The notes beneath the pieces are model-generated. The model had not been told where the DNA came from and made no database searches. It saw only the letters and a program-made list of their open reading frames with translations. A stretch of DNA of 64,000 nt from an uncultured bacterium. Its GTDB lineage: Bacteria; Arandabacterota; Arandabacteria; Arandabacterales; Arandabacteraceae. The stretch spans positions 2,974-66,973 of the forward strand of contig CAYHHI010000013.1 of assembly GCA_964356335.1 (NCBI GenBank), given 5' to 3'. How positions within the stretch are numbered: the stretch's first letter is position 1; each line of letters begins with the position of its first letter. Positions 1 through 64,000 of this stretch are shown piece by piece. The position numbers were made by a program, and so were the translations under genes.

Positions 1-2081
1 ACGGCCTTCTTGGTTCCGACGAGGACGACCAGCCTCTTAGCCCTCGTAACAGCGGTGTAGAGCAGATTCCGGTAGAGCATTATGTAATGCTGCGTTAGCA
101 TAGGTAACACGACACACGGAAACTCGCTGCCCTGGCTCTTGTGCACAGTTATGGCATAGGCAAGCGTGATTTCGTCAAGCTCGGACCTGGCGTAATCCAC
201 ATCGGCATCGAAACGGACAATCACTTTGTCCTCTTCGGGATCGTAGGCCACAACTCGGCCTATGTCGCCGTTGAAAACCATCTTGTCATAGTTATTCCTC
301 AGTTGCATCACCTTGTCCCCGACCCTGAATCGGAGATCTTCAAGTTTCGCACCCATGGGATTGAGGGCTTCCTGAAGCCTTGTGTTCAGATTGATCGCCC
401 CGGCATCGCCCTTGTACATGGGTGCAAGCACCTGGATGTCGTTAACTGGGTCGAGACCAAATCCTGCCGGCAACTTCCTGGAGACTAGATCGACGATATT
501 GTTGGCAACCTCAGCTGGATTCTCCTCTTCAATCAGGAAGAAATCGCCCGAGCCCTTGCTGAGAACGGGGAACTCACCCTCGTTTATTCGGTGCGCATTC
601 TCCACAATGGTGCTTCCCGCCTCCTGCCTGAAGATGTGGGTGAGCCTGTGAACAGGAAACCGCCTCGCCTCTATGACATCTCGCAAGAAGTTGCCGGGGC
701 CTACGGGCGGAAGCTGGTCAATGTCACCGACCATAATGACCGAAGTTGACGGCTTTATGGCCTTCAGCAGCGAGGCGGCAAGCAGGACGTCAAGCATCGA
801 GGCCTCATCGACCACGACGAGGTCGGCTTCGATAGGGTTCTGGGCATTCCGCCTGAAGATTCCATCCTGAGGACTATACTCAAGCAGCCGGTGAATGGTC
901 CTTGCTTCGCTTTGAGTGATCTCATTCATTCGCTTGGCAGCGCGGCCCGTGGGTGCTGCAAGGCACACTCTGAGCCCATGTGATTCATAGAGCCGGGCAA
1001 AGGCACGAACGATCGTCGTCTTCCCGGTTCCGGGTCCACCCGTGATTATTGCCAGTCTTGACTTCAGACCCTGCTTGATGGCTTCGATCTGCGACTTGCC
1101 GAATTGCATGCCCTGCTCGGATTCGATCAAGGCAAACACTTCGTCAGATGAGGGAATTGCGGGATCCTCTTCGCTTTCATGGAGGCGCTTGAGATTCGCT
1201 ACGATCGCCTTCTCTGCCTCGAGCAGATGGGGCAGGTAAATCCTTCCTCGCTCGCGCCCTATCTCGCCATCACCGGCGAGATTTGAAATGGCTTCATCGA
1301 AGGCGCTCTCCTCTATACCCAGCATCGAGCCGCACTTGGCTCGCAGAAACTGCTCATCCAGAAAGACATGGCCCTCATCCGAGGCTTCAGCAAGCACGTA
1401 CACTATGCCTGCCCGAACTCTCACGGGAGCATCCGGCTCGATGCCAAGCCTGTACGCTATTCTGTCAGCTGTCGCAAAGCCGATTCCCCATATATCAGAG
1501 GCCAATCTATAGGGATTCTCCCGTATCATCTCGATAGACTTGGCTCCATATTGCTTGTAGATCTTGAGGGCACTGCCTGCACGGATACCGTGGGACTCGA
1601 GGAAGACGACCAGCTCGCTGATCTCGCGCTGCTCCTTCCATGCCTTCTTGATGGCCTGCACCCGCTTCGGCCCGAGGCCATCGACTTCGAGCAGCCTTCT
1701 GGGTTCTTTATCTATTATCTCAAGGGTCCGTTCGCCAAATCGCTCGACGATCCTCGCGGCGATTCCTTCGCCTACGCCCCTCACGAGACCTGAAGAAAGG
1801 TAACGTGCGATGCCTTCAGCCGTGTGAGGCGGGACTATCTCATAGGTGTTGATGCCGAACTGGGTGCCGTACTTGGGGTGGGCTACCCACTTACCTTTAG
1901 CCCGGATACGGTCACCGGGGCCGATCCTGGCGAAATAGCCGACGCAAGTGATCTGCGTTCCGGAAGCCTCCAGCCGAAGCACGGTGTAGCCGTCTTCCGA
2001 GCGATATGTGACCCGCTTCACTTCGCCCTTGATCTCGATTTCCTTTTCCTGGAACAGATCCTCAGTCAATCTGACAATCAC
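1..2081 (-). CDS. recD2: RecD2-type SF1 DNA helicase (ATP-dependent RecD-like); C-terminus runs off the left window edge
   Basis: Minus-strand translation from a GTG/TTG start near 2081/2069 gives LTEDLFQEKEIEIKGEVKRVTYRSEDGYTVLRLEASG...GKWVAHPKYGTQFGI, an HhH region (LEVDGLGPKRVQAIKKAW) and Walker A ITGGPGTGKTT (rc of ~1020-1052). It is absent from the ORF track because the frame stays open to position 1. Confidence 0.8.
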   Translation of the reverse strand, partial: MIVRLTEDLFQEKEIEIKGEVKRVTYRSEDGYTVLRLEASGTQITCVGYFARIGPGDRIRAKGKWVAHPKYGTQFGINTYEIVPPHTAEGIARYLSSGLVRGVGEGIAARIVERFGERTLEIIDKEPRRLLEVDGLGPKRVQAIKKAWKEQREISELVVFLESHGIRAGSALKIYKQYGAKSIEMIRENPYRLASDIWGIGFATADRIAYRLGIEPDAPVRVRAGIVYVLAEASDEGHVFLDEQFLRAKCGSMLGIEESAFDEAISNLAGDGEIGRERGRIYLPHLLEAEKAIVANLKRLHESEEDPAIPSSDEVFALIESEQGMQFGKSQIEAIKQGLKSRLAIITGGPGTGKTTIVRAFARLYESHGLRVCLAAPTGRAAKRMNEITQSEARTIHRLLEYSPQDGIFRRNAQNPIEADLVVVDEASMLDVLLAASLLKAIKPSTSVIMVGDIDQLPPVGPGNFLRDVIEARRFPVHRLTHIFRQEAGSTIVENAHRINEGEFPVLSKGSGDFFLIEEENPAEVANNIVDLVSRKLPAGFGLDPVNDIQVLAPMYKGDAGAINLNTRLQEALNPMGAKLEDLRFRVGDKVMQLRNNYDKMVFNGDIGRVVAYDPEEDKVIVRFDADVDYARSELDEITLAYAITVHKSQGSEFPCVVLPMLTQHYIMLYRNLLYTAVTRAKRLVVLVGTKKA

Positions 2082-2095
2082 TCCCGGGTGAGCAT

Positions 2096-3442
2096 CTAGA
2101 GCATGAAAACGTCTACCAGGTCATTTGCTGAGACTGATGCTTTGGCTTCCCCTATGCATATGAGGCAATCGGCTTCAGCAATATGAAGCACGTCTCCGGC
2201 ACCGCGCGATTTCAGTGGTTCGACTGCCATGCCTGCCTCGGGGCGAGGCGCCTGACCCCTGGTCGTTGTCGATTCATCTGGCGTAAGATTGGCCCGACAC
2301 CTGGCCGGTGCCCACCCATCCGGCTCGATATAAGCCTGCCGCACCACGCCCGGTATGAGTTTCGTGTAGCCTCTCTCCTTCTCTATCCCCGCTGTGGTTC
2401 TTGCCTTGAAGGGAGTGGGCAGAAAGTCGGCACATCCCATCATTCTCAGCAATCCCGGCTTCACCACCATCTCAAAGGAAACTATCGCAGCGCCAGGATT
2501 GCCGGGCACACCGAAAAACACAGTATTGCCTCTCCTGCCAAATACCATCCGTCTTCCTGGACTCATTCTGATCTCTCTGAGCCCTATCTCGGCGCCGATC
2601 TTCTCAAGGGCTCCAGGCACAAGGTCATACTCACCATCCGAGACACCGCCGCTCACAATCACGACATCGCAATCCCTGCAAGCCTCAATATGCCGGCCAA
2701 TATCGTCCCCGCTGTCGCCGCTTATCCCCACATCAACAACGTCACACCCAAGCCGAGATGCAAGCCCTGCCAGCGTTGGCGCATTCGAACTTCTCAGGCA
2801 TCCCGGTGAGGGATAAGTATCATAAGGGACTATCTCATCGCCCGTGGCAAAGACGCCGACGCGCGGCATCTTTGTAACAAGCACAGGATCTTGACCGAAG
2901 GCCGCAAGGACACCGGCAGTCCGCGGGGTGATACGCCTGCCCCTGAGATCTATCCGATCACCTTTCCTCGCGATCTCGCCCTTCTTTCGTACGAAAGTGC
3001 CCGGCGGTATGGGTTCCCGTAAGACAACCCGGGCGTCTCTTATCTCGGCATCTTCGGATTTGAGGACGGCATCACAGCCAGGAGGTAGAGTCGCTCCGGT
3101 CATGATAGAAACACATTCGCCGCGGTCAAGTCGCCGAGAAGGCATCTCGCCGGCCTTCACAACGCCGGCGATGCGAAGCAGAACAGGCTCGGCCGGGGTC
3201 GCCTCCAGCGTGGCAGAAGATTCGAAGCCGTAACCATCCATCGCCGACATGTCTGAGGGGGGGTAGTCAATGTCACTCGTGATGTCCTGTCGGATGATCC
3301 TGCCGAGAGCGTCCTTGAGAGGGGCCTTCTCAGATGCAAGGATTTTCACTGCTCCTGTCACTATAGCCTGCGCTTCTTCGAGACTCGCCGCGCGCTTTGG
3401 GTCACTGTGCATGGTAGGCTCCGAGGCTATCATCGGGTGCAA
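2096..3442 (-). CDS. moeA: molybdopterin molybdenumtransferase MoeA
   Basis: 448 aa with MoeA signatures (SAMDGYG, GDEIV, VIVSGGVSDGEYD, GNPGAA) and the MoeA C-terminal domain; TTG start codon. Confidence 0.85.
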   Translation of the reverse strand: MHPMIASEPTMHSDPKRAASLEEAQAIVTGAVKILASEKAPLKDALGRIIRQDITSDIDYPPSDMSAMDGYGFESSATLEATPAEPVLLRIAGVVKAGEMPSRRLDRGECVSIMTGATLPPGCDAVLKSEDAEIRDARVVLREPIPPGTFVRKKGEIARKGDRIDLRGRRITPRTAGVLAAFGQDPVLVTKMPRVGVFATGDEIVPYDTYPSPGCLRSSNAPTLAGLASRLGCDVVDVGISGDSGDDIGRHIEACRDCDVVIVSGGVSDGEYDLVPGALEKIGAEIGLREIRMSPGRRMVFGRRGNTVFFGVPGNPGAAIVSFEMVVKPGLLRMMGCADFLPTPFKARTTAGIEKERGYTKLIPGVVRQAYIEPDGWAPARCRANLTPDESTTTRGQAPRPEAGMAVEPLKSRGAGDVLHIAEADCLICIGEAKASVSANDLVDVFML

Positions 3443-3459
3443 GAGGTGTCAAGCGCGGC

Positions 3460-4611
3460 CTAAGTCCAGACACCCGGGATCGTGGTGCCGCATTTCGAGC
3501 ACTTGCCGTTGTCAAGATGCATCGAGAGAAGCGTGTAGCCGGCCCGCTTTATGACGTTCTGGCCGCATTGAGGGCAATAGGTGGACTCCCCCGGGTGACC
3601 TGTAGGCACGTTACCCACATAGACGAATTTGAGCCCCCGTGCCAGAGCGATTTCGCGAGCTCGCTCGACAGAGGAGACAGGCGTCGGAGGCAGATTGGTC
3701 AGGCGGAAGGTCGGATAGAAACGGGTGAAGTGAAGCGGAACCTGATTGCCGACATTGTCGGAAAGCCACTTGCACATCGTGTCTATCTCTCTCTCGTTAT
3801 CGTTGAGGGTAGGAATCACGAGATAGACAATTTCAACCCAGGTCCCAGCCCTCTTCACAGTCACTATCGAATCCAGGACCGGCTTGAGCGTTGAATTGCA
3901 CATCTTGGAGTAGAAGTCCTGTGTGAACGCCTTGAGGTCGATCTTTATGGCATCCATCTCGCGCGCAAGGAGAAGCAGGGGATCGCGGTTTATGTAGCCC
4001 GCCGATATCATGACGTTCCTGAGACGGGCGGCGCGGCCCTGCCTCGCAGTATCAAGCATGTATTCATAGTAAACAGTGGGTTCCGTGTAGGTGTACGCGA
4101 TCGTCGGAGCGGCGAGTCTTCGGGTTGCCTCAACCGCCTTCTCGGGAGGCATGTTTGACGCATCCACATTCTCCGGCCTTTCCTGCGATATTTCCCAATT
4201 CTGGCAGAACTTGCATTCCATGTTGCAGCCGACAGTGGCAAGTGAGAAGGCCATGGTCCCGGGAAGAAAGTGGAAGAGGGGTTTTTTCTCTATGGGGTCA
4301 ACGTGGTAGGTGCACACCCGGCCGTATACAACCGTGTAATACGTGCCCTTGAGATTCTCCCGGACTCCGCAATAGCCTCGCTCGATGTCATCAATCACAC
4401 ACTGTCTCGGACAGACCAGGCAGCGAATCCGTTCATCCGGAAGCTTCTCATAGAACATCGCCTCTTTGTAGAACTCATTCTGCCCGGTTGCGCTCCCTTG
4501 TGCAAGGAGCCGACCGGGAGTGAGCGGCCCGGAGACTAGCCCTCCACCCATGGCACCGCAGGCACTGGCGCACACCGTCCTCACGAATTCCCGTCGCTTC
4601 ATCCCACGCAC
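3460..4611 (-). CDS. AmmeMemoRadiSam-type radical SAM enzyme (AmrS-like) with an N-terminal twin-arginine-like extension
   Basis: CNMECKFCQNWEIS (a Cx3Cx2C radical SAM motif plus the QNWEIS signature), RCLVCPRQCVI...GYCGVREN, PIEKKPLFHF and a C-terminal CPQCG...CSKCG zinc ribbon. The first ~45 aa, MRGMKRREFVRTVCASACGAMGGGLVSGPLTPGRLLAQGSA, look like a Tat signal. Confidence 0.75.
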   Translation of the reverse strand: MRGMKRREFVRTVCASACGAMGGGLVSGPLTPGRLLAQGSATGQNEFYKEAMFYEKLPDERIRCLVCPRQCVIDDIERGYCGVRENLKGTYYTVVYGRVCTYHVDPIEKKPLFHFLPGTMAFSLATVGCNMECKFCQNWEISQERPENVDASNMPPEKAVEATRRLAAPTIAYTYTEPTVYYEYMLDTARQGRAARLRNVMISAGYINRDPLLLLAREMDAIKIDLKAFTQDFYSKMCNSTLKPVLDSIVTVKRAGTWVEIVYLVIPTLNDNEREIDTMCKWLSDNVGNQVPLHFTRFYPTFRLTNLPPTPVSSVERAREIALARGLKFVYVGNVPTGHPGESTYCPQCGQNVIKRAGYTLLSMHLDNGKCSKCGTTIPGVWT

Positions 4612-4699
4612 CCCAATCGCTTACAAGCCTCCCGATGCTCCCGATGAAGGGATCCCTGCCGATCCCCTTGATATCGGTCCGCAATGCTGCCAGCTCGCA

Positions 4700-5695
4700 T
4701 CAATCTTGAATCTCCACGATTTCGATCTTCTCGAGATCACTGCACCCGACGCCTCTTCTGCCTGCAGTGAAAACATACTCCGCCCTGCGGCCTTGCTCGG
4801 CAAGAGAGGGAATCCCGGCTTCTCGCCTTTTCTTCTCGATGAGATCAAGGCATACGCGGTCAACTGCCACCGCATCAAGGCCAATGACAAGACCTTTGAA
4901 TTCCCACCGGTACTTTGATTTGTAGCCTGGGCCGCCGTTGTAAGCTCCGACAAGTCCGTCGACCACAGAGAGTCTATGCCTTTCTCTGATAACAGGTGCC
5001 TGGTACAGATCGGCAACATATGGATCACAACCGTTGGGATGATACTTGTTCGGATTGTGTATGACACCGTAGAAATTCTTCATGCACCCGGAAATGCCGG
5101 CAATCCCATGGTCTTTGAGGACCGCAAGGCTTATCACGGAATCACAGTGTTCGGTGAGGACCCTGCTAAACTTGGAGCCTACGGCGCCGGACTCCCTCAG
5201 GGAGCTCTCGTAGCCCATCCCTTCCGAGTCGGTGGCAAGACACTCGATATTTCCATCACGCTTGATTTGAAAACCCGCGCTTGCCATCTCGTGCTCACTC
5301 CGATCCCAGATGGTGACCCTGGCGCTCTCGATCTTGCTGACGATAAGGTCTGCAAGCCCATAGGCCACTTCCCTCCTGGTCGCGAGCGGTCTCCCTCCAA
5401 GGCAGTTGATCTTGATCCCAATCCGGCTTGAGCCACCGAGAATGGCCTTCAAGGGTTCCGCTGGCCTTGGATCCAAGAGCTCGCGGAGACCGGTTTCAAG
5501 CAACACGGAGACTCGCTGCGGGACAGGCTCGCCATCCCTGAGAACTCCGCTGTCTCGAGCTATGACAACTCTGGATTGGCCGGGCGGTTTGGTTTCACCT
5601 GCACGAAGGACTGAACTGAGCAGGCTCGCAGACAGGGGAAGGCCGACCGAAAGAGCGCCGAGCTCTTTGATGAACCGCCTTCTGGTTTTACCCAT
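4700..5695 (-). CDS. DUF362 domain protein with Tat signal peptide
   Basis: N-terminus MGKTRRRFIKELGALSVGLPLSASLLSSVL fits the RRxFxK Tat consensus followed by a hydrophobic region. The body matches DUF362 (IKINCLGG, LKDHGIAGISGCMKNFYGV, VVDGLVGAYNGGPG, GLDAVAVDRVCLDL). Confidence 0.7.
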   Translation of the reverse strand: MGKTRRRFIKELGALSVGLPLSASLLSSVLRAGETKPPGQSRVVIARDSGVLRDGEPVPQRVSVLLETGLRELLDPRPAEPLKAILGGSSRIGIKINCLGGRPLATRREVAYGLADLIVSKIESARVTIWDRSEHEMASAGFQIKRDGNIECLATDSEGMGYESSLRESGAVGSKFSRVLTEHCDSVISLAVLKDHGIAGISGCMKNFYGVIHNPNKYHPNGCDPYVADLYQAPVIRERHRLSVVDGLVGAYNGGPGYKSKYRWEFKGLVIGLDAVAVDRVCLDLIEKKRREAGIPSLAEQGRRAEYVFTAGRRGVGCSDLEKIEIVEIQD

Positions 5696-5753
5696 CTTTG
5701 TGGCCTCTTCCTCAATCTAAAAGATGGGTAAAGTCAATGTCAACAAAACAAGA

Positions 5754-5794
5754 GGGTTGTGCCCTCGCCGCGGGGAATCACGAAGGCACAACCC
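5754..5794 (-). terminator. Rho-independent terminator downstream of the sigma factor gene
   Basis: Perfect 10-bp inverted repeat GGGTTGTGCC (5754-5763) / GGCACAACCC (5785-5794) with a 21-nt loop. On the minus strand it is followed by UCUUGUUUUGUUG (rc of 5741-5753). It sits 12 nt past the stop codon at 5806. Confidence 0.55.
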
Positions 5795-5805
5795 GAGAGA
5801 GAAGG

Positions 5806-6759
5806 TCACATTCTTGTTACGAGTAGTCTCTGCATCCTCCTCTTTTTCATCAGCGTTCGCATTTTTTGAATTGCTCTCTTCTCGATCTGCCTGATTCGCT
5901 CGCGCGTTATCCCGACCATCTTACCTGTTTCGGCGAGCGACCTCAGGTTCCCGTCCTCAAGCCCGAAACGGTAGGCCAGTATCTGCCGTTCTCGCTCGGA
6001 GAGATCATTAAGAAGAGCATCAAGCCGCCTCGAATCTATCCTGCCGAGAGCGTCCTCATCGGGCGGCATGTTTGACTGGTCGGTAAGGACCTCATGGAGG
6101 CTGACCTCACCGTCAGGAGAGCATGGCGAATCAAGTGATACGGTGGACGCGGCATTCGTTATCTCGGCATATCTCACCGCAGAGATGCCTATGCGGCGGC
6201 ATACCTCGGTTTCACACGGCAGGGTGTTTCTCGTCTGTATAAGACTCTGCTCCATGACCCTGACCCTGCGCATGATGTCAATCACGTTCGCGGGCAATCT
6301 CACCGTTCTCGAGTCTGTTGCCAGCGCCTTTGTTATCGCCTGTCTTATCCACTTCGAGGCATAAGTGCTGAATCTGAAGCCCTTCTCATACTTGAAACGC
6401 TCGACAGCCTTTATGAGGCCGAGGTTGCCTTCGCCTATCAAATCAGTAAGCGGCAGGCCCATGCCCCGATATCTCCGTGCAATCGCCACCACAAGCCTCA
6501 GGTTGGCTCCGATCATCTTCTCCTTGGCCATCGGGTCCCCCCTTCTCACGCGCAAAGCGACAACCTGCTCTTCGCCTTTTGTGAAGAGAGGAATCCGGCT
6601 TATGGCTTTAAGGTAAAGAGCCAAGCTCTCCGCTGCCCATTCAGCACCGACACCTGGCGATCGCGTTAGCAAGGATTCATCCTCTGCTTGATATTGCCTC
6701 AGGGAGATCTCGGGATCCTCTTCGTCGATGAAGGGTCGGTCCAACATCGCCTCATCCAT
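5806..6759 (-). CDS. sigma-70 family RNA polymerase sigma factor (group 1/2, RpoS/RpoD-like, 317 aa)
   Basis: Regions 1.2 to 4 recognisable: LRLVVAIARRY, DLIGEGNLGLIKAVERFKYEKGFRFSTYASKWIRQAI, region 4 LSERERQILAYRFGL...ITRERIRQIEKRAIQKMR. Confidence 0.85.
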   Translation of the reverse strand: MDEAMLDRPFIDEEDPEISLRQYQAEDESLLTRSPGVGAEWAAESLALYLKAISRIPLFTKGEEQVVALRVRRGDPMAKEKMIGANLRLVVAIARRYRGMGLPLTDLIGEGNLGLIKAVERFKYEKGFRFSTYASKWIRQAITKALATDSRTVRLPANVIDIMRRVRVMEQSLIQTRNTLPCETEVCRRIGISAVRYAEITNAASTVSLDSPCSPDGEVSLHEVLTDQSNMPPDEDALGRIDSRRLDALLNDLSERERQILAYRFGLEDGNLRSLAETGKMVGITRERIRQIEKRAIQKMRTLMKKRRMQRLLVTRM

Positions 6760-6846
6760 CCTTCGGTGCCCACCCCTGGTTCTGGCCCCGCCTGGAGCCT
6801 CGACCTACAGGAGACGAGGGGCTCACCGTAGTCACTAAGGTAAACC

Positions 6847-6862
6847 GCAAGTTTTGTGCCGG
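6847..6862 (-). promoter_or_regulatory. sigma-54 (-24/-12) promoter candidate upstream of the sigma factor gene
   Basis: The minus strand reads cCGGCAC-aaaac-TTGC (forward GCAA 6847-6850, N5, GTGCC 6856-6860, GG 6861-6862), with GG-N10-GC spacing exact. It lies ~90 nt upstream of the ATG at 6759, in the 314-bp gap between the EBP gene and the sigma factor gene. Confidence 0.5.
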
Positions 6863-7073
6863 AACGTAACCCTGCACTGCAATTTCGTTGCAATCTATTT
6901 GGCTCTAAATCAACAGGTTACAAATGCTGCTCTCTCGAGATCGCAGAGTATGATGTGGGAATGATTCGTCTGTGTAACCGAACTTCACACGCAGATGGGC
7001 TGAAACGTGGAGATGTAGGAAAGACGGGACTTCGCGATGGGAACAAGAGTCACAGAACAGGTGTGAACTTACT

Positions 7074-10000
7074 TCACGGAACGATGCGGTAGCGTTGGAT
7101 TTTGTTGAGGAGCCCGCGCCTACTGAGGCCCAAGTTCCTGGCAACCTTGCTCTTGTTGCCGTTGAAACGATACAGCGCCTCCCTGATCATCTGCCTCTCG
7201 ATCTGTTCAACAGCTTCGACGAGGCCATGCCTACCGTCAGAGCCGACAATGCTTCCCCAGGTGCGCAGCTCATCAGATAAGAAAGCCGGTGTGATCGCCT
7301 CTCCGTCCTCAACGAAAGTGACCGCCCTCTCGACCTCGTGCTCGAGCTGCCTGACGTTGCCCGGCCACGAGTAACTCACGAGAAGGTCCATTGCAGAGGG
7401 AGCGAACCCCGCCACCGCCTTTTCCATCTCGCCGGTGTATTTCTCGAGGAAGTACTCGGCAAGAAGCGGTATGTCATCGCGCCTATCGCGGAGAGCCGGC
7501 AGCTTCAAGGATATGACCTTCAACCTGTAGTAGAGGTCTTCAAGAAATCTCTCGCCTTCCACTTCTTTGGCAAGATCCTTATTGGTTGCACATATCAGCC
7601 TGAAATCAGCCTTCTTCGAGACCGTTGACCCCATGGGCTTGAATTCTCGTTTGTCAACGACCTGGAGCAACCTGTCCTGGAATTTTCTGGAAGTCTTGTC
7701 TATCTCATCCAGGAAAACCGTACCGCCCTCCGCGGCTTCGAAAAGACCGGTTCTGTCGGCCCTTGCATCAGTAAAGGCACCCTTCACATGACCGAAGAGC
7801 TCACTCTCCACAATCTCAGTCGATAGTGCCGAGCAGTCAATCGTCACGAAGGGCCTACTGCACCTGTCTCCGCTCAGATGAATAGCCCTTGCAAGCATCT
7901 CCTTGCCGGTCCCCGTTTCACCCTCGACCAGGACCGTGGTTGATGTCTTTGCGAGGAACCTCACAGACTCGAGAATCTCCAGCATCTTCTTGTTCTGGCT
8001 GATGATCCCCTGGACGTGACAGGATGCCTCGAGCTTGCTCCTCAAGAACCTTGCCTCTTCCATGAACCTCGCCAGCTGCGCCTCGGAGAGCACGCTCTTC
8101 AAGATGCCGACTATGGCGACAACGAACTCGACGTCACTTCGGGTGAAGAAGTGATCCGCACAGTCGGTATCGAGGTATATGCAGCCTACCGTGTCGCCTC
8201 TCAGCGTAAGGGGAACGCACATCACGGCGCCCTGGAGGACTCCTGCCGTGGCCAGGCCGGCCAGCCGTTCATCTTTACCAATGTTCGCGCTGACAAGCGG
8301 CCTGTTCAAATCCTCTGCAATCCTGAGTATCGTCTCCACGGCCGGTACGGCTTGCGTACACTGCCGGGTCTCAAGATCCTTCGACGCGAGAGGTTCGAGC
8401 TTCCCATTGCGCCTGAGAAGGATCAGCCCCCTCTCAGCCGAAGTCCTGTCCACACAGGCGTCAAGCGCCAGCTGCAACTTACTCGCCTGGTCTCCGGCAC
8501 CGAGGATGCGAGCCATAATCACATTGAAGACTGACAGATCCCCGGAGTCACTCACCGACAGGCATGAAATCTGCTCATCCGCCTGCTTCTGAATGCTTTC
8601 GATATCATCAGCGAATATGCTGGGAATGTCACCGCCAAATATCTGCATCAGCTTGTCGAGATACTTGCGACACTGCTCTACGTCTCCCCGCACAGCCGCA
8701 ATCCTGCCTAAGGCCACAGCGGAGAGCCCAGCTTCATAAACCATCTCAAGCTCTTCAAAAATCCCCAACGCCTCGGTAAGATAACTCGCGGCAATGTCGC
8801 CGGAAGATGATTGGGTGGAAAGCAGCTGTCCCGCTCTCAGATAGGTCAACCCCAGCTCTTTCCTCTCCCCCAGGGAATAGAGCAAGTTTATCGACTTGGC
8901 GAAGGTCTCTCTAGCTTTTTCCCACTCTCCGAGTCCAAACTCTGCACAAGCCTTTGACCGCAGGGCACAACCCTGCTCGAAGACCTCCTTGAGGTCCACT
9001 GCCAGTCTATACGCCTCTCGAGCGAGCTCAAGGGCGGCAAGGTAATTCGTGCGAGCCGACTCGACGTCCGCAAGCCTTCGCTTGACCTCCACGACAACGT
9101 CGCCCTGGGGTGCGATCTCCTCGCCGATCTCAAGCGCCTGAAGGTAATGGCGATGAGCCGAATCGATCCGGCCGCACGCCATTTCCACGTCGCCCACATA
9201 TTCGAAGCTCAGCGCAGACCCGCGGGCATCACCGTTGTCGGAGCTTTCTTTCATCGCAAGCACATAGTATTGCTGGGCCCGCTCGACATCCCGGTAGGTA
9301 AGGTAGTAGTGGCCGAGAGCGAGATATACCGACACCAGCTCCCACCTGTTGCCGATCCTTGCAAGGACTTCCAAGGCCTCAGTCCAACACCTGTGGGCCT
9401 TCTTCCAGTACCCTCGCTTCGAGTAGATTATGCCGAGATTGGTGAGGCGCACACCTTTCTGAAGATGCTGCCCGACTTCCTCAGAGATCCGCAAGGCTTC
9501 CTCAAGATAGGCCTGAGACTCAGACCAAAGCCCGAGGTTCTTGCACGCAAGACCGAGGTTATTGAGGCACGTGCCTACCAGTTCCTTGTCATTGACGACC
9601 CGCGCCACCGACAAGGCGGACCGAAGGAACTCAAGGGCTCTCTCGGTGTCTCCCTTCCTGGCGTACACTCCGGCGAGGCAGTTATAAGTGTCGACCAGCT
9701 CTTTTCCCCTGCCCCCAGCAAGCATTATCTCCAGAGCTGATTCGCAATCTGCCTGGGAAAGATCGTACTCCCCTATCTTGAAATGCACCCATGCCCTCTC
9801 GCTAATTATGCGCGCGAGCTCGACCGTGTCTTCGCCCTCTGATACCAGCATGAAAGCCTTGTCCAGGAGCTCAAGGGCATGGTCGCACTTGCCAATCCGC
9901 ATATAGCAGATGGCCAATCTTCTGAGCAAAGAAGCTCGTCGAGGGTTGAGATCCTTGGAGTTGCCGGTTAGAGCCAGGAGCTTCGTAAAATAATCTATTG

Positions 10001-10157
10001 CAGTAGAGAATTCCCCACTGGCCAGACAGAAGTCACCGAGATCTTCAATCGATGCGGCTACGCCCTTCTGGCCTTCTCGTCCTTCATCTCTCTCTGTAGG
10101 CTCACCGCCGTGTGACTTGTCCATCTCACCCTTTCCCCGCTGATAAAAGGGTGACAA
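7074..10157 (-). CDS. sigma-54-dependent transcriptional activator (enhancer-binding protein) with N-terminal TPR repeats and a GAF domain
   Basis: 1027 aa: ~530 aa of TPR-like repeats, a GAF-like region (aa ~545-690), an AAA+ sigma-54 interaction domain (GETGTGKE, ESELFGHVKGAFTDA, GNVRQLEHEVERAV) and a C-terminal Fis-type HTH (KSKVARNLGLSRRGLLNKI). No receiver domain. Confidence 0.9.
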   Translation of the reverse strand: MSPFYQRGKGEMDKSHGGEPTERDEGREGQKGVAASIEDLGDFCLASGEFSTAIDYFTKLLALTGNSKDLNPRRASLLRRLAICYMRIGKCDHALELLDKAFMLVSEGEDTVELARIISERAWVHFKIGEYDLSQADCESALEIMLAGGRGKELVDTYNCLAGVYARKGDTERALEFLRSALSVARVVNDKELVGTCLNNLGLACKNLGLWSESQAYLEEALRISEEVGQHLQKGVRLTNLGIIYSKRGYWKKAHRCWTEALEVLARIGNRWELVSVYLALGHYYLTYRDVERAQQYYVLAMKESSDNGDARGSALSFEYVGDVEMACGRIDSAHRHYLQALEIGEEIAPQGDVVVEVKRRLADVESARTNYLAALELAREAYRLAVDLKEVFEQGCALRSKACAEFGLGEWEKARETFAKSINLLYSLGERKELGLTYLRAGQLLSTQSSSGDIAASYLTEALGIFEELEMVYEAGLSAVALGRIAAVRGDVEQCRKYLDKLMQIFGGDIPSIFADDIESIQKQADEQISCLSVSDSGDLSVFNVIMARILGAGDQASKLQLALDACVDRTSAERGLILLRRNGKLEPLASKDLETRQCTQAVPAVETILRIAEDLNRPLVSANIGKDERLAGLATAGVLQGAVMCVPLTLRGDTVGCIYLDTDCADHFFTRSDVEFVVAIVGILKSVLSEAQLARFMEEARFLRSKLEASCHVQGIISQNKKMLEILESVRFLAKTSTTVLVEGETGTGKEMLARAIHLSGDRCSRPFVTIDCSALSTEIVESELFGHVKGAFTDARADRTGLFEAAEGGTVFLDEIDKTSRKFQDRLLQVVDKREFKPMGSTVSKKADFRLICATNKDLAKEVEGERFLEDLYYRLKVISLKLPALRDRRDDIPLLAEYFLEKYTGEMEKAVAGFAPSAMDLLVSYSWPGNVRQLEHEVERAVTFVEDGEAITPAFLSDELRTWGSIVGSDGRHGLVEAVEQIERQMIREALYRFNGNKSKVARNLGLSRRGLLNKIQRYRIVP

Positions 10158-10173
10158 TCTGAGGCTACGCCAT

Positions 10174-10500
10174 CTATCTCCGGCCAGCGATCGGCTCGGA
10201 CACAGAAGGAAGCCTCTTCCCCTTAACCGTAGCGCTATTCCTGTACTCTTGCTGTCTCAAGTTCGTCTTGAATACGACGAGGTCAACCACGATTGATTTG
10301 ATGGACGAGATGGTCCCCGGATTGCTCGAAAACGTGGTCGCTGGTCTTGCCCTCTCCCAGATGTCCGGATCACCACCCATAGGGTGCTTCGGCCCTGCTA
10401 CCACCGCACTCGCCCAGACAAAGGCGAAGACGACAGCAAGAGATACAAGCCATATTGCCTTCATAAACCACCGCCTCCGGCTTGAATCCTCACGCTTCAA
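10174..10500 (-). CDS. hypothetical small secreted/membrane protein (108 aa)
   Basis: N-terminal hydrophobic segment (FMKAIWLVSLAVVFAFVWASAVVAG), no recognisable domain. Tightly packed between the dksA-like gene and the EBP gene, so operon context supports it. Confidence 0.4.
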   Translation of the reverse strand: MKREDSSRRRWFMKAIWLVSLAVVFAFVWASAVVAGPKHPMGGDPDIWERARPATTFSSNPGTISSIKSIVVDLVVFKTNLRQQEYRNSATVKGKRLPSVSEPIAGRR

Positions 10501-10524
10501 CTATAATCCATGCGCCCTTTTTTG

Positions 10525-11211
10525 TCAATCCTCAAAAAGGTCATCGGCAGACGGAAGCACAATCTTTCCGGTTGCTTCTTCCTTGGTCTTGCATTTCACG
10601 CAAAGCCTTGCCGAAGGCATAGCTTCAAGCCGCTTCACCCCAATCGGCTTGCCGCACCGCTCACATATGCCATAGGTTCCTTCCTTCAACTTCTCGAGAG
10701 CCGTAGCGATTTCCCTGAGAGCGTTGACACCGGCTTCACTATACTCAAAAGCCTTCTCTTTCTCGACGGAGGCCGAGACAAGATCGCCGACTTCGGCAAA
10801 GCTGGTACGGTCGATTTCCAAGCTATCAGCACGGGCACGCTTGATCTTCTCCAGAACCTCTGCTCCCTTGGTCTCAAGCATAGCCTTCAGCTTCTGTACT
10901 CTGGGTGAAACCACCCTGGCCCGGACCCGTGGCCTTCTGCTTGCGGCAGGGCCCACCCTCTTGGTTGGCGCCCCCCCTTTCCGCACAGTGGCGATCGCGG
11001 GCTTACGAGGCTTACGTCGCGCACCAGTCTTCGCCCCCGGTCTTCTGGGAGCTTTCCTAACGGCTTTCCGGGTAGGCTTCTTAGCCGCTTTCTTGCTGAT
11101 TTTCTTAGGAGTCTTCTTCCTGGCTTTCATCTTAGGTTTTCTCTCGCGCTTACCGGCCGGTCTACGAGTGCGTCCTCGCCGCCTTGCCTTGAGTGTCGTC
11201 CCAGAAGCCAT
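10525..11211 (-). CDS. DksA/TraR-family C4 zinc-finger protein with a ~110-aa lysine/arginine/proline/alanine-rich (histone H1-like) N-terminal tail
   Basis: C-terminal CERCGKPIGVKRLEAMPSARLCVKCK (Cx2C-x17-Cx2C) preceded by a coiled-coil-like region. The N-terminal 113 aa are KARRRGRTRRPAGKRERKPKMKARKKTPKKISKKAAKKPTRKAVRKAPRRPGAK... (>45% K/R). Confidence 0.75.
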   Translation of the reverse strand: MASGTTLKARRRGRTRRPAGKRERKPKMKARKKTPKKISKKAAKKPTRKAVRKAPRRPGAKTGARRKPRKPAIATVRKGGAPTKRVGPAASRRPRVRARVVSPRVQKLKAMLETKGAEVLEKIKRARADSLEIDRTSFAEVGDLVSASVEKEKAFEYSEAGVNALREIATALEKLKEGTYGICERCGKPIGVKRLEAMPSARLCVKCKTKEEATGKIVLPSADDLFED

Positions 11212-11527
11212 ATCCTCCTCAGCCTGTTACTGATCCCTAACTAGGATAGGCATAAGAGGCCTCTACCGCCCTCTGCCCCGCCGCCAACCCGGGGGTAAGC
11301 GGCCAATCCTCCTGCCAAAAACATTGTTAGGATTATCACCATCTTGCTCGGCCCAGTCAAGTGCATTGTCAAGCCCATGGAAATCTCGGCTGTCCCAACT
11401 GCCGAGACCCGGTGGAGAAGAACAACCGGGGAGGCCGTCGCGAGAATCGCTGCCCCACGAGCAATCTGCCGAGCAGCCGCCGAACCGCTTCCATCATAGG
11501 GTGCGATCTCGGGTCATTGACGCCCCG

Positions 11528-12070
11528 TTAGAGAACCAAGACCGCCGCGGCGACAACCGTAGTCCAGAGCCCCCTCTTGTCGCCTATTGCGGACTGGGTG
11601 ATGTTGGTTGTTCGGACGATCTTCCCGGAGATCTTCCAGAGCTCCTTCTTGGTATCGTAACTGGCGTCGGGATCGAATTCGACACCGAGAATAGTCGCAA
11701 GCATCGACGCAGCCAGGTCCTCAGCATAATCTCCCGATTTTTGGTCGGTCTCGCCGAAGCTGCTGTACTCCGACAGATAACCATGCTGGTTGGGATCTTT
11801 GGGAATAGCCATCCCCACCGATGCGGCTATGAGCCTGTGGGGCTCGTTGGTTGCGTTCTCACTAAGGACCACATACGTGATCTCGCCGGCGGAAAGCTGC
11901 TCCAGCCCCTGCTCCCTGGATATCATCTTGCACTTAGGCGGGAAGATGCTCGAGACTCTTACGATATTCAGGCAAGCGATCCCAGCATTGCGCAGGGCAA
12001 GCTCGAAGCTGGTGAGCTTGTCCTTGTGCCTTCCCACACCCTTCGTGAGAAATATCCTTCGAGGAGTCAT
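11528..12070 (-). CDS. pdaD: pyruvoyl-dependent arginine decarboxylase
   Basis: 180 aa; NIVRVSSIFPP matches the PdaD self-cleavage site region (archaeal NLIRISSIMPP); AIPKD is also conserved. Confidence 0.8.
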   Translation of the reverse strand: MTPRRIFLTKGVGRHKDKLTSFELALRNAGIACLNIVRVSSIFPPKCKMISREQGLEQLSAGEITYVVLSENATNEPHRLIAASVGMAIPKDPNQHGYLSEYSSFGETDQKSGDYAEDLAASMLATILGVEFDPDASYDTKKELWKISGKIVRTTNITQSAIGDKRGLWTTVVAAAVLVL

Positions 12071-12169
12071 CTTGTCCGCCTCCTGATCTTAGGGATTGCC
12101 ACCGGGGAGACTCCGCCGGGCAGCAAACTCAAAGACCCCACGCCACATGGCCACCGGCAGTTTTTTCAC

Positions 12170-12197
12170 CGAGCCAAGATGATTATTTACTGCAACC
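12170..12197 (-). promoter_or_regulatory. possible sigma-70-like promoter for pdaD (perfect TTGACA -35, AT-rich -10 region)
   Basis: The minus strand reads TTGACAaaagggttgcagtAAATAATcat. The -35 hexamer is perfect, but the -10 assignment and spacing (14-16 nt) are ambiguous. Confidence 0.25.
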
Positions 12198-12420
12198 CTT
12201 TTGTCAAGACATTATTCTGCGCCCCTAAATCCCGCATGCCATTGGGGCAGCGGGTTTGCCGAAGCTCGAGTCCAAGAAGGCCAAGGAGATCCCGATTCGG
12301 GTCTCCTGATGAGACTGGGGGAGGCGTCGCCACCTCCCCCAAGACCTCTGCCCTTTGCGTTTCAGGCGTGACCGCTGACCGCGAACCTCTAGCCCGCCTT
12401 CCTGCTACGCCGACTGCCGT

Positions 12421-13731
12421 TCACGGATATACCCTGTACATCAGCCGTGGAAACGGGATCGTTTCCCTGATGTGCTTTATTCCGCATATCCACGCCACTG
12501 TCCTCTCAATGCCGAGGCCGAAACCCGCGTGAGGCACCGAGCCGTATCTCCTGAGATCCAGGTACCACTCAAATGCCTCTCTCGGCAGATCGAACTGCCT
12601 GAGCCTTTCCTCGAGAAGCGCAAGGTCGCAAATCCTCTCACTGCCACCGATGATCTCACCATAACCTTCGGGCGCGATGAGATCGGTGCAGAGCGCTAGC
12701 TCCGTATTCTCTGGATCAGGCTGCATGTAAAATGCCTTGGCTCTAGCCGGGTACCTGTGGACGAACACGGGTGTATCGAACTCGAGGGAAAGTGCAGTCT
12801 CTTCATCACCGCCAAGATCCGCCCCTCGCTCGATCGTATACCCTTTACCCTGGAGGATCCCCAGCGCCTTGTCATAAGTGATCCGAGGAAACGGTTTTCG
12901 AACTCTTTCGAGGAATGACGGATCCCGCTCGAGATTTGCCAGATCGTCTCGCCTCTTTTCCAGGACCCTTTCCAGAACGTAGACAACGAGTCCCTCGGCC
13001 AGTTCAAACACAGTCTCAAGATCGCCAAAGGCAACCTCGGGTTCAAGCATCCAGAATTCGGTCAGGTGTCTTCTTGTCTTGGACTTCTCCGCCCGGAAGG
13101 TCGGGCCGAAGCAGTACACTCGGCCAAAGGCCATGCATGTGGCTTCGTTATAGAGCTGCCCGCTCTGAGACAGGTACGCCTTGGAGCCGAAGTATTCTGT
13201 TTCGAAAAGCGTGGTGGTTCCTTCGGCCGCCGATGGTGTGAGGATGGGCGCATCAACCTCGATGAAACCTCGTCCATCAAGGTAGTCCCGGCAGGCCTTC
13301 ATAACCTCGGCCCTGATTCTTATCGCTGAGTGCTGTCTTGAAGAACGCAACCACAGGTGCCGATTCTCCATCAGGAAGGCAACGCCGTGCTCCTTTGGGG
13401 TTATGGGATAGGGAAGTGCCTTACTGACGATCTCAAGGTCGTTCACCAGCAGCTCGTACCCGCCAGGGGCCCGACTATCATCCCTCACGGTTCCCGTCAC
13501 TGTGCAGGAGGTTTCCTGAGTAAGCTCGTCGAACCTCCCGAGAGCCGCACCCGAGTCCTTTCCAGTAAAGACGCATTGGATCATGCCGGTCCCGTCCCGC
13601 ACCATGGCAAACTTGATCTTCCCGCTTGGCCTCAAATGCGACACCCAACCCTTGATCGCTACTTCCTTTCCGCCGTACCCGCCCACGTCACATATATAGA
13701 CCCACTTCATGTTGCTCTCCATCCAGTCCAT
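12421..13731 (-). CDS. asnS: asparagine--tRNA ligase (class II aaRS; archaeal-type AspRS not fully excluded)
   Basis: 436 aa with an N-terminal OB fold, class II motifs [24 protein letters not shown] and [12 protein letters not shown]. The EFWM.EPE pattern favours AsnRS. Confidence 0.7.
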
Positions 13732-13796
13732 GGCTCCTTTTCAGGCTTATAACCCGCTCGCCATCTTCTCAGTATCCTTCCAAGAAAACCCTCACC

Positions 13797-15848
13797 TCAG
13801 AGCCTACCGAGGACCGCATAAGCTATACCCGAAGCATACGAATTGATTCGCTTGAGATCGCTGATCACGTCAAGATAGACAGTGCTTGTCTCAACCACTT
13901 CTTCCCTGCTTCCCCTGAGAAGCGACAGATGCTCCTTGTGGAGCTGCCGCTCGAGAATATTCATCTCTGACTTGCGCTCGACAACTTCCTCGGCAAGTTT
14001 CCTGTCCTGGGAAGCAAACGAGTCGATCGCCATCTGGAATGTCTTTTCGATCTCGCCGTGGTATTCCCTGATGCGCTGAAGCGCTTCCTTTGAGAATCGC
14101 GGCGATACCATTATCTTCTTCAGGGCCAGATCCATCAGGCTTTTCGAGACTATGTCGCCGATCAGCTCGAGATTCTTTACAGTGAAGAGAAGAGAAACTG
14201 CCCGCTGGGCCTCTTCCTCAGACATCTCCTTGCCCGAAACCTCAGTGAGATAGGGAGTGATAGATTCCTCGAGCATGTCAATCTTGTCATCCTCCTCGAT
14301 CAGTCTCTCTCTAAGAACCTCATTATCATTGAGGAAGACATCGATGGACTTTGAGAAGACACCATAGGTGATGTCAGCCATCCTGAGGGTCTCGCGAGTC
14401 GCTTGGCCTAAGGCGAGTGATGGAGTGTCGAGCACGCGCTGGTCCAGGTATGCGGGCTTGAAGACCTCGACGTCCACCTCCTCCTCTTTGACCAGGAACC
14501 TGAAAAGGCGCCCCCAAGGGGTCATGAACGGAATGAAGAAGAGAGCAGCACCGATGTTGAAAAGGCTGTGGGCATTGGCGATCTGGCGCGTCAAGCTCGG
14601 GGCGGTCGAGGCAACGAAGTTTGTGAATGGCTTAAGGAAAGGAAAGATCAGGATCACTCCGACGATCTTGAAGAAGGTGTGTGCCCACGCGATTCTTTTT
14701 CCCTCGGCATTGCTGTTCACGCTTGCCATCAGCGCAGTCGCGCATGTGCCTAGGTTCGCCCCGAGCACGAGTGGTATGGCGCTCTTCAGGCTTATCACGC
14801 CCTCAAACGCCAGAATCAGCACGAGTCCTATGGTTGCAGCGCTTCCATGGATCAGCGCCGTGAACAATGCTGAGATCACTATGGCAAGCACCGGATTACG
14901 CTCGACGCCAAGCATGAAGTGGACGAAAGCGGGATGGTCCTTGGCGGGTTCGACGGCTGATGACATGATCGTCATGCCGAAGAAAAGCAGGCCGAAGCCC
15001 ATGATTATCTGGCCGAACCTTGAATAGCGTTCGATCTTCGATGAGAAGAGAACAAAACCAAGGGCAACGACCAGGAGTGCATAATCGAAGAGCCTGAAGG
15101 CAATCAGCTGAACTGTCAGAGTTGTGCCGATGTCCGCGCCGAGGATCACGCCGAGCGCCTGCTTAAGCCCGATGATGCCGGCGTTGGCGAAACTTACGAG
15201 CATTGCGGTTGTCGCACTGCTGCTCTGGATTATGACAGTGATGATCACTCCAGTTACGAGTCCCATGAACCTGTTTGAGGTAAGTCTGATCACCGTGTCC
15301 CGCAGTTTCTTACCCGCAGCCTTCTGGAGACCGCGCCCTCCAAATCTGATTCCAAACAGGAAGATGGCAAGCCCGCCGCTTATACCCACGAGCATGAAGA
15401 CGAGCCAGTGCTGCCTGTAGGCCTTGACGGTGAAAACCAGAGGGTTCCCCTGGTGAGATTGCGGCGAGCAGACGACATGGAACACTCCGTTGCGCGAGCC
15501 GAAGACGAGCGAAGTGGAGGCGTTGCCGTCGGAACCTGTCACAACAAGGGGCGTGTCAAGCGTTGGGAAACCCGAGACCATCTCAAGCCTCGTGCTGGCC
15601 TCAATCACCCTGAATTCGACTGTAACGCCGCTCGCGCTCTGGCCCTGCTCGTCCGTAACGTGGACTCTCAAGGGCCGGTGGAGATACTCCCCCGCCAGGC
15701 CGATCTGGCCGTTATTCGAGATGTCTTCCCCATCCATCCCCTTGGCAAAATCGATATGAACCAGGGCTGCGGGAAGGCATGGCGCCGCAGGAAGCCCGAG
15801 GAGTACGAAAACCAAGAGGCCCTGCAAAACCTGTTTTGTCAGTTTCAT
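13797..15848 (-). CDS. Na/Pi-cotransporter II-related protein with C-terminal PhoU-like domains and an extra N-terminal secreted Ig-like/beta-sandwich domain
   Basis: 683 aa: a signal peptide, ~130 aa of beta-rich region (VTVEFRVIEASTRLEMVSG...VFHVVCSP), the NptA-type membrane core (repeated GANLGTC/GADIGTT-like motifs) and PhoU-like helical repeats at the C-terminus. Confidence 0.75.
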   Translation of the reverse strand: MKLTKQVLQGLLVFVLLGLPAAPCLPAALVHIDFAKGMDGEDISNNGQIGLAGEYLHRPLRVHVTDEQGQSASGVTVEFRVIEASTRLEMVSGFPTLDTPLVVTGSDGNASTSLVFGSRNGVFHVVCSPQSHQGNPLVFTVKAYRQHWLVFMLVGISGGLAIFLFGIRFGGRGLQKAAGKKLRDTVIRLTSNRFMGLVTGVIITVIIQSSSATTAMLVSFANAGIIGLKQALGVILGADIGTTLTVQLIAFRLFDYALLVVALGFVLFSSKIERYSRFGQIIMGFGLLFFGMTIMSSAVEPAKDHPAFVHFMLGVERNPVLAIVISALFTALIHGSAATIGLVLILAFEGVISLKSAIPLVLGANLGTCATALMASVNSNAEGKRIAWAHTFFKIVGVILIFPFLKPFTNFVASTAPSLTRQIANAHSLFNIGAALFFIPFMTPWGRLFRFLVKEEEVDVEVFKPAYLDQRVLDTPSLALGQATRETLRMADITYGVFSKSIDVFLNDNEVLRERLIEEDDKIDMLEESITPYLTEVSGKEMSEEEAQRAVSLLFTVKNLELIGDIVSKSLMDLALKKIMVSPRFSKEALQRIREYHGEIEKTFQMAIDSFASQDRKLAEEVVERKSEMNILERQLHKEHLSLLRGSREEVVETSTVYLDVISDLKRINSYASGIAYAVLGRL

Positions 15849-15947
15849 ACGGATCCGCCTCAGTAGTAGCTAGCCCCTAAGGTTAAGTTCCCTGTTTCCA
15901 ATATGTCAACACAAAAGCGCCTCCAGCGCCAATCTTAATAAGTCTCT

Positions 15948-15962
15948 GCAAACTTAGTGCCG
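15948..15962 (-). promoter_or_regulatory. sigma-54 (-24/-12) promoter candidate upstream of the Ig-NptA-PhoU transporter gene
   Basis: The minus strand reads cGGCAC-taagt-TTGCa (forward GCAA 15948-15951, N5, GTGCC 15957-15961), ~100 nt upstream of the ATG at 15848, in a lower-GC divergent intergenic region. Confidence 0.45.
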
Positions 15963-16064
15963 AACCCGCTAAAGACGGACAATCAATCTGCCGAACAGGT
16001 AGGTAGATATCGTGTATTGGGGTCGTAGCCATAGACTTAACGAAAGACTCAGAGAGGATCTAGT

Positions 16065-17798
16065 TTGCTCAAGAAAGGCATATTAGCCTATCTGTCGATA
16101 GTGTTGCTGTCGCTTGCCATCTGCGAGGCTGCCGGCGAGGTAGCTGATCAGACCGGCGACTCGATACTCCTCTCAAACACATATCTTTGGAAAGGTCACC
16201 AATATTTCAAGCAAGGCCGGACAGATCTTGCGGCGGAGGCTTTCAGGACAGCGTCCGGACATATGCGGGCGTCACCCTATCCCCATTTCATGCTGGCAAG
16301 GCTGTATCTCAAACGATCACCGATGGATGCAGTCTTGGAGTTTGGGACCGGAGTCAAGCTCTTGACGGGAGGCTTCTTTTATCAGTCGATTCTGGTCTCC
16401 AACCTCCTGCTCACGGCTTTACTGGCAGTGGCCATCGCGGCTTATGTTGCTGTGCTTGTCGTACTTGTGAGGCACGGCAAGACCGTTTGGTTCTCCATTC
16501 TCTTGACCTTCTCCCCCGTCGTCGGCGAAAAGTATCTGGGTATACTCGTTGCAGGCTGCCTTGTCTCATTCCTGACAATGCTTTCGGGGCTGAGCATCGT
16601 TGCCATGGTGACATGGGCAATAGTGATTGGCTGTGGGCTCGCCTGGCGGCACGCCAGCGGCTCCGAAAGAAGGACGATGGCAGGTTTCGTCGTTTTCCTC
16701 ATAGCCTTCGTGCCTCTCTTCGATCTGACTGTGCAGGTTGTGTCAACCCAACACCCGGACTCCCCAACGCGGATTGCCGCCCTCGCTGGCGAGACAACCG
16801 AGGCTGAAATCGCAAAGGTAGCGGAGACCAACAAGGTCCTCTCTGAGAATGATCCCATAGGCGAATTCATGCGCGGCCTCCTCTATCTAAAGAATGGAGA
16901 GTACGTTGCCGCAATCGAACACTTTAACCTCGCATCGAAGTTTACCCGTAATAATGCAGCCATACTCAACAACATCGCGGTGGCATTTCATAATCTGGGA
17001 AGATACAAGGAAGCCCAGGCTAAGTTCGAGGATGCCCTGAAGTTCGGACCCAGAGAAGCCTTGATTCACTACAACTACTCTCAGACCCTTAATGCTCTTC
17101 TGTACTACGACCTTGCCCAGGGGGAACTCACCAAGGCCTCGGGCCTGGATTTCGACCTCACGAGATCCCTGGTTACGGGAAAGGAGAGGCCCACGCTGAT
17201 CCCCATGAATCTTGAAACAGGAGTACTCTGGGAATTGGCGATGAACCCGTCGAACAAGATGTTGAAGTCGGCGTATCATCCGACGGAAGCAGGCTGGCCC
17301 GGAATACTGCTGCTAGTATTGCTCACGGCTTCTGCGTTTGTCCTGATGAAGAACGCTAAACTGCCAGCAAGATGCGATATCTGCGAGTGCGTGGTCAAGG
17401 CACAGGTGATCAAGCGAAAGCGGCGCGAAGTGCTTTGTCCGGCCTGCAAAGCCATAAAGCAGCAAAACGCAGATGACAACGACGCCCTCGAGAAGCAACT
17501 CGAGCAAAGGGTCACAAATTTGGAAACCCATCATGGCATCTTCCATCTGGTGCTCGGGCTTGTTCTACCCGGTAGCACGTACCATCTCCTTGGCTCGAAA
17601 ATGAAGGGATTCCTCCTGTCGGTCGTAGTCTTCATGCTCCTTATCATTATGGTGACCAGCGGGGGACCGGTCAAGCAGGTACCCGAGCTCGACCTCGGCC
17701 ATAACTATGGGTGGGCGGTCGTTCTTTTCATCGCGGTTTACGCTCTCTATGCATGGAGATCGGTGATGCTGGTACTGAGGACGCAGGGAGAAGAATAG
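16065..17798 (+). CDS. polytopic membrane protein with TPR repeats and an internal Cys4 zinc ribbon
   Basis: 577 aa: an N-terminal hydrophobic/signal segment, TPR-like repeats, a block of 5-6 TM helices, a second TPR block (AAIEHFNLASKF...GRYKEAQAKFEDALKF), CDICECVV...CPACKA, then more TM helices. Confidence 0.6.
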   Translation: MLKKGILAYLSIVLLSLAICEAAGEVADQTGDSILLSNTYLWKGHQYFKQGRTDLAAEAFRTASGHMRASPYPHFMLARLYLKRSPMDAVLEFGTGVKLLTGGFFYQSILVSNLLLTALLAVAIAAYVAVLVVLVRHGKTVWFSILLTFSPVVGEKYLGILVAGCLVSFLTMLSGLSIVAMVTWAIVIGCGLAWRHASGSERRTMAGFVVFLIAFVPLFDLTVQVVSTQHPDSPTRIAALAGETTEAEIAKVAETNKVLSENDPIGEFMRGLLYLKNGEYVAAIEHFNLASKFTRNNAAILNNIAVAFHNLGRYKEAQAKFEDALKFGPREALIHYNYSQTLNALLYYDLAQGELTKASGLDFDLTRSLVTGKERPTLIPMNLETGVLWELAMNPSNKMLKSAYHPTEAGWPGILLLVLLTASAFVLMKNAKLPARCDICECVVKAQVIKRKRREVLCPACKAIKQQNADDNDALEKQLEQRVTNLETHHGIFHLVLGLVLPGSTYHLLGSKMKGFLLSVVVFMLLIIMVTSGGPVKQVPELDLGHNYGWAVVLFIAVYALYAWRSVMLVLRTQGEE

Positions 17799-17802
17799 AA
17801 AA

Positions 17803-18867
17803 ATGACCATGAGAGGCGAACTGGGCACTTTCAGCGCGGCCGAGATCTTGCAGCTGATAGGCTCACAGGAGAAATCGGGCGTGCTCCAGGTGAGGAACAA
17901 AGGCCGGACGGCTGTCATCTTTTTCGATTCGGGCAAGATAATCTCGGCAAGAGACAGAAGACAAAGTGCAAGTGATCCCTTCCTGACCTACCTCCTTGAG
18001 AACGGCGAGATCAGTATCCAGGATTTGCACAAGGTGCTCGAGGCCAAGAAGAATGAGGGCGGGGACGCAATCGAGATAATGCTCAGGGACAAGATCATTG
18101 ATGAGAATAAGCTCGGTGACTGGTTATCGCGGTACACCCTCCAGATAGTCACGAATATAGTGAAGTGGGAGGCCGGGACTTATGAATTCGCTGCCTCATG
18201 CGATGGCATGCCAGACAAGATCATCGGAACACCCCTGAGGCTTGAGCCCATCCTGATGGAAGCTTTGAGGCGCAAGGATGAGACTGAGGAGATAAGGCGG
18301 TTCCTGCCGGGACTTGATGCAAGGCTTGAGATAGCCGAGCCCAATTACGAGACCCTTCCGCTTGAGCAAGAGGATCTGACGGTATTGAGGCTCGTCAATG
18401 GTGACAGAACCCTTGACGAGATCATTGAAGAAAGCGGTGTGGACGAAGTCGAGACTTTGGATATTCTCGAGAAGCTGTTTGCTCTTGGAATAATATCGAT
18501 AGCTGCCACAACCACACAGACCACTAGCACTAAGAAAATCTCTGCAAAGAAAACATTGGTCATGACAGGTGTGATGATCGCGGCCTCAGTCGGTCTGAGA
18601 TTCGGTCTGATCGCGCCCGGGCACACCCGTTATGCGCCCGCAGTCGAAATGAGGATGGCGGTTGCAGATTTTGTGGAAGTCAGAGAGATCAGAAACGTCC
18701 GCCTTGCCCTTGAAGCCTACAAGACCACCGAGGGGACCTACCCGGACAATCTACAAAGACTCGTAACGGCCAGATTGCTCACCGCTGATGAGATAAGGGA
18801 CAGATACAGACGCCCCTACCCATACAGACATCTTGTTTCCAACGACTCGTACTTGCTGTCCCAATAG
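17803..18867 (+). CDS. DUF4388 (PATAN-like) domain protein
   Basis: N-terminus GELGTFSAAEILQLIGSQEKSGVLQV fits the DUF4388 start; a second similar module follows (LTVLRLVNGDRTLDEII). Begins 5 nt after the preceding gene. Confidence 0.55.
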   Translation: MTMRGELGTFSAAEILQLIGSQEKSGVLQVRNKGRTAVIFFDSGKIISARDRRQSASDPFLTYLLENGEISIQDLHKVLEAKKNEGGDAIEIMLRDKIIDENKLGDWLSRYTLQIVTNIVKWEAGTYEFAASCDGMPDKIIGTPLRLEPILMEALRRKDETEEIRRFLPGLDARLEIAEPNYETLPLEQEDLTVLRLVNGDRTLDEIIEESGVDEVETLDILEKLFALGIISIAATTTQTTSTKKISAKKTLVMTGVMIAASVGLRFGLIAPGHTRYAPAVEMRMAVADFVEVREIRNVRLALEAYKTTEGTYPDNLQRLVTARLLTADEIRDRYRRPYPYRHLVSNDSYLLSQ

Positions 18868-18898
18868 TTATTGCACGCATGCTCTCGATCTCAATGCC

Positions 18899-19930
18899 CT
18901 ACTCGATCTTGCTTCCGTCTATATTTGCACCTGTGAGCCTCGGATAGCCCACCCCGAAGCGCCTGGCGTAATAAATCCTTGCGAGGACATAAGTGACAAC
19001 ACCCATGCCCGCGAGAATCGGGGCTGCCGCGCATACGAGGACGAAAAGCACCCGTGCTGTGAGCTGGCTTGCGACCACTGAGTTGGCCGATGTTGGTTCG
19101 ACGGCCACAGCGGCAAAGGCTGGGACCGCACCCATGGCTGCTATCACACAGACAGGCTCATCCAGCATGATTCCGGCCGGAACCGCCGAACACATAAGAA
19201 CCAGCGCTGCGATGCTCACAATCTTCTTCCCAAAGGCAACACAGGCCGTGCAGTCACCCGCTGCCCTGTCGCCTTCTTCATCGGGGATGCACGTATTGAG
19301 GAAGATCGCTCCCATGGCGATCGCATAGGGCGCGGATCGTACGAGGGATTCTCTTCCGAAGTCCGAGAAGCCAAGCCAGCCCATCAAGAATCCAATCCAG
19401 CCAAAGCCTGCCACGTTCGCGAGAAGGTCGGCAACAGGCCTACCTTTAAGCCTCACGGGCGGTGTGGAATAGCAGACACCGAGCGCAAGTCCGCCACACA
19501 CCAGGAGTATCATGAGCCTATCCCTCCCATGAAGGAGGACCGCCACTGCAGCACACAGCAGGCCCAGAAAAACTATGCTTTCGACCCTAGTGACAGCATT
19601 GAGAGGCAATATGAAGTTCTTCTTATTGATGGCGTCGCTCTTGATGTCGAAAATCTGGTTCACCACAAAGGCGACGGATACGACCAGAACGAAGAGCGCG
19701 AGGTTGGGCATCGCCTGGGGCATCAGACTGATCCTGTATGAACCGGACACCGCCCGAAGTGATGAGATGGCGCCCGCGAAAAAGAAGGTCGAAGATGCGC
19801 AGACCAGCGGCGGCCGCGCCAGAAAGAGGAGATCAGCAAGTTTCACGAGCGGTGAAGATCGCCTGGTCACGGACCCGATCACCTCTTGACCAGCGTAGTT
19901 CCATGTGACAGCCGTGCTACGATTCTGCAC
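18899..19930 (-). CDS. UbiA-family prenyltransferase (integral membrane)
   Basis: NQIFDIKSDAINK (N/DxxxDxxxD prenyl-diphosphate binding motif), 8-9 predicted TM helices. Confidence 0.7.
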   Translation of the reverse strand: MQNRSTAVTWNYAGQEVIGSVTRRSSPLVKLADLLFLARPPLVCASSTFFFAGAISSLRAVSGSYRISLMPQAMPNLALFVLVVSVAFVVNQIFDIKSDAINKKNFILPLNAVTRVESIVFLGLLCAAVAVLLHGRDRLMILLVCGGLALGVCYSTPPVRLKGRPVADLLANVAGFGWIGFLMGWLGFSDFGRESLVRSAPYAIAMGAIFLNTCIPDEEGDRAAGDCTACVAFGKKIVSIAALVLMCSAVPAGIMLDEPVCVIAAMGAVPAFAAVAVEPTSANSVVASQLTARVLFVLVCAAAPILAGMGVVTYVLARIYYARRFGVGYPRLTGANIDGSKIE

Positions 19931-20784
19931 TTCAAGGCCTCAAAGCGGTAACCCCGGACCACACCCAGTTTTCTCAGCAGGCTTCGTGAGTCATCGATGC
20001 AATATACTGACATTCTGCCGATTGCCATCTTCGCCCCCATCTCCCCACCTGCCTCTCCATCTAGGGGCACCTCGCCTCCTCGATCCATCATACCCATCCT
20101 CTTCCCTCCTGGAGTGCCTTCTTGCGCCTTGGAGCACGTTCTTGCGGGCGCGCTGAGGAAGCCGCACTTATAACCTGCCGCACGCGCCGCTTCAAGGACC
20201 CTTTGATTGACCTTTCCGAACGGATAGGCTATGGCCCTTACGTCAATCCCTATATGATCCTCGAGCGACAATCGAGACGTTCTCAGTTCTTCCTTGAGAT
20301 CGGGTTCCGCCAGTCGAGTGAGATCACGGTGAGACATAGTGTGCGAGCCCAATTCGAAACCGTGTCTCACGAGCTCTCCGATCTGCGACCACGAAAGATG
20401 TCTGAAGGGCTTGAACGAGAGTCTCACGTCCCAGCTGTTGTCTCTCCCTATGGCGCCGACCACAGGAAATATCGTACCGGCCATTCCTCTCGCCGCCATC
20501 TCCGGAAAGGCATTTGTATAAACTGTCTCGTAGCCATCATCGAACGTAAGCGCAATCTTGCCTTCATGGTTGCCAGGCATCACACCGTCGCTTGCCATGA
20601 CAAGGTCCTTACCCGTGCTCAGTATCACATCCAGATGCTGCGCGAAGCGCCGTCTCGTCACGGATGTGATACCGACCTCAAATTGGTGACCGATCTTGTG
20701 ATAGGTGAGTATCTGCGTCAGGCTTACTATCTGATGCCTAGTCGCTCCCGCTGCCTTACTATCAATCAACCGGCTTCCGGTCAA
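19879..20784 (-). CDS. polysaccharide deacetylase (NodB/CE4 family)
   Basis: LTFDDGYETVY, GSHTMSHRDL and AYPFG motifs typical of CE4 deacetylases. Confidence 0.75.
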   Translation of the reverse strand: MTGSRLIDSKAAGATRHQIVSLTQILTYHKIGHQFEVGITSVTRRRFAQHLDVILSTGKDLVMASDGVMPGNHEGKIALTFDDGYETVYTNAFPEMAARGMAGTIFPVVGAIGRDNSWDVRLSFKPFRHLSWSQIGELVRHGFELGSHTMSHRDLTRLAEPDLKEELRTSRLSLEDHIGIDVRAIAYPFGKVNQRVLEAARAAGYKCGFLSAPARTCSKAQEGTPGGKRMGMMDRGGEVPLDGEAGGEMGAKMAIGRMSVYCIDDSRSLLRKLGVVRGYRFEALKCRIVARLSHGTTLVKR

Positions 20785-20799
20785 ACCTCTCTCCCCGTG

Positions 20800-21255
20800 T
20801 CACATGCCCGTGTGACCGAAGCCTCCTTCCCCTCTGGTGCTATCCTCGAGGCGGTCAACATCCTCGAATACAGGCTGGCAGACTCGAGCGAATACCAGCT
20901 GCGCTATCCTGTCCCCTCGCTTTACGGTGAAAGGCGTCTTGCCAAAGTTGATCAGCACGACTCCGACTTCGCCCCTGTAATCAGAGTCAATCGTGCCCGG
21001 TGTGTTGAGGACAGTGATGCCGCTCCGGAAGGCCAGGCCTGACCGAGGCCTGACCTGAGCTTCATATCCTTCGGGGATCTCCAGGCAGAAACCCGTTGGA
21101 ACCAAGATCACTTCTCCCGGCGCGAGATCGACTTCGCTGTCTACACAGGCCAGAAGGTCAAAGCCAGACGAACCGCTGCTGGCTCTTGCCGGCAGACCGA
21201 GGCCTTCGGTCTTGGGGAGTCTTCTGATCCTGACTTTGATCTTGTTCACATTCAA
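20800..21255 (-). CDS. dut: dUTP diphosphatase
   Basis: [29 protein letters not shown] and RIAQLV motifs. Confidence 0.9.
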
Positions 21256-21279
21256 AGGAAATGGGAAAAGGGAAATGGC

Positions 21280-21588
21280 TTATCTCGTGCCCGGCAAGCG
21301 GAGCCGGTACTCGCACTCATAATCGGACCGGTAAAGATACCTGATGGGACCCATGCACCTAATATCAACGAAATCAGGGCAATACACCACGGGAATGAAG
21401 TGCGATTCCATCGGAACGCAATGCGCCTTGCACATCGTGCAGAGCTTCTGGCATGCGCAGCATCTGCAATGCTCGCAGGGATGCTTCGGGCACACGCCTC
21501 GCAATCGAAAATATGAAACGAGATCGCCCCCTCGCCGCTCCTCTGCCAGCGAAGAAAGCACCACCAATTTCGGCCTTATCACTCCCAT
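21280..21588 (-). CDS. hypothetical cysteine-rich small protein (102 aa); coding status uncertain
   Basis: CPKHPCEHCRCCACQKLCTMCKAHC cluster. It sits in a lower-GC 470-bp gap, and its third-position GC is lower than in neighbouring genes. Confidence 0.25.
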   Translation of the reverse strand: MGVIRPKLVVLSSLAEERRGGDLVSYFRLRGVCPKHPCEHCRCCACQKLCTMCKAHCVPMESHFIPVVYCPDFVDIRCMGPIRYLYRSDYECEYRLRLPGTR

Positions 21589-21725
21589 AGCAATATTGAA
21601 AGTATCTAACCCGAACGCGCTTTGTCAAACTAATTCTGCCTGGACTCTGGCGAACGAGCGCCGGAACTCAGAATGACGACCCCATGGTACTCGGCGGGGC
21701 CGCCCCAGACTGGCACAAGATCAGA

Positions 21726-22991
21726 TCAAAAACAGAGGTCTTCTTTTGAAGGGAAGTCCGTCGTGGATGGACCTACGGTGATAAGTGAGAAAGTGGAAGG
21801 CTCGAGCAAGAGGTGAGCCTCCTCCATAATATCATCTTCACGCACTCGGCTGATCCGTTTCAGAGACTCCTCAATAGGATGATAACCGTCGAGATAGAAT
21901 TCGTGCCTCACGAGCCTGTTCATCCTTGCGGCACTGCTTTCGAGGCCAAGAAGAATGCCACCCTTCAGCTGCCGTTTGACACTGCGGAGCTCACCCGGAG
22001 CAAGCCCGTTCCTCTTGAGCCGTCTGAGCTCCTTCACAACTCGATCGACGGCTTTTCTGGCTCTCTTGGGGTCGACGGCAAGAAAAACAAGGAAAATGCC
22101 TGTGCTTCTGTAGAACTCGCATGAACTGTAAACGGTATAGGCAAGGCCTTCCCGTTCTCTCACCTGCTGGAAGAGCCTCGATGTCATTCCACCGCCGATA
22201 ATCATGGAAAGCAGCATGTTGGCGTATCTTCGGCGGTTCGCATACGGCGGTGCCTCTGTACCCAGACAGATATAACACTGAGAGACCTTCCGCGTTTCGT
22301 TGCGAATCTTGGCTATTCCGCTCGCGAAGGTCTGGGGTGCAGCCGGAGGGCACTTGGTCGCAACCTTGAGCATCCTGCCGACGCTGTCCACCATCTTCCG
22401 GTGATCAAGCCGTCCGCTTGCCGCAACGATTGTGTCGGGCGATACATAATAGGATTTGAAAAACGGAAGAATGCTTTTCCGTGAGAGTCCTCCGACCGTA
22501 TCTATGGTCCCCAGCACCGACTTGCCGACGGGGTTTGAATTCCATACAGACCCCGCCAGGAGCTCATGGGCGACATCCTCAGGCGTATCCTCAAGATTCC
22601 TGATTTCCTCGAATATCACTCTCTTCTCAAGCTCGATATCCTTCTCCCTCATGGCTGGCCGGCACAACATGTCACTTATCACGTCAACTGCTCTTCCCAT
22701 GTGCTCGGACAGGCATCTCGCTACAAAAGCCGTGGCTTCCCTGCCCACAAAAGCATCGATGCTTCCGCCGACTGACTCAAGGGCATTGGCGATGTCAAAT
22801 GCGGACCGCTTCAGAGTTCCCTTGAATAGAATGTGCTCGATGAAGTGGGAAACACCCGCGAGCTCCGGAGGCTCAAGGCTGGCGCCAACACCAAGCCAGA
22901 AACCGAGGGAAACCGAACCCGTGTCCTTGCTGGATTCGGTGACGATCCTTATGCCATTGGGCAGGACATCTTTGCGGTAGGAAAACCTCAT
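21726..22991 (-). CDS. M16-family zinc peptidase (pitrilysin/insulinase-like)
   Basis: HFIEHILFKGT (inverted HxxEH zinc motif), 421 aa; conserved position directly downstream of pnp. Confidence 0.85.
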   Translation of the reverse strand: MRFSYRKDVLPNGIRIVTESSKDTGSVSLGFWLGVGASLEPPELAGVSHFIEHILFKGTLKRSAFDIANALESVGGSIDAFVGREATAFVARCLSEHMGRAVDVISDMLCRPAMREKDIELEKRVIFEEIRNLEDTPEDVAHELLAGSVWNSNPVGKSVLGTIDTVGGLSRKSILPFFKSYYVSPDTIVAASGRLDHRKMVDSVGRMLKVATKCPPAAPQTFASGIAKIRNETRKVSQCYICLGTEAPPYANRRRYANMLLSMIIGGGMTSRLFQQVREREGLAYTVYSSCEFYRSTGIFLVFLAVDPKRARKAVDRVVKELRRLKRNGLAPGELRSVKRQLKGGILLGLESSAARMNRLVRHEFYLDGYHPIEESLKRISRVREDDIMEEAHLLLEPSTFSLITVGPSTTDFPSKEDLCF

Positions 22992-25081
22992 TGAGGGCGT
23001 TCTCGAGCGCCCAGGAGCGCCTTTCTGCTCAACCTGATCTTGCCGTCTCTCTCCAAGCCTATCACTTTGACGAGAACCTCATCGCCTTCCTTGAGAACAT
23101 CGGTCACCTTGTTGACCCGCCCGTGTTCGATCTCGGAGATGTGAAGCAGACCGTCCTTGCCGGGAAGAATCTCGACAAATGCACCGAACTCGACGATGCG
23201 CTTGACCGTGCCGCTGTAAGTCTTCCCGATCTCAGGATCCTCGATTATGGCTTTGATCATGTCGAGCGCCTTCGTGCAGGCAGCGGAGTCAGGGGATGCA
23301 ATCTTCACTTCGCCGGTATCCTCAATGTCAATCACTGTGCCGGTCTCCTCAATGATCTTTCTGATGGTCTTGCCGCCGGGGCCGATTACCTCCCTGATCT
23401 TGTCTCTGTCAATCATGATGGCGATGATCCTTGGCGCATATGCGGAAAGTTCGGGCCTGGGAGCCGCGATCGTGCGCTCCATCAGGCTGAGTATGTCGAG
23501 TCTATTCTGAGTCGACTGGGTGACGATTTCCCTCACCAAGTCAAACCCGATTCCGGACATCTTCAGGTCCATCTGGACAGCGGTGAGACCCTGGCGGGTA
23601 CCCGTGATCTTGAAATCCATGTCGCCGTGGTGATCCTCAAGCCCGAGAATGTCCGTGAGGATACGGTAGTCATTCCCTTCCTTGACAAGGCCCATCGCAA
23701 CTCCGGCGACTGGTGCTTTTATGGGCACGCCCGCATCCATGAGGGACAGCGTTCCACTGCATACAGTTGCCATCGAAGAAGAGCCATTGGACTCGAGTAT
23801 GTCAGAGACTATTCTTATGGTGTACGGGAAAACCTCTGCCAGCGGGATCATGGGCTGAATCGCCCGTTCAGCCAACGCGCCATGCCCGATTTCACGTCTT
23901 GCTGGGGACCTCAAGGGTCTTATCTCACCCACACTGAAGGGCGGGAAGTTGTAGTGCAGCATATAAGCTTTTGTGGTCTCGCCTTCAAGGTCCTCCACGC
24001 GTTGTTCATCCATCGAGGTGCCAAGGGTTGTGACGGCAAGCGCCTGGGTCTGGCCTCGCGTAAAAAGGGCTGACCCATGCGTCCTGGGAAGCACGCCGAT
24101 TTCACAGGTGATCTGTCTAAGGTCATGCATTCCTCGCCCGTCTACGCGCCTGCCCTCCTCAAGGATCATCCTTCTTACAATGGTGCGCTCAATCTTTGCG
24201 AGCGCCTCGGAAATCTCAGTCTCATGCTCGGGGAATCTCTCCCTAAAAGATTCAAGCGCTTCACCCCGAAGTCTATCCAGTTCATCCTGCCTGTTGGTCT
24301 TCTCCGACGTGCGAAGGGCCTCAGCAATCTGACTCTCGAACTGGCCCTTCACCGCATCGAAAATCTCAGCATTTGGCGCCTTGGGGGTAAACTCGATGGG
24401 AGCACAGCCACACTTGGCCATCAGGGCCTGCTGTACTTCGATGGTCTTGGGCAGGACATCCGTGGCGAACTTTATGCTTTCAAGAAACGCATCCTCACTC
24501 ACCTCTTTCATCCCACCTTCAAGCATAACCACCCGGTCGCCCACTCCCACCACAACGACGTCAATGTCCCCTTCCTCCCTATCGCTGAAAGTCGGGTTGA
24601 CCATGTATTGACCGTTCTTCCTTCCGATTCTCACAGCACCCAGGGGGGCACAGAAAGTTGCACCTGCCAGGCCGAGTGCAGCAGACGCACCGATCAGCGC
24701 GAGCACGTCGGAATCGTTCTGTTGATCGGATGAAAGCACACTGGCGATGATCTGGATCTCGTTTGTGAAGCCATCGGGAACAAGAGATCGAATAGGCCTG
24801 TCGATCAATCTGGCACTCAGGATCTCTTTCTCAGTAGGCCTCCCCTCCCGTTTGAAAAAACCACCGGGAATCTTACCGGCGGCATATGATTTTTCCCGGT
24901 ACTCAACAAGAAGGGGGAGAAAACCTGCACCTTCCAGCGGCTCTTTCGCAACCACCGCCGTTACTAAGACAACCGTATCACCGTAGCGGACAAGTACGGC
25001 TCCGTCAGCCTGCTTCGCAACTCTGCCCGTTTCAATTGAGAGGGTCCTTCCACCTATTTCAATCTTTTCCTCATGGATCAT
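22988..25081 (-). CDS. pnp: polyribonucleotide nucleotidyltransferase (PNPase)
   Basis: 697 aa with two RNase PH domains, KH and S1 (GTVKRIVEFGAFVEILPGKDGLLHISE); follows rpsO as in the canonical operon. Confidence 0.95.
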   Translation of the reverse strand: MIHEEKIEIGGRTLSIETGRVAKQADGAVLVRYGDTVVLVTAVVAKEPLEGAGFLPLLVEYREKSYAAGKIPGGFFKREGRPTEKEILSARLIDRPIRSLVPDGFTNEIQIIASVLSSDQQNDSDVLALIGASAALGLAGATFCAPLGAVRIGRKNGQYMVNPTFSDREEGDIDVVVVGVGDRVVMLEGGMKEVSEDAFLESIKFATDVLPKTIEVQQALMAKCGCAPIEFTPKAPNAEIFDAVKGQFESQIAEALRTSEKTNRQDELDRLRGEALESFRERFPEHETEISEALAKIERTIVRRMILEEGRRVDGRGMHDLRQITCEIGVLPRTHGSALFTRGQTQALAVTTLGTSMDEQRVEDLEGETTKAYMLHYNFPPFSVGEIRPLRSPARREIGHGALAERAIQPMIPLAEVFPYTIRIVSDILESNGSSSMATVCSGTLSLMDAGVPIKAPVAGVAMGLVKEGNDYRILTDILGLEDHHGDMDFKITGTRQGLTAVQMDLKMSGIGFDLVREIVTQSTQNRLDILSLMERTIAAPRPELSAYAPRIIAIMIDRDKIREVIGPGGKTIRKIIEETGTVIDIEDTGEVKIASPDSAACTKALDMIKAIIEDPEIGKTYSGTVKRIVEFGAFVEILPGKDGLLHISEIEHGRVNKVTDVLKEGDEVLVKVIGLERDGKIRLSRKALLGARERPQ

Positions 25082-25118
25082 AACAGCTTCCTTAATACTC
25101 CTTTACCTCGCGGACCCG

Positions 25119-25388
25119 CTACTTGCGCAGACCCAACTCCTTCACTATCTGTCGGTACTTATCTGCCTTGCGGGACTTGAGATAATCAAGAAGCCTCCTG
25201 CGCTGGCCGACCAGCTTGAGAAGGCCTCGCCTAGAATGGTAATCCTTCTTATGAACCTGGAAATGCCCGGTAAGCTGGTTGATGCGCTCGGTCAGGAGCG
25301 CGATCTGAACCTCGGGCGAACCGGAGTCATTCTCATGAACCTGGTACTTCCTGATCACTTCCTGCTTCTTGTCCTTGTCTAAACTCAC
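25119..25388 (-). CDS. rpsO: 30S ribosomal protein S15
   Basis: [11 protein letters not shown]...[50 protein letters not shown]. Likely GTG start at 25386-25388, preceded by GGGGGTGA as an RBS; the track ORF extends 8 codons further to 25412. Confidence 0.9.
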
Positions 25389-25447
25389 TTCTCTGTCACC
25401 CCCTCTGAACATAATTAATTAGACATTTTTCGCTAACAAATCAAGAG

Positions 25448-26359
25448 CTAATTCTCAAGGAGGCTACGGGCCCGTGTCACATCCGCCGCGATGGCCCGCT
25501 TCAAAGCCTTGTCATCCTTGAATTCCCGCTCGTCTCTTATTCTATCGACAAAGTGGACTTCAATCTCCTGCCCATAAAGCCCGGCCTCGAATCCGATCAA
25601 ATGGACCTCAATGGTGGTCGCTTCACCCCCGTAGGTCGGCTTGGTCCCGATGTAGAGCACGCCGGGGTAGAGAGCCTTTCCCACCATCACTCGCACGGCA
25701 TAAATCCCGAGGCGGGGCAACATTTTTGTCGCATCTCCTATCTCAAGATTGGCAGTAGGATATGTGAGGAGCCTTCCCCTGCCTTCTCCCCGTACAACCC
25801 ACCCGGCCAGGCTGTATGATCTGCCGAGCATCTTCGATGCGGACTTGACATCCCCCCTTGCAAGCGATGTTCTCACCCGCGTTGAGCTCACAGGGTGAGC
25901 ACCGAACTTGACGGGCGGCACGATGTCAACGCCGAAGCCCATATTTTCACCCAGAGCCTCCAGGTACTGCGCGTCGCCCTCGCGGCCTTTTCCGAAACGA
26001 AAATCATAGCCGATCACAAGCCTCGCCATGTTGAATTTCGCCATGAGGACGTTCCTCACAAACCATTCGGCCCGCCGGCGGGCGAAGTTAGAAGTAAATC
26101 TCAATACGACGGTCTCGTCAAGACCCATCTCTTCAATCAGTGCCAGCTTTTCCGCCAGGGTTGTGAGCATCATGGGAGCTTCGTCGGGTGTGAACACCGA
26201 GATGGGGTGAGGCTCAAACGTTATGACCACGCCTCGCACGCGAAGCCCCCGCGCGAGCAACGCCACCTCATCGAGGATCCGCCTGTGCCCCATGTGTATC
26301 CCGTCAAACGCGCCGATCGTCACAACGGACTTCGCGGACCTTCCGGCCAATCCCGCCAA
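25448..26359 (-). CDS. ribF: bifunctional riboflavin kinase / FMN adenylyltransferase
   Basis: GAFDGIHMGH at the N-terminus and a riboflavin kinase C-terminal domain; conserved truB-ribF-rpsO-pnp order. Confidence 0.9.
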   Translation of the reverse strand: MAGLAGRSAKSVVTIGAFDGIHMGHRRILDEVALLARGLRVRGVVITFEPHPISVFTPDEAPMMLTTLAEKLALIEEMGLDETVVLRFTSNFARRRAEWFVRNVLMAKFNMARLVIGYDFRFGKGREGDAQYLEALGENMGFGVDIVPPVKFGAHPVSSTRVRTSLARGDVKSASKMLGRSYSLAGWVVRGEGRGRLLTYPTANLEIGDATKMLPRLGIYAVRVMVGKALYPGVLYIGTKPTYGGEATTIEVHLIGFEAGLYGQEIEVHFVDRIRDEREFKDDKALKRAIAADVTRARSLLEN

Positions 26360-26388
26360 GCTTCTTGTTATTCGCAGATTCGGCCCCC

Positions 26389-27279
26389 TCAGATTATCCG
26401 CTCGGTCTTGAGACCGGCCGCCGGCTCTTCCGACCGCGCCGCAATGCCGATTATGGTGCCCGCCTCGTCGGTCAGCGCCACGTACTTGCCTTTGAAATCG
26501 AAATCCGTCCTCCCGAGATCGGCCGACGATGGCTGCCGACCTGATCTTATGCCTTGGACGCTGCTTCCCTTGAGGCCTATCTTCGGCAGATGCCCAAGGG
26601 CTTTCTCTATCGAGAGCATGATCTCCTCAGGTCTTTTCCGGCTCTCGACGAGATCACTCAAGGGCGTGGCACTATCTATATTGAAGCTGCCGATCCTCAC
26701 TCGCCTGAGGCTCGATACGGTCGCGCCGCAGCCCAGATGCCTTCCCATGTCCCGCGCAAGCGACCTCACGTAAGTCCCAGATGAACATACCACGCGGATG
26801 GCGACACAAGGCATAGATATGTTGAGCACCTCGAACTCTCTTATCTCGACAACCCTGGTCTTGAGCGGAGTCGCAAGGCCCCGCCTGGCCAGCTTATAGA
26901 GGGGCGTACCTTGATGTTTGATCGCCGAAAGGGATGGGGCTATTTGCTGATATCTGCCCCTGAATCTTGACGCCGAATCAAGTATGCGTTCCGAGTCCAC
27001 TCCCGATGTGCTCCCGACACTCAGGACTTTGCCCCACCTGTCAAGCGTGTCCGTTTCAATCCCCAACTCGATCGAGAATAGGTACTCCTTCTCCAGGCTC
27101 ATAAGGAACCTTGAGATCTTGGTGGCCTTGCCCACTAGACCGATCAAGACCCCGGTGGCATTGGGATCGAGGGTCCCTGCATGGCCGACTCTGGCCCCGG
27201 GAAGCAGGCGGCGAAGCTCGACCACCACATCGTGGGAAGTCATCCCGCCTGGTTTGTCGAGTATAAGGATACCGTCCAT
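26389..27279 (-). CDS. truB: tRNA pseudouridine(55) synthase
   Basis: MDGILILDKPGGMTSHDVV, GHAGTLDP and a PUA-like C-terminus. Confidence 0.9.
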   Translation of the reverse strand: MDGILILDKPGGMTSHDVVVELRRLLPGARVGHAGTLDPNATGVLIGLVGKATKISRFLMSLEKEYLFSIELGIETDTLDRWGKVLSVGSTSGVDSERILDSASRFRGRYQQIAPSLSAIKHQGTPLYKLARRGLATPLKTRVVEIREFEVLNISMPCVAIRVVCSSGTYVRSLARDMGRHLGCGATVSSLRRVRIGSFNIDSATPLSDLVESRKRPEEIMLSIEKALGHLPKIGLKGSSVQGIRSGRQPSSADLGRTDFDFKGKYVALTDEAGTIIGIAARSEEPAAGLKTERII

Positions 27280-27283
27280 AGAT

Positions 27284-28267
27284 TCAGCTATTGGCGGACA
27301 GGTCGCGATGCTTGAGGTGGGAATAGATGCTCTGGCGCACCTTGGCCTTGACGCTCTCGAGATCTCCCTCTATTCGGAAGCCTGCGGCGGCCGCGTGTCC
27401 TCCGCCCCCAAAGACCTTCGCCACCGCGTCAACGTCATAACCCTCAGCCGCCCTCAGGCTTACTCTGAAGCAACCCTCGCTGGTTTCCCTCAAAAACACT
27501 CCAACTGCGACACCATTGATTGACCGCGGGTAGTTTGCAAGGCCTTCGGTATCCACAGCCGACGCTCCGGCAGCACGGTACATGTCGCGCGTTACCTGCA
27601 TCATCGCAATCTTGCCGTCATCCGTCACCTCGATAGAGGAAAGCGTATTGCCGAGTATCTTCAATGACGCGAGAGACTTCTTCCAGTAGATCTCCGACGC
27701 CGCGTGATACGGCCTCACGCCCAGGTCAAGCAGGTGAGCCGCGATCTTCAAGGTGCCAGCGGTCGTACTCGGGAACCGGAAACAGCCCGTATCACTCAAG
27801 ATTGCCACATAGAGCGCCTCGGCCTCGCTCTTCACCAACCCGGCCCCGAGCTCATCCAAGACCTTGTAAACGATCTCGCCGCAAGCCCCGGCCGACATAT
27901 CGACGATGTTGATGTCTCCGAAATAGGTGTTTGACATATGGTGATCTATGTTCACAACCGTCCGACACTGCTTCACGACCTCGCCAACCCAGCCCGTCCG
28001 ATCAAGCCCACCCGAATCCACGACGACCGCCACGTCACAGGGGTCGGCACGCGAGGTAAGGACTTCGCTCGCTCCTTCAAGAAAAGTGTACGATGGCGGG
28101 ACGCCATCTTCGGATAACACTTTAACTGTTTTGTTTAACCTCTTTAGAACAGAGAACATAGCAAGCGCACACCCGATCGCATCACCGTCAGGATCGATGT
28201 GTGAAGTCACTATGAAAGATTGCGAATTCCTGATGAGATCAGATAGGGTCTTGTAGGCCTGGGTCAT
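27284..28267 (-). CDS. nrnA: DHH/DHHA1 phosphoesterase (NrnA-like nanoRNase/pAp phosphatase)
   Basis: SHIDPDGDAIG, DHH motif (NIDHH), a DHHA1 C-terminus with GGGH. Confidence 0.8.
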   Translation of the reverse strand: MTQAYKTLSDLIRNSQSFIVTSHIDPDGDAIGCALAMFSVLKRLNKTVKVLSEDGVPPSYTFLEGASEVLTSRADPCDVAVVVDSGGLDRTGWVGEVVKQCRTVVNIDHHMSNTYFGDINIVDMSAGACGEIVYKVLDELGAGLVKSEAEALYVAILSDTGCFRFPSTTAGTLKIAAHLLDLGVRPYHAASEIYWKKSLASLKILGNTLSSIEVTDDGKIAMMQVTRDMYRAAGASAVDTEGLANYPRSINGVAVGVFLRETSEGCFRVSLRAAEGYDVDAVAKVFGGGGHAAAAGFRIEGDLESVKAKVRQSIYSHLKHRDLSANS

Positions 28268-28619
28268 CCCTGCTTTCCTTGAGGTGTTTCAATATCGAAT
28301 CGATCCGCGCACCTTTTGTGCATGAGTCATCATGATGGAATCTTATCTCGGGGATATGTCTTATTTGAAGCCTCTTCGCAAGCTCAGATCTTATGAAGCT
28401 CGCGGCACCACCGAGGCATGCGATGCTCCTCTCAATATCCTCGGGGCTTCCCATAACACTGACATATATGCTTGCATAACTGAGATCTGCACTCACCTTC
28501 ACGCCGGTCAGAGTGACGAAGCCGATCCTGGGATCTCGGAGCTTGCGCGATATGATCTCGCTGACTTCTTCCTGTATCTGGGCGCACAGTCTGTCCAGTC
28601 TTCTCGTCTGCAAGATCAC
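28239..28619 (-). CDS. rbfA: ribosome-binding factor A
   Basis: RRLDRLCAQIQEEVSEIISRKLRDPRIGFVTLTGVKVSADLSYASIYVSVMG; overlaps nrnA by 29 nt. Confidence 0.85.
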   Translation of the reverse strand: MILQTRRLDRLCAQIQEEVSEIISRKLRDPRIGFVTLTGVKVSADLSYASIYVSVMGSPEDIERSIACLGGAASFIRSELAKRLQIRHIPEIRFHHDDSCTKGARIDSILKHLKESRDDPGLQDPI

Positions 28620-28903
28620 CTGACCTCGAAGTCTGTCTCCACATCGATCACACTTATGTCCCTGTCAGACTCGATCAGCCCGACAACATTCGATATCACT
28701 TGGTTGGCGAACTTGCTGTCCTTCGAGACCGTCGCTATGCCAAGCGTAGAGCGCTGCCACAGATCACAATCGTCCACCTCGGCTATCGCGACATTGAATT
28801 TGTTCTTCACCTTGTCCTTGAGCCTTCGCAGGACAAGCCTTTTAGCTTTGAGTGATCCGCCATCGGGAATATGCAGCGTGATCCTGCAGGTTCCTACGAC
28901 CAA
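28616..28903 (-). CDS. DUF503 family protein (YlxP-like)
   Basis: 95 aa; ITLHIPDGGSLKAKRLVLRRLKDKV pattern; conserved position between infB and rbfA. Confidence 0.7.
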   Translation of the reverse strand: MVVGTCRITLHIPDGGSLKAKRLVLRRLKDKVKNKFNVAIAEVDDCDLWQRSTLGIATVSKDSKFANQVISNVVGLIESDRDISVIDVETDFEVR

Positions 28904-28912
28904 CTCGCGCTC

Positions 28913-31054
28913 CTACGTCCTCTTCACCTCTTCGAGGACGTACGCCTGAAGGATGTCACCCTCTCTCATATCGGTGAAGCCTTCAAGCCCAATGCCGCAC
29001 TCGTATCCCTGAGTGACCTGCCTGGCGTCGTCCTTAAAGCGCTTGAGTGAGGAGATCTTGCCTTCGAAGACCTTCTCGCCAACCCTCAACACTCTGACGA
29101 AGCAGTTCCTCGTCATCGTGCCTTCAGTCACATATGTGCCTGCTATCGTACCTACACGCTTTATCGCGAAGACCTTCCTGACTTCCGCGCTGCCCATTAC
29201 CTTCTCTTCGATCACGGGACCGAGCAGTCCCTCCATGGCAGCCTGGATGTCTTTGGTGACTTCGTAAATGATGTCGTAGTTTCTCACATCGACCTGTTCA
29301 CGTTTCGCTATCTCCCGGGCCTTCGGGAGTATGCCCACGTGGAAGCCGATGACGATTGCATCTGATGCCGCAGCCAGAAGAACGTCCGACTCGTTCACCG
29401 GGCCCACGCCCCTGTGAATCGTCTTGATCGTCACCTTATCCGAGCCGAGCTTCTGGAGCGCATCGCTCAAGGCCTCGACCGATCCATCCACATCTCCCTT
29501 GGTGACCACTCTCAATTCCTTGATCTCGCCGGTCTGGATCCTGGCATAAAGCTCCTGGAGGCTTATGTGTACCGTCTTGCGTAGATCTTTCTCGCGCTGG
29601 AGAAGCTGTCTCTTTGTCGCAATCTCTCGTGCCTCTCTATCGTCCCGTGTAACCATGAAGGAATCACCGGCCTGGGGAACACCCTGACACCCAAGGACTT
29701 CCACTGGCGACGAAGGATGAGCAAGATTCACGATCTTGCGGCGCTCGTTGAACATGGCCCGCACCTTCCCCGCCCATATGCCTCCGACGAAGGGGTCACC
29801 GAGGTTGAGCTCGCCCTTCTGGCTCAACATGGTTATCACTATGCCCCGGCCCTGTTCCACTCTTGACTCGATCACCACGCCGCTTGCTCTGCCTTCCTGC
29901 GGTGCCTTGAGATCCAGCATCTCAGCCTGCAAAAGGATCATCTCGAGCAAACGCTGGACCCCGTCACCCCTCTTGGCGGAGACAGGCACCATCAAGACAT
30001 TTCCACCCCATTCGTCGGGTGTGAGGCCATTGGATGCCAACTCATGCTTTATCCTGTCCACATTTGCATCGGGGAGATCAATCTTGTTGATGGCGACAAT
30101 GATGGGGACCTCGGCAGCTTTTGCATGGTCAATCGCCTCAACGGTCTGAGGCATGACGCGTTCGTTTGCAGCGACCACAAGCACCACGATATCTGTGGCC
30201 TGGGCGCCTCGCGCCCTCATCGCCGTGAAGGCCTCGTGGCCCGGCGTATCGAGAAAGGTTATCTTCCCTCCGGTGGTCTCGACCTCGTAAGCTCCAATGT
30301 GCTGGGTTATGCCGCCTGACTCGCCGGCCACAACGTTGCTTCTCCTGACATAATCGAGGAGCGAGGTCTTGCCATGGTCAACATGGCCCATTATGGTCAC
30401 AACGGGATGCCTCCGGGTCTCAGGTACTTCCTCCTCTTCCCCGATTTCTGCCCCGTATTCCTTTATGAACTCGACCCCATAGTCAAACTCGTCCGCAATG
30501 GCCTCTATGGTATCGGCATCAAGCCTCTGGTTTATGGTTGCCATCACTCCCATTCTCATGCAGCAAGTGACAACCTCAGCGGACTTGACCCCCAGCACCG
30601 AAGCGAGCTCCCCCACGGAGATGAATTCTGTGACTCTGATCACCTTTGCTTCTTCTTCCGCAAGTTCCTCTTCTTGCGCAGATTTCCTCTTCCGCCGCTT
30701 CGCTCTCTTGCCTTCGATCTCCGCAAGGGTCTTCCTCACGCTTTCCTTAACCGATTTTTCATTTACGCGACGCCTGAGACCCACACGTTTGGGAGGTTCA
30801 ACCACCTTCTCTTGAGGCTTCGGCTTGACTTCGACTTCTTCGACAATCAGTTTCTTCCGTGCCTCTTCCCTCTTGACTTCCTCTTTCTTGAGTCTGAGCT
30901 TCTCGCGCAGGGCTACTATCGTCTCATCCTCGATGGCGCTCATGTGGCTCTTTACCTTGAGGCCCATACCTCTCAGCATTTCAAGGAGAGCTTCACTTGA
31001 GAGGTTGAAATCTCGTGCAATTTGATAGATTCGCTTCCTAGCCAATGGCACCAC
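28913..31054 (-). CDS. infB: translation initiation factor IF-2
   Basis: 713 aa, G domain ([24 protein letters not shown]), a charged N-terminal region and C-terminal beta-barrels. Confidence 0.95.
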
Positions 31055-31361
31055 CTCCGCTCACTCGATCGGATACGTGCCTCTCGCCCGTTCCACCACC
31101 ACCGCCCTCTGTTTCCATTATCACTTGCCTGAGCGCGGCAAACGCCGAATCACACGGTCGCATTGCCACAAGCCCTTTAAGGTTCCTCCGTTTAAGTGCC
31201 TTCTCGAGACAAGCCGCACTCCTACAGAGATAGAGGCCGCGTCCGCTCGCATTGCCGAGCCCGATGCCCTTGTCGCTTATGACGAAGCGCACAAGGCGAC
31301 CCTTGGGAAACCTCTCAAAACAACCCACGCATGTTCTTATGGCAATGTGCTCGCCCCTCAA
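31038..31361 (-). CDS. ylxR: YlxR/RnpM family (DUF448) RNA-binding protein
   Basis: RTCVGCFERFPKGRLVRFV...GRGLYLC; sits between nusA and infB. Confidence 0.7.
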   Translation of the reverse strand: MRGEHIAIRTCVGCFERFPKGRLVRFVISDKGIGLGNASGRGLYLCRSAACLEKALKRRNLKGLVAMRPCDSAFAALRQVIMETEGGGGGTGERHVSDRVSGGGAIG

Positions 31362-32716
31362 GATGCTTCTCCCTTCGACTCCGTCCCCTTTGCCTCGGCC
31401 TCCCCGGGCGCGGCCTTGCCCGCCTCACCCTCCTCGGCCGGCTTCGCGGCTCTGAACTTCTCCCTGATCTCCGCGATCCTCGACTTGGCAACCTCAATCA
31501 CTGCCCTGGCCTTCTCCTCGCCAACGCCCTCAAGGCCCGCGAGCTCACCCACATCGGCCTTGCTGACATCCTCAGCGGTCTCATATCCGGCCCCGACAAG
31601 CTTAGCGCGGACTTCATCATCCAGACCGCCGAGCTCCGAAACAGGTATCCTCGCCATCTTCCGAAACTCCAGCCGCTCGGCATACTGGGACTCGTTTATC
31701 AGGTCTATCCTGAGATTGGTCAGTTTGGCAGCAAGTCTCGCATTCTGCCCACCCTTACCGATAGCAAGCGAAAGCTGATCATCAGATACCACGACTGTGG
31801 CCCTGTTATCTTTATCATCCATCTCAGCATGCACAACCTTCGCAGGGCTCAGGGCTCTTGTGACGAACACCATCGAATCGTCGTTCCAGAGAACCACGTC
31901 GATCCGCTCCCCACCCAGCTCGCGCACCACTGACTGGACTCTCGATCCTTTCATGCCCACGCAGGCCCCTACTGCATCAACCTTATCATCCTTTGAGAAG
32001 ACCGCGATCTTGGATCTTGAGCCGGGCTCCCTGGCAACAGCCTTTATCTCGACGATGCCGCTATCGATCTCCGGCACTTCCATCGTGAAGAGCTTCTTCA
32101 TGAAATCGCTGTGGCTTCGCGAGAGCACGATCTGCGGACCCTTTGCGGCCCTGGAAACTTCTATGATATAGGCCTTGATGCTATTGCCTTGCCTGAATTG
32201 CTCTCTCGGTATCTGTTCTCGCTGGAGCAGAATGGCTTCGGTCTTGCCGACATTGACGATTATGTTGCCCCTGTCAATCTGCTGGACGCCCCCGGTTACA
32301 ACCTCCCCTATTCGCTTCTCATACTCCCTGAAGACTCTGTCTCGCTCCGCCTCCCGGATTCTCTGGATCACGACCTGCTTGGCAGCCTGGATTGCGTTTC
32401 GCCCGAAGTGTTCGGGTGGAATCTCGATCCTTACTTCCTGGCCGACTGCCGCATCCGGCGAGATCTCAAGGGCTTCGGCGAGGCAGATCTGCGTCTGAGG
32501 GTCTTCGACCTTCTCAACCACGTTCTTGGAACAGTACACCTGAAGACGCCCAAGATTCTCGTCTATCTCGGCCACAATGTTGCTCGAGGCCCCGTACTTC
32601 TTTCTTGCAGCGCTGACCAAAGCAGCCTGAAGCGTCTCGATGATGAGGTTCTCATCAACATCCTTTTCCCTAGCAATCTGCTTCAGTGCCTGGATGATTT
32701 CGAAGCTCATGTCCAT
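31358..32716 (-). CDS. nusA: transcription termination/antitermination factor NusA
   Basis: N-terminal domain, S1, two KH domains and a C-terminal acidic repeat region; 452 aa. Confidence 0.95.
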   Translation of the reverse strand: MDMSFEIIQALKQIAREKDVDENLIIETLQAALVSAARKKYGASSNIVAEIDENLGRLQVYCSKNVVEKVEDPQTQICLAEALEISPDAAVGQEVRIEIPPEHFGRNAIQAAKQVVIQRIREAERDRVFREYEKRIGEVVTGGVQQIDRGNIIVNVGKTEAILLQREQIPREQFRQGNSIKAYIIEVSRAAKGPQIVLSRSHSDFMKKLFTMEVPEIDSGIVEIKAVAREPGSRSKIAVFSKDDKVDAVGACVGMKGSRVQSVVRELGGERIDVVLWNDDSMVFVTRALSPAKVVHAEMDDKDNRATVVVSDDQLSLAIGKGGQNARLAAKLTNLRIDLINESQYAERLEFRKMARIPVSELGGLDDEVRAKLVGAGYETAEDVSKADVGELAGLEGVGEEKARAVIEVAKSRIAEIREKFRAAKPAEEGEAGKAAPGEAEAKGTESKGEAS

Positions 32717-32731
32717 ACGTACAGCCTTCTC

Positions 32732-33208
32732 TCAGATCGAAAGGTTAGCGCCCAGGATATCGGCAAACCGGACGCTTACTTCGGCTCTACCCTCCGGCTC
32801 AAGCACAAGCACATCGTCCTTGAAGCTTCCTATCGTGCCAACCAGATCCGCCACATACCCACCACCTTCTCTGAACCTGATCTTGGCTTTCCTCCCTACG
32901 AAACACTGAAAATCCTCTCTGGTCCTAAGTTTCCTCTCGGCACCGGGAGAGGAGACCTCCAAATAGTACTTGCACGCGAGGAGATCATGCTGGTCGAGCT
33001 CGGCGCTGAGGGCTTTACTCGCCCTTGCGCAATCATCAAGCGTGACGCCACCCCTTCGGTCAATGAACACCCTTAAGGTCCGCCTCCCATGCGACCCCAC
33101 CAGAACCACTTCCACCACGTGATAGCCGAGCCGATCCAATACAGGCAAAACGATATTTCTGATTTTTTCCAGTAACTCGGCCCCGCCCACCGGAGAGCCT
33201 CCCTGCAC
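32732..33208 (-). CDS. rimP: ribosome maturation factor RimP
   Basis: LLEKIRNIVLPVLDRLGYHVVEVVLVGSHGRRTLRVFIDR pattern; GTG start; leads the nusA-infB operon. Confidence 0.85.
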   Translation of the reverse strand: MQGGSPVGGAELLEKIRNIVLPVLDRLGYHVVEVVLVGSHGRRTLRVFIDRRGGVTLDDCARASKALSAELDQHDLLACKYYLEVSSPGAERKLRTREDFQCFVGRKAKIRFREGGGYVADLVGTIGSFKDDVLVLEPEGRAEVSVRFADILGANLSI

Positions 33209-33221
33209 ATAGAAACTTTAA

Positions 33222-33240
33222 GAGTGGGCTTTGCCCACTC
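33222..33240 (-). terminator. short stem-loop between the giant gene and rimP (candidate terminator/attenuator)
   Basis: GAGTGGGC (33222-33229) / GCCCACTC (33233-33240) is an 8-bp perfect stem with a 3-nt loop. On the minus strand it is followed by UUAAAGUUUCU. It lies 46 nt after the giant gene stop and 14 nt before the rimP start. Confidence 0.35.
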
Positions 33241-33285
33241 ATGGACAAACTTACAATAGGGCCGATTGGAATGCAAGCAAAAACA

Positions 33286-36200
33286 TTAGAAGCGGATGAG
33301 GACGGAAACGCTCAGACCAATGGTTCTCCAGGTCTGTTCGAGCTTGCGGTCGGTGGTCTGCTCGAAGCGTGCATCGGCGGAGCCTGTGACGCTGGTGCTG
33401 AAGCTATAGCTTGCTTTGGGACTGATGGTAAATGTCCTCGTGCTGCTGTCTATCCTGTTCTTGAACGAAGGTGTGGTGCCCACACGTGACTCGAAGGACA
33501 AGTCCAGAGATACTGTGAGGCTGCTCTTGAACTTCAATGTCCTGCCAGCGAGCGGGATGTACATGCCTTCCGGAGCGCTGAAGGAATGTCTCAGCGAGAA
33601 GTTAGCGGAATTTGAGACGAACTTCTTCTCGCTTCCAGTACCCTTAGTGTCCTCAGTGGTGTTACTGCTACGCCGGAGATTGAAGGTCGTCCGCACACCG
33701 TTCTTCCACGTTGCATCCCAGCCGATGACCGGCAGCCACTCCGACCGGTGCCCGCGATTGGTCTCTGTGGCACCCACGCCACTCGCCTGCCTCGACCGCT
33801 TGTAGCCCACCGTGATCGAGGAAGTCTTTACGGCTCCCCTGAAAAGCGGCAGATAGACCGTCGAAGAGATGTTGCCGGCAACATCAGGCCAGACGGTTTG
33901 CCTGTCAAAGGTTGTCGCACCGGCATAGGTCCTCGTTTTCTTGTCATGCTTGTACTTGGTGGTCAGGGAAACTGTCTCGACAGGCTTGAATTCCGTGGAA
34001 ACGTCGTAGCCGTCATTCCTCGTGATCTCATCAGTGGGCAGTCCGGCTCCGCCTGACGTTCCTGCGCCCGAGGGCCTCAGGATAGCGTCCTTATCCACCT
34101 GAGGATCTATTCCGAGTTGAAACCTCAAACCCGGCCGTTTCATAAGCTTGTTGTATCTGGAGCTTCTGTCAACGAAGTAGCCGACATCGATATCTGGAAT
34201 CATGGCAAGGACTCGCCTGTAAATGGGCACTCCGGTTGTATCGGCTCCCTTTTGCGGGGCAGACAAGAACGAAGAAGGCTGAAGCAGGAGATCAATGCTC
34301 GACCTGCTTGAGACGGATGCTCGTCTGACCCCTGGCGGATCATTCGCCGAGCGCACGGAAGGATCGGAATTCTCATCATAGTTGACGTCATAACTCACGG
34401 ATGGTTTGAGTATCTTGCCTATGGTAGGCCTCAGGGTGGCACCCGCTCTCTGGTTCCGATTGAGTTCCCATCCCAGACCGACGCTTGACAGTATCGGCAC
34501 CTGCTTGTTTTGATCGAGGTCCCGCATGGTCTTCAGGCTGTAGTCAGTCTCCAGCGAAGGACCGGTGAGAGGTTTGACCGAAATGGCAAAGTTACCTCTG
34601 ATCTCCCTCGTGTACTGGTTTTTCTTCATAATCTTCTGGCGCTTGTCGAACTCCTTTTCGGTCTTTGTCCAACCGGAAACGGCGAAATCCATACCTTCAG
34701 GAAAATAGGATATTGCATAGCCCCTGTAGATTCTCAGTGAATGGTTCCACCAGGGCTTGAAGGCGTAAGCAAGATTCCCATTGTAGCCGTTTGAGGCGGC
34801 ATCCGACTCGGGTGACTTTCCCTGCCTGCGTGCAAAGGACACCCTTCCGGAAAGGGCGTCGAAGGTAAGCTTCATGAGCAGGTTGTTCGATTTCTGCCTC
34901 CGAGAGAAGGCCAGACTGTAGTTGTTATCGACCGACGTTCGCTCCTCTTTTTTTCGCTGCTGCGGCGTCGTAAGAGCGACATCGGACCGGCTGCTCAGAG
35001 TGGGCAACGACCGGGCAGTGTGATAACCCACCGAGAACGGCAGGGACATCCCGAGTGGGGGAAGGAATCTGTCAAGTGAGGTGGATCCTGATAGGGAGAG
35101 ATCGGTATCATCAGATCCTCTTCTGGTGCCCCCGAGGTTCTGAAATTCGGTGTCGGTCTGCTTGAGATCGGCACTGACGCTCATCACATCCGACAAGGCC
35201 GCCCCCACCGAGATTCGCTTTGCAACCCCCATCTCACGGCGCACATCAGTCAGTCTCAGATCATCAAACCAGACTTCAACCGCAGTGTCGCTCGTTGGAG
35301 CTGTCCCGCGGTTCACCACACCCGCGCCGATCCGCGATACCCTCGTTATGGAAGGCTCACCATAGACTGCGATCCAGGTGGCTTCAGTCAGGGGCCTCTC
35401 CCTCCTCAAAACCGGCTTGCCATAGAGGGTGACCGTCGTCGTATCCATGCTTGTCTTGAGGTTGGTTATCTCATCAAGCTTCAACCGGACGTCACTCCAG
35501 CCAGGGGTCACCTTCATGCCGTATTCGTAGAAGTTGATACTGTCCGCACCTATCCTCAGGAAGAAGCTCAGATCTTCAGCGGATGCATTCGGGTCGCCAT
35601 GGACATAAAACGCGAGGGTATGGTAGAGGGTGTAGTCACCGGCATTTCCCGGCAAGGTCTTGTAAACCGACCCGCAGTTTCCCGCTTCGAGGTTCCGGAG
35701 GCCGAATACCAGCGACTGCTCCCGCTTCTTGTAGCCCTCAGGATCTGTACCGGGATCATAGGGTGGATCATAACTCGGGTCATCTCGCGTGTTCTTGGCT
35801 GATATTTCAAAGGACTCTCGGGGAAGCCGCTCGACGCGGGCCATGTCTTCCTTCCTGCGTATTCCCTCCTCGAGCCAACTCGCGCCCGAGATTTGCAGGT
35901 AGGCTAGCTGGAAGACTGAAGGTGTATCGACGCCGGTGAAGAAGAAGCGGACATATCTTATTGATTTCCAGCTGGGCGAGCCGCCGAGCGCGTCCGCATC
36001 GGCCAAAGGAATCATGTAGTGGCACCAATCCCCCGAACGCCCCACAATGTAAGTGGTGTCGGAGAGGTCAAAACCTAGTCTAAAGAGGACCTCGTCTTTG
36101 TCGAGGTTCCCATTACCGTCAATGTCTTCGGTATCGGGTACCAAATTGGGGTCGCCCTCGGTGCCGTTTATGTGGGAGTAGTCTCCTTCACTGTAAGACC

Positions 36201-38940
36201 AGTTGTCCTCATACTCCACCTGGTCGTCGCCTGGCTGGCCATCGGGTATGCCGTCAAGTCCCGTGTTCTCGTCTTCACTCAGCTTGCCGTCACTATCCTT
36301 GTCCTCGGTGTTAAGCGTGTCGGCCCAGGGATGGTAGAAGTTCTCGCTCACGGCACCAAGGTCAACGTACATCTTCCCCCTGTGGCCCTCCTTCTTCCTG
36401 AGCCAGACTTCGAGAAACCTGAGATCCGAGTAATCGCTTCCGGTCTTTGACACAAGCCGCTCAAGCCCCGACCACTGCTTGGCTGTGTCAGGATCCGGAG
36501 CAACCCAGCCATATGCGAACTTCCTGAAGTTGATTTCAAGAACCGGAATGAAGGCTTCCCCTGGACGGGACTCCGCCTCTGGGAAGAGATCCTGCTCCTT
36601 GACTTCCCTGTCCTTGACGTACCACCAGATCTTGCGGTTGTCCCTGTAGTAGAAATCTGTCGGGGGACTTGCGGGCACCCAGGCTTCCCGGATCAGCGAA
36701 AAAGACCTCAAGTCCCTCACTCCTTCCATATCATCTATGTAGACATCACGCTTGGTATTGGGATTGGGAAAACTTGCCGCCACTTCGGCTGAGATTGACA
36801 GTCTTGAGGGGCTTTGTGCCTGGACCATGGGAAGCGCATTGGTGATCGCGGTCATCCACTTCGGCTGGAATTCCAGCCGCGTATTGACGTCGCCGACCAT
36901 GATCTGAGAAGGTTCCTGGCCCAGCCTGGGCCGTTCCTCGGGGGATTTCTTGCTCTGGTAGATCCAGGCCGTACTCAAGTAGGACTGTTCCGAGAACTTG
37001 TAGGTGCCCTGGATGCCCAAAAGAGATTGCTGGGCTAAAGCGAGGAAGGGCACATATTGGTAATCTACGGTTATCTGTGCATCGGGACTCGCCGCTTCGT
37101 CGATCTTGAATCTTATCTGCCCCACGTCATAATAGATCTCATAGTCAACATTGCGCGTGAGCCGCCTTCCGTTGAGCGTTACGGTCTCGCTTCCCTCAAG
37201 GATATTGACATTGTTCAACTTGAATATGGTCTGCGGGGTGGAGAACCAGACCACCATATAGTACTTGCTGTTCTCGGGCTTGAGCTTCCTGGGATGAATG
37301 TCGTAAATATCGGGGTTTCCATCATCGAGAGTCTCCGGTCTGGCATCCATCAGCTGTATGTCGGGATCGAAGGGCCTGAGGTCTGGAAACAGGAGCAGCC
37401 CCAGCTCGCCGTTTACGGTTCCGCCGTCGGCATACCCGTCCGTGCGCCAGCCGTTTGCCGGGCTCGCTTTCACATTGCTCTCATCCTCAAGGTCTATCCC
37501 GAGAACCTTCGAATACTCATACTGCCGCTGGACGTCCTTGACATCTCCGCCCGGGTCCTTGCGGTAAATCTTCACCAAGACCTTCCCCTCGGAGACGTAG
37601 CTCGCGCCGAGCGAATAGACGTTCTTGCGCTCATACCTGAGGGTACCGCCCCAGAGTCCCTCCTTTTCTATCATGTCCGTCTCGGTCGGGCGTATCATCT
37701 TCAGCAAGCGCACGTTCTTGTCACCATACCCACCATACCCGCCCACCACCATGTCGCCCCACTTGTAAGTGACAGCCAGCGTATGCGCGGCATCGAGGGC
37801 TCTGAGGAGCGAGATCTCACCGGTACGCTGGTCTATCGCATAGTCTCTGTTACGCTCAAGGATGTCGAAGAAGCCGTGATAGGTCGAGTCCGCCCAGCCG
37901 GCGGAATCCGATGGCACCCTGTCAGGATCAAGCAAAGCATAAGCCTCGACCGCACCCTCACCGATGTTGTTATTGCCGTTGCCGTCATCCAGGTAAACTT
38001 CGACCTCGGTGACTTCAGGGCAGGGCTCGGGCGCAATCTTGCGGCAGTATTCAAGCCTCTCATAGGGATCAATCATGAAGAAGTATTTGTTCTTGACAAA
38101 GTCCATGTCTGAGAGTCTTACCGAATCTCGCTCAGCCGCTCCCACGAATCGCGCCCCGGCAGTTCTGCCTTCCTGCTTGCTGGCGATCACGGTCATATCC
38201 ATGGCCCCTAGCTTAGCAAGCACCTTGGCTCCGAAAAGACCCTGGTGCTGTTCGCTGTAGCCCACAAACTGGGAACCCGGCATGGACAGGTTGGTATTAC
38301 CCATTTCCACACTCTGCACGATCTCGTCGTCATCGCCCTTGTAATTGAGCTTTATGCGGTTCTCAAGGGGTGTTTCGACATCGCTATCGTGATGAACCAG
38401 TACGTTTATTTTCTCGCCCACGGTTCCCTTGAGGTCTATCCTGAGATGCTGCTTCATATTGAGCTGAGGAAACTTAGATGGTCTTCCGTATTCGGTCAAA
38501 GGTTGATTTACCCTGTATCTTGTCTGGCCGCCGAAGGTGATCTGTTCGCTGCCGGTGACGCTCAAGTTTGCTCCCTGCCCGATCACTCGGCCTATGGTCT
38601 TGGGGAACTTGACCGGTATGTCTATGCTGCTGAAGTCTCGAAGGGACATCGCATGTTCCTCAAAGACCCTGCCCGAGCCGGCTTTGATCCAATTCTCCCT
38701 GAGAGCGCCGTTGAAATCCTGCTCAAGCACCGGCTTCTGCATGAATTCGGGGAAGGCGAACCGCGGGCCGAGATTTGTACCGCTCGAAGGAAACCTGAGC
38801 GAGACTTCCGATGTGGGGCCGGCCGAGAGGCTGTCAGAGGACGTTCCGAAGCCAAGGGAGTCAGCGCCCTCGGAGACGCTTACGTATCCGAAGACCAGAA
38901 GCCCAAAGATTATGGCCCAGTAACCATCATGTGCTCTCAT
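33286..38940 (-). CDS. giant (1884 aa) secreted outer-membrane protein with Asp-rich Ca-binding-like repeats and a C-terminal beta-barrel; possibly SprA/Sov-like (T9SS translocon family), unverified
   Basis: Signal peptide MRAHDGYWAIIFGLLVFGYVSVSEGA; Asp/Gly-rich segment DKDSDGKLSEDENTGLDGIPDGQPGDDQ...DIDGNGNLDKDE; alternating beta-strand-like C-terminal ~600 aa ending ...GLSVSVLIRF (terminal Phe, OMP signature). One uninterrupted ORF. Confidence 0.8.
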   Translation of the reverse strand: MRAHDGYWAIIFGLLVFGYVSVSEGADSLGFGTSSDSLSAGPTSEVSLRFPSSGTNLGPRFAFPEFMQKPVLEQDFNGALRENWIKAGSGRVFEEHAMSLRDFSSIDIPVKFPKTIGRVIGQGANLSVTGSEQITFGGQTRYRVNQPLTEYGRPSKFPQLNMKQHLRIDLKGTVGEKINVLVHHDSDVETPLENRIKLNYKGDDDEIVQSVEMGNTNLSMPGSQFVGYSEQHQGLFGAKVLAKLGAMDMTVIASKQEGRTAGARFVGAAERDSVRLSDMDFVKNKYFFMIDPYERLEYCRKIAPEPCPEVTEVEVYLDDGNGNNNIGEGAVEAYALLDPDRVPSDSAGWADSTYHGFFDILERNRDYAIDQRTGEISLLRALDAAHTLAVTYKWGDMVVGGYGGYGDKNVRLLKMIRPTETDMIEKEGLWGGTLRYERKNVYSLGASYVSEGKVLVKIYRKDPGGDVKDVQRQYEYSKVLGIDLEDESNVKASPANGWRTDGYADGGTVNGELGLLLFPDLRPFDPDIQLMDARPETLDDGNPDIYDIHPRKLKPENSKYYMVVWFSTPQTIFKLNNVNILEGSETVTLNGRRLTRNVDYEIYYDVGQIRFKIDEAASPDAQITVDYQYVPFLALAQQSLLGIQGTYKFSEQSYLSTAWIYQSKKSPEERPRLGQEPSQIMVGDVNTRLEFQPKWMTAITNALPMVQAQSPSRLSISAEVAASFPNPNTKRDVYIDDMEGVRDLRSFSLIREAWVPASPPTDFYYRDNRKIWWYVKDREVKEQDLFPEAESRPGEAFIPVLEINFRKFAYGWVAPDPDTAKQWSGLERLVSKTGSDYSDLRFLEVWLRKKEGHRGKMYVDLGAVSENFYHPWADTLNTEDKDSDGKLSEDENTGLDGIPDGQPGDDQVEYEDNWSYSEGDYSHINGTEGDPNLVPDTEDIDGNGNLDKDEVLFRLGFDLSDTTYIVGRSGDWCHYMIPLADADALGGSPSWKSIRYVRFFFTGVDTPSVFQLAYLQISGASWLEEGIRRKEDMARVERLPRESFEISAKNTRDDPSYDPPYDPGTDPEGYKKREQSLVFGLRNLEAGNCGSVYKTLPGNAGDYTLYHTLAFYVHGDPNASAEDLSFFLRIGADSINFYEYGMKVTPGWSDVRLKLDEITNLKTSMDTTTVTLYGKPVLRRERPLTEATWIAVYGEPSITRVSRIGAGVVNRGTAPTSDTAVEVWFDDLRLTDVRREMGVAKRISVGAALSDVMSVSADLKQTDTEFQNLGGTRRGSDDTDLSLSGSTSLDRFLPPLGMSLPFSVGYHTARSLPTLSSRSDVALTTPQQRKKEERTSVDNNYSLAFSRRQKSNNLLMKLTFDALSGRVSFARRQGKSPESDAASNGYNGNLAYAFKPWWNHSLRIYRGYAISYFPEGMDFAVSGWTKTEKEFDKRQKIMKKNQYTREIRGNFAISVKPLTGPSLETDYSLKTMRDLDQNKQVPILSSVGLGWELNRNQRAGATLRPTIGKILKPSVSYDVNYDENSDPSVRSANDPPGVRRASVSSRSSIDLLLQPSSFLSAPQKGADTTGVPIYRRVLAMIPDIDVGYFVDRSSRYNKLMKRPGLRFQLGIDPQVDKDAILRPSGAGTSGGAGLPTDEITRNDGYDVSTEFKPVETVSLTTKYKHDKKTRTYAGATTFDRQTVWPDVAGNISSTVYLPLFRGAVKTSSITVGYKRSRQASGVGATETNRGHRSEWLPVIGWDATWKNGVRTTFNLRRSSNTTEDTKGTGSEKKFVSNSANFSLRHSFSAPEGMYIPLAGRTLKFKSSLTVSLDLSFESRVGTTPSFKNRIDSSTRTFTISPKASYSFSTSVTGSADARFEQTTDRKLEQTWRTIGLSVSVLIRF

Positions 38941-38989
38941 CGATTGAGTCTTTCAACCAATATACTAAGCCCCGCAGACCCCAGCAAGG

Positions 38990-39004
38990 GCAACTTTTGT
39001 GCCA
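38990..39004 (-). promoter_or_regulatory. sigma-54 (-24/-12) promoter upstream of the giant OMP gene
   Basis: The minus strand reads TGGCAC-aaaag-TTGC, a perfect consensus (forward GCAA 38990-38993, N5, GTGCCA 38999-39004), ~50 nt upstream of the ATG at 38940. It shares 13/14 nt (GCAAnTTTTGTGCC) with the site at 6847-6860. Confidence 0.55.
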
Positions 39005-39140
39005 TGCCTGGGCTCAGAACCTCCCTCTCGTCCACACCCGCAAATAGCACAGGAATAATAGGCTTGCCCTTGCCGGACCCCTGTAGTAACTTGGCTCTGA
39101 AAGATTTGCGGTGACCCCATTTAGGTACGTTGGTGTACAA

Positions 39141-40466
39141 ATGAAGACACTTCATAAATACATCCTCACCCAGCAGGTAGCACCTTTCCTTTTCGGCATT
39201 TTCATCATTATCTTCATTCTTGTCCTGGATTTTCTTTACAAGAACCTCGAAATGCTCATCGGCAAAGGCGTGCCGATAGCCATCTCAACAGAGCTCCTGG
39301 TCCTGAGCCTCGGCTGGATGATCGTGATGGCCGTCCCCATGGCGGTCCTGATAGGCACGCTGATCTCCTTCATGCGCCTTGCTTCCGACAACGAGATCGT
39401 GGCCATGAGGACAAGCGGGATAAGCCTGTTCGCGATTGCCAAGCCCCTCCTTGTGGCCTCCTTGCTGCTGTCCTTCGGGATGATACCCGTCCACAACTAC
39501 CTCGTTCCCGAAACCAATCATAGATTAGCAAATCTGCTTGTATCAATACACAGAAAAAAGCCTGCGCTCCAGCTCAGGGACGGCGTTTTCATCAATGACA
39601 TAAAGGGCATCAGTATCCTTGCTGAGAAGGTCAGGGGCAACCGGATTGAAGGAGTAACAATTTCGAAGCTGGTCGAGGACAAACCTGCACAGACCATCAG
39701 GGCCGAGCGAGGGGATGTACATTTCGCCGAAGATGGCAACACGCTTGTCCTCAAGCTTTATGACGGTGAGATCCACGATGTTGACCAGAAGGATCCAAAG
39801 CGTTACTTGAGGCTCAAGTTCGCCGAGCACACGCTTAACATCCCGGATGCAGGGGGCAAGCTCATGATGATAGAGCGGGAATACCGCGGCGAACGCGAGA
39901 TGAGCATAAGTTCCCTGAGAGGTGAGGTTGCCAAGATCAAACGAAAGATGGCGGATGGGAATGGACAGGTGAGAGAGATCATCGAGAAGGCTGCCCAGGA
40001 ACTCCCTGAGATCAGGAAGGCTGACTTGTCAGATGAAACGCGGCCTAAGTCGAGTGGCAAGATCGTTGCCCTCTTGACCTCGACGCAGGATAAGCTTCAG
40101 AGTCTCAAGAACCAGGAGATGGGCTACAGGAGAAGTATGAGAGCGTACTCAGTTGAGATACATAAGAAGATTGCGATTTCATTCGCCTGTGCCGTGTTTG
40201 TGCTTCTCGGAGTGCCGATAGGCGCCAGAACCAAGGAAGGCGGGACCGGTGCGGGCATGGTCGGGAGCATCTCGGTGTTTGCGATCTACTATGCTTTCCT
40301 CACTGCAGGCGAGAAACTCGCAGACCGAGGTTTCGTGCCGCCCTTCCTGTCCATGTGGGCCGCCAATATACTGCTGGGCACAATCGGTCTGTGGCTCTTC
40401 ATAAGAGCCAACAGGGAGCTTCCCTTCATCCCCCATAAGATCCGCGCCCTGGTAGGGAGAACCTGA
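39141..40466 (+). CDS. lptF: LptF/LptG-family LPS export permease (YjgP/YjgQ)
   Basis: Start MKTLHKYILTQQVAPFLFG (the track ORF begins 10 codons earlier), six TM helices around a periplasmic beta-jellyroll insert; 442 aa. Confidence 0.8.
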   Translation: MKTLHKYILTQQVAPFLFGIFIIIFILVLDFLYKNLEMLIGKGVPIAISTELLVLSLGWMIVMAVPMAVLIGTLISFMRLASDNEIVAMRTSGISLFAIAKPLLVASLLLSFGMIPVHNYLVPETNHRLANLLVSIHRKKPALQLRDGVFINDIKGISILAEKVRGNRIEGVTISKLVEDKPAQTIRAERGDVHFAEDGNTLVLKLYDGEIHDVDQKDPKRYLRLKFAEHTLNIPDAGGKLMMIEREYRGEREMSISSLRGEVAKIKRKMADGNGQVREIIEKAAQELPEIRKADLSDETRPKSSGKIVALLTSTQDKLQSLKNQEMGYRRSMRAYSVEIHKKIAISFACAVFVLLGVPIGARTKEGGTGAGMVGSISVFAIYYAFLTAGEKLADRGFVPPFLSMWAANILLGTIGLWLFIRANRELPFIPHKIRALVGRT

Positions 40467-40467
40467 T

Positions 40468-41556
40468 TTGAGAACCCTGGACAGGTATGTTCTCGCCGAG
40501 TTTACCAGGATGATATTGATAGGCGCGCTGGCCTTTATCGCGGTCTTTGTCACCCTGGATATGGTGGAGAACGTCGATGATTTTGTGGATAACGACGTCG
40601 GCGTCCTTACTGTGCTCAAGTACTACGCCTTCCAGATCCCTTACATTTTCACACTCACCTTACCTGTGGCGGTCCTCATATCTTCACTTTTCACGATCGG
40701 CCAGATGGCAAGGCTTAACGAACTGGTAGCGATGAAGGCGTCCGGCATTCGCTTCGCAAGATCAATCGTGCCGCTGGCTGCGGCAGGCCTCGTGGCTAGC
40801 CTGGTGGCGCTGAGTGTTGCCGAGTTTGTCGAGCCCGGTGCGGATGCTATTGTGAGGAGCATCAAGAACAATGAGATCAGGAAATCCTCGGCTAAGACCG
40901 AGCCAAGAATAAGGTCCAACGTAACCTATCGAGGCAAGGCCGGCCTTTTTTACTTCGCACCTGAGTATGATACTAGACTCAATACCATGAAGGATCTTGT
41001 CGTTGAACAATCACAAGCAGGGAAACTGATCTTCCGCCTCAACGCGACTGAGGCAGTCTGGAAGGATTCGATCTGGATACTATCGGAAGCCTGGGTGAGA
41101 TGGTTCTCAGAGGATGGTGAAGTGGAACGCGAGACTTACATAACCCAGGGCTCCCTCCCGATGGTCAAGGATTACCCCAGAGACATTCTGCGAGAGCAGC
41201 GAAACCCTGAAGAGATGAGCTACAGGGAACTGGCGCGCCTGGTGCGGAAGATAGATGAGAGCGGAGGGGATTCGGCGAAGTATCGCGTAGGCCTCGCCAT
41301 GAAGATGTCGTTCCCTTTTGCCAATCTTATAGTTGTGCTCATCGGCTCACCTCTTTCCGCGCGGCTCCGCAGGGGTGGCCTGGCTGTGGGCGTGGGCACA
41401 GGACTTGGGCTATGCTTTGTCTATTACGGCTTCGTGAGGGTCGGTCAGGCACTGGGCGATCATTCGGTGCTGCCGCCACTTGTCGCGGCATGGGCAGGCA
41501 ACGTCTTCTTCGCCGTCTGCGGAATCGTCCTGATACTCAGGGCTGAGAAGCGCTAA
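40468..41556 (+). CDS. lptG: LptF/LptG-family LPS export permease (second paralog)
   Basis: MRTLDRYVLAEFTRMILIGALAFIAVFV, same architecture, 362 aa; starts 1 nt after the lptF stop. Confidence 0.8.
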   Translation: MRTLDRYVLAEFTRMILIGALAFIAVFVTLDMVENVDDFVDNDVGVLTVLKYYAFQIPYIFTLTLPVAVLISSLFTIGQMARLNELVAMKASGIRFARSIVPLAAAGLVASLVALSVAEFVEPGADAIVRSIKNNEIRKSSAKTEPRIRSNVTYRGKAGLFYFAPEYDTRLNTMKDLVVEQSQAGKLIFRLNATEAVWKDSIWILSEAWVRWFSEDGEVERETYITQGSLPMVKDYPRDILREQRNPEEMSYRELARLVRKIDESGGDSAKYRVGLAMKMSFPFANLIVVLIGSPLSARLRRGGLAVGVGTGLGLCFVYYGFVRVGQALGDHSVLPPLVAAWAGNVFFAVCGIVLILRAEKR

Positions 41557-41599
41557 CTTCGAGACCGCTCCGCTCCGGGAACCGGGGTTGTTAACCTGC

Positions 41600-41636
41600 A
41601 AGTCAGGGAGTCACTCAGTTGCTATGTTCCTGACTT
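41600..41636. terminator. imperfect hairpin between convergent lptG and ahcY (possible bidirectional terminator)
   Basis: AGTCAGG (41601-41607) pairs with CCTGACT (41629-41635), 21-nt loop; overlaps the ahcY stop codon; no clear U-tract. Confidence 0.25.
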
Positions 41637-42875
41637 CCAGGATGCCAGGTAGATTCGCTGTTCTTCTGTGAGCGTGTCAATCTTCACCCCGATAGCAGCA
41701 AGCTTGAGGCCGGCGACCTTCCGGTCTATGTCGGCCGGGACGGGGTAGACATCCGGCACGAGCTTGGTCTTTGATCGAACCAGGTATTCCAGCGAGAGGG
41801 CCTGATTGGCGAAACTCATGTCCATCACAGATGCCGGATGCCCTTCGGCAGCAGCAAGGTTTATCAAGCGGCCCTCGCCCAAGAGATAAACACGCTTGTC
41901 ACCTATCCTGTACTCATCAACCTCGCCGCGTATACGCCGCTTCGAGGTCCCCATCTTTTCCAGTGCTTCGATGTCGATCTCAACATTGAAGTGCCCCGAG
42001 TTGCAGATGACGGCTCCGTCCTTCATCGCTTCGAAATGCTCCACCCTCAAGACCCCCTTGTTGCCGGTCAGAGTGATGAAAAGATCGCCGACCTTCGCTG
42101 CATCGGCCATGGGCATAACGGCGAACCCATCCATCACGGCTTCAAGCCCCTTCAGGGGTTCGACCTCGGTCACGATCACATTGGCACCCATTCCCCTTGC
42201 CCGAGTTGCGACCCCCCTCCCACACCAACCGTAACCGCAGATTACGACTCTGGATCCGGCTAGCAGCATGTTGGTGGACCTTAAAATGCCGTCAAGAGTG
42301 CTCTGTCCCGTCCCGTACCTGTTGTCGAAAAGATGTTTGGTGAGAGCATCGTTCACGGCGATGATGGGGTATCTCAAGGCACCTTCTTTGGCCATACTCC
42401 GGAGCCTTATCACACCCGTTGTAGTCTCCTCGGTACCTCCGATCACGGAGGAAGCCAGCGCCGGCGTCTCCGAATGTATAGTGAAAACCAGGTCAGCACC
42501 ATCATCCATCGTGATCTGCGGAGAGAAAGCAAGGGCTCCCCTTATGTGCTCATAGTAACCTTTGGTGTCAACCCCCCGCCTTGCAAAGACGCTTATCTTG
42601 CCATCCTCCACGAGTGATGCCGCCACATCATCCTGGGTGCTCAGGGGATTGGAAGCACAAAGCCGCACGTCTGCACCACCGGCCTTGAGCGTGGTCATCA
42701 GGTTAGCGGTCTCGGTTGTGACATGGAGGCACGCCGCTATCCTTATGCCTTCCAGCGGTTTCTCTGCTGCAAACCGCTTCCTTATGTCGTTGAGGACAGG
42801 CATGCTTGCTCCCGCCCACTCGATCCTGAGTTTGCCCTTCTGGGCGAGCCCTGGGTCATGGATATCGTGGTCCAC
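41622..42875 (-). CDS. ahcY: adenosylhomocysteinase
   Basis: 417 aa with a NAD-binding GYGWCGRG motif and a highly conserved SAHH core. Confidence 0.95.
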   Translation of the reverse strand: MDHDIHDPGLAQKGKLRIEWAGASMPVLNDIRKRFAAEKPLEGIRIAACLHVTTETANLMTTLKAGGADVRLCASNPLSTQDDVAASLVEDGKISVFARRGVDTKGYYEHIRGALAFSPQITMDDGADLVFTIHSETPALASSVIGGTEETTTGVIRLRSMAKEGALRYPIIAVNDALTKHLFDNRYGTGQSTLDGILRSTNMLLAGSRVVICGYGWCGRGVATRARGMGANVIVTEVEPLKGLEAVMDGFAVMPMADAAKVGDLFITLTGNKGVLRVEHFEAMKDGAVICNSGHFNVEIDIEALEKMGTSKRRIRGEVDEYRIGDKRVYLLGEGRLINLAAAEGHPASVMDMSFANQALSLEYLVRSKTKLVPDVYPVPADIDRKVAGLKLAAIGVKIDTLTEEQRIYLASWKSGT

Positions 42876-42923
42876 TTGAACCTCCTCGGAGATGCTCCAC
42901 GAGAGACGTTTCTATGTATGCTC

Positions 42924-44075
42924 TCAGAGATATTTCTTGAGATCAGCGGCCCTGTCGGTGACCTCCCAGGTGAACCCTTCCTCCTCACGTCCGAAGTGGC
43001 CGTAGGCAGCCGTCCGCCGATACACAGGGCGTCTGAGCTTAAGCTGCTCGATGATGGCCCTGGGTCTAAAGTCGAATTGCTTCAGCACGATCTTCGCCAA
43101 CTCCTCGTCATCCATGACGCCCGTGCCCTGGGTGTCGACCATTACCGAGACGGGCTGGGCCACACCGATCGCATACGCGATCTGGACCTCGCACTCTCCG
43201 GCAAATCCCGCTGCCACAACGTTCTTGGCGACGTAGCGCGCCATATAGGAACCCGACCGGTCAACCTTCGTAGGATCCTTTCCCGACAGGCAACCACCGC
43301 CGTGACTGCCGAAACCACCGTAGGTGTCAACCACAATCTTCCTTCCCGTGAGACCGCAGTCCCCCTGAGGCCCTCCGATCACGAACCTGCCGGTCTCGTT
43401 TACGAAGATCTTCATTCCGGCTTTGTCAACAAGTGACTTAGGAATGACCTGGTTTATCACCTTTGCTTCAATGTTCTGCCTTATCTGTTTGTCAGAGGCA
43501 TCCGGGTGGTGCTGAGCAGCAATAACCACGGATCTCACAGCGACCGGCTTGCCGTCATCGTACTCGACAGTCACCTGGGATTTGCCATCAGGTCTCAAGT
43601 AAGGTATGGTGCCGTCTTTCCTTACCTCAGCCAGCTTCCGCACCAGCCGGTGTGCCAGTAAGATGGGCAGAGGCATCAGCTCCGGAGTCTCATTGACGGC
43701 ATACCCAAACATCATGCCCTGGTCGCCGGCCCCTTCCCTGTCCACTCCCATAGCAATATCGGGTGACTGCTCGTGGATTGAGGTGAGCACGGCGCAGGTC
43801 TCGAAATCGAACCCATACGTTGCATCGGTGTACCCGATATCCCTTATCACGCCCCTCACCACGCCGGGTATCTCGACATAGCAATCAGTGGTTATCTCAC
43901 CTGCGACAAGAGCCAGACCCGTTGCTACAAGTGTCTCACACGCAACTCTCCCGTTAGGATCCTTCCCAATAATCTCGTCAAGGATCGCATCGGATATCTG
44001 GTCGGCTACTTTGTCCGGGTGACCCTCAGTGACTGACTCCGACGTGAACAGGTGCTTCTGCTTGTTCATATCCAC
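42924..44075 (-). CDS. metK: S-adenosylmethionine synthase
   Basis: [23 protein letters not shown]-like and DTYGG motifs; 383 aa. Confidence 0.95.
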
Positions 44076-44089
44076 CCTCCATGCTTTGC

Positions 44090-45064
44090 TTAAGTGAAGT
44101 CTATCTCCGATGAATCGCCAACGTTGAGGCGTTTGAAAGTGCCGCGCACTACCGCGTTATCCCCAACCAGAGATGAATCCAGGAGAGCGTCCTCAACAGA
44201 GGCACTCTCGCCTATTATGGAATTCCTTATTATGGACTTCTTAACGACTGATTTCTCGGCGATTGAAACGTAAGGTCCGACCACCGAGGCCTCAACCCGC
44301 GCATCCGGTGCGATATAGACGGGCCCGACAATTATGCTCCCGGGGATGTCCGCTGCAGGAGCCGACATCTCCAGAAGCGCTCGATTGGTCTCAAGCAGGG
44401 TCTCGGGTTTGCCGCAGTCAAACCAACCATCGATGTCAAACGCCCTGAGTTCGATCCCCTCACACATCATCATGTTGAGGGCATCCGTAAGCTGGAACTC
44501 GCCTTTGGTTCTTGTCTCCGAAGATATTATGGAATCGAGGGCACCAAAAAGAGCTGCCGTGTCTTTTATCCAGTACACGCCGACGACGGCGAGGTCGGAC
44601 TCGGGTCTCTCGGGCTTTTCAACAAGGTTCACGATGCGCCCGCCCTCCACCTTCACGACTCCGAATCTCTCAGGCTCCGCCACTTTCTTCACACCGATGT
44701 AGTTGCCATCCGATTCAATCATCTTCTTGAGGTCGCCCTTGAAGATGCTGTCACCAAGCACGATAAAGACCGGATCAGTGCCAACGTACTTCCGCGTAAG
44801 ATAAATAGCATGCCCCAGGCCGAGGCGCGCCTCCTGCTCCACAAAATTCACGTGAACATCGTAATTGGCCCTGACATAATCCACGATCTCCTGGCCCCGG
44901 TACCCTACGATCAAGATTATGTCGTTGATCCCGAGTTTGACTGCATCATCAAGAATGTGTCCCAGAATGGGCTTTCCTGCGACTCTGATCAGGGACTTGG
45001 GGACCGTATGGGTGTGAGGCCTAAGCCTGGTTCCTTCTCCAGCAACGGGGATTATCGCTTTCAC
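44090..45064 (-). CDS. sugar-phosphate nucleotidyltransferase (NTP_transferase domain + C-terminal left-handed beta-helix; Glc-1-P thymidylyl-/Man-1-P guanylyltransferase-like)
   Basis: [23 protein letters not shown] (G-x-G-T-R-L motif), EKP motif and a hexapeptide-repeat C-terminus. Confidence 0.75.
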
Positions 45065-46111
45065 CTAATCTTCCATTCCACCCTGTTTGAGCAAGGTCTT
45101 GATCCTGTCGATCGTTTTTATCGGGGTCGGATCAACACCCCTGGCAAGCGCAAGATAGACACTTCCATAATCACCCAGTAATATCAGTGAAAACATCCTG
45201 CTTAGCAAGCTGGATCCGCTCGTCCAGAACTCTCCGCAAAAAAAGGCATTGTCCCCGATGACGTCCTTAATCAGGGCAAGGCTCCGGGCGGCCTGCGGAT
45301 GCTCATCCGAAGTCCTCAGCACGATAACTCCCGCGGTTATGCCTCGGGCTTCGACTTCCCAGCCCATGATCTCATTGTGGTTCGCCTCGGGGACGACGCT
45401 TGTAAACGCCAACGTCTTGGCATTCTCGCAGAACTGGTTCTTCCACCTGAGGCCTACGGCATCCAGGTCGGTGCCACAGTAGATTAGGGGTATGCGCGAT
45501 ACGAGATCCCTTGCCAGGCGCACCGCCGGATTGGCATCCGTCTCGTGTCGGACATAGACCTTGGTCAGACTCTCCAGGGTATCGGCGCATTCGCACAGCT
45601 CATCTTCAGGATGCGCGCACAGACCTGCCTTCCAGGCAAGAGCCAGCAGGGTCGCGAAGCAGTAGCCAAGACCGGCTCTCGGCGGAAACCCCATGGGGAT
45701 CTTCACATACGGTATCCCTCGCAGGCGTGCTTCCTCGAGCAGGTGGCCATCAGATGTTATGCACACCACAAGGGCGTTTCTTGAAATGGCTTCGCGGAAG
45801 CATGAGAGTGCTTCCTCGGTATTGCCTGAGTAAGAGGAGATGACAACCAGCGAACCCTCGCCGACGAAGCGCGGCAGGCCGTAATCCCTTAAGACAAAGA
45901 CCGGAATGCCTGAGTGCCTCGAAAGATAGATCCTCAGGAGGTCCCCGCCTATGGCAGAGGCTCCCATGCCCGCAATCGCGAGGGTTTTCGGCTCGATCCT
46001 CTCCAGGGATCGCCATGCTTCTTCGCCAAGCCTGAAGCCCAGTCGAAGCTGCTCAGGAAGGCTTCGAATCTTCCCCAACATGTCAGATGAGTCCAAGGTG
46101 AGACTCCTCAT
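45065..46111 (-). CDS. bifunctional phosphoglucose/phosphomannose isomerase (archaeal-type PGI/PMI, SIS domain)
   Basis: 348 aa, a SIS fold with SYSGNTEE; the architecture is typical of TIGR02128-type PGI/PMI. Confidence 0.7.
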   Translation of the reverse strand: MRSLTLDSSDMLGKIRSLPEQLRLGFRLGEEAWRSLERIEPKTLAIAGMGASAIGGDLLRIYLSRHSGIPVFVLRDYGLPRFVGEGSLVVISSYSGNTEEALSCFREAISRNALVVCITSDGHLLEEARLRGIPYVKIPMGFPPRAGLGYCFATLLALAWKAGLCAHPEDELCECADTLESLTKVYVRHETDANPAVRLARDLVSRIPLIYCGTDLDAVGLRWKNQFCENAKTLAFTSVVPEANHNEIMGWEVEARGITAGVIVLRTSDEHPQAARSLALIKDVIGDNAFFCGEFWTSGSSLLSRMFSLILLGDYGSVYLALARGVDPTPIKTIDRIKTLLKQGGMED

Positions 46112-47871
46112 AGAAGCATTTCAGGACGGTCTTTGCCAATGATCTCCATGGCGAGCCTCCTTGTCCGGGCCGGGTCGACGGTGGTGAGGGCCTCTTCCGC
46201 AACTCTCCGGGCATCCGCATAGCTCACCGAGCGCACCATTTCCTTTACCTCGGGCACCACATAAGGGCTGGCGCTCAACTCGTCAATGCCCATTCCCAGC
46301 AACACCAACGCGCAGACGAGGTCACTGGACATCTCACCGCACAGGCCGACCCAGATGCCGGCCTCTTTTGCCTTGCAGATGGTCTCACTGATAAAGCGGA
46401 GCACGCCGAGATGTAAAGGCTCATAGAGATAGGCAACCTTCTCGTTGCCGCGGTCGGCGGCAAGCGCATACTGGATCAGGTCATTGGAACCTATGCTGAA
46501 GAAGTCAACATGCTGAGCGAGCTCCCGCGCGATCATCACTGCGGCCGGCGTCTCGATCATTATTCCGACCTCGGAGTCAGCGTCGAACTTATGGCCTTCG
46601 CCCGCAAGTTCTCGCTTTGTTTCATCGAGGACCTCGATCGCCTGAATGATCTCTTCAAGATTGGAAATCATGGGATACATTATCTTCACATTGCCGTGGA
46701 CACTTGCCCTCAGGATCGCCCGCAGCTGCGTCTTGAAGATGTCCTTCCTCGCGAGACAGAACCGAATGCCGCGCCAGCCGAGATATGGGTTCATCTCTTT
46801 CGGGCTCTCGAATTCGGAAAGAAACTTATCCCCACCCAGGTCCATGGTCCTTATTATGACGGGGTCGGGTTTCACCTTTGAGGCCACGGCCTCATAAATC
46901 CTGAGCTGTTCGTCCTCGCTGGGAAGGCCTTCCCTTCCAATGTAAATGAACTCCGTTCTGTAGAGACCGATGCCATGCGCCCCGTGTTCTAGAACCGAAT
47001 CGACCTCTTCATGAGACTCTATGTTAGCCGAGAGCATTATTGAATGGCCATCGATCGTGACCGCCGGCAGGTCCCTGAAACGGAGAAGCCCCGTGGTCAC
47101 ACTGGCGAAATGCTGAAGCTCATGGCTGTATCTGTCGATGGTTTCAGGCGAAGGCGAAACGATCACCCTTCCCCTGTTCCCGTCAACGATGACGAAGTCG
47201 TCGTCCTGCACTCTCACCGTCACGTTGTTCAAGCCAACCACGGCGGGGATCTCGAGGGACCTGGCCATTATTGCCGTGTGAGACGTCCTGCCCCCGACGT
47301 CAGTAGCAAATGCCTTCACCTTTTCTCTGCGCATCTGGGCAGTGTCAGCGGGCGAAAGGTCGTGCGCGATGACCACCACATCGGAGCCTAGATTGGACAG
47401 GTCATTGGCATCCCTGTTTGTTCCCGAAAGGTTCGAAAGCACCCTTATCCTGACGTCCCTTATGTCCGCGGCCCTGTCCTTTATGTAAACGTCCCCCTTT
47501 GCCCAGAGCAGTCTCTCATGTCTTGAGAGAACGGCGCTCAGGGCAAATTCAGCGTTGTTGCCACTGCGCACCCCCGCAATCACCTCATCGATTGACATCT
47601 TGTCTTCGAGTATCATTACGTGAGCATCGAAGATCCTTGCGTAGGACTCGCCCATCTCGTGCGCAACCTTATTTCTAACGTCCAGAAGCTGTGCCTTCGT
47701 GACCCCAAGCGCCCCCATAAGCCTCTCGATCTCACCGTCAATCTCATCGGGTGAGAGCCGCCGCCTGGGCACCCTCATGTCGGTCCGTGCAAGGACAAGC
47801 GCATTGCCCATTGCAATGCCCGGTGAGGCAGCAACGCCGTTTGCCACACCCTCCACCTTCTTGCCTGTCAA
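46108..47871 (-). CDS. ptsI: phosphoenolpyruvate-protein phosphotransferase (PTS Enzyme I)
   Basis: 587 aa; phosphohistidine domain (GGRTSHTAIMARS...) and a PEP-utilising C-terminal domain. Confidence 0.9.
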   Translation of the reverse strand: MTGKKVEGVANGVAASPGIAMGNALVLARTDMRVPRRRLSPDEIDGEIERLMGALGVTKAQLLDVRNKVAHEMGESYARIFDAHVMILEDKMSIDEVIAGVRSGNNAEFALSAVLSRHERLLWAKGDVYIKDRAADIRDVRIRVLSNLSGTNRDANDLSNLGSDVVVIAHDLSPADTAQMRREKVKAFATDVGGRTSHTAIMARSLEIPAVVGLNNVTVRVQDDDFVIVDGNRGRVIVSPSPETIDRYSHELQHFASVTTGLLRFRDLPAVTIDGHSIMLSANIESHEEVDSVLEHGAHGIGLYRTEFIYIGREGLPSEDEQLRIYEAVASKVKPDPVIIRTMDLGGDKFLSEFESPKEMNPYLGWRGIRFCLARKDIFKTQLRAILRASVHGNVKIMYPMISNLEEIIQAIEVLDETKRELAGEGHKFDADSEVGIMIETPAAVMIARELAQHVDFFSIGSNDLIQYALAADRGNEKVAYLYEPLHLGVLRFISETICKAKEAGIWVGLCGEMSSDLVCALVLLGMGIDELSASPYVVPEVKEMVRSVSYADARRVAEEALTTVDPARTRRLAMEIIGKDRPEMLL

Positions 47872-47873
47872 GT

Positions 47874-48143
47874 CTACTCCCCTTCGTTGAACTTTGCTTC
47901 GATGAGCCCAATGACGATCATCAAGGCGTCTTCTTCATCCGGTCCATCTGCTATCACGGTGAGCTCAGTCCCGATTGCAGCCTCAAGCCCAAGGACCCCC
48001 ATTATGCTTTTGGCGTCAACCTTGATGTCATTCTTGCGGATGTGAACATCCGATCGAAAGGCAGACGCCGCCTGCACAAGCAAAGCAGCGGCCCTCAGGT
48101 GAAGGCCCATCTTATTTGTTATAGTCACCTTACGCTCGACCAT
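47874..48143 (-). CDS. ptsH: phosphocarrier protein HPr
   Basis: MVERKVTITNKMGLHLRAAALLVQ with His15, and KSIMGVLGL with Ser46. The ATG at 48141-48143 is preceded by GAGGT, so the real start is there; the track ORF extends 52 codons upstream. Confidence 0.85.
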   Translation of the reverse strand: MVERKVTITNKMGLHLRAAALLVQAASAFRSDVHIRKNDIKVDAKSIMGVLGLEAAIGTELTVIADGPDEEDALMIVIGLIEAKFNEGE

Positions 48144-48341
48144 ACGTACCTCATAATGCCGAGGCCTCGCAGAAAAGTCAACCCACCATTCTCGGCCGGC
48201 CGCGACAGGCTTTCTGCGGGACCAGTTGGAACCGGGCGTTGGCTGGCGTTCGCGGGACGATCTTCGGGCCCCCCAGGGACCACCAAGCCCTCTTTTCACC
48301 CAGGGTCGAACCTGGCCCGAGGAGAGACCGAGGCGGTGTCG

Positions 48342-49316
48342 CTACTCGATATCTCTCGGAACGAAACCCACCTTGCCGGCCTGCTTCAGCCGCTCGACCA
48401 GCTTCTCGCGCAGACTGTCAGCGGCGTCGTAGCCATAGACACCAAGGATGTGGCTGAGAGCAACAACTTCGACTATGGCGCTCACACTCTTGCCGGCAAC
48501 CAGCGGTACTGCCATCGAGGGGATTCTGACGCCGAGTATCTCCACTTGCTTGCACTCAAGCCCGGATCTGTCGTAAGAAAGCCCGTCCTCACCCCATTCC
48601 TTGAGGTTGACCTCTATTTCGATGCGCTTCTGCCTGCGCAGGGCCCTTATGCCGAAGATGCTGCCTATGTCCACGAGACCGATGCCTCTCACCTCGACAT
48701 AGTTCTGAAGAGGCTCAGAGCTCCTGCCAACCAGTATACCAGGAGGCGTGGCTATCACGCGAACCAGGTCATCGGCCACGAGTCTGTGTCCGCGTTCAAC
48801 AAGGTCCAGGGCGCATTCGCTCTTGCCGATACCGCTCTTGCCTCTGAGCAATATCCCGACGCCATAGACATCAACCAGAGTCCCGTTGATACGGGTCTCG
48901 GGTGCAAGCTCAACGAGCAGATAATCGCTGAGATGCTGGACCGTTTCGGTCGGTGAAAGCGGAGTGGAGAAGAACGGCACCCGTCTCTCGACTGCGATCT
49001 CGATCAAGGGTTCAGGTAAAGCCATTGCCTGCGTGACGATCACACACGGTATCTTCTTTGTCAGAAGATCACGGAACGATCTCATACGGGCCTCGGCGTC
49101 GAGCTTTCCGAGGTAGAGCACCTCAGCCTTGCCAAGAATCTGAATCAGCTCGGAGGCAAAGCCCTCGCCGAAGCCGGCGAGCATGAGCCCGGGCCGGCCC
49201 ATATCGGCGTGCGTGACCGCAATGTCAAGGTCTATGCCCTCGGTGACGAGCTCGAGCTTGAGCTCCTCCCTGCAGTCAGCGAAAATCTTGGACACGAGTA
49301 TATGTTTTGAGTTCAC
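48342..49316 (-). CDS. hprK: HPr kinase/phosphorylase
   Basis: Walker A GKSGIGKSECALDLVERGHRLVADD and an HprK C-terminal domain; 324 aa. Confidence 0.9.
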   Translation of the reverse strand: MNSKHILVSKIFADCREELKLELVTEGIDLDIAVTHADMGRPGLMLAGFGEGFASELIQILGKAEVLYLGKLDAEARMRSFRDLLTKKIPCVIVTQAMALPEPLIEIAVERRVPFFSTPLSPTETVQHLSDYLLVELAPETRINGTLVDVYGVGILLRGKSGIGKSECALDLVERGHRLVADDLVRVIATPPGILVGRSSEPLQNYVEVRGIGLVDIGSIFGIRALRRQKRIEIEVNLKEWGEDGLSYDRSGLECKQVEILGVRIPSMAVPLVAGKSVSAIVEVVALSHILGVYGYDAADSLREKLVERLKQAGKVGFVPRDIE

Positions 49317-49327
49317 CGCTTACTCCC

Positions 49328-49690
49328 CTAGAACTCCTCCGCAAGGTCATCCGTGTCTTCAGGCTCAGTGCTGGCGACCGGTGCCGCTCCCGGCCGGCGG
49401 ACCCTTTTGTGCCTCATCTTGTCCTTCAACTTCATCACCTGGCGCTCCATCTTATCTGCGGCACCGTCGAGGGCCGCGTAGAGGTCTTCCGCACTACTTT
49501 CCGAGAAAAAGTCGAAACCCTGTCCGTGAAGGGTTATCTCGAACCTGTATATGAAACGCTCCACCCGGAGGATAACATGGCAGTCCAGCACTCCGTCAAA
49601 GTACCTTTTGAGCTTGATGAGCCGCTTCTCGATATGGTCCCTCATGCTATCCGTCAGTTCCAATGACTTCGAAGTTACTTCTATGCGCAT
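49328..49690 (-). CDS. hpf: ribosome hibernation promoting factor (HPF/RaiA, short form)
   Basis: MRIEVTSKSLELTDSMRDHIEKRLIKLKRYFD...; conserved position downstream of rpoN. Confidence 0.85.
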   Translation of the reverse strand: MRIEVTSKSLELTDSMRDHIEKRLIKLKRYFDGVLDCHVILRVERFIYRFEITLHGQGFDFFSESSAEDLYAALDGAADKMERQVMKLKDKMRHKRVRRPGAAPVASTEPEDTDDLAEEF

Positions 49691-50580
49691 GTCTGCCTCC
49701 TCAGTTTAGCCTCATGGAAGGCTGGCCTGGCACGAAAGGAGCTGCGGACGCACGGTCCACACACGGGGATAAGACCCAATTGGCGTGCGTGACGGCCGAG
49801 CTCCTCAAAGATAGCGGGATGAACGTATTCCTCAACGGGCAGATGCATCTTCGATGGGCGCATGTATTGACCCATCGTGATGATGTCACAGCCAACTTCC
49901 GCGATATGGCGTACCGCCGTTCTCACCTCCTCTATCGTTTCGCCGATTCCAAGGATAAGGCCAGACTTGACTATTACGTCTTGAAAACCACGCCGGACAT
50001 ACTCGAGTATGCCAAGCGATCTGCGGTAGGAGGCCCGGTCCCGAACTGTACCGTAAAGCCTCTCAACCGTCTCAATGTTGTGGCCAAAAACATCGATGGA
50101 GGTAGCTGCGACCTTCCGGACGGCACTGCGGTTACCTCCGAAATCCGGGGTCAGCACCTCAACCGTCGGGACCACCTCCACCTGCCGGAGCGCCCTGATG
50201 CAAGCCTCAAAATGCCGCGCGCCGCCATCCGGAAGGTCGTCCCTCGTGACAGAGGTGATTATCACATGTTCAAGGCCCATCTCGGCGGCAGCTCGTTTCA
50301 ACTTTTCGGGCTCGCCTCGGTCCAGGGGCCCGGGAGTCGCACTGGCAACATTGCAGAACCGGCAATTGCGCGTGCAATTCCTGCCCATTATTAGGAATGT
50401 GACAGCGCCTCCCTCAAAGCAATGTCTCTTGTTGGGGCATCTTGCCTCGAAGCAAACCGTGTTGAGTCCGAGATCTGAGACCCTTGATCGAACCTTGCTG
50501 AGTGAGTACGCGTCAGGGAGCCCCGACTTCAGCCACTGGGGAATCCTCCGGCCGCCGTACGTCGAAGAAACCGAATTCAT
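49681..50580 (-). CDS. lipA: lipoyl synthase
   Basis: CPNKRHC....RNCTRNCRFCNV (both LipA Cys clusters), 299 aa. Confidence 0.9.
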   Translation of the reverse strand: MNSVSSTYGGRRIPQWLKSGLPDAYSLSKVRSRVSDLGLNTVCFEARCPNKRHCFEGGAVTFLIMGRNCTRNCRFCNVASATPGPLDRGEPEKLKRAAAEMGLEHVIITSVTRDDLPDGGARHFEACIRALRQVEVVPTVEVLTPDFGGNRSAVRKVAATSIDVFGHNIETVERLYGTVRDRASYRRSLGILEYVRRGFQDVIVKSGLILGIGETIEEVRTAVRHIAEVGCDIITMGQYMRPSKMHLPVEEYVHPAIFEELGRHARQLGLIPVCGPCVRSSFRARPAFHEAKLRRQTCA

Positions 50581-50582
50581 CG

Positions 50583-52001
50583 CTAGTAGTGCTTCCTCAT
50601 CCTTGCAGGGAATATTGCAAGCAGGTCTCTGTACTTGGCGACCGTGCGGCGGGCCACGTAGAAACCTTCCCGCTTGAGAATCTCGCCAATCTCCTGATCG
50701 CTCAGGGGCTTATCTTTGTCTTCCTTGTCTATCAGTTCCTGGATTATCGCTCTGATCTTTTTCGAGGAGGCCACATCCCCACTCTCTGTCCTCAAGCCTG
50801 TCGAGAAGAAGTACTTGAGTTCGAACACGCCCCTGGGCGTCTGAACGTACTTGCTGCTAGTCACTCGGCTCACAGTGGACTCATGCATCCCCACTCTTTC
50901 GGCTATCTGCTGGAGAGTGAGGGGCCTGAGGTGCTCGACCCCTTTTTCCAAGAAGTCCATCTGAACCTCAAGGATGGCTTCCATTACCTTGACCATGGTT
51001 CTTCTCCGTTGGTCGATCGTCCTTATGAGCCATCTTGCCGAATTGAGCTTGTCAACAACGTAGTCATGGTCCTGTTTGTTTCTACCACCGGAATTGGAAA
51101 GAATATCCCTATAGGCACGATTGATTCTCAAGCGAGGAACATTCCGGTCGTTAAGCTGAACCACATAGCGATCTTCAACCTTCTCGACGATGAGGTCAGG
51201 CAGGATATACCTTGGCTCCTCAGTTGCATATCTTGTGCCCGGGCGAGGATCGAACCTCGCGACAACCTCGGCAGCGGCCTGCACCTCCTTGATAGTCTTC
51301 TTGACCTTCCTTGCGATGTCCGGGTACCGCCGCTGAAGCAGATCGTCAAGATACTCTCTCACCAGGGTTGCCGCCAGCGTGTCCGCAAGACCGGCTTGCT
51401 CCAGCTGCATGAGCAAACACTCCTTGAGATCCCGTGCCCCGACGCCGGGTGGATCAAATGTCTTGATCAGGGCAACTACCTTCGCGGCGTCGTTCTCCTC
51501 AATCGAAAGCAGTTTGGCGATCTCCTCCGCCGAAACCGTGAGGAAGCCGTTTGCGTCCAGGCTGCCGATTATGAACTCGCCTATCCGACGCTCTTCCTCC
51601 GACGCGGTCGCCATTCTGAGCTGGGATAACAGGTATTCTTCCAGGGTTGGCCTCGCCGCCGGCACCTTATCCTGGAATTCCTCCTGTTCTTCCATCTCAC
51701 CAGAGGAGCGTGCACCCATCTCAAAACCGTCCTTGAGGTAGCGGTCCCAGTCTATACTCTCCTCACTGGTCTTCAGCTCCCCCTCATCCTCACCCTCCGG
51801 CACCTCCTCGGCAGGCTCATCCTGGGCTTCGTCATCGACCTCGTCGACTTCTTCCAACATAGGATTGATCATCAGCTCGCACTTTAGTATCTGCTGGAGT
51901 TCAAGCGCCGGTACCTGGAGGAGCTTTATCGCTTGCTGCAGCTTGGGAGTCATCACCAGTCTCTGGCTCAACTCAGGTCTCATTTCCTGTCTCATGTCCA
52001 T
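50583..52001 (-). CDS. rpoN: RNA polymerase sigma-54 factor
   Basis: N-terminal Gln/Leu-rich region I, a core-binding domain and a C-terminal RpoN box (ARRTVAKYR). Confidence 0.95.
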   Translation of the reverse strand: MDMRQEMRPELSQRLVMTPKLQQAIKLLQVPALELQQILKCELMINPMLEEVDEVDDEAQDEPAEEVPEGEDEGELKTSEESIDWDRYLKDGFEMGARSSGEMEEQEEFQDKVPAARPTLEEYLLSQLRMATASEEERRIGEFIIGSLDANGFLTVSAEEIAKLLSIEENDAAKVVALIKTFDPPGVGARDLKECLLMQLEQAGLADTLAATLVREYLDDLLQRRYPDIARKVKKTIKEVQAAAEVVARFDPRPGTRYATEEPRYILPDLIVEKVEDRYVVQLNDRNVPRLRINRAYRDILSNSGGRNKQDHDYVVDKLNSARWLIRTIDQRRRTMVKVMEAILEVQMDFLEKGVEHLRPLTLQQIAERVGMHESTVSRVTSSKYVQTPRGVFELKYFFSTGLRTESGDVASSKKIRAIIQELIDKEDKDKPLSDQEIGEILKREGFYVARRTVAKYRDLLAIFPARMRKHY

Positions 52002-52027
52002 CGCTTAAACCCCCGAATCAAACTGAT

Positions 52028-52756
52028 CTAATGCAATGAAAACTTCTCGCCGAGATACGCTTCTCGTGCAATAGGATCGTTTGCCAGATCTTCTGATTTG
52101 CCTGAAACCAGGACCTTCCCCTCCAGCATTATGTATGAACGATCGGTTATCGAAAGGGTCTCCCTTACGTTGTGATCCGTAATAAGGAGGCCGAGGGCCT
52201 TCTCCTTCAATCTACCTATTATCGCTTGGATGTCCTGAACCGCTATGGGATCTATCCCCGAGAAGGGCTCATCGAGCAGCATGAAGCGCGGGTTGGTGAC
52301 AAGCGCCCTTGCGATCTCGAGCCTGCGCCGCTCGCCGCCCGAAAGGGTATAAGCCTTGGACCTCCTTAAGTTTTCTATGCCGAGGTCCTGCATCAGCATC
52401 ATGAGTCTGGAGTTCATCTCTTGCTTGTCTATGCCAAGGGTCTCAAGAATCGCCTTGATGTTGTCTTCAACGGTCAGTTTCCGGAACACCGAAGGCTCTT
52501 GCGAGAGGTAGCCTATTCCCATCCTCGCACGAACGTGCATCGGCAGATCGGTGACATCCGCATCACCAAGAAAAATCGAGCCGCTTGCGGGTCGGACAAG
52601 ACCCATGATCATATAGAAGATTGTGGTCTTCCCTGCCCCATTTTGACCAAGCAGCCCCACGATCTCTCCCTGTCTTACCTCAATCGAGATACCATCCACC
52701 ACCCTGCGGCCTCTGTAAGACTTGACCAATCCTTCTGTCCGGAGCGTCTCGGTCAT
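52028..52756 (-). CDS. lptB: LPS export ABC transporter ATP-binding protein
   Basis: Walker A GQNGAGKTT, signature LSGGERRRLEIARAL, 242 aa; sits immediately upstream of rpoN as in the canonical arrangement. Confidence 0.9.
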   Translation of the reverse strand: MTETLRTEGLVKSYRGRRVVDGISIEVRQGEIVGLLGQNGAGKTTIFYMIMGLVRPASGSIFLGDADVTDLPMHVRARMGIGYLSQEPSVFRKLTVEDNIKAILETLGIDKQEMNSRLMMLMQDLGIENLRRSKAYTLSGGERRRLEIARALVTNPRFMLLDEPFSGIDPIAVQDIQAIIGRLKEKALGLLITDHNVRETLSITDRSYIMLEGKVLVSGKSEDLANDPIAREAYLGEKFSLH

Positions 52757-53340
52757 GATCCCGTTCCTTCCGGCCTGGCCTTGGCCGGTTTGATGGTTGC
52801 TTTCATGCTCCTGAGGATCTCGAACTTGCCGAGATCGGGGTCACCTCTGAAGCCCCAGCCCGACAAGATGTCCCCATGCTTCACGACCGTAACAGAATCC
52901 TGTGAGACTATCTGGCGCGTCCGGCTCTGCCATGTGAGACTCTCAGTGCGGAGCACCACGTCGTCCGAACCGGTCACGACCACATCATGTCTTGCTTCCA
53001 TATCGTTAGTGTTGCGGTCAAGCCTTCCATCTCTGGCCGTGAGCACCGATCGTACGCTGCCCTCGTCGTCAAAAAAGGTGACCTGGATCAGCTGGGCCTC
53101 GAGCACGTTACGCTTCTCGTAAACGTAAGCTTTCTGGGCCACCATGCTCCATTCCTTCTTACCCTTGGTCGTCTCGGTTATGCTGAAGTTCGATATCACC
53201 TGGTCGGGCAGCGGTTTCTCCGTGACCTGAGAAGGGCTTCCGGCTTCCTCTTTGGCACAGGCCATAAACCCGACGGCGCATGAGACAAGAAGACCCAGAG
53301 CAAATCTCACGAATACATGTCGGAAGCAACAGATTTCCAT
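52753..53340 (-). CDS. lptC: LPS export periplasmic protein LptC-like (start codon uncertain)
   Basis: An N-terminal hydrophobic anchor and an OstA-like beta-jellyroll (NFSITETTKGKKEWSMVAQKA); the track ORF start at 53361 overlaps lpxL. Confidence 0.6.
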   Translation of the reverse strand: MEICCFRHVFVRFALGLLVSCAVGFMACAKEEAGSPSQVTEKPLPDQVISNFSITETTKGKKEWSMVAQKAYVYEKRNVLEAQLIQVTFFDDEGSVRSVLTARDGRLDRNTNDMEARHDVVVTGSDDVVLRTESLTWQSRTRQIVSQDSVTVVKHGDILSGWGFRGDPDLGKFEILRSMKATIKPAKARPEGTGS

Positions 53341-54221
53341 CGCTTGTGCATCCATACCCACTGTGAGGGCTCGGCGCGAATGAAGGTCTCCACCGCCTTA
53401 GAGCACCTCTCCACATCGTTTACCAGTGAGGCTTCTTCCCCACTCACAAAAATGGGTTCCTTGACTTCGATACGGTATTCCCCGTCTTTGGTCGCGAGCA
53501 TAGCAAGGGGAACTATGGCTGCTCCTGTCCGGGACGCTAGCTTAACCGGCCCGACAGCGGTTTTCGCCGGCCTGCCGAGGAAATCCACAAGCACACTGTC
53601 AACTGAGGTATCCTGATCGATCAAAACCCCGAGGATCTCACCCCGCTTGAGGCAGCGCAGGGCTCCCTTAAGGCCCCGGGAACGCTCGAGCACCGCGAGG
53701 CCAGCTTTTCGCCTCAGGTTCACAATGAGATTGTTGAGCCTCGCGTCCTTAAGCTCCGTGGCGAGCACATTGATGCGATAGCCCATCAGCGAAAGATAGG
53801 CTCCGAGAAGCTCCCAATTGCCAACATGTCCAGTCAGAGCTATGACACCCTTACCCCTTGCGAGAGCCCCGTCCAGGTTCTCAAGGCCAGCAACTGCAAC
53901 TATCTTCTCGATTCCCTGGGGAGTCACGCTGTTGAGCCTTGCTACATCGAAAGCGAACTTGCCGAGGTTTGCGAAGGCCTCCCGCGCAGTGCTCCTCATC
54001 TCCTTATCGGAAAAGGCACAACCGTAAATGAGCCTTAAGTTCGCAAGCGCCACCTTCCTTGATTTCCTGAGGATAAGGTAAGCCATGACTCCAAGATTGC
54101 CGAACATGGCTCTACCCGCTCGCCTCGGAAGTATTTCAGCGACAATGAACAGCATCCTGACGGCGAGGTAGACGAAGTGGTAGGCGAAAAACCTGCGAAG
54201 GCTCTTAAGCATAGCCGTCAC
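53307..54221 (-). CDS. lpxL: lipid A biosynthesis (Kdo2-lipid IVA) acyltransferase, LpxL/HtrB family
   Basis: LTGHVGNWELL (HX4E/D acyltransferase motif), 304 aa with an N-terminal TM. Confidence 0.75.
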   Translation of the reverse strand: MTAMLKSLRRFFAYHFVYLAVRMLFIVAEILPRRAGRAMFGNLGVMAYLILRKSRKVALANLRLIYGCAFSDKEMRSTAREAFANLGKFAFDVARLNSVTPQGIEKIVAVAGLENLDGALARGKGVIALTGHVGNWELLGAYLSLMGYRINVLATELKDARLNNLIVNLRRKAGLAVLERSRGLKGALRCLKRGEILGVLIDQDTSVDSVLVDFLGRPAKTAVGPVKLASRTGAAIVPLAMLATKDGEYRIEVKEPIFVSGEEASLVNDVERCSKAVETFIRAEPSQWVWMHKRWKSVASDMYS

Positions 54222-54382
54222 CGGTAGGCAAGATCGAACATTTCCTGGCTCACACCAAGATGTTAGATGAGCAGAGACCTCATGTCAAGCATGTTCTGTG
54301 CCAGATTCGCGCGATTGAGCGAGATTCGGATGTTCCGCGCGTGACGAGAACGTGTCCGCCTGAAGTCGGCCATTCTGCCTGA

Positions 54383-55423
54383 TCACGCTATGCCAGTTCT
54401 CAGGCAATCGTGCATGTGGACTATGCCGATGGGACGATCCCCCGCATCCACGACCACGAGACAAGTGATGAGCCGCTTAGGGTCTTCCTCCATCTTCTGG
54501 ATGGCCCTGGCAACAAGCGCTTCCTTTGCTATGGTTCTGGGCCGAAGGGTCATGACACTGCCGACCTTTGCTTCTCGGATATCCTTGACATCGGGGTTCC
54601 CCATGAGGATGCGCTTGATATCGCCGTCAGTGATTATCCCCGCCAGTTTCCCCTTGGCATCGACCACACCGGTCACACCCAGCTTCTTCTCGATGATCTC
54701 CACCAGAGCATCGCGCATGGTAGCATCCTCCCGCACAAGGGGAAGGCTCGGGCCACTGTGCATGATGTCTTCGACCTTGACAAGAAGCCTCTTGCCCAGC
54801 GAACCTCCAGGGTGATGAAAGGCGAAATCCTCCGGCTTTAGGCCGCGCATCACGAAGACTGCTATCGCGAGAGCATCTCCCATTGCAAGCGCACATGATG
54901 ACGATGCCGTCGGAGCCAACCCAAAGGGACAGGCTTCCTGCCTGACGCTTGCGTCGAGCACGAGATCACTCTCGCGAGCAAGATCGGATGCGGGGTCTCC
55001 GGTGATCGCAATTATCTTGGTGCCAAGCCGCTTGAATGTCGGCAGGAGTACAGCAAGCTCCTCGCTCCTGCCGCTCTTCGAGATGGCTATCACGATATCC
55101 CGCGTGCCCACCATTCCCAGGTCACCGTGCGCTGCCTCGACGGGATGCATGAAGAAGGCCGTCGTGCCTGTGCTGTTCATGGTCGCAGCGACTTTCTTTG
55201 CAACCAGACCGCTCTTGCCTATGCCTGTGACGATTACCTTGCCACCGCGTTCCATGCAGGAGACTGTCAAGGAAACTGCGTCAAGGAATTCCTTGCCCAG
55301 CCTTTCTTCGAGGCGGGCAACCTCCTCAGCTTCGATCCTTATCACGCTCTTCGCAGTCTCGAGCACATCGAGACCATTCTTGCTGTTGACGCACGCCATT
55401 GCCTGGTCTTTGTGTCTAGCCAC
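54383..55423 (-). CDS. kdsD: arabinose-5-phosphate isomerase (KpsF/GutQ family; SIS + tandem CBS)
   Basis: SIS domain (GKVIVTGIGKSG) followed by two CBS domains; 346 aa. Confidence 0.9.
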   Translation of the reverse strand: MARHKDQAMACVNSKNGLDVLETAKSVIRIEAEEVARLEERLGKEFLDAVSLTVSCMERGGKVIVTGIGKSGLVAKKVAATMNSTGTTAFFMHPVEAAHGDLGMVGTRDIVIAISKSGRSEELAVLLPTFKRLGTKIIAITGDPASDLARESDLVLDASVRQEACPFGLAPTASSSCALAMGDALAIAVFVMRGLKPEDFAFHHPGGSLGKRLLVKVEDIMHSGPSLPLVREDATMRDALVEIIEKKLGVTGVVDAKGKLAGIITDGDIKRILMGNPDVKDIREAKVGSVMTLRPRTIAKEALVARAIQKMEEDPKRLITCLVVVDAGDRPIGIVHMHDCLRTGIA

Positions 55424-55958
55424 TTCTCTCTCCCGGCTCTTGACCTGACGGATGCGCAGAAATCAATGCTTCCCACTGGCCGTTAAGCCTTAAGGCCCAC
55501 TCACACGCCTCTCGCACCGCCCCGTTGCCGCCACCAGACGAGGTCACGAATTTCGCCGCCCGCTTCACTTCATCCCTGGCATTGGCGACAGCTATCGGGA
55601 ACCCCACGTGCAGCAAGATGTCCAGGTCAGAAAAATCATCCCCGACGTAGGCTACCTCATCCGGTGACGTGCCGTATTTTGCCGTCAGAACCTTGAGACA
55701 AGCCAACTTGTTGTCAACTCCCTGGTGAACTTCCGTGATGCCAAGCTCCAGCGCCCTTCTTATGACGGCATCGCTGCGCCGCCCAGTTATCACAAAAGGC
55801 GTCAGGCCTGCTTTCCTCACCAGGGCCACGCCCATCCCGTCCTGGGCGTGAAAGCGCTTGATCTCCAGGCCCATGTCGCCATAATATATGCCGCCGTCCG
55901 TGAGGACGCCGTCAACATCCATGCCAAACATCTTGATCTTGGTGCGGCTCTCCTGCAT
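55416..55958 (-). CDS. kdsC: 3-deoxy-D-manno-octulosonate 8-phosphate phosphatase
   Basis: HAD fold: FGMDVDGVLTDG...GDDFSDL; 180 aa. Confidence 0.85.
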   Translation of the reverse strand: MQESRTKIKMFGMDVDGVLTDGGIYYGDMGLEIKRFHAQDGMGVALVRKAGLTPFVITGRRSDAVIRRALELGITEVHQGVDNKLACLKVLTAKYGTSPDEVAYVGDDFSDLDILLHVGFPIAVANARDEVKRAAKFVTSSGGGNGAVREACEWALRLNGQWEALISAHPSGQEPGERSG

Positions 55959-55982
55959 AGATACCTCTCCTGGACGATACCC

Positions 55983-56819
55983 CTATTCGAAGGTCCTTAC
56001 AAGTCTATCTATTGCCGCAACCTGGGACAAGAGCCAATGAACCCGCGAGAGGGGGAGCATGCTTGAGGAATCACACATGGCACGCCTGGGTTCAGGATGG
56101 GTTTCGAGGAAAAGGCCGTCCACACCGCATGCGACCGCAGCTCTTGCAAGATACGGAACATACTGAGGCTCGCCGCCTGCCGGATCACTTGAGGGAAAAC
56201 CATATACCCTCACGGCATGGGTCACATCAAAGATCACGGGGCACTCGAGCGACCTCATTATGGGAAGGGCTCTCATGTCAACCACAAGCCGCCGATAGCC
56301 AAAGCAGCTGCCTCGCTCGGTGAGGATGATGTTGGTGTTGCCCGTGCTTCTTATCTTCGAGACCACGGCCTTCATGTCCTCGGGAGCGACGAATTGCCCC
56401 TTCTTCACGTTCACGGCTCTGCCGGACCGGCCGACAACCAGGGCCAGCTCCGTCTGCTGGCTCAAATAAGCAGGTATCTGGATCACATCCAGCACTTCTC
56501 TAGCCTGCTCGACCTGCTCGCGGCAATGCACGTCCGAAAGCACGGGGATAGCGAGCCGGGATTTCACTTCGGCAAGAATGCGGAGCCCATCCTCGAGCCC
56601 CGGCCCCTTAAATCCCGATGCGCTCGACCTGTTGTCTTTCTCAAAAGACGATTTGAAAATGAAATTGAGACCGAGTTCCTGGGTCACAGACTTGAGATGG
56701 CCTGCCACCTCGAGACACGTGTCAAGATCCTCTATTACACAGGGACCTCCGATGACGGTGAATCTGTCCCCGCCGATTTCGAAATGGCCCAGTTTTACCT
56801 TAGACACCCCGGATTTCAC
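55983..56819 (-). CDS. kdsA: 2-dehydro-3-deoxyphosphooctonate aldolase (KDO8P synthase)
   Basis: 278 aa, DAHP-synthase-I-like TIM barrel, FKSSFDKANRSS-like motif. Confidence 0.9.
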
Positions 56820-58447
56820 GATATCCTTTCTGCGATCAGTCGGTTCTTGAGCTTATGGGCCTTGGCCGCACGAACGAACTCCCGGAAAAGGGGATGCGCC
56901 CTGGCGGGACGGGACCTGAGCTCGGGGTGGAACTGGCAGCCCACAAACCAGGGATGATTGGTTATCTCTACCATCTCCACCAGGCTGCCATCGGGCGAGG
57001 TGCCGCTCACCACGAGGCCTTTCTCCGTCATCACTTCCTTGAAAAGATTGTTGAACTCATATCTGTGCCTGTGCCTTTCGCTGATCACTCTGACTCCATA
57101 GGCGGCATAGGCGAACGTGCCTTCTTCAAGATGACATGGACAGGCACCCAGGCGCATGCTCCCCCCCATTCGTGCGATGGAACGCTGTTCAGCCATCAGG
57201 TCAATCACGGGATAGGCCGTCGCCGAATCGAATTCCGAGCTGTTCGCACCCTTAAGCTCGCACACGTTCCTGGCAAATTCTATCACCGCGCACTGCATCC
57301 CCAAGCAGATGCCGAAGAACGGTATCCGGTTTTCGCGCGCGTACCTGACGGCTTCGAACATACCGTCAGTTCCTCTCTCACCGAAGCCGCCCGGGATCAG
57401 TATACCATCGAAGCCGCGAAAGACACCCTCGGCAACCTGGGGCGTCACCCGTTCGGAGGCAACCCAGGTGGTCTCCACTCTGACGTCATTGGCGATTCCG
57501 GCGTGAATGAAGGCCTCATTTATACTCTTGTAGGCATCCTGGAGTTCGGTGTACTTGCCGACTATGGCAACACTCACCTGGCCGCCGGGGCGCTTTATCT
57601 TTTCAACCAAGGTCTTCCAATCGGTCAAGTCGGGCTCGGGACATGTGAGCCGGAGCATCGAGACCACATGTGCATCCAGGCCTCCCTCGTGAAATATCAG
57701 GGGCACCTGATACACGGATTCCACATCTTTCGCTTCTATGACGGCGTCCGTCCTGACGTTACAGAAAAGCGCCATCTTTTGGCGGGCATCCTCGCTGATA
57801 TGTCTCTCAGTACGACAGAGCAGTATATCAGCCTGGATCCCGATCTCCCTGAGCTCGCGCACGCTGTGCTGCGTGGGTTTGGTCTTGAGCTCCTTGGCCG
57901 CTTCGATGTAGGGAACGAGCGTAAGATGGACGAATACCGTGTTGTTCCGGCCCAGCTCTAACCTCATCTGCCTTATGGATTCCAGAAAAGGCAGGCTTTC
58001 TATGTCGCCGACGGTGCCGCCGATCTCACTGATGCAGACGTCAACCCCACGTGCTTCCCCGACTTTCATGATTCTCGATTTGATCTCATCGGTGACGTGC
58101 GGAATCACCTGGACCGTGCGGCCGAGATAGTCGCCCCTGCGCTCTCGCGCGATGATGGTATCGTAGATCTGTCCGGCGGTCACGTTGTGGTCGCGGGTCA
58201 AGTCTTCATCCAGAAACCTCTCATAGTGACCCAGATCAAGATCGGTCTCGGCGCCGTCATCGGTGACAAAGACCTCTCCATGTTGGAAGGGGCTCATCGT
58301 GCCGGGGTCAACATTGAGATAGGGATCGAACTTCTGAAGCGTGACCTTGAGGCCGCGTTTCTTCAATAACATCCCAAGCGAGGCCGATGCTATGCCCTTG
58401 CCCAGGGACGAGACCACACCGCCGGTGACGAACACATATTTGGCCAT
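56816..58447 (-). CDS. pyrG: CTP synthase
   Basis: [18 protein letters not shown] at the N-terminus and a glutamine amidotransferase C-terminus (GICLGMQ); 543 aa. Confidence 0.95.
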
Positions 58448-59214
58448 TATGCCGTGCCTCTAGTGCTGAGCAGATTCTCCACCTTCGCTATGTCTGCCGG
58501 GACGTCAACACAGGGGCTTCGGGAGTCGACAACCGCCACCTCTATCTTGATGCCGAGGAAGAGGGCCCTCAGCTGCTCCAGCGACTCCAATTCCTCGGTC
58601 TCGCAGGGTGGGGCCTGAGTGATCTCGAGCAATGCAGCGCGGCTGTATCCATAGGTGCCCACATGCCTGAAATACGTTGAGGCCTCAAGATCGATGTCGG
58701 CTCCCCTGTCAAGATACTTCTTCGGAAAGGGGATTGCATGTCTCGAAAAATACATGGCATGGCAATCCTTCGTCACGACCACCTTGACCACGTTCTGGTC
58801 GAAGAGCCCGCTCCTCGCCGCGATCCGTGTGACCAGTGTTGCCATGGGCGCGCCTTCAAGGAGCATCCCGGCGCACCTGTCGACCAGGCGAGGGTCTATC
58901 AGAGGCTCATCCCCCTGCACATTTATGTAATAAGGGGCTTCAAGGCGGCCCGCAACCTCAGCAACCCTGTCGGTGCCAGATCTGTGCTCCGCCGATGTCA
59001 TCATCACCTCGCCCCCGAAGACCTCCACAGCCCGTCTTATCCTCTCGTCGTCGGTGGCAACGATCACTCGCGAGAGCAGGTGAGCCCTGGATGTCATCTC
59101 ATGAACATGCTGGATCATGGGCTTGCCCGCAATCAGCGCAAGGGGCTTGCCGGGAAACCGCGTAGAACCGTACCTCGCGGGAATTACGCCTATGATTGGG
59201 CCCGTCTCAGGCAC
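58447..59214 (-). CDS. kdsB: 3-deoxy-manno-octulosonate cytidylyltransferase (CMP-Kdo synthetase)
   Basis: [18 protein letters not shown], 255 aa. Confidence 0.9.
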
Positions 59215-59767
59215 TTATCTTGTAAGCCTCCTTACCCTTCTGGTAGAGGTCGTCACCAAACATATCTATGGCTACGATCAGGGGTAAGTCCTTCACTTCC
59301 ATGATCCTTATCGCCTCGGCACCTAGCTCCTGGTAGGCAATGACGTCAGACTTGGTTATCGACTTCGAGATCAGGGCGCCGGCGCCGCCGACCGCCGCAA
59401 AGTAAACCGCGCCGTGCTGCTTCATGGCCAGCTTCACCTGTTCGGAGCGAGGCCCCTTGCCTATCATACCTTTGAGGCCCTTGCTGATAAGAAGCGGAGC
59501 ATAGGCGTCCATTCGGCCCGACGTGGTGGGCCCTGCTGAACCCACTGCATAACCCGGTTTCGCGGGCGAAGGTCCCACATAATAGATGACCGCGCCTTCG
59601 AGATCAAACGGCAGCTTCTGGTTCTTATCGATCAGATCCACTATCCTCTTATGAGCTGCATCCCGTGCCGTATATATTGCACCGGTGAGCGTCACCTTAT
59701 CCCCTATCTTGAGGTCTTTGAGATCATCGTTGGTAAGCGGTGTGCTTAGGCTTTTGATCTTTGCCAT
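59207..59767 (-). CDS. class I (Fe-S) fumarate hydratase / tartrate dehydratase beta subunit
   Basis: 186 aa; GPSPAKPG and GKG motifs of the FumB/TtdB C-terminal-domain family. Confidence 0.8.
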   Translation of the reverse strand: MAKIKSLSTPLTNDDLKDLKIGDKVTLTGAIYTARDAAHKRIVDLIDKNQKLPFDLEGAVIYYVGPSPAKPGYAVGSAGPTTSGRMDAYAPLLISKGLKGMIGKGPRSEQVKLAMKQHGAVYFAAVGGAGALISKSITKSDVIAYQELGAEAIRIMEVKDLPLIVAIDMFGDDLYQKGKEAYKISA

Positions 59768-59785
59768 GTCGATCCTCCAGTGTCC

Positions 59786-60688
59786 CTATATCACTCTGTG
59801 TCCGTGCCTTGATGCATGACAGTTGATGTTAACGGCAGCCGGTAGGGAAGCAATATGACATGGATAGGTCTCGATGTGCACGTCTAGCGCCGTTACTCTT
59901 CCCCCGAGCCCCTGAGGCCCTATGCCAGTGGCATTCACGCGCCTCAGCAGTTCATCTTCGATCTCGGCGTAAAAGGGATCGGGATGGCGGCTCCCCAGCG
60001 GCCGCAGAAGCGCCTTCTTGGCAAGAAAAGCGCATTTCTCAAATGTGCCTCCTATGCCCACACCAACAACGATGGGGGGACACGGGTTTCCGCCGGAGGC
60101 CTCGACCCTTTCGACAACGAAATTCTTGACACCCTCTATACCATCAGAGGGCTTGAGCATCTTCACGCCACTCATGTTTTCGCTACCGCCGCCCTTCGGA
60201 GCCACGGTCACCCTGACCTTGTCCCCGGGCACGATGCTAAAGTGGACGACGGGAGGTGTGTTGTCGCCCGTATTGACGCGCCTTATCGGATCGGAGAGAA
60301 TTGACTTCCTCAAGAAACCCTCGGTATATCCTTTCCCCACACCGTCTGCGATCGCCTGATTGATGTCTCCCCCAACGAAATGCACATCTTGCCCGACGTC
60401 AAGGAAGATCACGGTGAAGCCGGTGTCCTGGCAAATCGGAATCCTCTCTTCCCGTGCGATGCGCGCATTATCGAGCAACATCGCAAGGATCTCCTTACCG
60501 GTCGGTGACTCCTCAACATCGATCATTTTCTTGATATAGGCAATCTCCTCATCGCCAAGAACCAAGTTTGTCGAAATCGAAAGATCCTTTACGGCATTGC
60601 TGACCAATTTGACGTCAACTTCCCGCACAGATTGACCTCCACTTGTTGGCCCTGGGCCTCTTGCCCCCAACTCAGAGCGCGTGTTCAA
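59786..60688 (-). CDS. class I (Fe-S) fumarate hydratase / tartrate dehydratase alpha subunit
   Basis: 300 aa; CQDTGFTVIFLDVG (Fe-S ligand region) typical of FumA/TtdA. Confidence 0.8.
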   Translation of the reverse strand: MNTRSELGARGPGPTSGGQSVREVDVKLVSNAVKDLSISTNLVLGDEEIAYIKKMIDVEESPTGKEILAMLLDNARIAREERIPICQDTGFTVIFLDVGQDVHFVGGDINQAIADGVGKGYTEGFLRKSILSDPIRRVNTGDNTPPVVHFSIVPGDKVRVTVAPKGGGSENMSGVKMLKPSDGIEGVKNFVVERVEASGGNPCPPIVVGVGIGGTFEKCAFLAKKALLRPLGSRHPDPFYAEIEDELLRRVNATGIGPQGLGGRVTALDVHIETYPCHIASLPAAVNINCHASRHGHRVI

Positions 60689-61325
60689 GCACGACTATCC
60701 GCTCACCGCAAAGATTCTCTTTCTTGATCTCGATCTCGGAGTTACCCGGTCTCTCATGGTTGCCTGCAAGCGACAGGAAATCCTCGACCGGCTTCACGGG
60801 AAAATTAAGGGACTCGGTTTTGAAGTGCATGGGAATCACGATGGAAGGCCGGAGCGATTTCATCACGGCAACGGCCTCCTTCGGGCCTATAGTGAAGAGC
60901 CCGCCGACAGGAATCAGCAAGACATCCACCTTGCCTATGGCGCTCACTTCTTCATCGGAAAGGGAATGCCCTAGGTCGCCCAGATGGGCAATCCTCAGCC
61001 CATCCATCTCGATCACGTGGACGATGTTCCGTCCTCTTTCCTTACCCTGTCGGGCGTCGTGGAAGGTCTTGACCCCGATCACTGAGATGCCTGCGGCGTC
61101 GTGTTTGCCCGACGTAGCGATCGTCTCGAAGCCTTCCGGGATGCCGTCAAGGCAGAAGTGATCATCGTGATCGTGGCTCACCGTCACGACGTCGACCTTC
61201 TCCTTGATGGGTCCATATCCGACTGCCCCATCGAAGCCGCCACTCTTGTAGGGATCGGTGAGAACCTTTGTTCCAGTATCAGAGGTCAAGACAAAAGACG
61301 CATGACCCAGCCATCTGATCTTCAT
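60672..61325 (-). CDS. MBL-fold metallo-hydrolase
   Basis: MKIRWLGHASFVL...VTVSHDHDDH (HxHxDH metallo-beta-lactamase motif); 217 aa. Confidence 0.75.
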   Translation of the reverse strand: MKIRWLGHASFVLTSDTGTKVLTDPYKSGGFDGAVGYGPIKEKVDVVTVSHDHDDHFCLDGIPEGFETIATSGKHDAAGISVIGVKTFHDARQGKERGRNIVHVIEMDGLRIAHLGDLGHSLSDEEVSAIGKVDVLLIPVGGLFTIGPKEAVAVMKSLRPSIVIPMHFKTESLNFPVKPVEDFLSLAGNHERPGNSEIEIKKENLCGERIVVLEHAL

Positions 61326-61374
61326 GCTTTCACTCCCTCGAAGGACCGGAACGTCAAAAGGTAAAACTAAAAAA

Positions 61375-61392
61375 CCGGAGACTATTCTCCGG
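61375..61392 (-). terminator. Rho-independent terminator of the rplU-rpmA operon
   Basis: CCGGAGA (61375-61381) / TCTCCGG (61386-61392) is a 7-bp stem with a 4-nt loop. On the minus strand it is followed by UUUUUUAGUUUU (forward A-run 61363-61374). It lies 32 nt after the rpmA stop. Confidence 0.6.
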
Positions 61393-61423
61393 CATCATTT
61401 ATGAAAAGATAAACGAGACTCGG

Positions 61424-61675
61424 CTAGGCGTAAACACTCACTCTCTTTTTCGTCTTTCCTTTTCGCTCGAAAGCGACCTTGCCACTTATAAGCGCAAAAA
61501 GGGTGTTATCCTTCCCCATTCCCACGTTCTCACCGGGAAGGATCTTGGTGCCTCGCTGCCTCATGATTATGGTTCCCGCATTTATCAACTGGCCTGCATA
61601 CCTCTTGACGCCCAGCCGTTGCGCATTGCTATCGCGCCCGTTGCGGGAGCTTCCAACACCCTTCTTGTGTGCCAT
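61424..61675 (-). CDS. rpmA: 50S ribosomal protein L27
   Basis: [29 protein letters not shown]... is the canonical L27 N-terminus (no Prp-type leader). Confidence 0.95.
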
Positions 61676-61691
61676 GACCTAATGGACCTCC

Positions 61692-62003
61692 TCACCCAAC
61701 AATCTGCGAAATCTTCACTTCGGTGAAGGGCTGTCTGTGTCCCCTCTTCCTCCGGTAGAATTTTCGCCTTCTGTACTTGAAAATGATCTCCTTGTCAGCC
61801 TTACCGTGACTCACGACCGTGCCTATTACCTTTGCACCCTCAAGCGCAGGTGCCCCGACTTTGAAATCCCCGTCGGTCCTCACCGCGAACACGCGGTCAA
61901 AGGTCACCGTCGAGCCGACCTCGGCACGGAGCCGGGGAACGCGCACGGTCTCCTCAGGCGCAACCTTGAGCTGCCTGCCACCTACATCAATCACAGCGTA
62001 CAT
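61692..62003 (-). CDS. rplU: 50S ribosomal protein L21
   Basis: MYAVIDVGGRQLKVAPEETVRVPRL..., 103 aa. Confidence 0.95.
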   Translation of the reverse strand: MYAVIDVGGRQLKVAPEETVRVPRLRAEVGSTVTFDRVFAVRTDGDFKVGAPALEGAKVIGTVVSHGKADKEIIFKYRRRKFYRRKRGHRQPFTEVKISQIVG

Positions 62004-62048
62004 GTCTTTCTCCGATTTTCATCTCCGAGTGATGCTTTATAACCAGAC

Positions 62049-62077
62049 TATTTAACATGCCGGAGTGCTGGTGTCAA
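62049..62077 (-). promoter_or_regulatory. possible sigma-70-like promoter for rplU-rpmA
   Basis: The minus strand reads TTGACA-17 nt-TAAATA (forward 62072-62077 and 62049-62054), ~45 nt upstream of the rplU ATG. Confidence 0.3.
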
Positions 62078-62138
62078 GGCATATCTTGGCGGGCCTTGAG
62101 CGAACCTCGCTATCGGCGAAGGTGTGACAACAGCAAGC

Positions 62139-63683
62139 TCAGGCTTCAATCAGAGGCGACAGGTCCTCGCGCGTCCTGGATGAACGGATCACCGCGTCGG
62201 TGCGCCTCAGGCTGGCATCATCCTTGACGTCGATCTCGATCCCGAACTGCTTTTCCAGCCTCATTATGCGCCGCGATCTCTCCGAGAGCATATAGAAGGC
62301 AACTTCGGGGTTGAGGTAGACCTCAATGCGCTTCTCCGAACTCCTGGATTTGAGCCGTTTGAGCATCCTCTCTATGCGCATCTCCATCGACTCGAGTGAG
62401 AGCACCCTGCCCGAGCCGCCACAGTTGGAACAGGTTTCACTGAGGATCTGGCCGAGGCTCGGCCTCACCCGCTGGCGCGTCATTTCCACCAGGCCCATCT
62501 CGCTCACCCTGAGGGTCTTGGTGCGGGACCTGTCGCGCCTGAGGCCCGTCCTCAGCTCCTCCAAAACGCGTTTCCGGTTTTCCTCGAGCTGCATGTCTAT
62601 GAAATCGATCACGATGATGCCGCCCAGGTCCCTGAGCCTCAGCTGGTGGGCAATCTCACTTGCCGCCTGGACATTGGTCCTCAGAGCGGTCTCTTCCTGG
62701 TCGCGTGCGCCCCTGTATCTTCCAGTGTTGACGTCGATGGCGACCAGGGCCTCGGTGTGGTCGATCGAGATGAACCCACCCTTCTTCAAGGGGACTATCC
62801 TGCTCAAGATCTTTTCAGTCTCTTTCTCTATCTCATAGGCATCGAAGATGGGGGTGTCTTCCTTGTAGAGATGAACCCGGGACCGCAGGTTAGGTGCGGA
62901 AGAACGAAGATAGGAAAGGATCTCTTTGAATTCGCTCTTGGAATCCACAACGATTCTCGTGACATCGTCAGTGAATATGTCACGGACAAGTCTCGTTATT
63001 ATCTCGATATCTTTGTGAATCAGGCTGGGCGTCCTGGCCTTCTGGGTCCGCTTTGCGACCTTGTTCCAGAGCTTCATCAGGAACCTTATGTCGGAGGCAA
63101 ATTGCTTCTTGCCCATCCCGACGCCAGCCGTCCTCACTATGAGGCCCATATCGGCAGGCTTCAGGGGCAGGACGATTTCCTTAAGCCTGTGCCTTTCCTC
63201 TCTGTCATCGATCTTGCGGGAGATGCCCATGAGGCCGGCGTTGGGTAATAGCACCACGTACCTGCCTGGAAGCGAAATCTGGCTGCTCACCCTCGGCCCC
63301 TTGGTACCAATGGGTTCCTTGGTGAGCTGGACCAGGATTTGATCACCCTTGGAGAGCATCTGCTCAATAGCCAGGCCCTTTCCCCTCGCCGCAGGCTCCT
63401 GGGCTACCTCACTTTCCACATCGAATCTCTCCTCGATGCTTTCGAAATCCTTGATCTCACCGCCCATGTCTGAGACATGCAGGAAAGCGCTCTTCTCATG
63501 TCCGATATCAAGAAAAGCCGCCTGCATGCCAGGCAGCACCGCGGTCACCCTGGCCTTGTAAAGATCGCCCACCGAGACCCTCTCGCCTGAGCGCTCGACC
63601 ATGAACTCAACCAGTTCCCCATCTTCCTTGATGCCTATCCTGGTCTCATTCGGTTCGACGTTAATGACTATTTCTTTCTTCAC
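62139..63683 (-). CDS. rng: ribonuclease G/E family endoribonuclease (Rng-like, 514 aa)
   Basis: S1 domain at the N-terminus (GDLYKARVTAVLPGMQAAFLDIGHEKSAFLHV), a DNase-I-like catalytic region and a Zn-link CSNCGGSG. Confidence 0.85.
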   Translation of the reverse strand: MKKEIVINVEPNETRIGIKEDGELVEFMVERSGERVSVGDLYKARVTAVLPGMQAAFLDIGHEKSAFLHVSDMGGEIKDFESIEERFDVESEVAQEPAARGKGLAIEQMLSKGDQILVQLTKEPIGTKGPRVSSQISLPGRYVVLLPNAGLMGISRKIDDREERHRLKEIVLPLKPADMGLIVRTAGVGMGKKQFASDIRFLMKLWNKVAKRTQKARTPSLIHKDIEIITRLVRDIFTDDVTRIVVDSKSEFKEILSYLRSSAPNLRSRVHLYKEDTPIFDAYEIEKETEKILSRIVPLKKGGFISIDHTEALVAIDVNTGRYRGARDQEETALRTNVQAASEIAHQLRLRDLGGIIVIDFIDMQLEENRKRVLEELRTGLRRDRSRTKTLRVSEMGLVEMTRQRVRPSLGQILSETCSNCGGSGRVLSLESMEMRIERMLKRLKSRSSEKRIEVYLNPEVAFYMLSERSRRIMRLEKQFGIEIDVKDDASLRRTDAVIRSSRTREDLSPLIEA

Positions 63684-63686
63684 TTT

Positions 63687-64000
63687 TCAACCTCTCACAA
63701 CCTCACCAAAAGGAGAATAGAGGACGCCCTCTTTCTCCAGGTAAAGGCCCTTTCTTATCACCTTGAAGGGTTTAGCCGCTTGCCTCAGGACTCGCTCAAT
63801 TATCTTTTCGGGCGCCCCCCCGTCAAGCTTCAATCTCGCCAAAAGCTCCAGGTAACCCTCACCACCAGCCAACCCTTGCTCGATCTTTAAGAGGCCTGCC
63901 TCAGAGAAAGCATGCCTCATGGAATCCCCAAGAGCAAGCACTGTTTGAGGGTCGCATTCCCAGACAAGGACCCTGTATTCCGCAGCATTGAGAAACGCCA
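63687..64000 (-). CDS. C-terminal part of a hypothetical protein running off the right edge (possibly a DUF2344/TIGR03936-like protein, given its rng-rplU-rpmA context)
   Basis: The frame stays open to position 64000 (…AFLNAAEYRVLVWECDPQTVLALGDSMRHAFSEAGLLKIEQG…VVRG*). The family assignment is from context only. Confidence 0.35.
   Translation of the reverse strand, partial: AFLNAAEYRVLVWECDPQTVLALGDSMRHAFSEAGLLKIEQGLAGGEGYLELLARLKLDGGAPEKIIERVLRQAAKPFKVIRKGLYLEKEGVLYSPFGEVVRG

Follow-up and report, generated by a model that had tools for sequence, protein, structure and literature searches.

The canonical sigma-54 promoters (TGGCAC-N5-TTGCW, as in glnAp2, pspA and nifH) start transcription ~12 nt downstream of the C of the -12 element, and their upstream activator sequences (UAS) lie about 80–150 bp upstream. 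Specificity for a given AAA+ enhancer-binding protein (EBP) resides in these upstream activator sites and not normally in the core promoter. Several surface machines are run by sigma-54 together with an EBP, including the Vibrio cholerae T6SS (VasH), the hrp T3SS (HrpR/HrpS), flagella (FleQ/FlrA) and type IV pili (PilR), and RpoN-to-sigma cascades are known from Borrelia (Rrp2-RpoN-RpoS) and Pseudomonas syringae (HrpR/S-RpoN-HrpL). T9SS activity is generally assumed to be constitutive. Kadowaki et al. (2016, cited in PMC9723704) reportedly described the regulation of T9SS genes by PorX/PorY-SigP in Porphyromonas gingivalis. Sigma-54 has been proposed to control the bacterial exterior (Francke et al. 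2011, PMC3162934). In the literature we searched, nothing linked sigma-54/RpoN to T9SS or sprA.

The element described here lies upstream of a sprA gene in the window, by which we mean the whole 64-kb stretch of DNA that was analysed. The plus strand at 38990-39004 reads GCAACTTTTGTGCCA and the minus strand from 39004 to 38990 reads TGGCACAAAAGTTGC, i.e. TGGCAC-AAAAG-TTGC. The predicted sigma-54 promoter core (38989..39004, minus strand) is thus composed of TGGCAC (-24 element, 39004-38999), the AAAAG spacer and TTGC (-12 element, 38993-38990) followed by C, with a gap of exactly 10 nt between GG (39003-39002) and GC (38991-38990). Against the extended consensus TGGCAC-N5-TTGCW, all ten positions of TGGCAC-N5-TTGC are matched (10/10), and the C at the W position is a minor departure. 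The box lies in an intergenic region of 203 nt that is flanked by divergent genes (the ORF at 33286..38940 on the minus strand and an ATG at 39144 on the plus strand), and it is co-oriented with the former, sprA, with 50 nt between the -12 C and the sprA ATG (38940). The initial annotation had reported a -24/-12 element on the minus strand at 38990-39004, ~50 nt upstream of a giant ORF, and we could verify its sequence, spacing and distance. Standard sigma-54 geometry would place the start of transcription at ~38978, giving a predicted 5′ UTR at 38941..38978 (minus strand).

The box resembles canonical sigma-54 promoters in its full TGGCAC and TTGC elements with GG and GC 10 nt apart, in its position within 20–50 nt of the start codon and in the presence of genes for RpoN and an EBP. 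It differs from them in the base after TTGC, which at sprA is C or G and not A/T, in that no enhancer (UAS) was found at sprA, and in having a divergent housekeeping promoter back-to-back ~60 nt away.

The gene behind the box (33286..38940, minus strand) encodes a protein of 1884 aa with an N-terminal signal peptide. Its matches to the NCBIfam equivalog TIGR04189 (521 bits, cut-off 200) and to Pfam SprA_N (9.7e-22; 78 bits against 27) identify this giant ORF, at the level of sequence, as the outer-membrane translocon of the T9SS, SprA/Sov. No other core T9SS genes (gldK/L/M/N, porV, sprE, sprT) were detected within the 64-kb window. Divergent from sprA are two LPS export permease genes with Pfam LptF_LptG matches, lptF (39144-40466, plus strand; 2.7e-80) and lptG (40468-41556, plus strand; 1e-78), and 3′ of sprA follow rimP, nusA, infB, a DHH-family gene, truB, ribF and pnp. 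The end of the sprA unit is marked by a rimP-nusA-infB promoter and hairpin (33222..33276, minus strand) that are nearly invariant in eight genomes. The promoter reads TTGCAT-N17-TAAGTT at 33276-33248 and the hairpin behind it, GAGTGGGC-AAA-GCCCACTC at 33240-33222, is invariant, with a fold of -21.3 kcal/mol (z -2.3). This conserved promoter and invariant hairpin downstream of sprA suggest that sprA is transcribed alone.

Conservation of the box was examined among relatives. About 30 SprA orthologs, all of them from MAGs and metagenomes, were found at 52–73% identity; beyond this set identity falls to 30–37% (Gemmatimonadota included) and to ~29% in Krumholzibacteriota. One related MAG carries the label Candidatus Eisenbacteria, and we take the host to be an uncultured lineage akin to this group (Eiseniibacteriota). 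Scans of genome and metagenome contigs gave two and four loci, respectively, and exact-protein look-ups supplied most of the orthologous DNA. Seven ortholog loci with a GC content of 46–62% were fetched: L003 (73% SprA identity), L007 (67%), L001 (61%), L008 (59%), L009 (55%), L010 (53%) and L011 (52%). All seven are syntenic with the window, with metK-ahcY-lptG-lptF and, divergently, sprA-rimP-nusA-infB. Together with the window, 8/8 loci possess TGGCA[CT]-N5-TTGC[CG] at the equivalent place on the sprA strand, the boxes in the orthologs being TGGCACGAAAGTTGC (L003), TGGCACGGAACTTGC (L001), TGGCACGGAAGTTGC (L007), TGGCATGGAAATTGC (L008), TGGCATAGAAATTGC (L009), TGGCACAGAACTTGC (L010) and TGGCATGGAACTTGC (L011). 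They lie 127–141 nt from the lptF start codon, with 24–51 nt between the -12 C and the likely sprA start codon, and each is the top or near-top PWM match of its locus (10–25 kb). In two loci the sprA reading frame as called extends through the box; there, a start further downstream that gives a protein with a signal peptide seems the better choice.

In the alignment of the eight sequences, nine of the ten specified box columns are invariant, compared with 27 of the remaining 236. Spacer length is constant at 5 nt, but the spacer sequence varies (GAAAG, GGAAC, GGAAG, GGAAA, AGAAA, AGAAC and GGAAC in the orthologs). A comparable box was absent upstream of SprA homologs at 23–36% identity (L002, a Bacteroidales MAG, and L005, L006, L012 and L013), where the best PWM score was ≤7 as against 12–15 at the orthologous sprA boxes. 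The eight conserved loci are not independent observations, since all come from MAGs or metagenome contigs within a single clade. The phylogenetic footprint of the sprA box is clear in this alignment and strongly supports a -24/-12 promoter, and the presence of the motif at all seven fetched orthologs of the giant gene favours a promoter there.

The machinery that would use such a promoter is encoded close by. The rpoN gene (50583..52001, minus strand) lies behind lpxL-lptC-lptB and encodes a sigma-54 of 472 aa with activator-interacting, core-binding and DNA-binding Pfam domains and an intact RpoN box (RRTVAKYR at residue 451); rpoN orthologs share contigs with sprA orthologs. An EBP of 1027 aa (7074..10157, minus strand) combines TPR repeats, a GAF domain, a sigma-54 AAA+ domain (Sigma54_activat, 6.8e-61) and HTH_8. 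Its Walker A motif (GETGTGKE) and GAFTDA loop are kept in four orthologs, and the GAFTDA loop is listed as an activation-compatible variant in Desulfovibrio (PMC4641369). With rpoN and an EBP in the same window, the machinery is thus encoded next to the sprA box.

Two further boxes of this type occur in the window. One (6846..6861, minus strand; CGGCAC-AAAAC-TTGC-G) is a predicted second sigma-54 promoter. It precedes a sigma-70-family gene by 86 nt, and the EBP gene lies immediately upstream of the site. Here the plus strand at 6847-6860 reads GCAAGTTTTGTGCC and the minus strand CGGCACAAAACTTGC, without the first T of the consensus. The gene (5806..6759, minus strand) encodes an RpoD/RpoS-like factor of 317 aa with regions 1.2, 2, 3 and 4, which scores under the NCBIfam cut-off for both RpoD and RpoS. 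Orthologous EBP-to-sigma-factor cassettes were compared at 77% (L014), 68% (L015), 62% (L016) and 61% (L017) identity. The order EBP (~1010 aa), sigma-54 box, sigma-70-family gene is found in 4/4 orthologs, hence in five genomes including the window, and [CG]GGCAC-N5-TTGC is likewise kept in 4/4 (CGGCACGGAACTTGC, CGGCACGGAACTTGC, GGGCACACTTATTGC and CGGCACGATGATTGC in L014 to L017, respectively). The box conserved in the four orthologous cassettes indicates that the second site, too, is a genuine sigma-54 promoter. It is similar to RpoN-to-sigma cascades in that a sigma-54 promoter stands directly 5′ of the gene for a sigma-70-family factor and has a dedicated activator, here encoded immediately upstream. 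It differs from them in the activator, a ~1010-aa TPR-GAF-AAA+-HTH protein with a GAFTDA loop, and in the sigma factor, which is annotated as RpoD/SigA-like and not as ECF or clearly RpoS.

The other is a sigma-54-type box (54288..54303, minus strand; TGGCAC-AGAAC-ATGC-T) upstream of lpxL-lptC-lptB-rpoN, which abuts a sigma-70-type promoter, TTGACA-N17-TAACAT. In an ortholog (L018), the lpxL position reads TGGCAT-ACTAA-TTGC-T, then TTGACA. As both of these further boxes are kept in orthologs, sigma-54 promoters appear to be in regular use in this lineage.

Taken with the box in 8/8 orthologous loci and the rpoN and EBP genes in the window, the proposal of a sigma-54 promoter for the giant gene stands, and the sprA element is probably a functional sigma-54 (RpoN) -24/-12 promoter of monocistronic sprA. 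In the proposed mechanism, sigma-54 RNA polymerase would bind TGGCAC/TTGC at 39004-38990 and form a stable closed complex that is unable to open unaided. An AAA+ enhancer-binding protein would open the complex at sprA by ATP hydrolysis, transcription would start near 38978 and proceed through a ~38-nt 5′ UTR into sprA, and the transcript would end before the separate rimP-nusA-infB promoter and hairpin. We infer the start site and the activator dependence of sprA, hence a signal-gated synthesis of the secretion pore. Conditional expression under an EBP, as the initial annotation had it, is a fair inference from the sigma-54 mechanism. However, no activator site was found in the sprA-lptF intergenic region. 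A sigma-70-type pair (below) could give basal expression, so that sprA may not be strictly conditional.

On this evidence from sequence, the T9SS translocon gene would be a new target for a type of sigma-54 promoter that is already known. With an export-machine gene under a sigma-54 promoter, the locus fits the theme of sigma-54 and the bacterial exterior (Francke et al. 2011, PMC3162934) and would add T9SS to the envelope machines under sigma-54 control. It shares with the sigma-54/EBP-run secretion machines an envelope-spanning export machine under a predicted activator-dependent sigma-54 promoter, and it differs from them in that the target is the T9SS translocon, that no activator gene is adjacent and that the comparison covers the pore gene alone. 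With PorX/PorY-SigP it would have in common a signal-dependent transcriptional control of T9SS component genes via an alternative sigma factor. The P. gingivalis system, however, uses an ECF sigma-70-family factor with a two-component system, whereas here a sigma-54 promoter would need an AAA+ activator. A clade-wide sigma-54 promoter at the translocon gene predicts that secretion capacity is switched by a signal via an ATP-dependent activator, and this prediction is testable without culturing the organism.

A wider reading is that sigma-54 acts as a master switch of envelope building in this candidate phylum, covering sprA, lpxL-lptC-lptB-rpoN and, via the TPR-GAF activator, the RpoD/SigA-like factor. 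We regard this as speculative and rather doubtful. If true, rpoN would act on its own expression, activators would gate a major sigma-70-type factor along with secretion and LPS export, and the T9SS would be inducible instead of constitutively active.

Apart from the sigma-54 box, the sprA-lptF intergenic region possesses two further conserved blocks, which on the sprA strand read GCCAAGTTAC and GGCAAG-N3-ATTATT. These blocks (39058-39100) were assigned to the lptF promoter and not to an enhancer, because they share the architecture of the nearly invariant rimP promoter. The predicted divergent sigma-70-type promoter of lptF-lptG (39064..39092, plus strand) has -35 TTGCCC (39064-39069), N17 and -10 TAACTT (39087-39092), with an AATAAT tract upstream of the -35. 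A Bacteroidetes-type -33/-7 reading of the blocks (TTG...TAnnTTTG) was considered and replaced by the simpler -35 TTGCnn, 17 nt, -10 TAnnnT, which fits lptF, rimP, lpxL and a possible second sprA promoter equally well. When a conserved dyad or inverted repeat was sought as an activator site upstream of sprA, the sole result was a pair covering the start codon of lptF, and an Rfam scan of 38800-39300 returned only a sub-threshold miRNA chance match.

The possible second sprA promoter is of sigma-70 type (38959..38987, minus strand), with -35 TTGCTG (38987-38982), N17 and -10 TATATT (38964-38959), and its -35 begins 3 nt past the sigma-54 -12 element. It raises an alternative in which sprA is transcribed mainly from TTGCTG-N17-TATATT and the sigma-54 box is a modulator (e.g. 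occluding) or a minor promoter. The pair shares the architecture of the conserved lptF and rimP promoters (TTGC..-N17-TAAnTT), and a similar layout is conserved in front of lpxL, where a sigma-54 box directly adjoins a -35 of sequence TTGACA. Only L003 and L007, though, keep the pair with the same spacing. L001 does not preserve the spacing and L008-L011 lack the element, so that the pair is lost in the five more distant orthologs, all of which still have the sigma-54 box. Furthermore, the leader would be only ~11 nt long, and TTG-N20-TA-N3-T is a low-information pattern whose conservation in close relatives may reflect short divergence time. We therefore consider a mainly sigma-70-driven sprA unlikely. 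Alongside the sigma-54 promoter, this weak pair may add basal sprA expression in the window organism and in the two genomes closest to it, and bound sigma-54 polymerase could occlude it. A reading of the conserved TTGC itself as a sigma-70 -35 was rejected, as no conserved -10 was present 16–18 nt downstream in the eight orthologs.

The sigma-54 promoter of sprA has also been placed in a special class. The initial annotation had taken the identity of 13 of 14 positions between the sprA site and 6847-6860 as a sign of a co-regulated promoter class. In a fuller form of this idea, sprA and the sigma-factor gene would answer to one activator, which could be the TPR-GAF EBP (7074-10157). The 13/14 identity holds, both sites appear to be genuine, conserved sigma-54 promoters, and the EBP gene is in the same window. 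The class does not follow from these, as the general sigma-54 consensus accounts for nine of the shared positions and the rest belongs to an A-rich spacer, which orthologs do not retain. The spacers in the window are AAAAG (sprA) and AAAAC (sigma gene), whereas those of the sigma gene in the four orthologs are GGAAC, GGAAC, ACTTA and GATGA. Both sites were available from two genomes, and in each the spacers of the two loci differ at 4/5 positions: GGAAA (sprA, L008) against GATGA (sigma gene, L017) in GCA_029933125.1, and AGAAA (sprA, L009) against ACTTA (sigma gene, L016) in GCA_053497275.1. As far as these alignments go, the 13/14 identity comes from the general consensus together with A-rich spacers that happen to be alike.

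The search for activator sites points the same way. Dyads of the form YGTRA-N7-TCRCR (6973-6989 and 7062-7078), conserved in the alignment, flank the sigma gene and are candidate activator sites of the neighbouring EBP. This pattern has six matches in the window against 1.6 expected, and a pattern search of the window found none near sprA or in the sprA-lptF intergenic region. With dyads at the sigma gene and none near sprA, nothing in this search points to a shared activator of both promoters. The core promoter, moreover, is not normally the seat of activator specificity, and a special class under one activator seems quite improbable. An 11-nt similarity between the regions upstream of sprA and of the sigma gene, TTGGCTCT[GA]AA, was discarded; it lies at unequal distances from the two boxes, and ~0.5 such matches are expected by chance (own estimate).

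Another possibility, which denies a sigma-54 promoter altogether, is that the conserved sequence is an operator (TGGCA-N7-TGCCA) of a dimeric DNA-binding protein acting on lptFG/sprA. Partial dyad symmetry is indeed present, the sequence being TGGCA-N7-TGCCA in both L009 and L010, and in L010 the PWM gives a score on either strand. The conservation is nevertheless asymmetric, the invariant TT before GC being without a symmetric counterpart after TGGCA, and the supposed second half-site is variable in its final two bases (CC, GC, CG, GG, CA). Since unrelated loci of these genomes also conserve GGCAC-N5-TTGC, and since rpoN is present, we consider an operator very improbable and retain the sigma-54 promoter.

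A functionless chance match to the consensus is effectively refuted by the conservation of position and sequence in 8/8 orthologous loci with diverged flanks (~4e-4 per 200-nt region, own calculation with 9.5 specified bases), although an exact match somewhere in 64 kb is in itself only mildly unexpected. TGGCAC-N5-TTGC has one exact match in the whole window against 0.13 expected, and at least one match arose in 13 of 100 shuffles, hence the sprA match alone is not significant for the window. Allowing up to one mismatch, six matches were found where 4.5 are expected. The shorter GGCAC-N5-TTGC has three matches against 0.65 expected, a count reached by one of 100 shuffles, and all three are intergenic, each aimed at the next gene start. 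The PWM used here is a heuristic, built from approximate consensus frequencies and not from a curated matrix. Its best three matches in the window are at 15947-15962, 54288-54303 and 38989-39004, all within the 3.2% of positions that count as promoter-class (P ~3e-5). Promoter-class positions also hold four of the ten top PWM matches (P ~2e-4). The ~3 kb of intergenic DNA on which the earlier chance estimate was based is too low, our count here being ~6.8 kb.

A three-part cassette on the minus strand (5806-10157), conserved in four orthologous loci (L014-L017), comprises an enhancer-binding protein (EBP), a sigma-54 promoter and a sigma-70-family gene. The EBP is approximately 1010 aa with a TPR-GAF-AAA+(GAFTDA)-HTH_8 architecture, and the sigma-70-family gene is RpoD/RpoS-like, its leader containing the conserved stretch GCCYCTCGTCTC. 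Candidate activator dyads (YGTRA-N7-TCRCR) lie within the cassette at 6973-6989 and 7062-7078. This arrangement amounts to a putative sigma-54 to sigma-70-family cascade.

A sigma-54-type box directly adjoins a TTGACA-N17-TAACAT promoter upstream of lpxL-lptC-lptB-rpoN (54282-54303, minus strand). The window reads TGGCACAGAACATGC, then TTGACA, and the orthologous lpxL/rpoN locus L018 (4731-4752; RpoN 62% identity) reads TGGCATACTAATTGC, then TTGACA, at the equivalent position. The abutment of box and TTGACA in both genomes points to tandem sigma-54 and sigma-70 promoters, with rpoN autoregulation a possibility. The rpoN neighbourhood (46108-49316 and 50583-53361, minus strand) has the classic lptC-lptB-rpoN gene order, followed by a radical-SAM (lipoyl-synthase-like) gene, HPr kinase, HPr and PTS enzyme I, with an additional ribosome hibernation factor gene between these genes in L018. 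This is a PTS-Ntr-like context, a setting frequently associated with sigma-54.

The top match of the window in our heuristic sigma-54 position-weight scan was the candidate box CGGCACTAAGTTTGCA (15947-15962, minus strand), although a -10-like box is an alternative reading of this sequence. A fused Na/Pi-cotransporter-PhoU gene (13797-15848) begins 98 nt downstream of it.

In two orthologous sprA loci the annotated start lies upstream of, or runs through, the sigma-54 box (9701 in the L001 ORF list, 4001 in the L008 gene call). Downstream starts (9761 or 9767 in L001, 4055 or 4076 in L008) give a normal signal peptide, hence the annotations of both MAGs probably place the SprA N-terminus too far upstream.

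The sprA-rimP intergenic region (33222-33276, minus strand) shows almost no variation in an alignment of eight genomes of 46-62% GC. A -35 element (CTTGCA), 17 nt and a -10 element (TAAGTT) precede an invariant hairpin, GAGTGGGC-AAA-GCCCACTC, which is followed by UUAAAGUU. This hairpin region may be a rimP-nusA-infB leader attenuator, which would be reminiscent of NusA autoregulation, a sprA terminator, or both.

Elsewhere in the window, a putative 402-aa ORF (11324-12532, plus strand) without a Pfam match overlaps the 3' end of an asparaginyl/lysyl-tRNA synthetase-like gene (12421-13731, minus strand) by approximately 110 nt.
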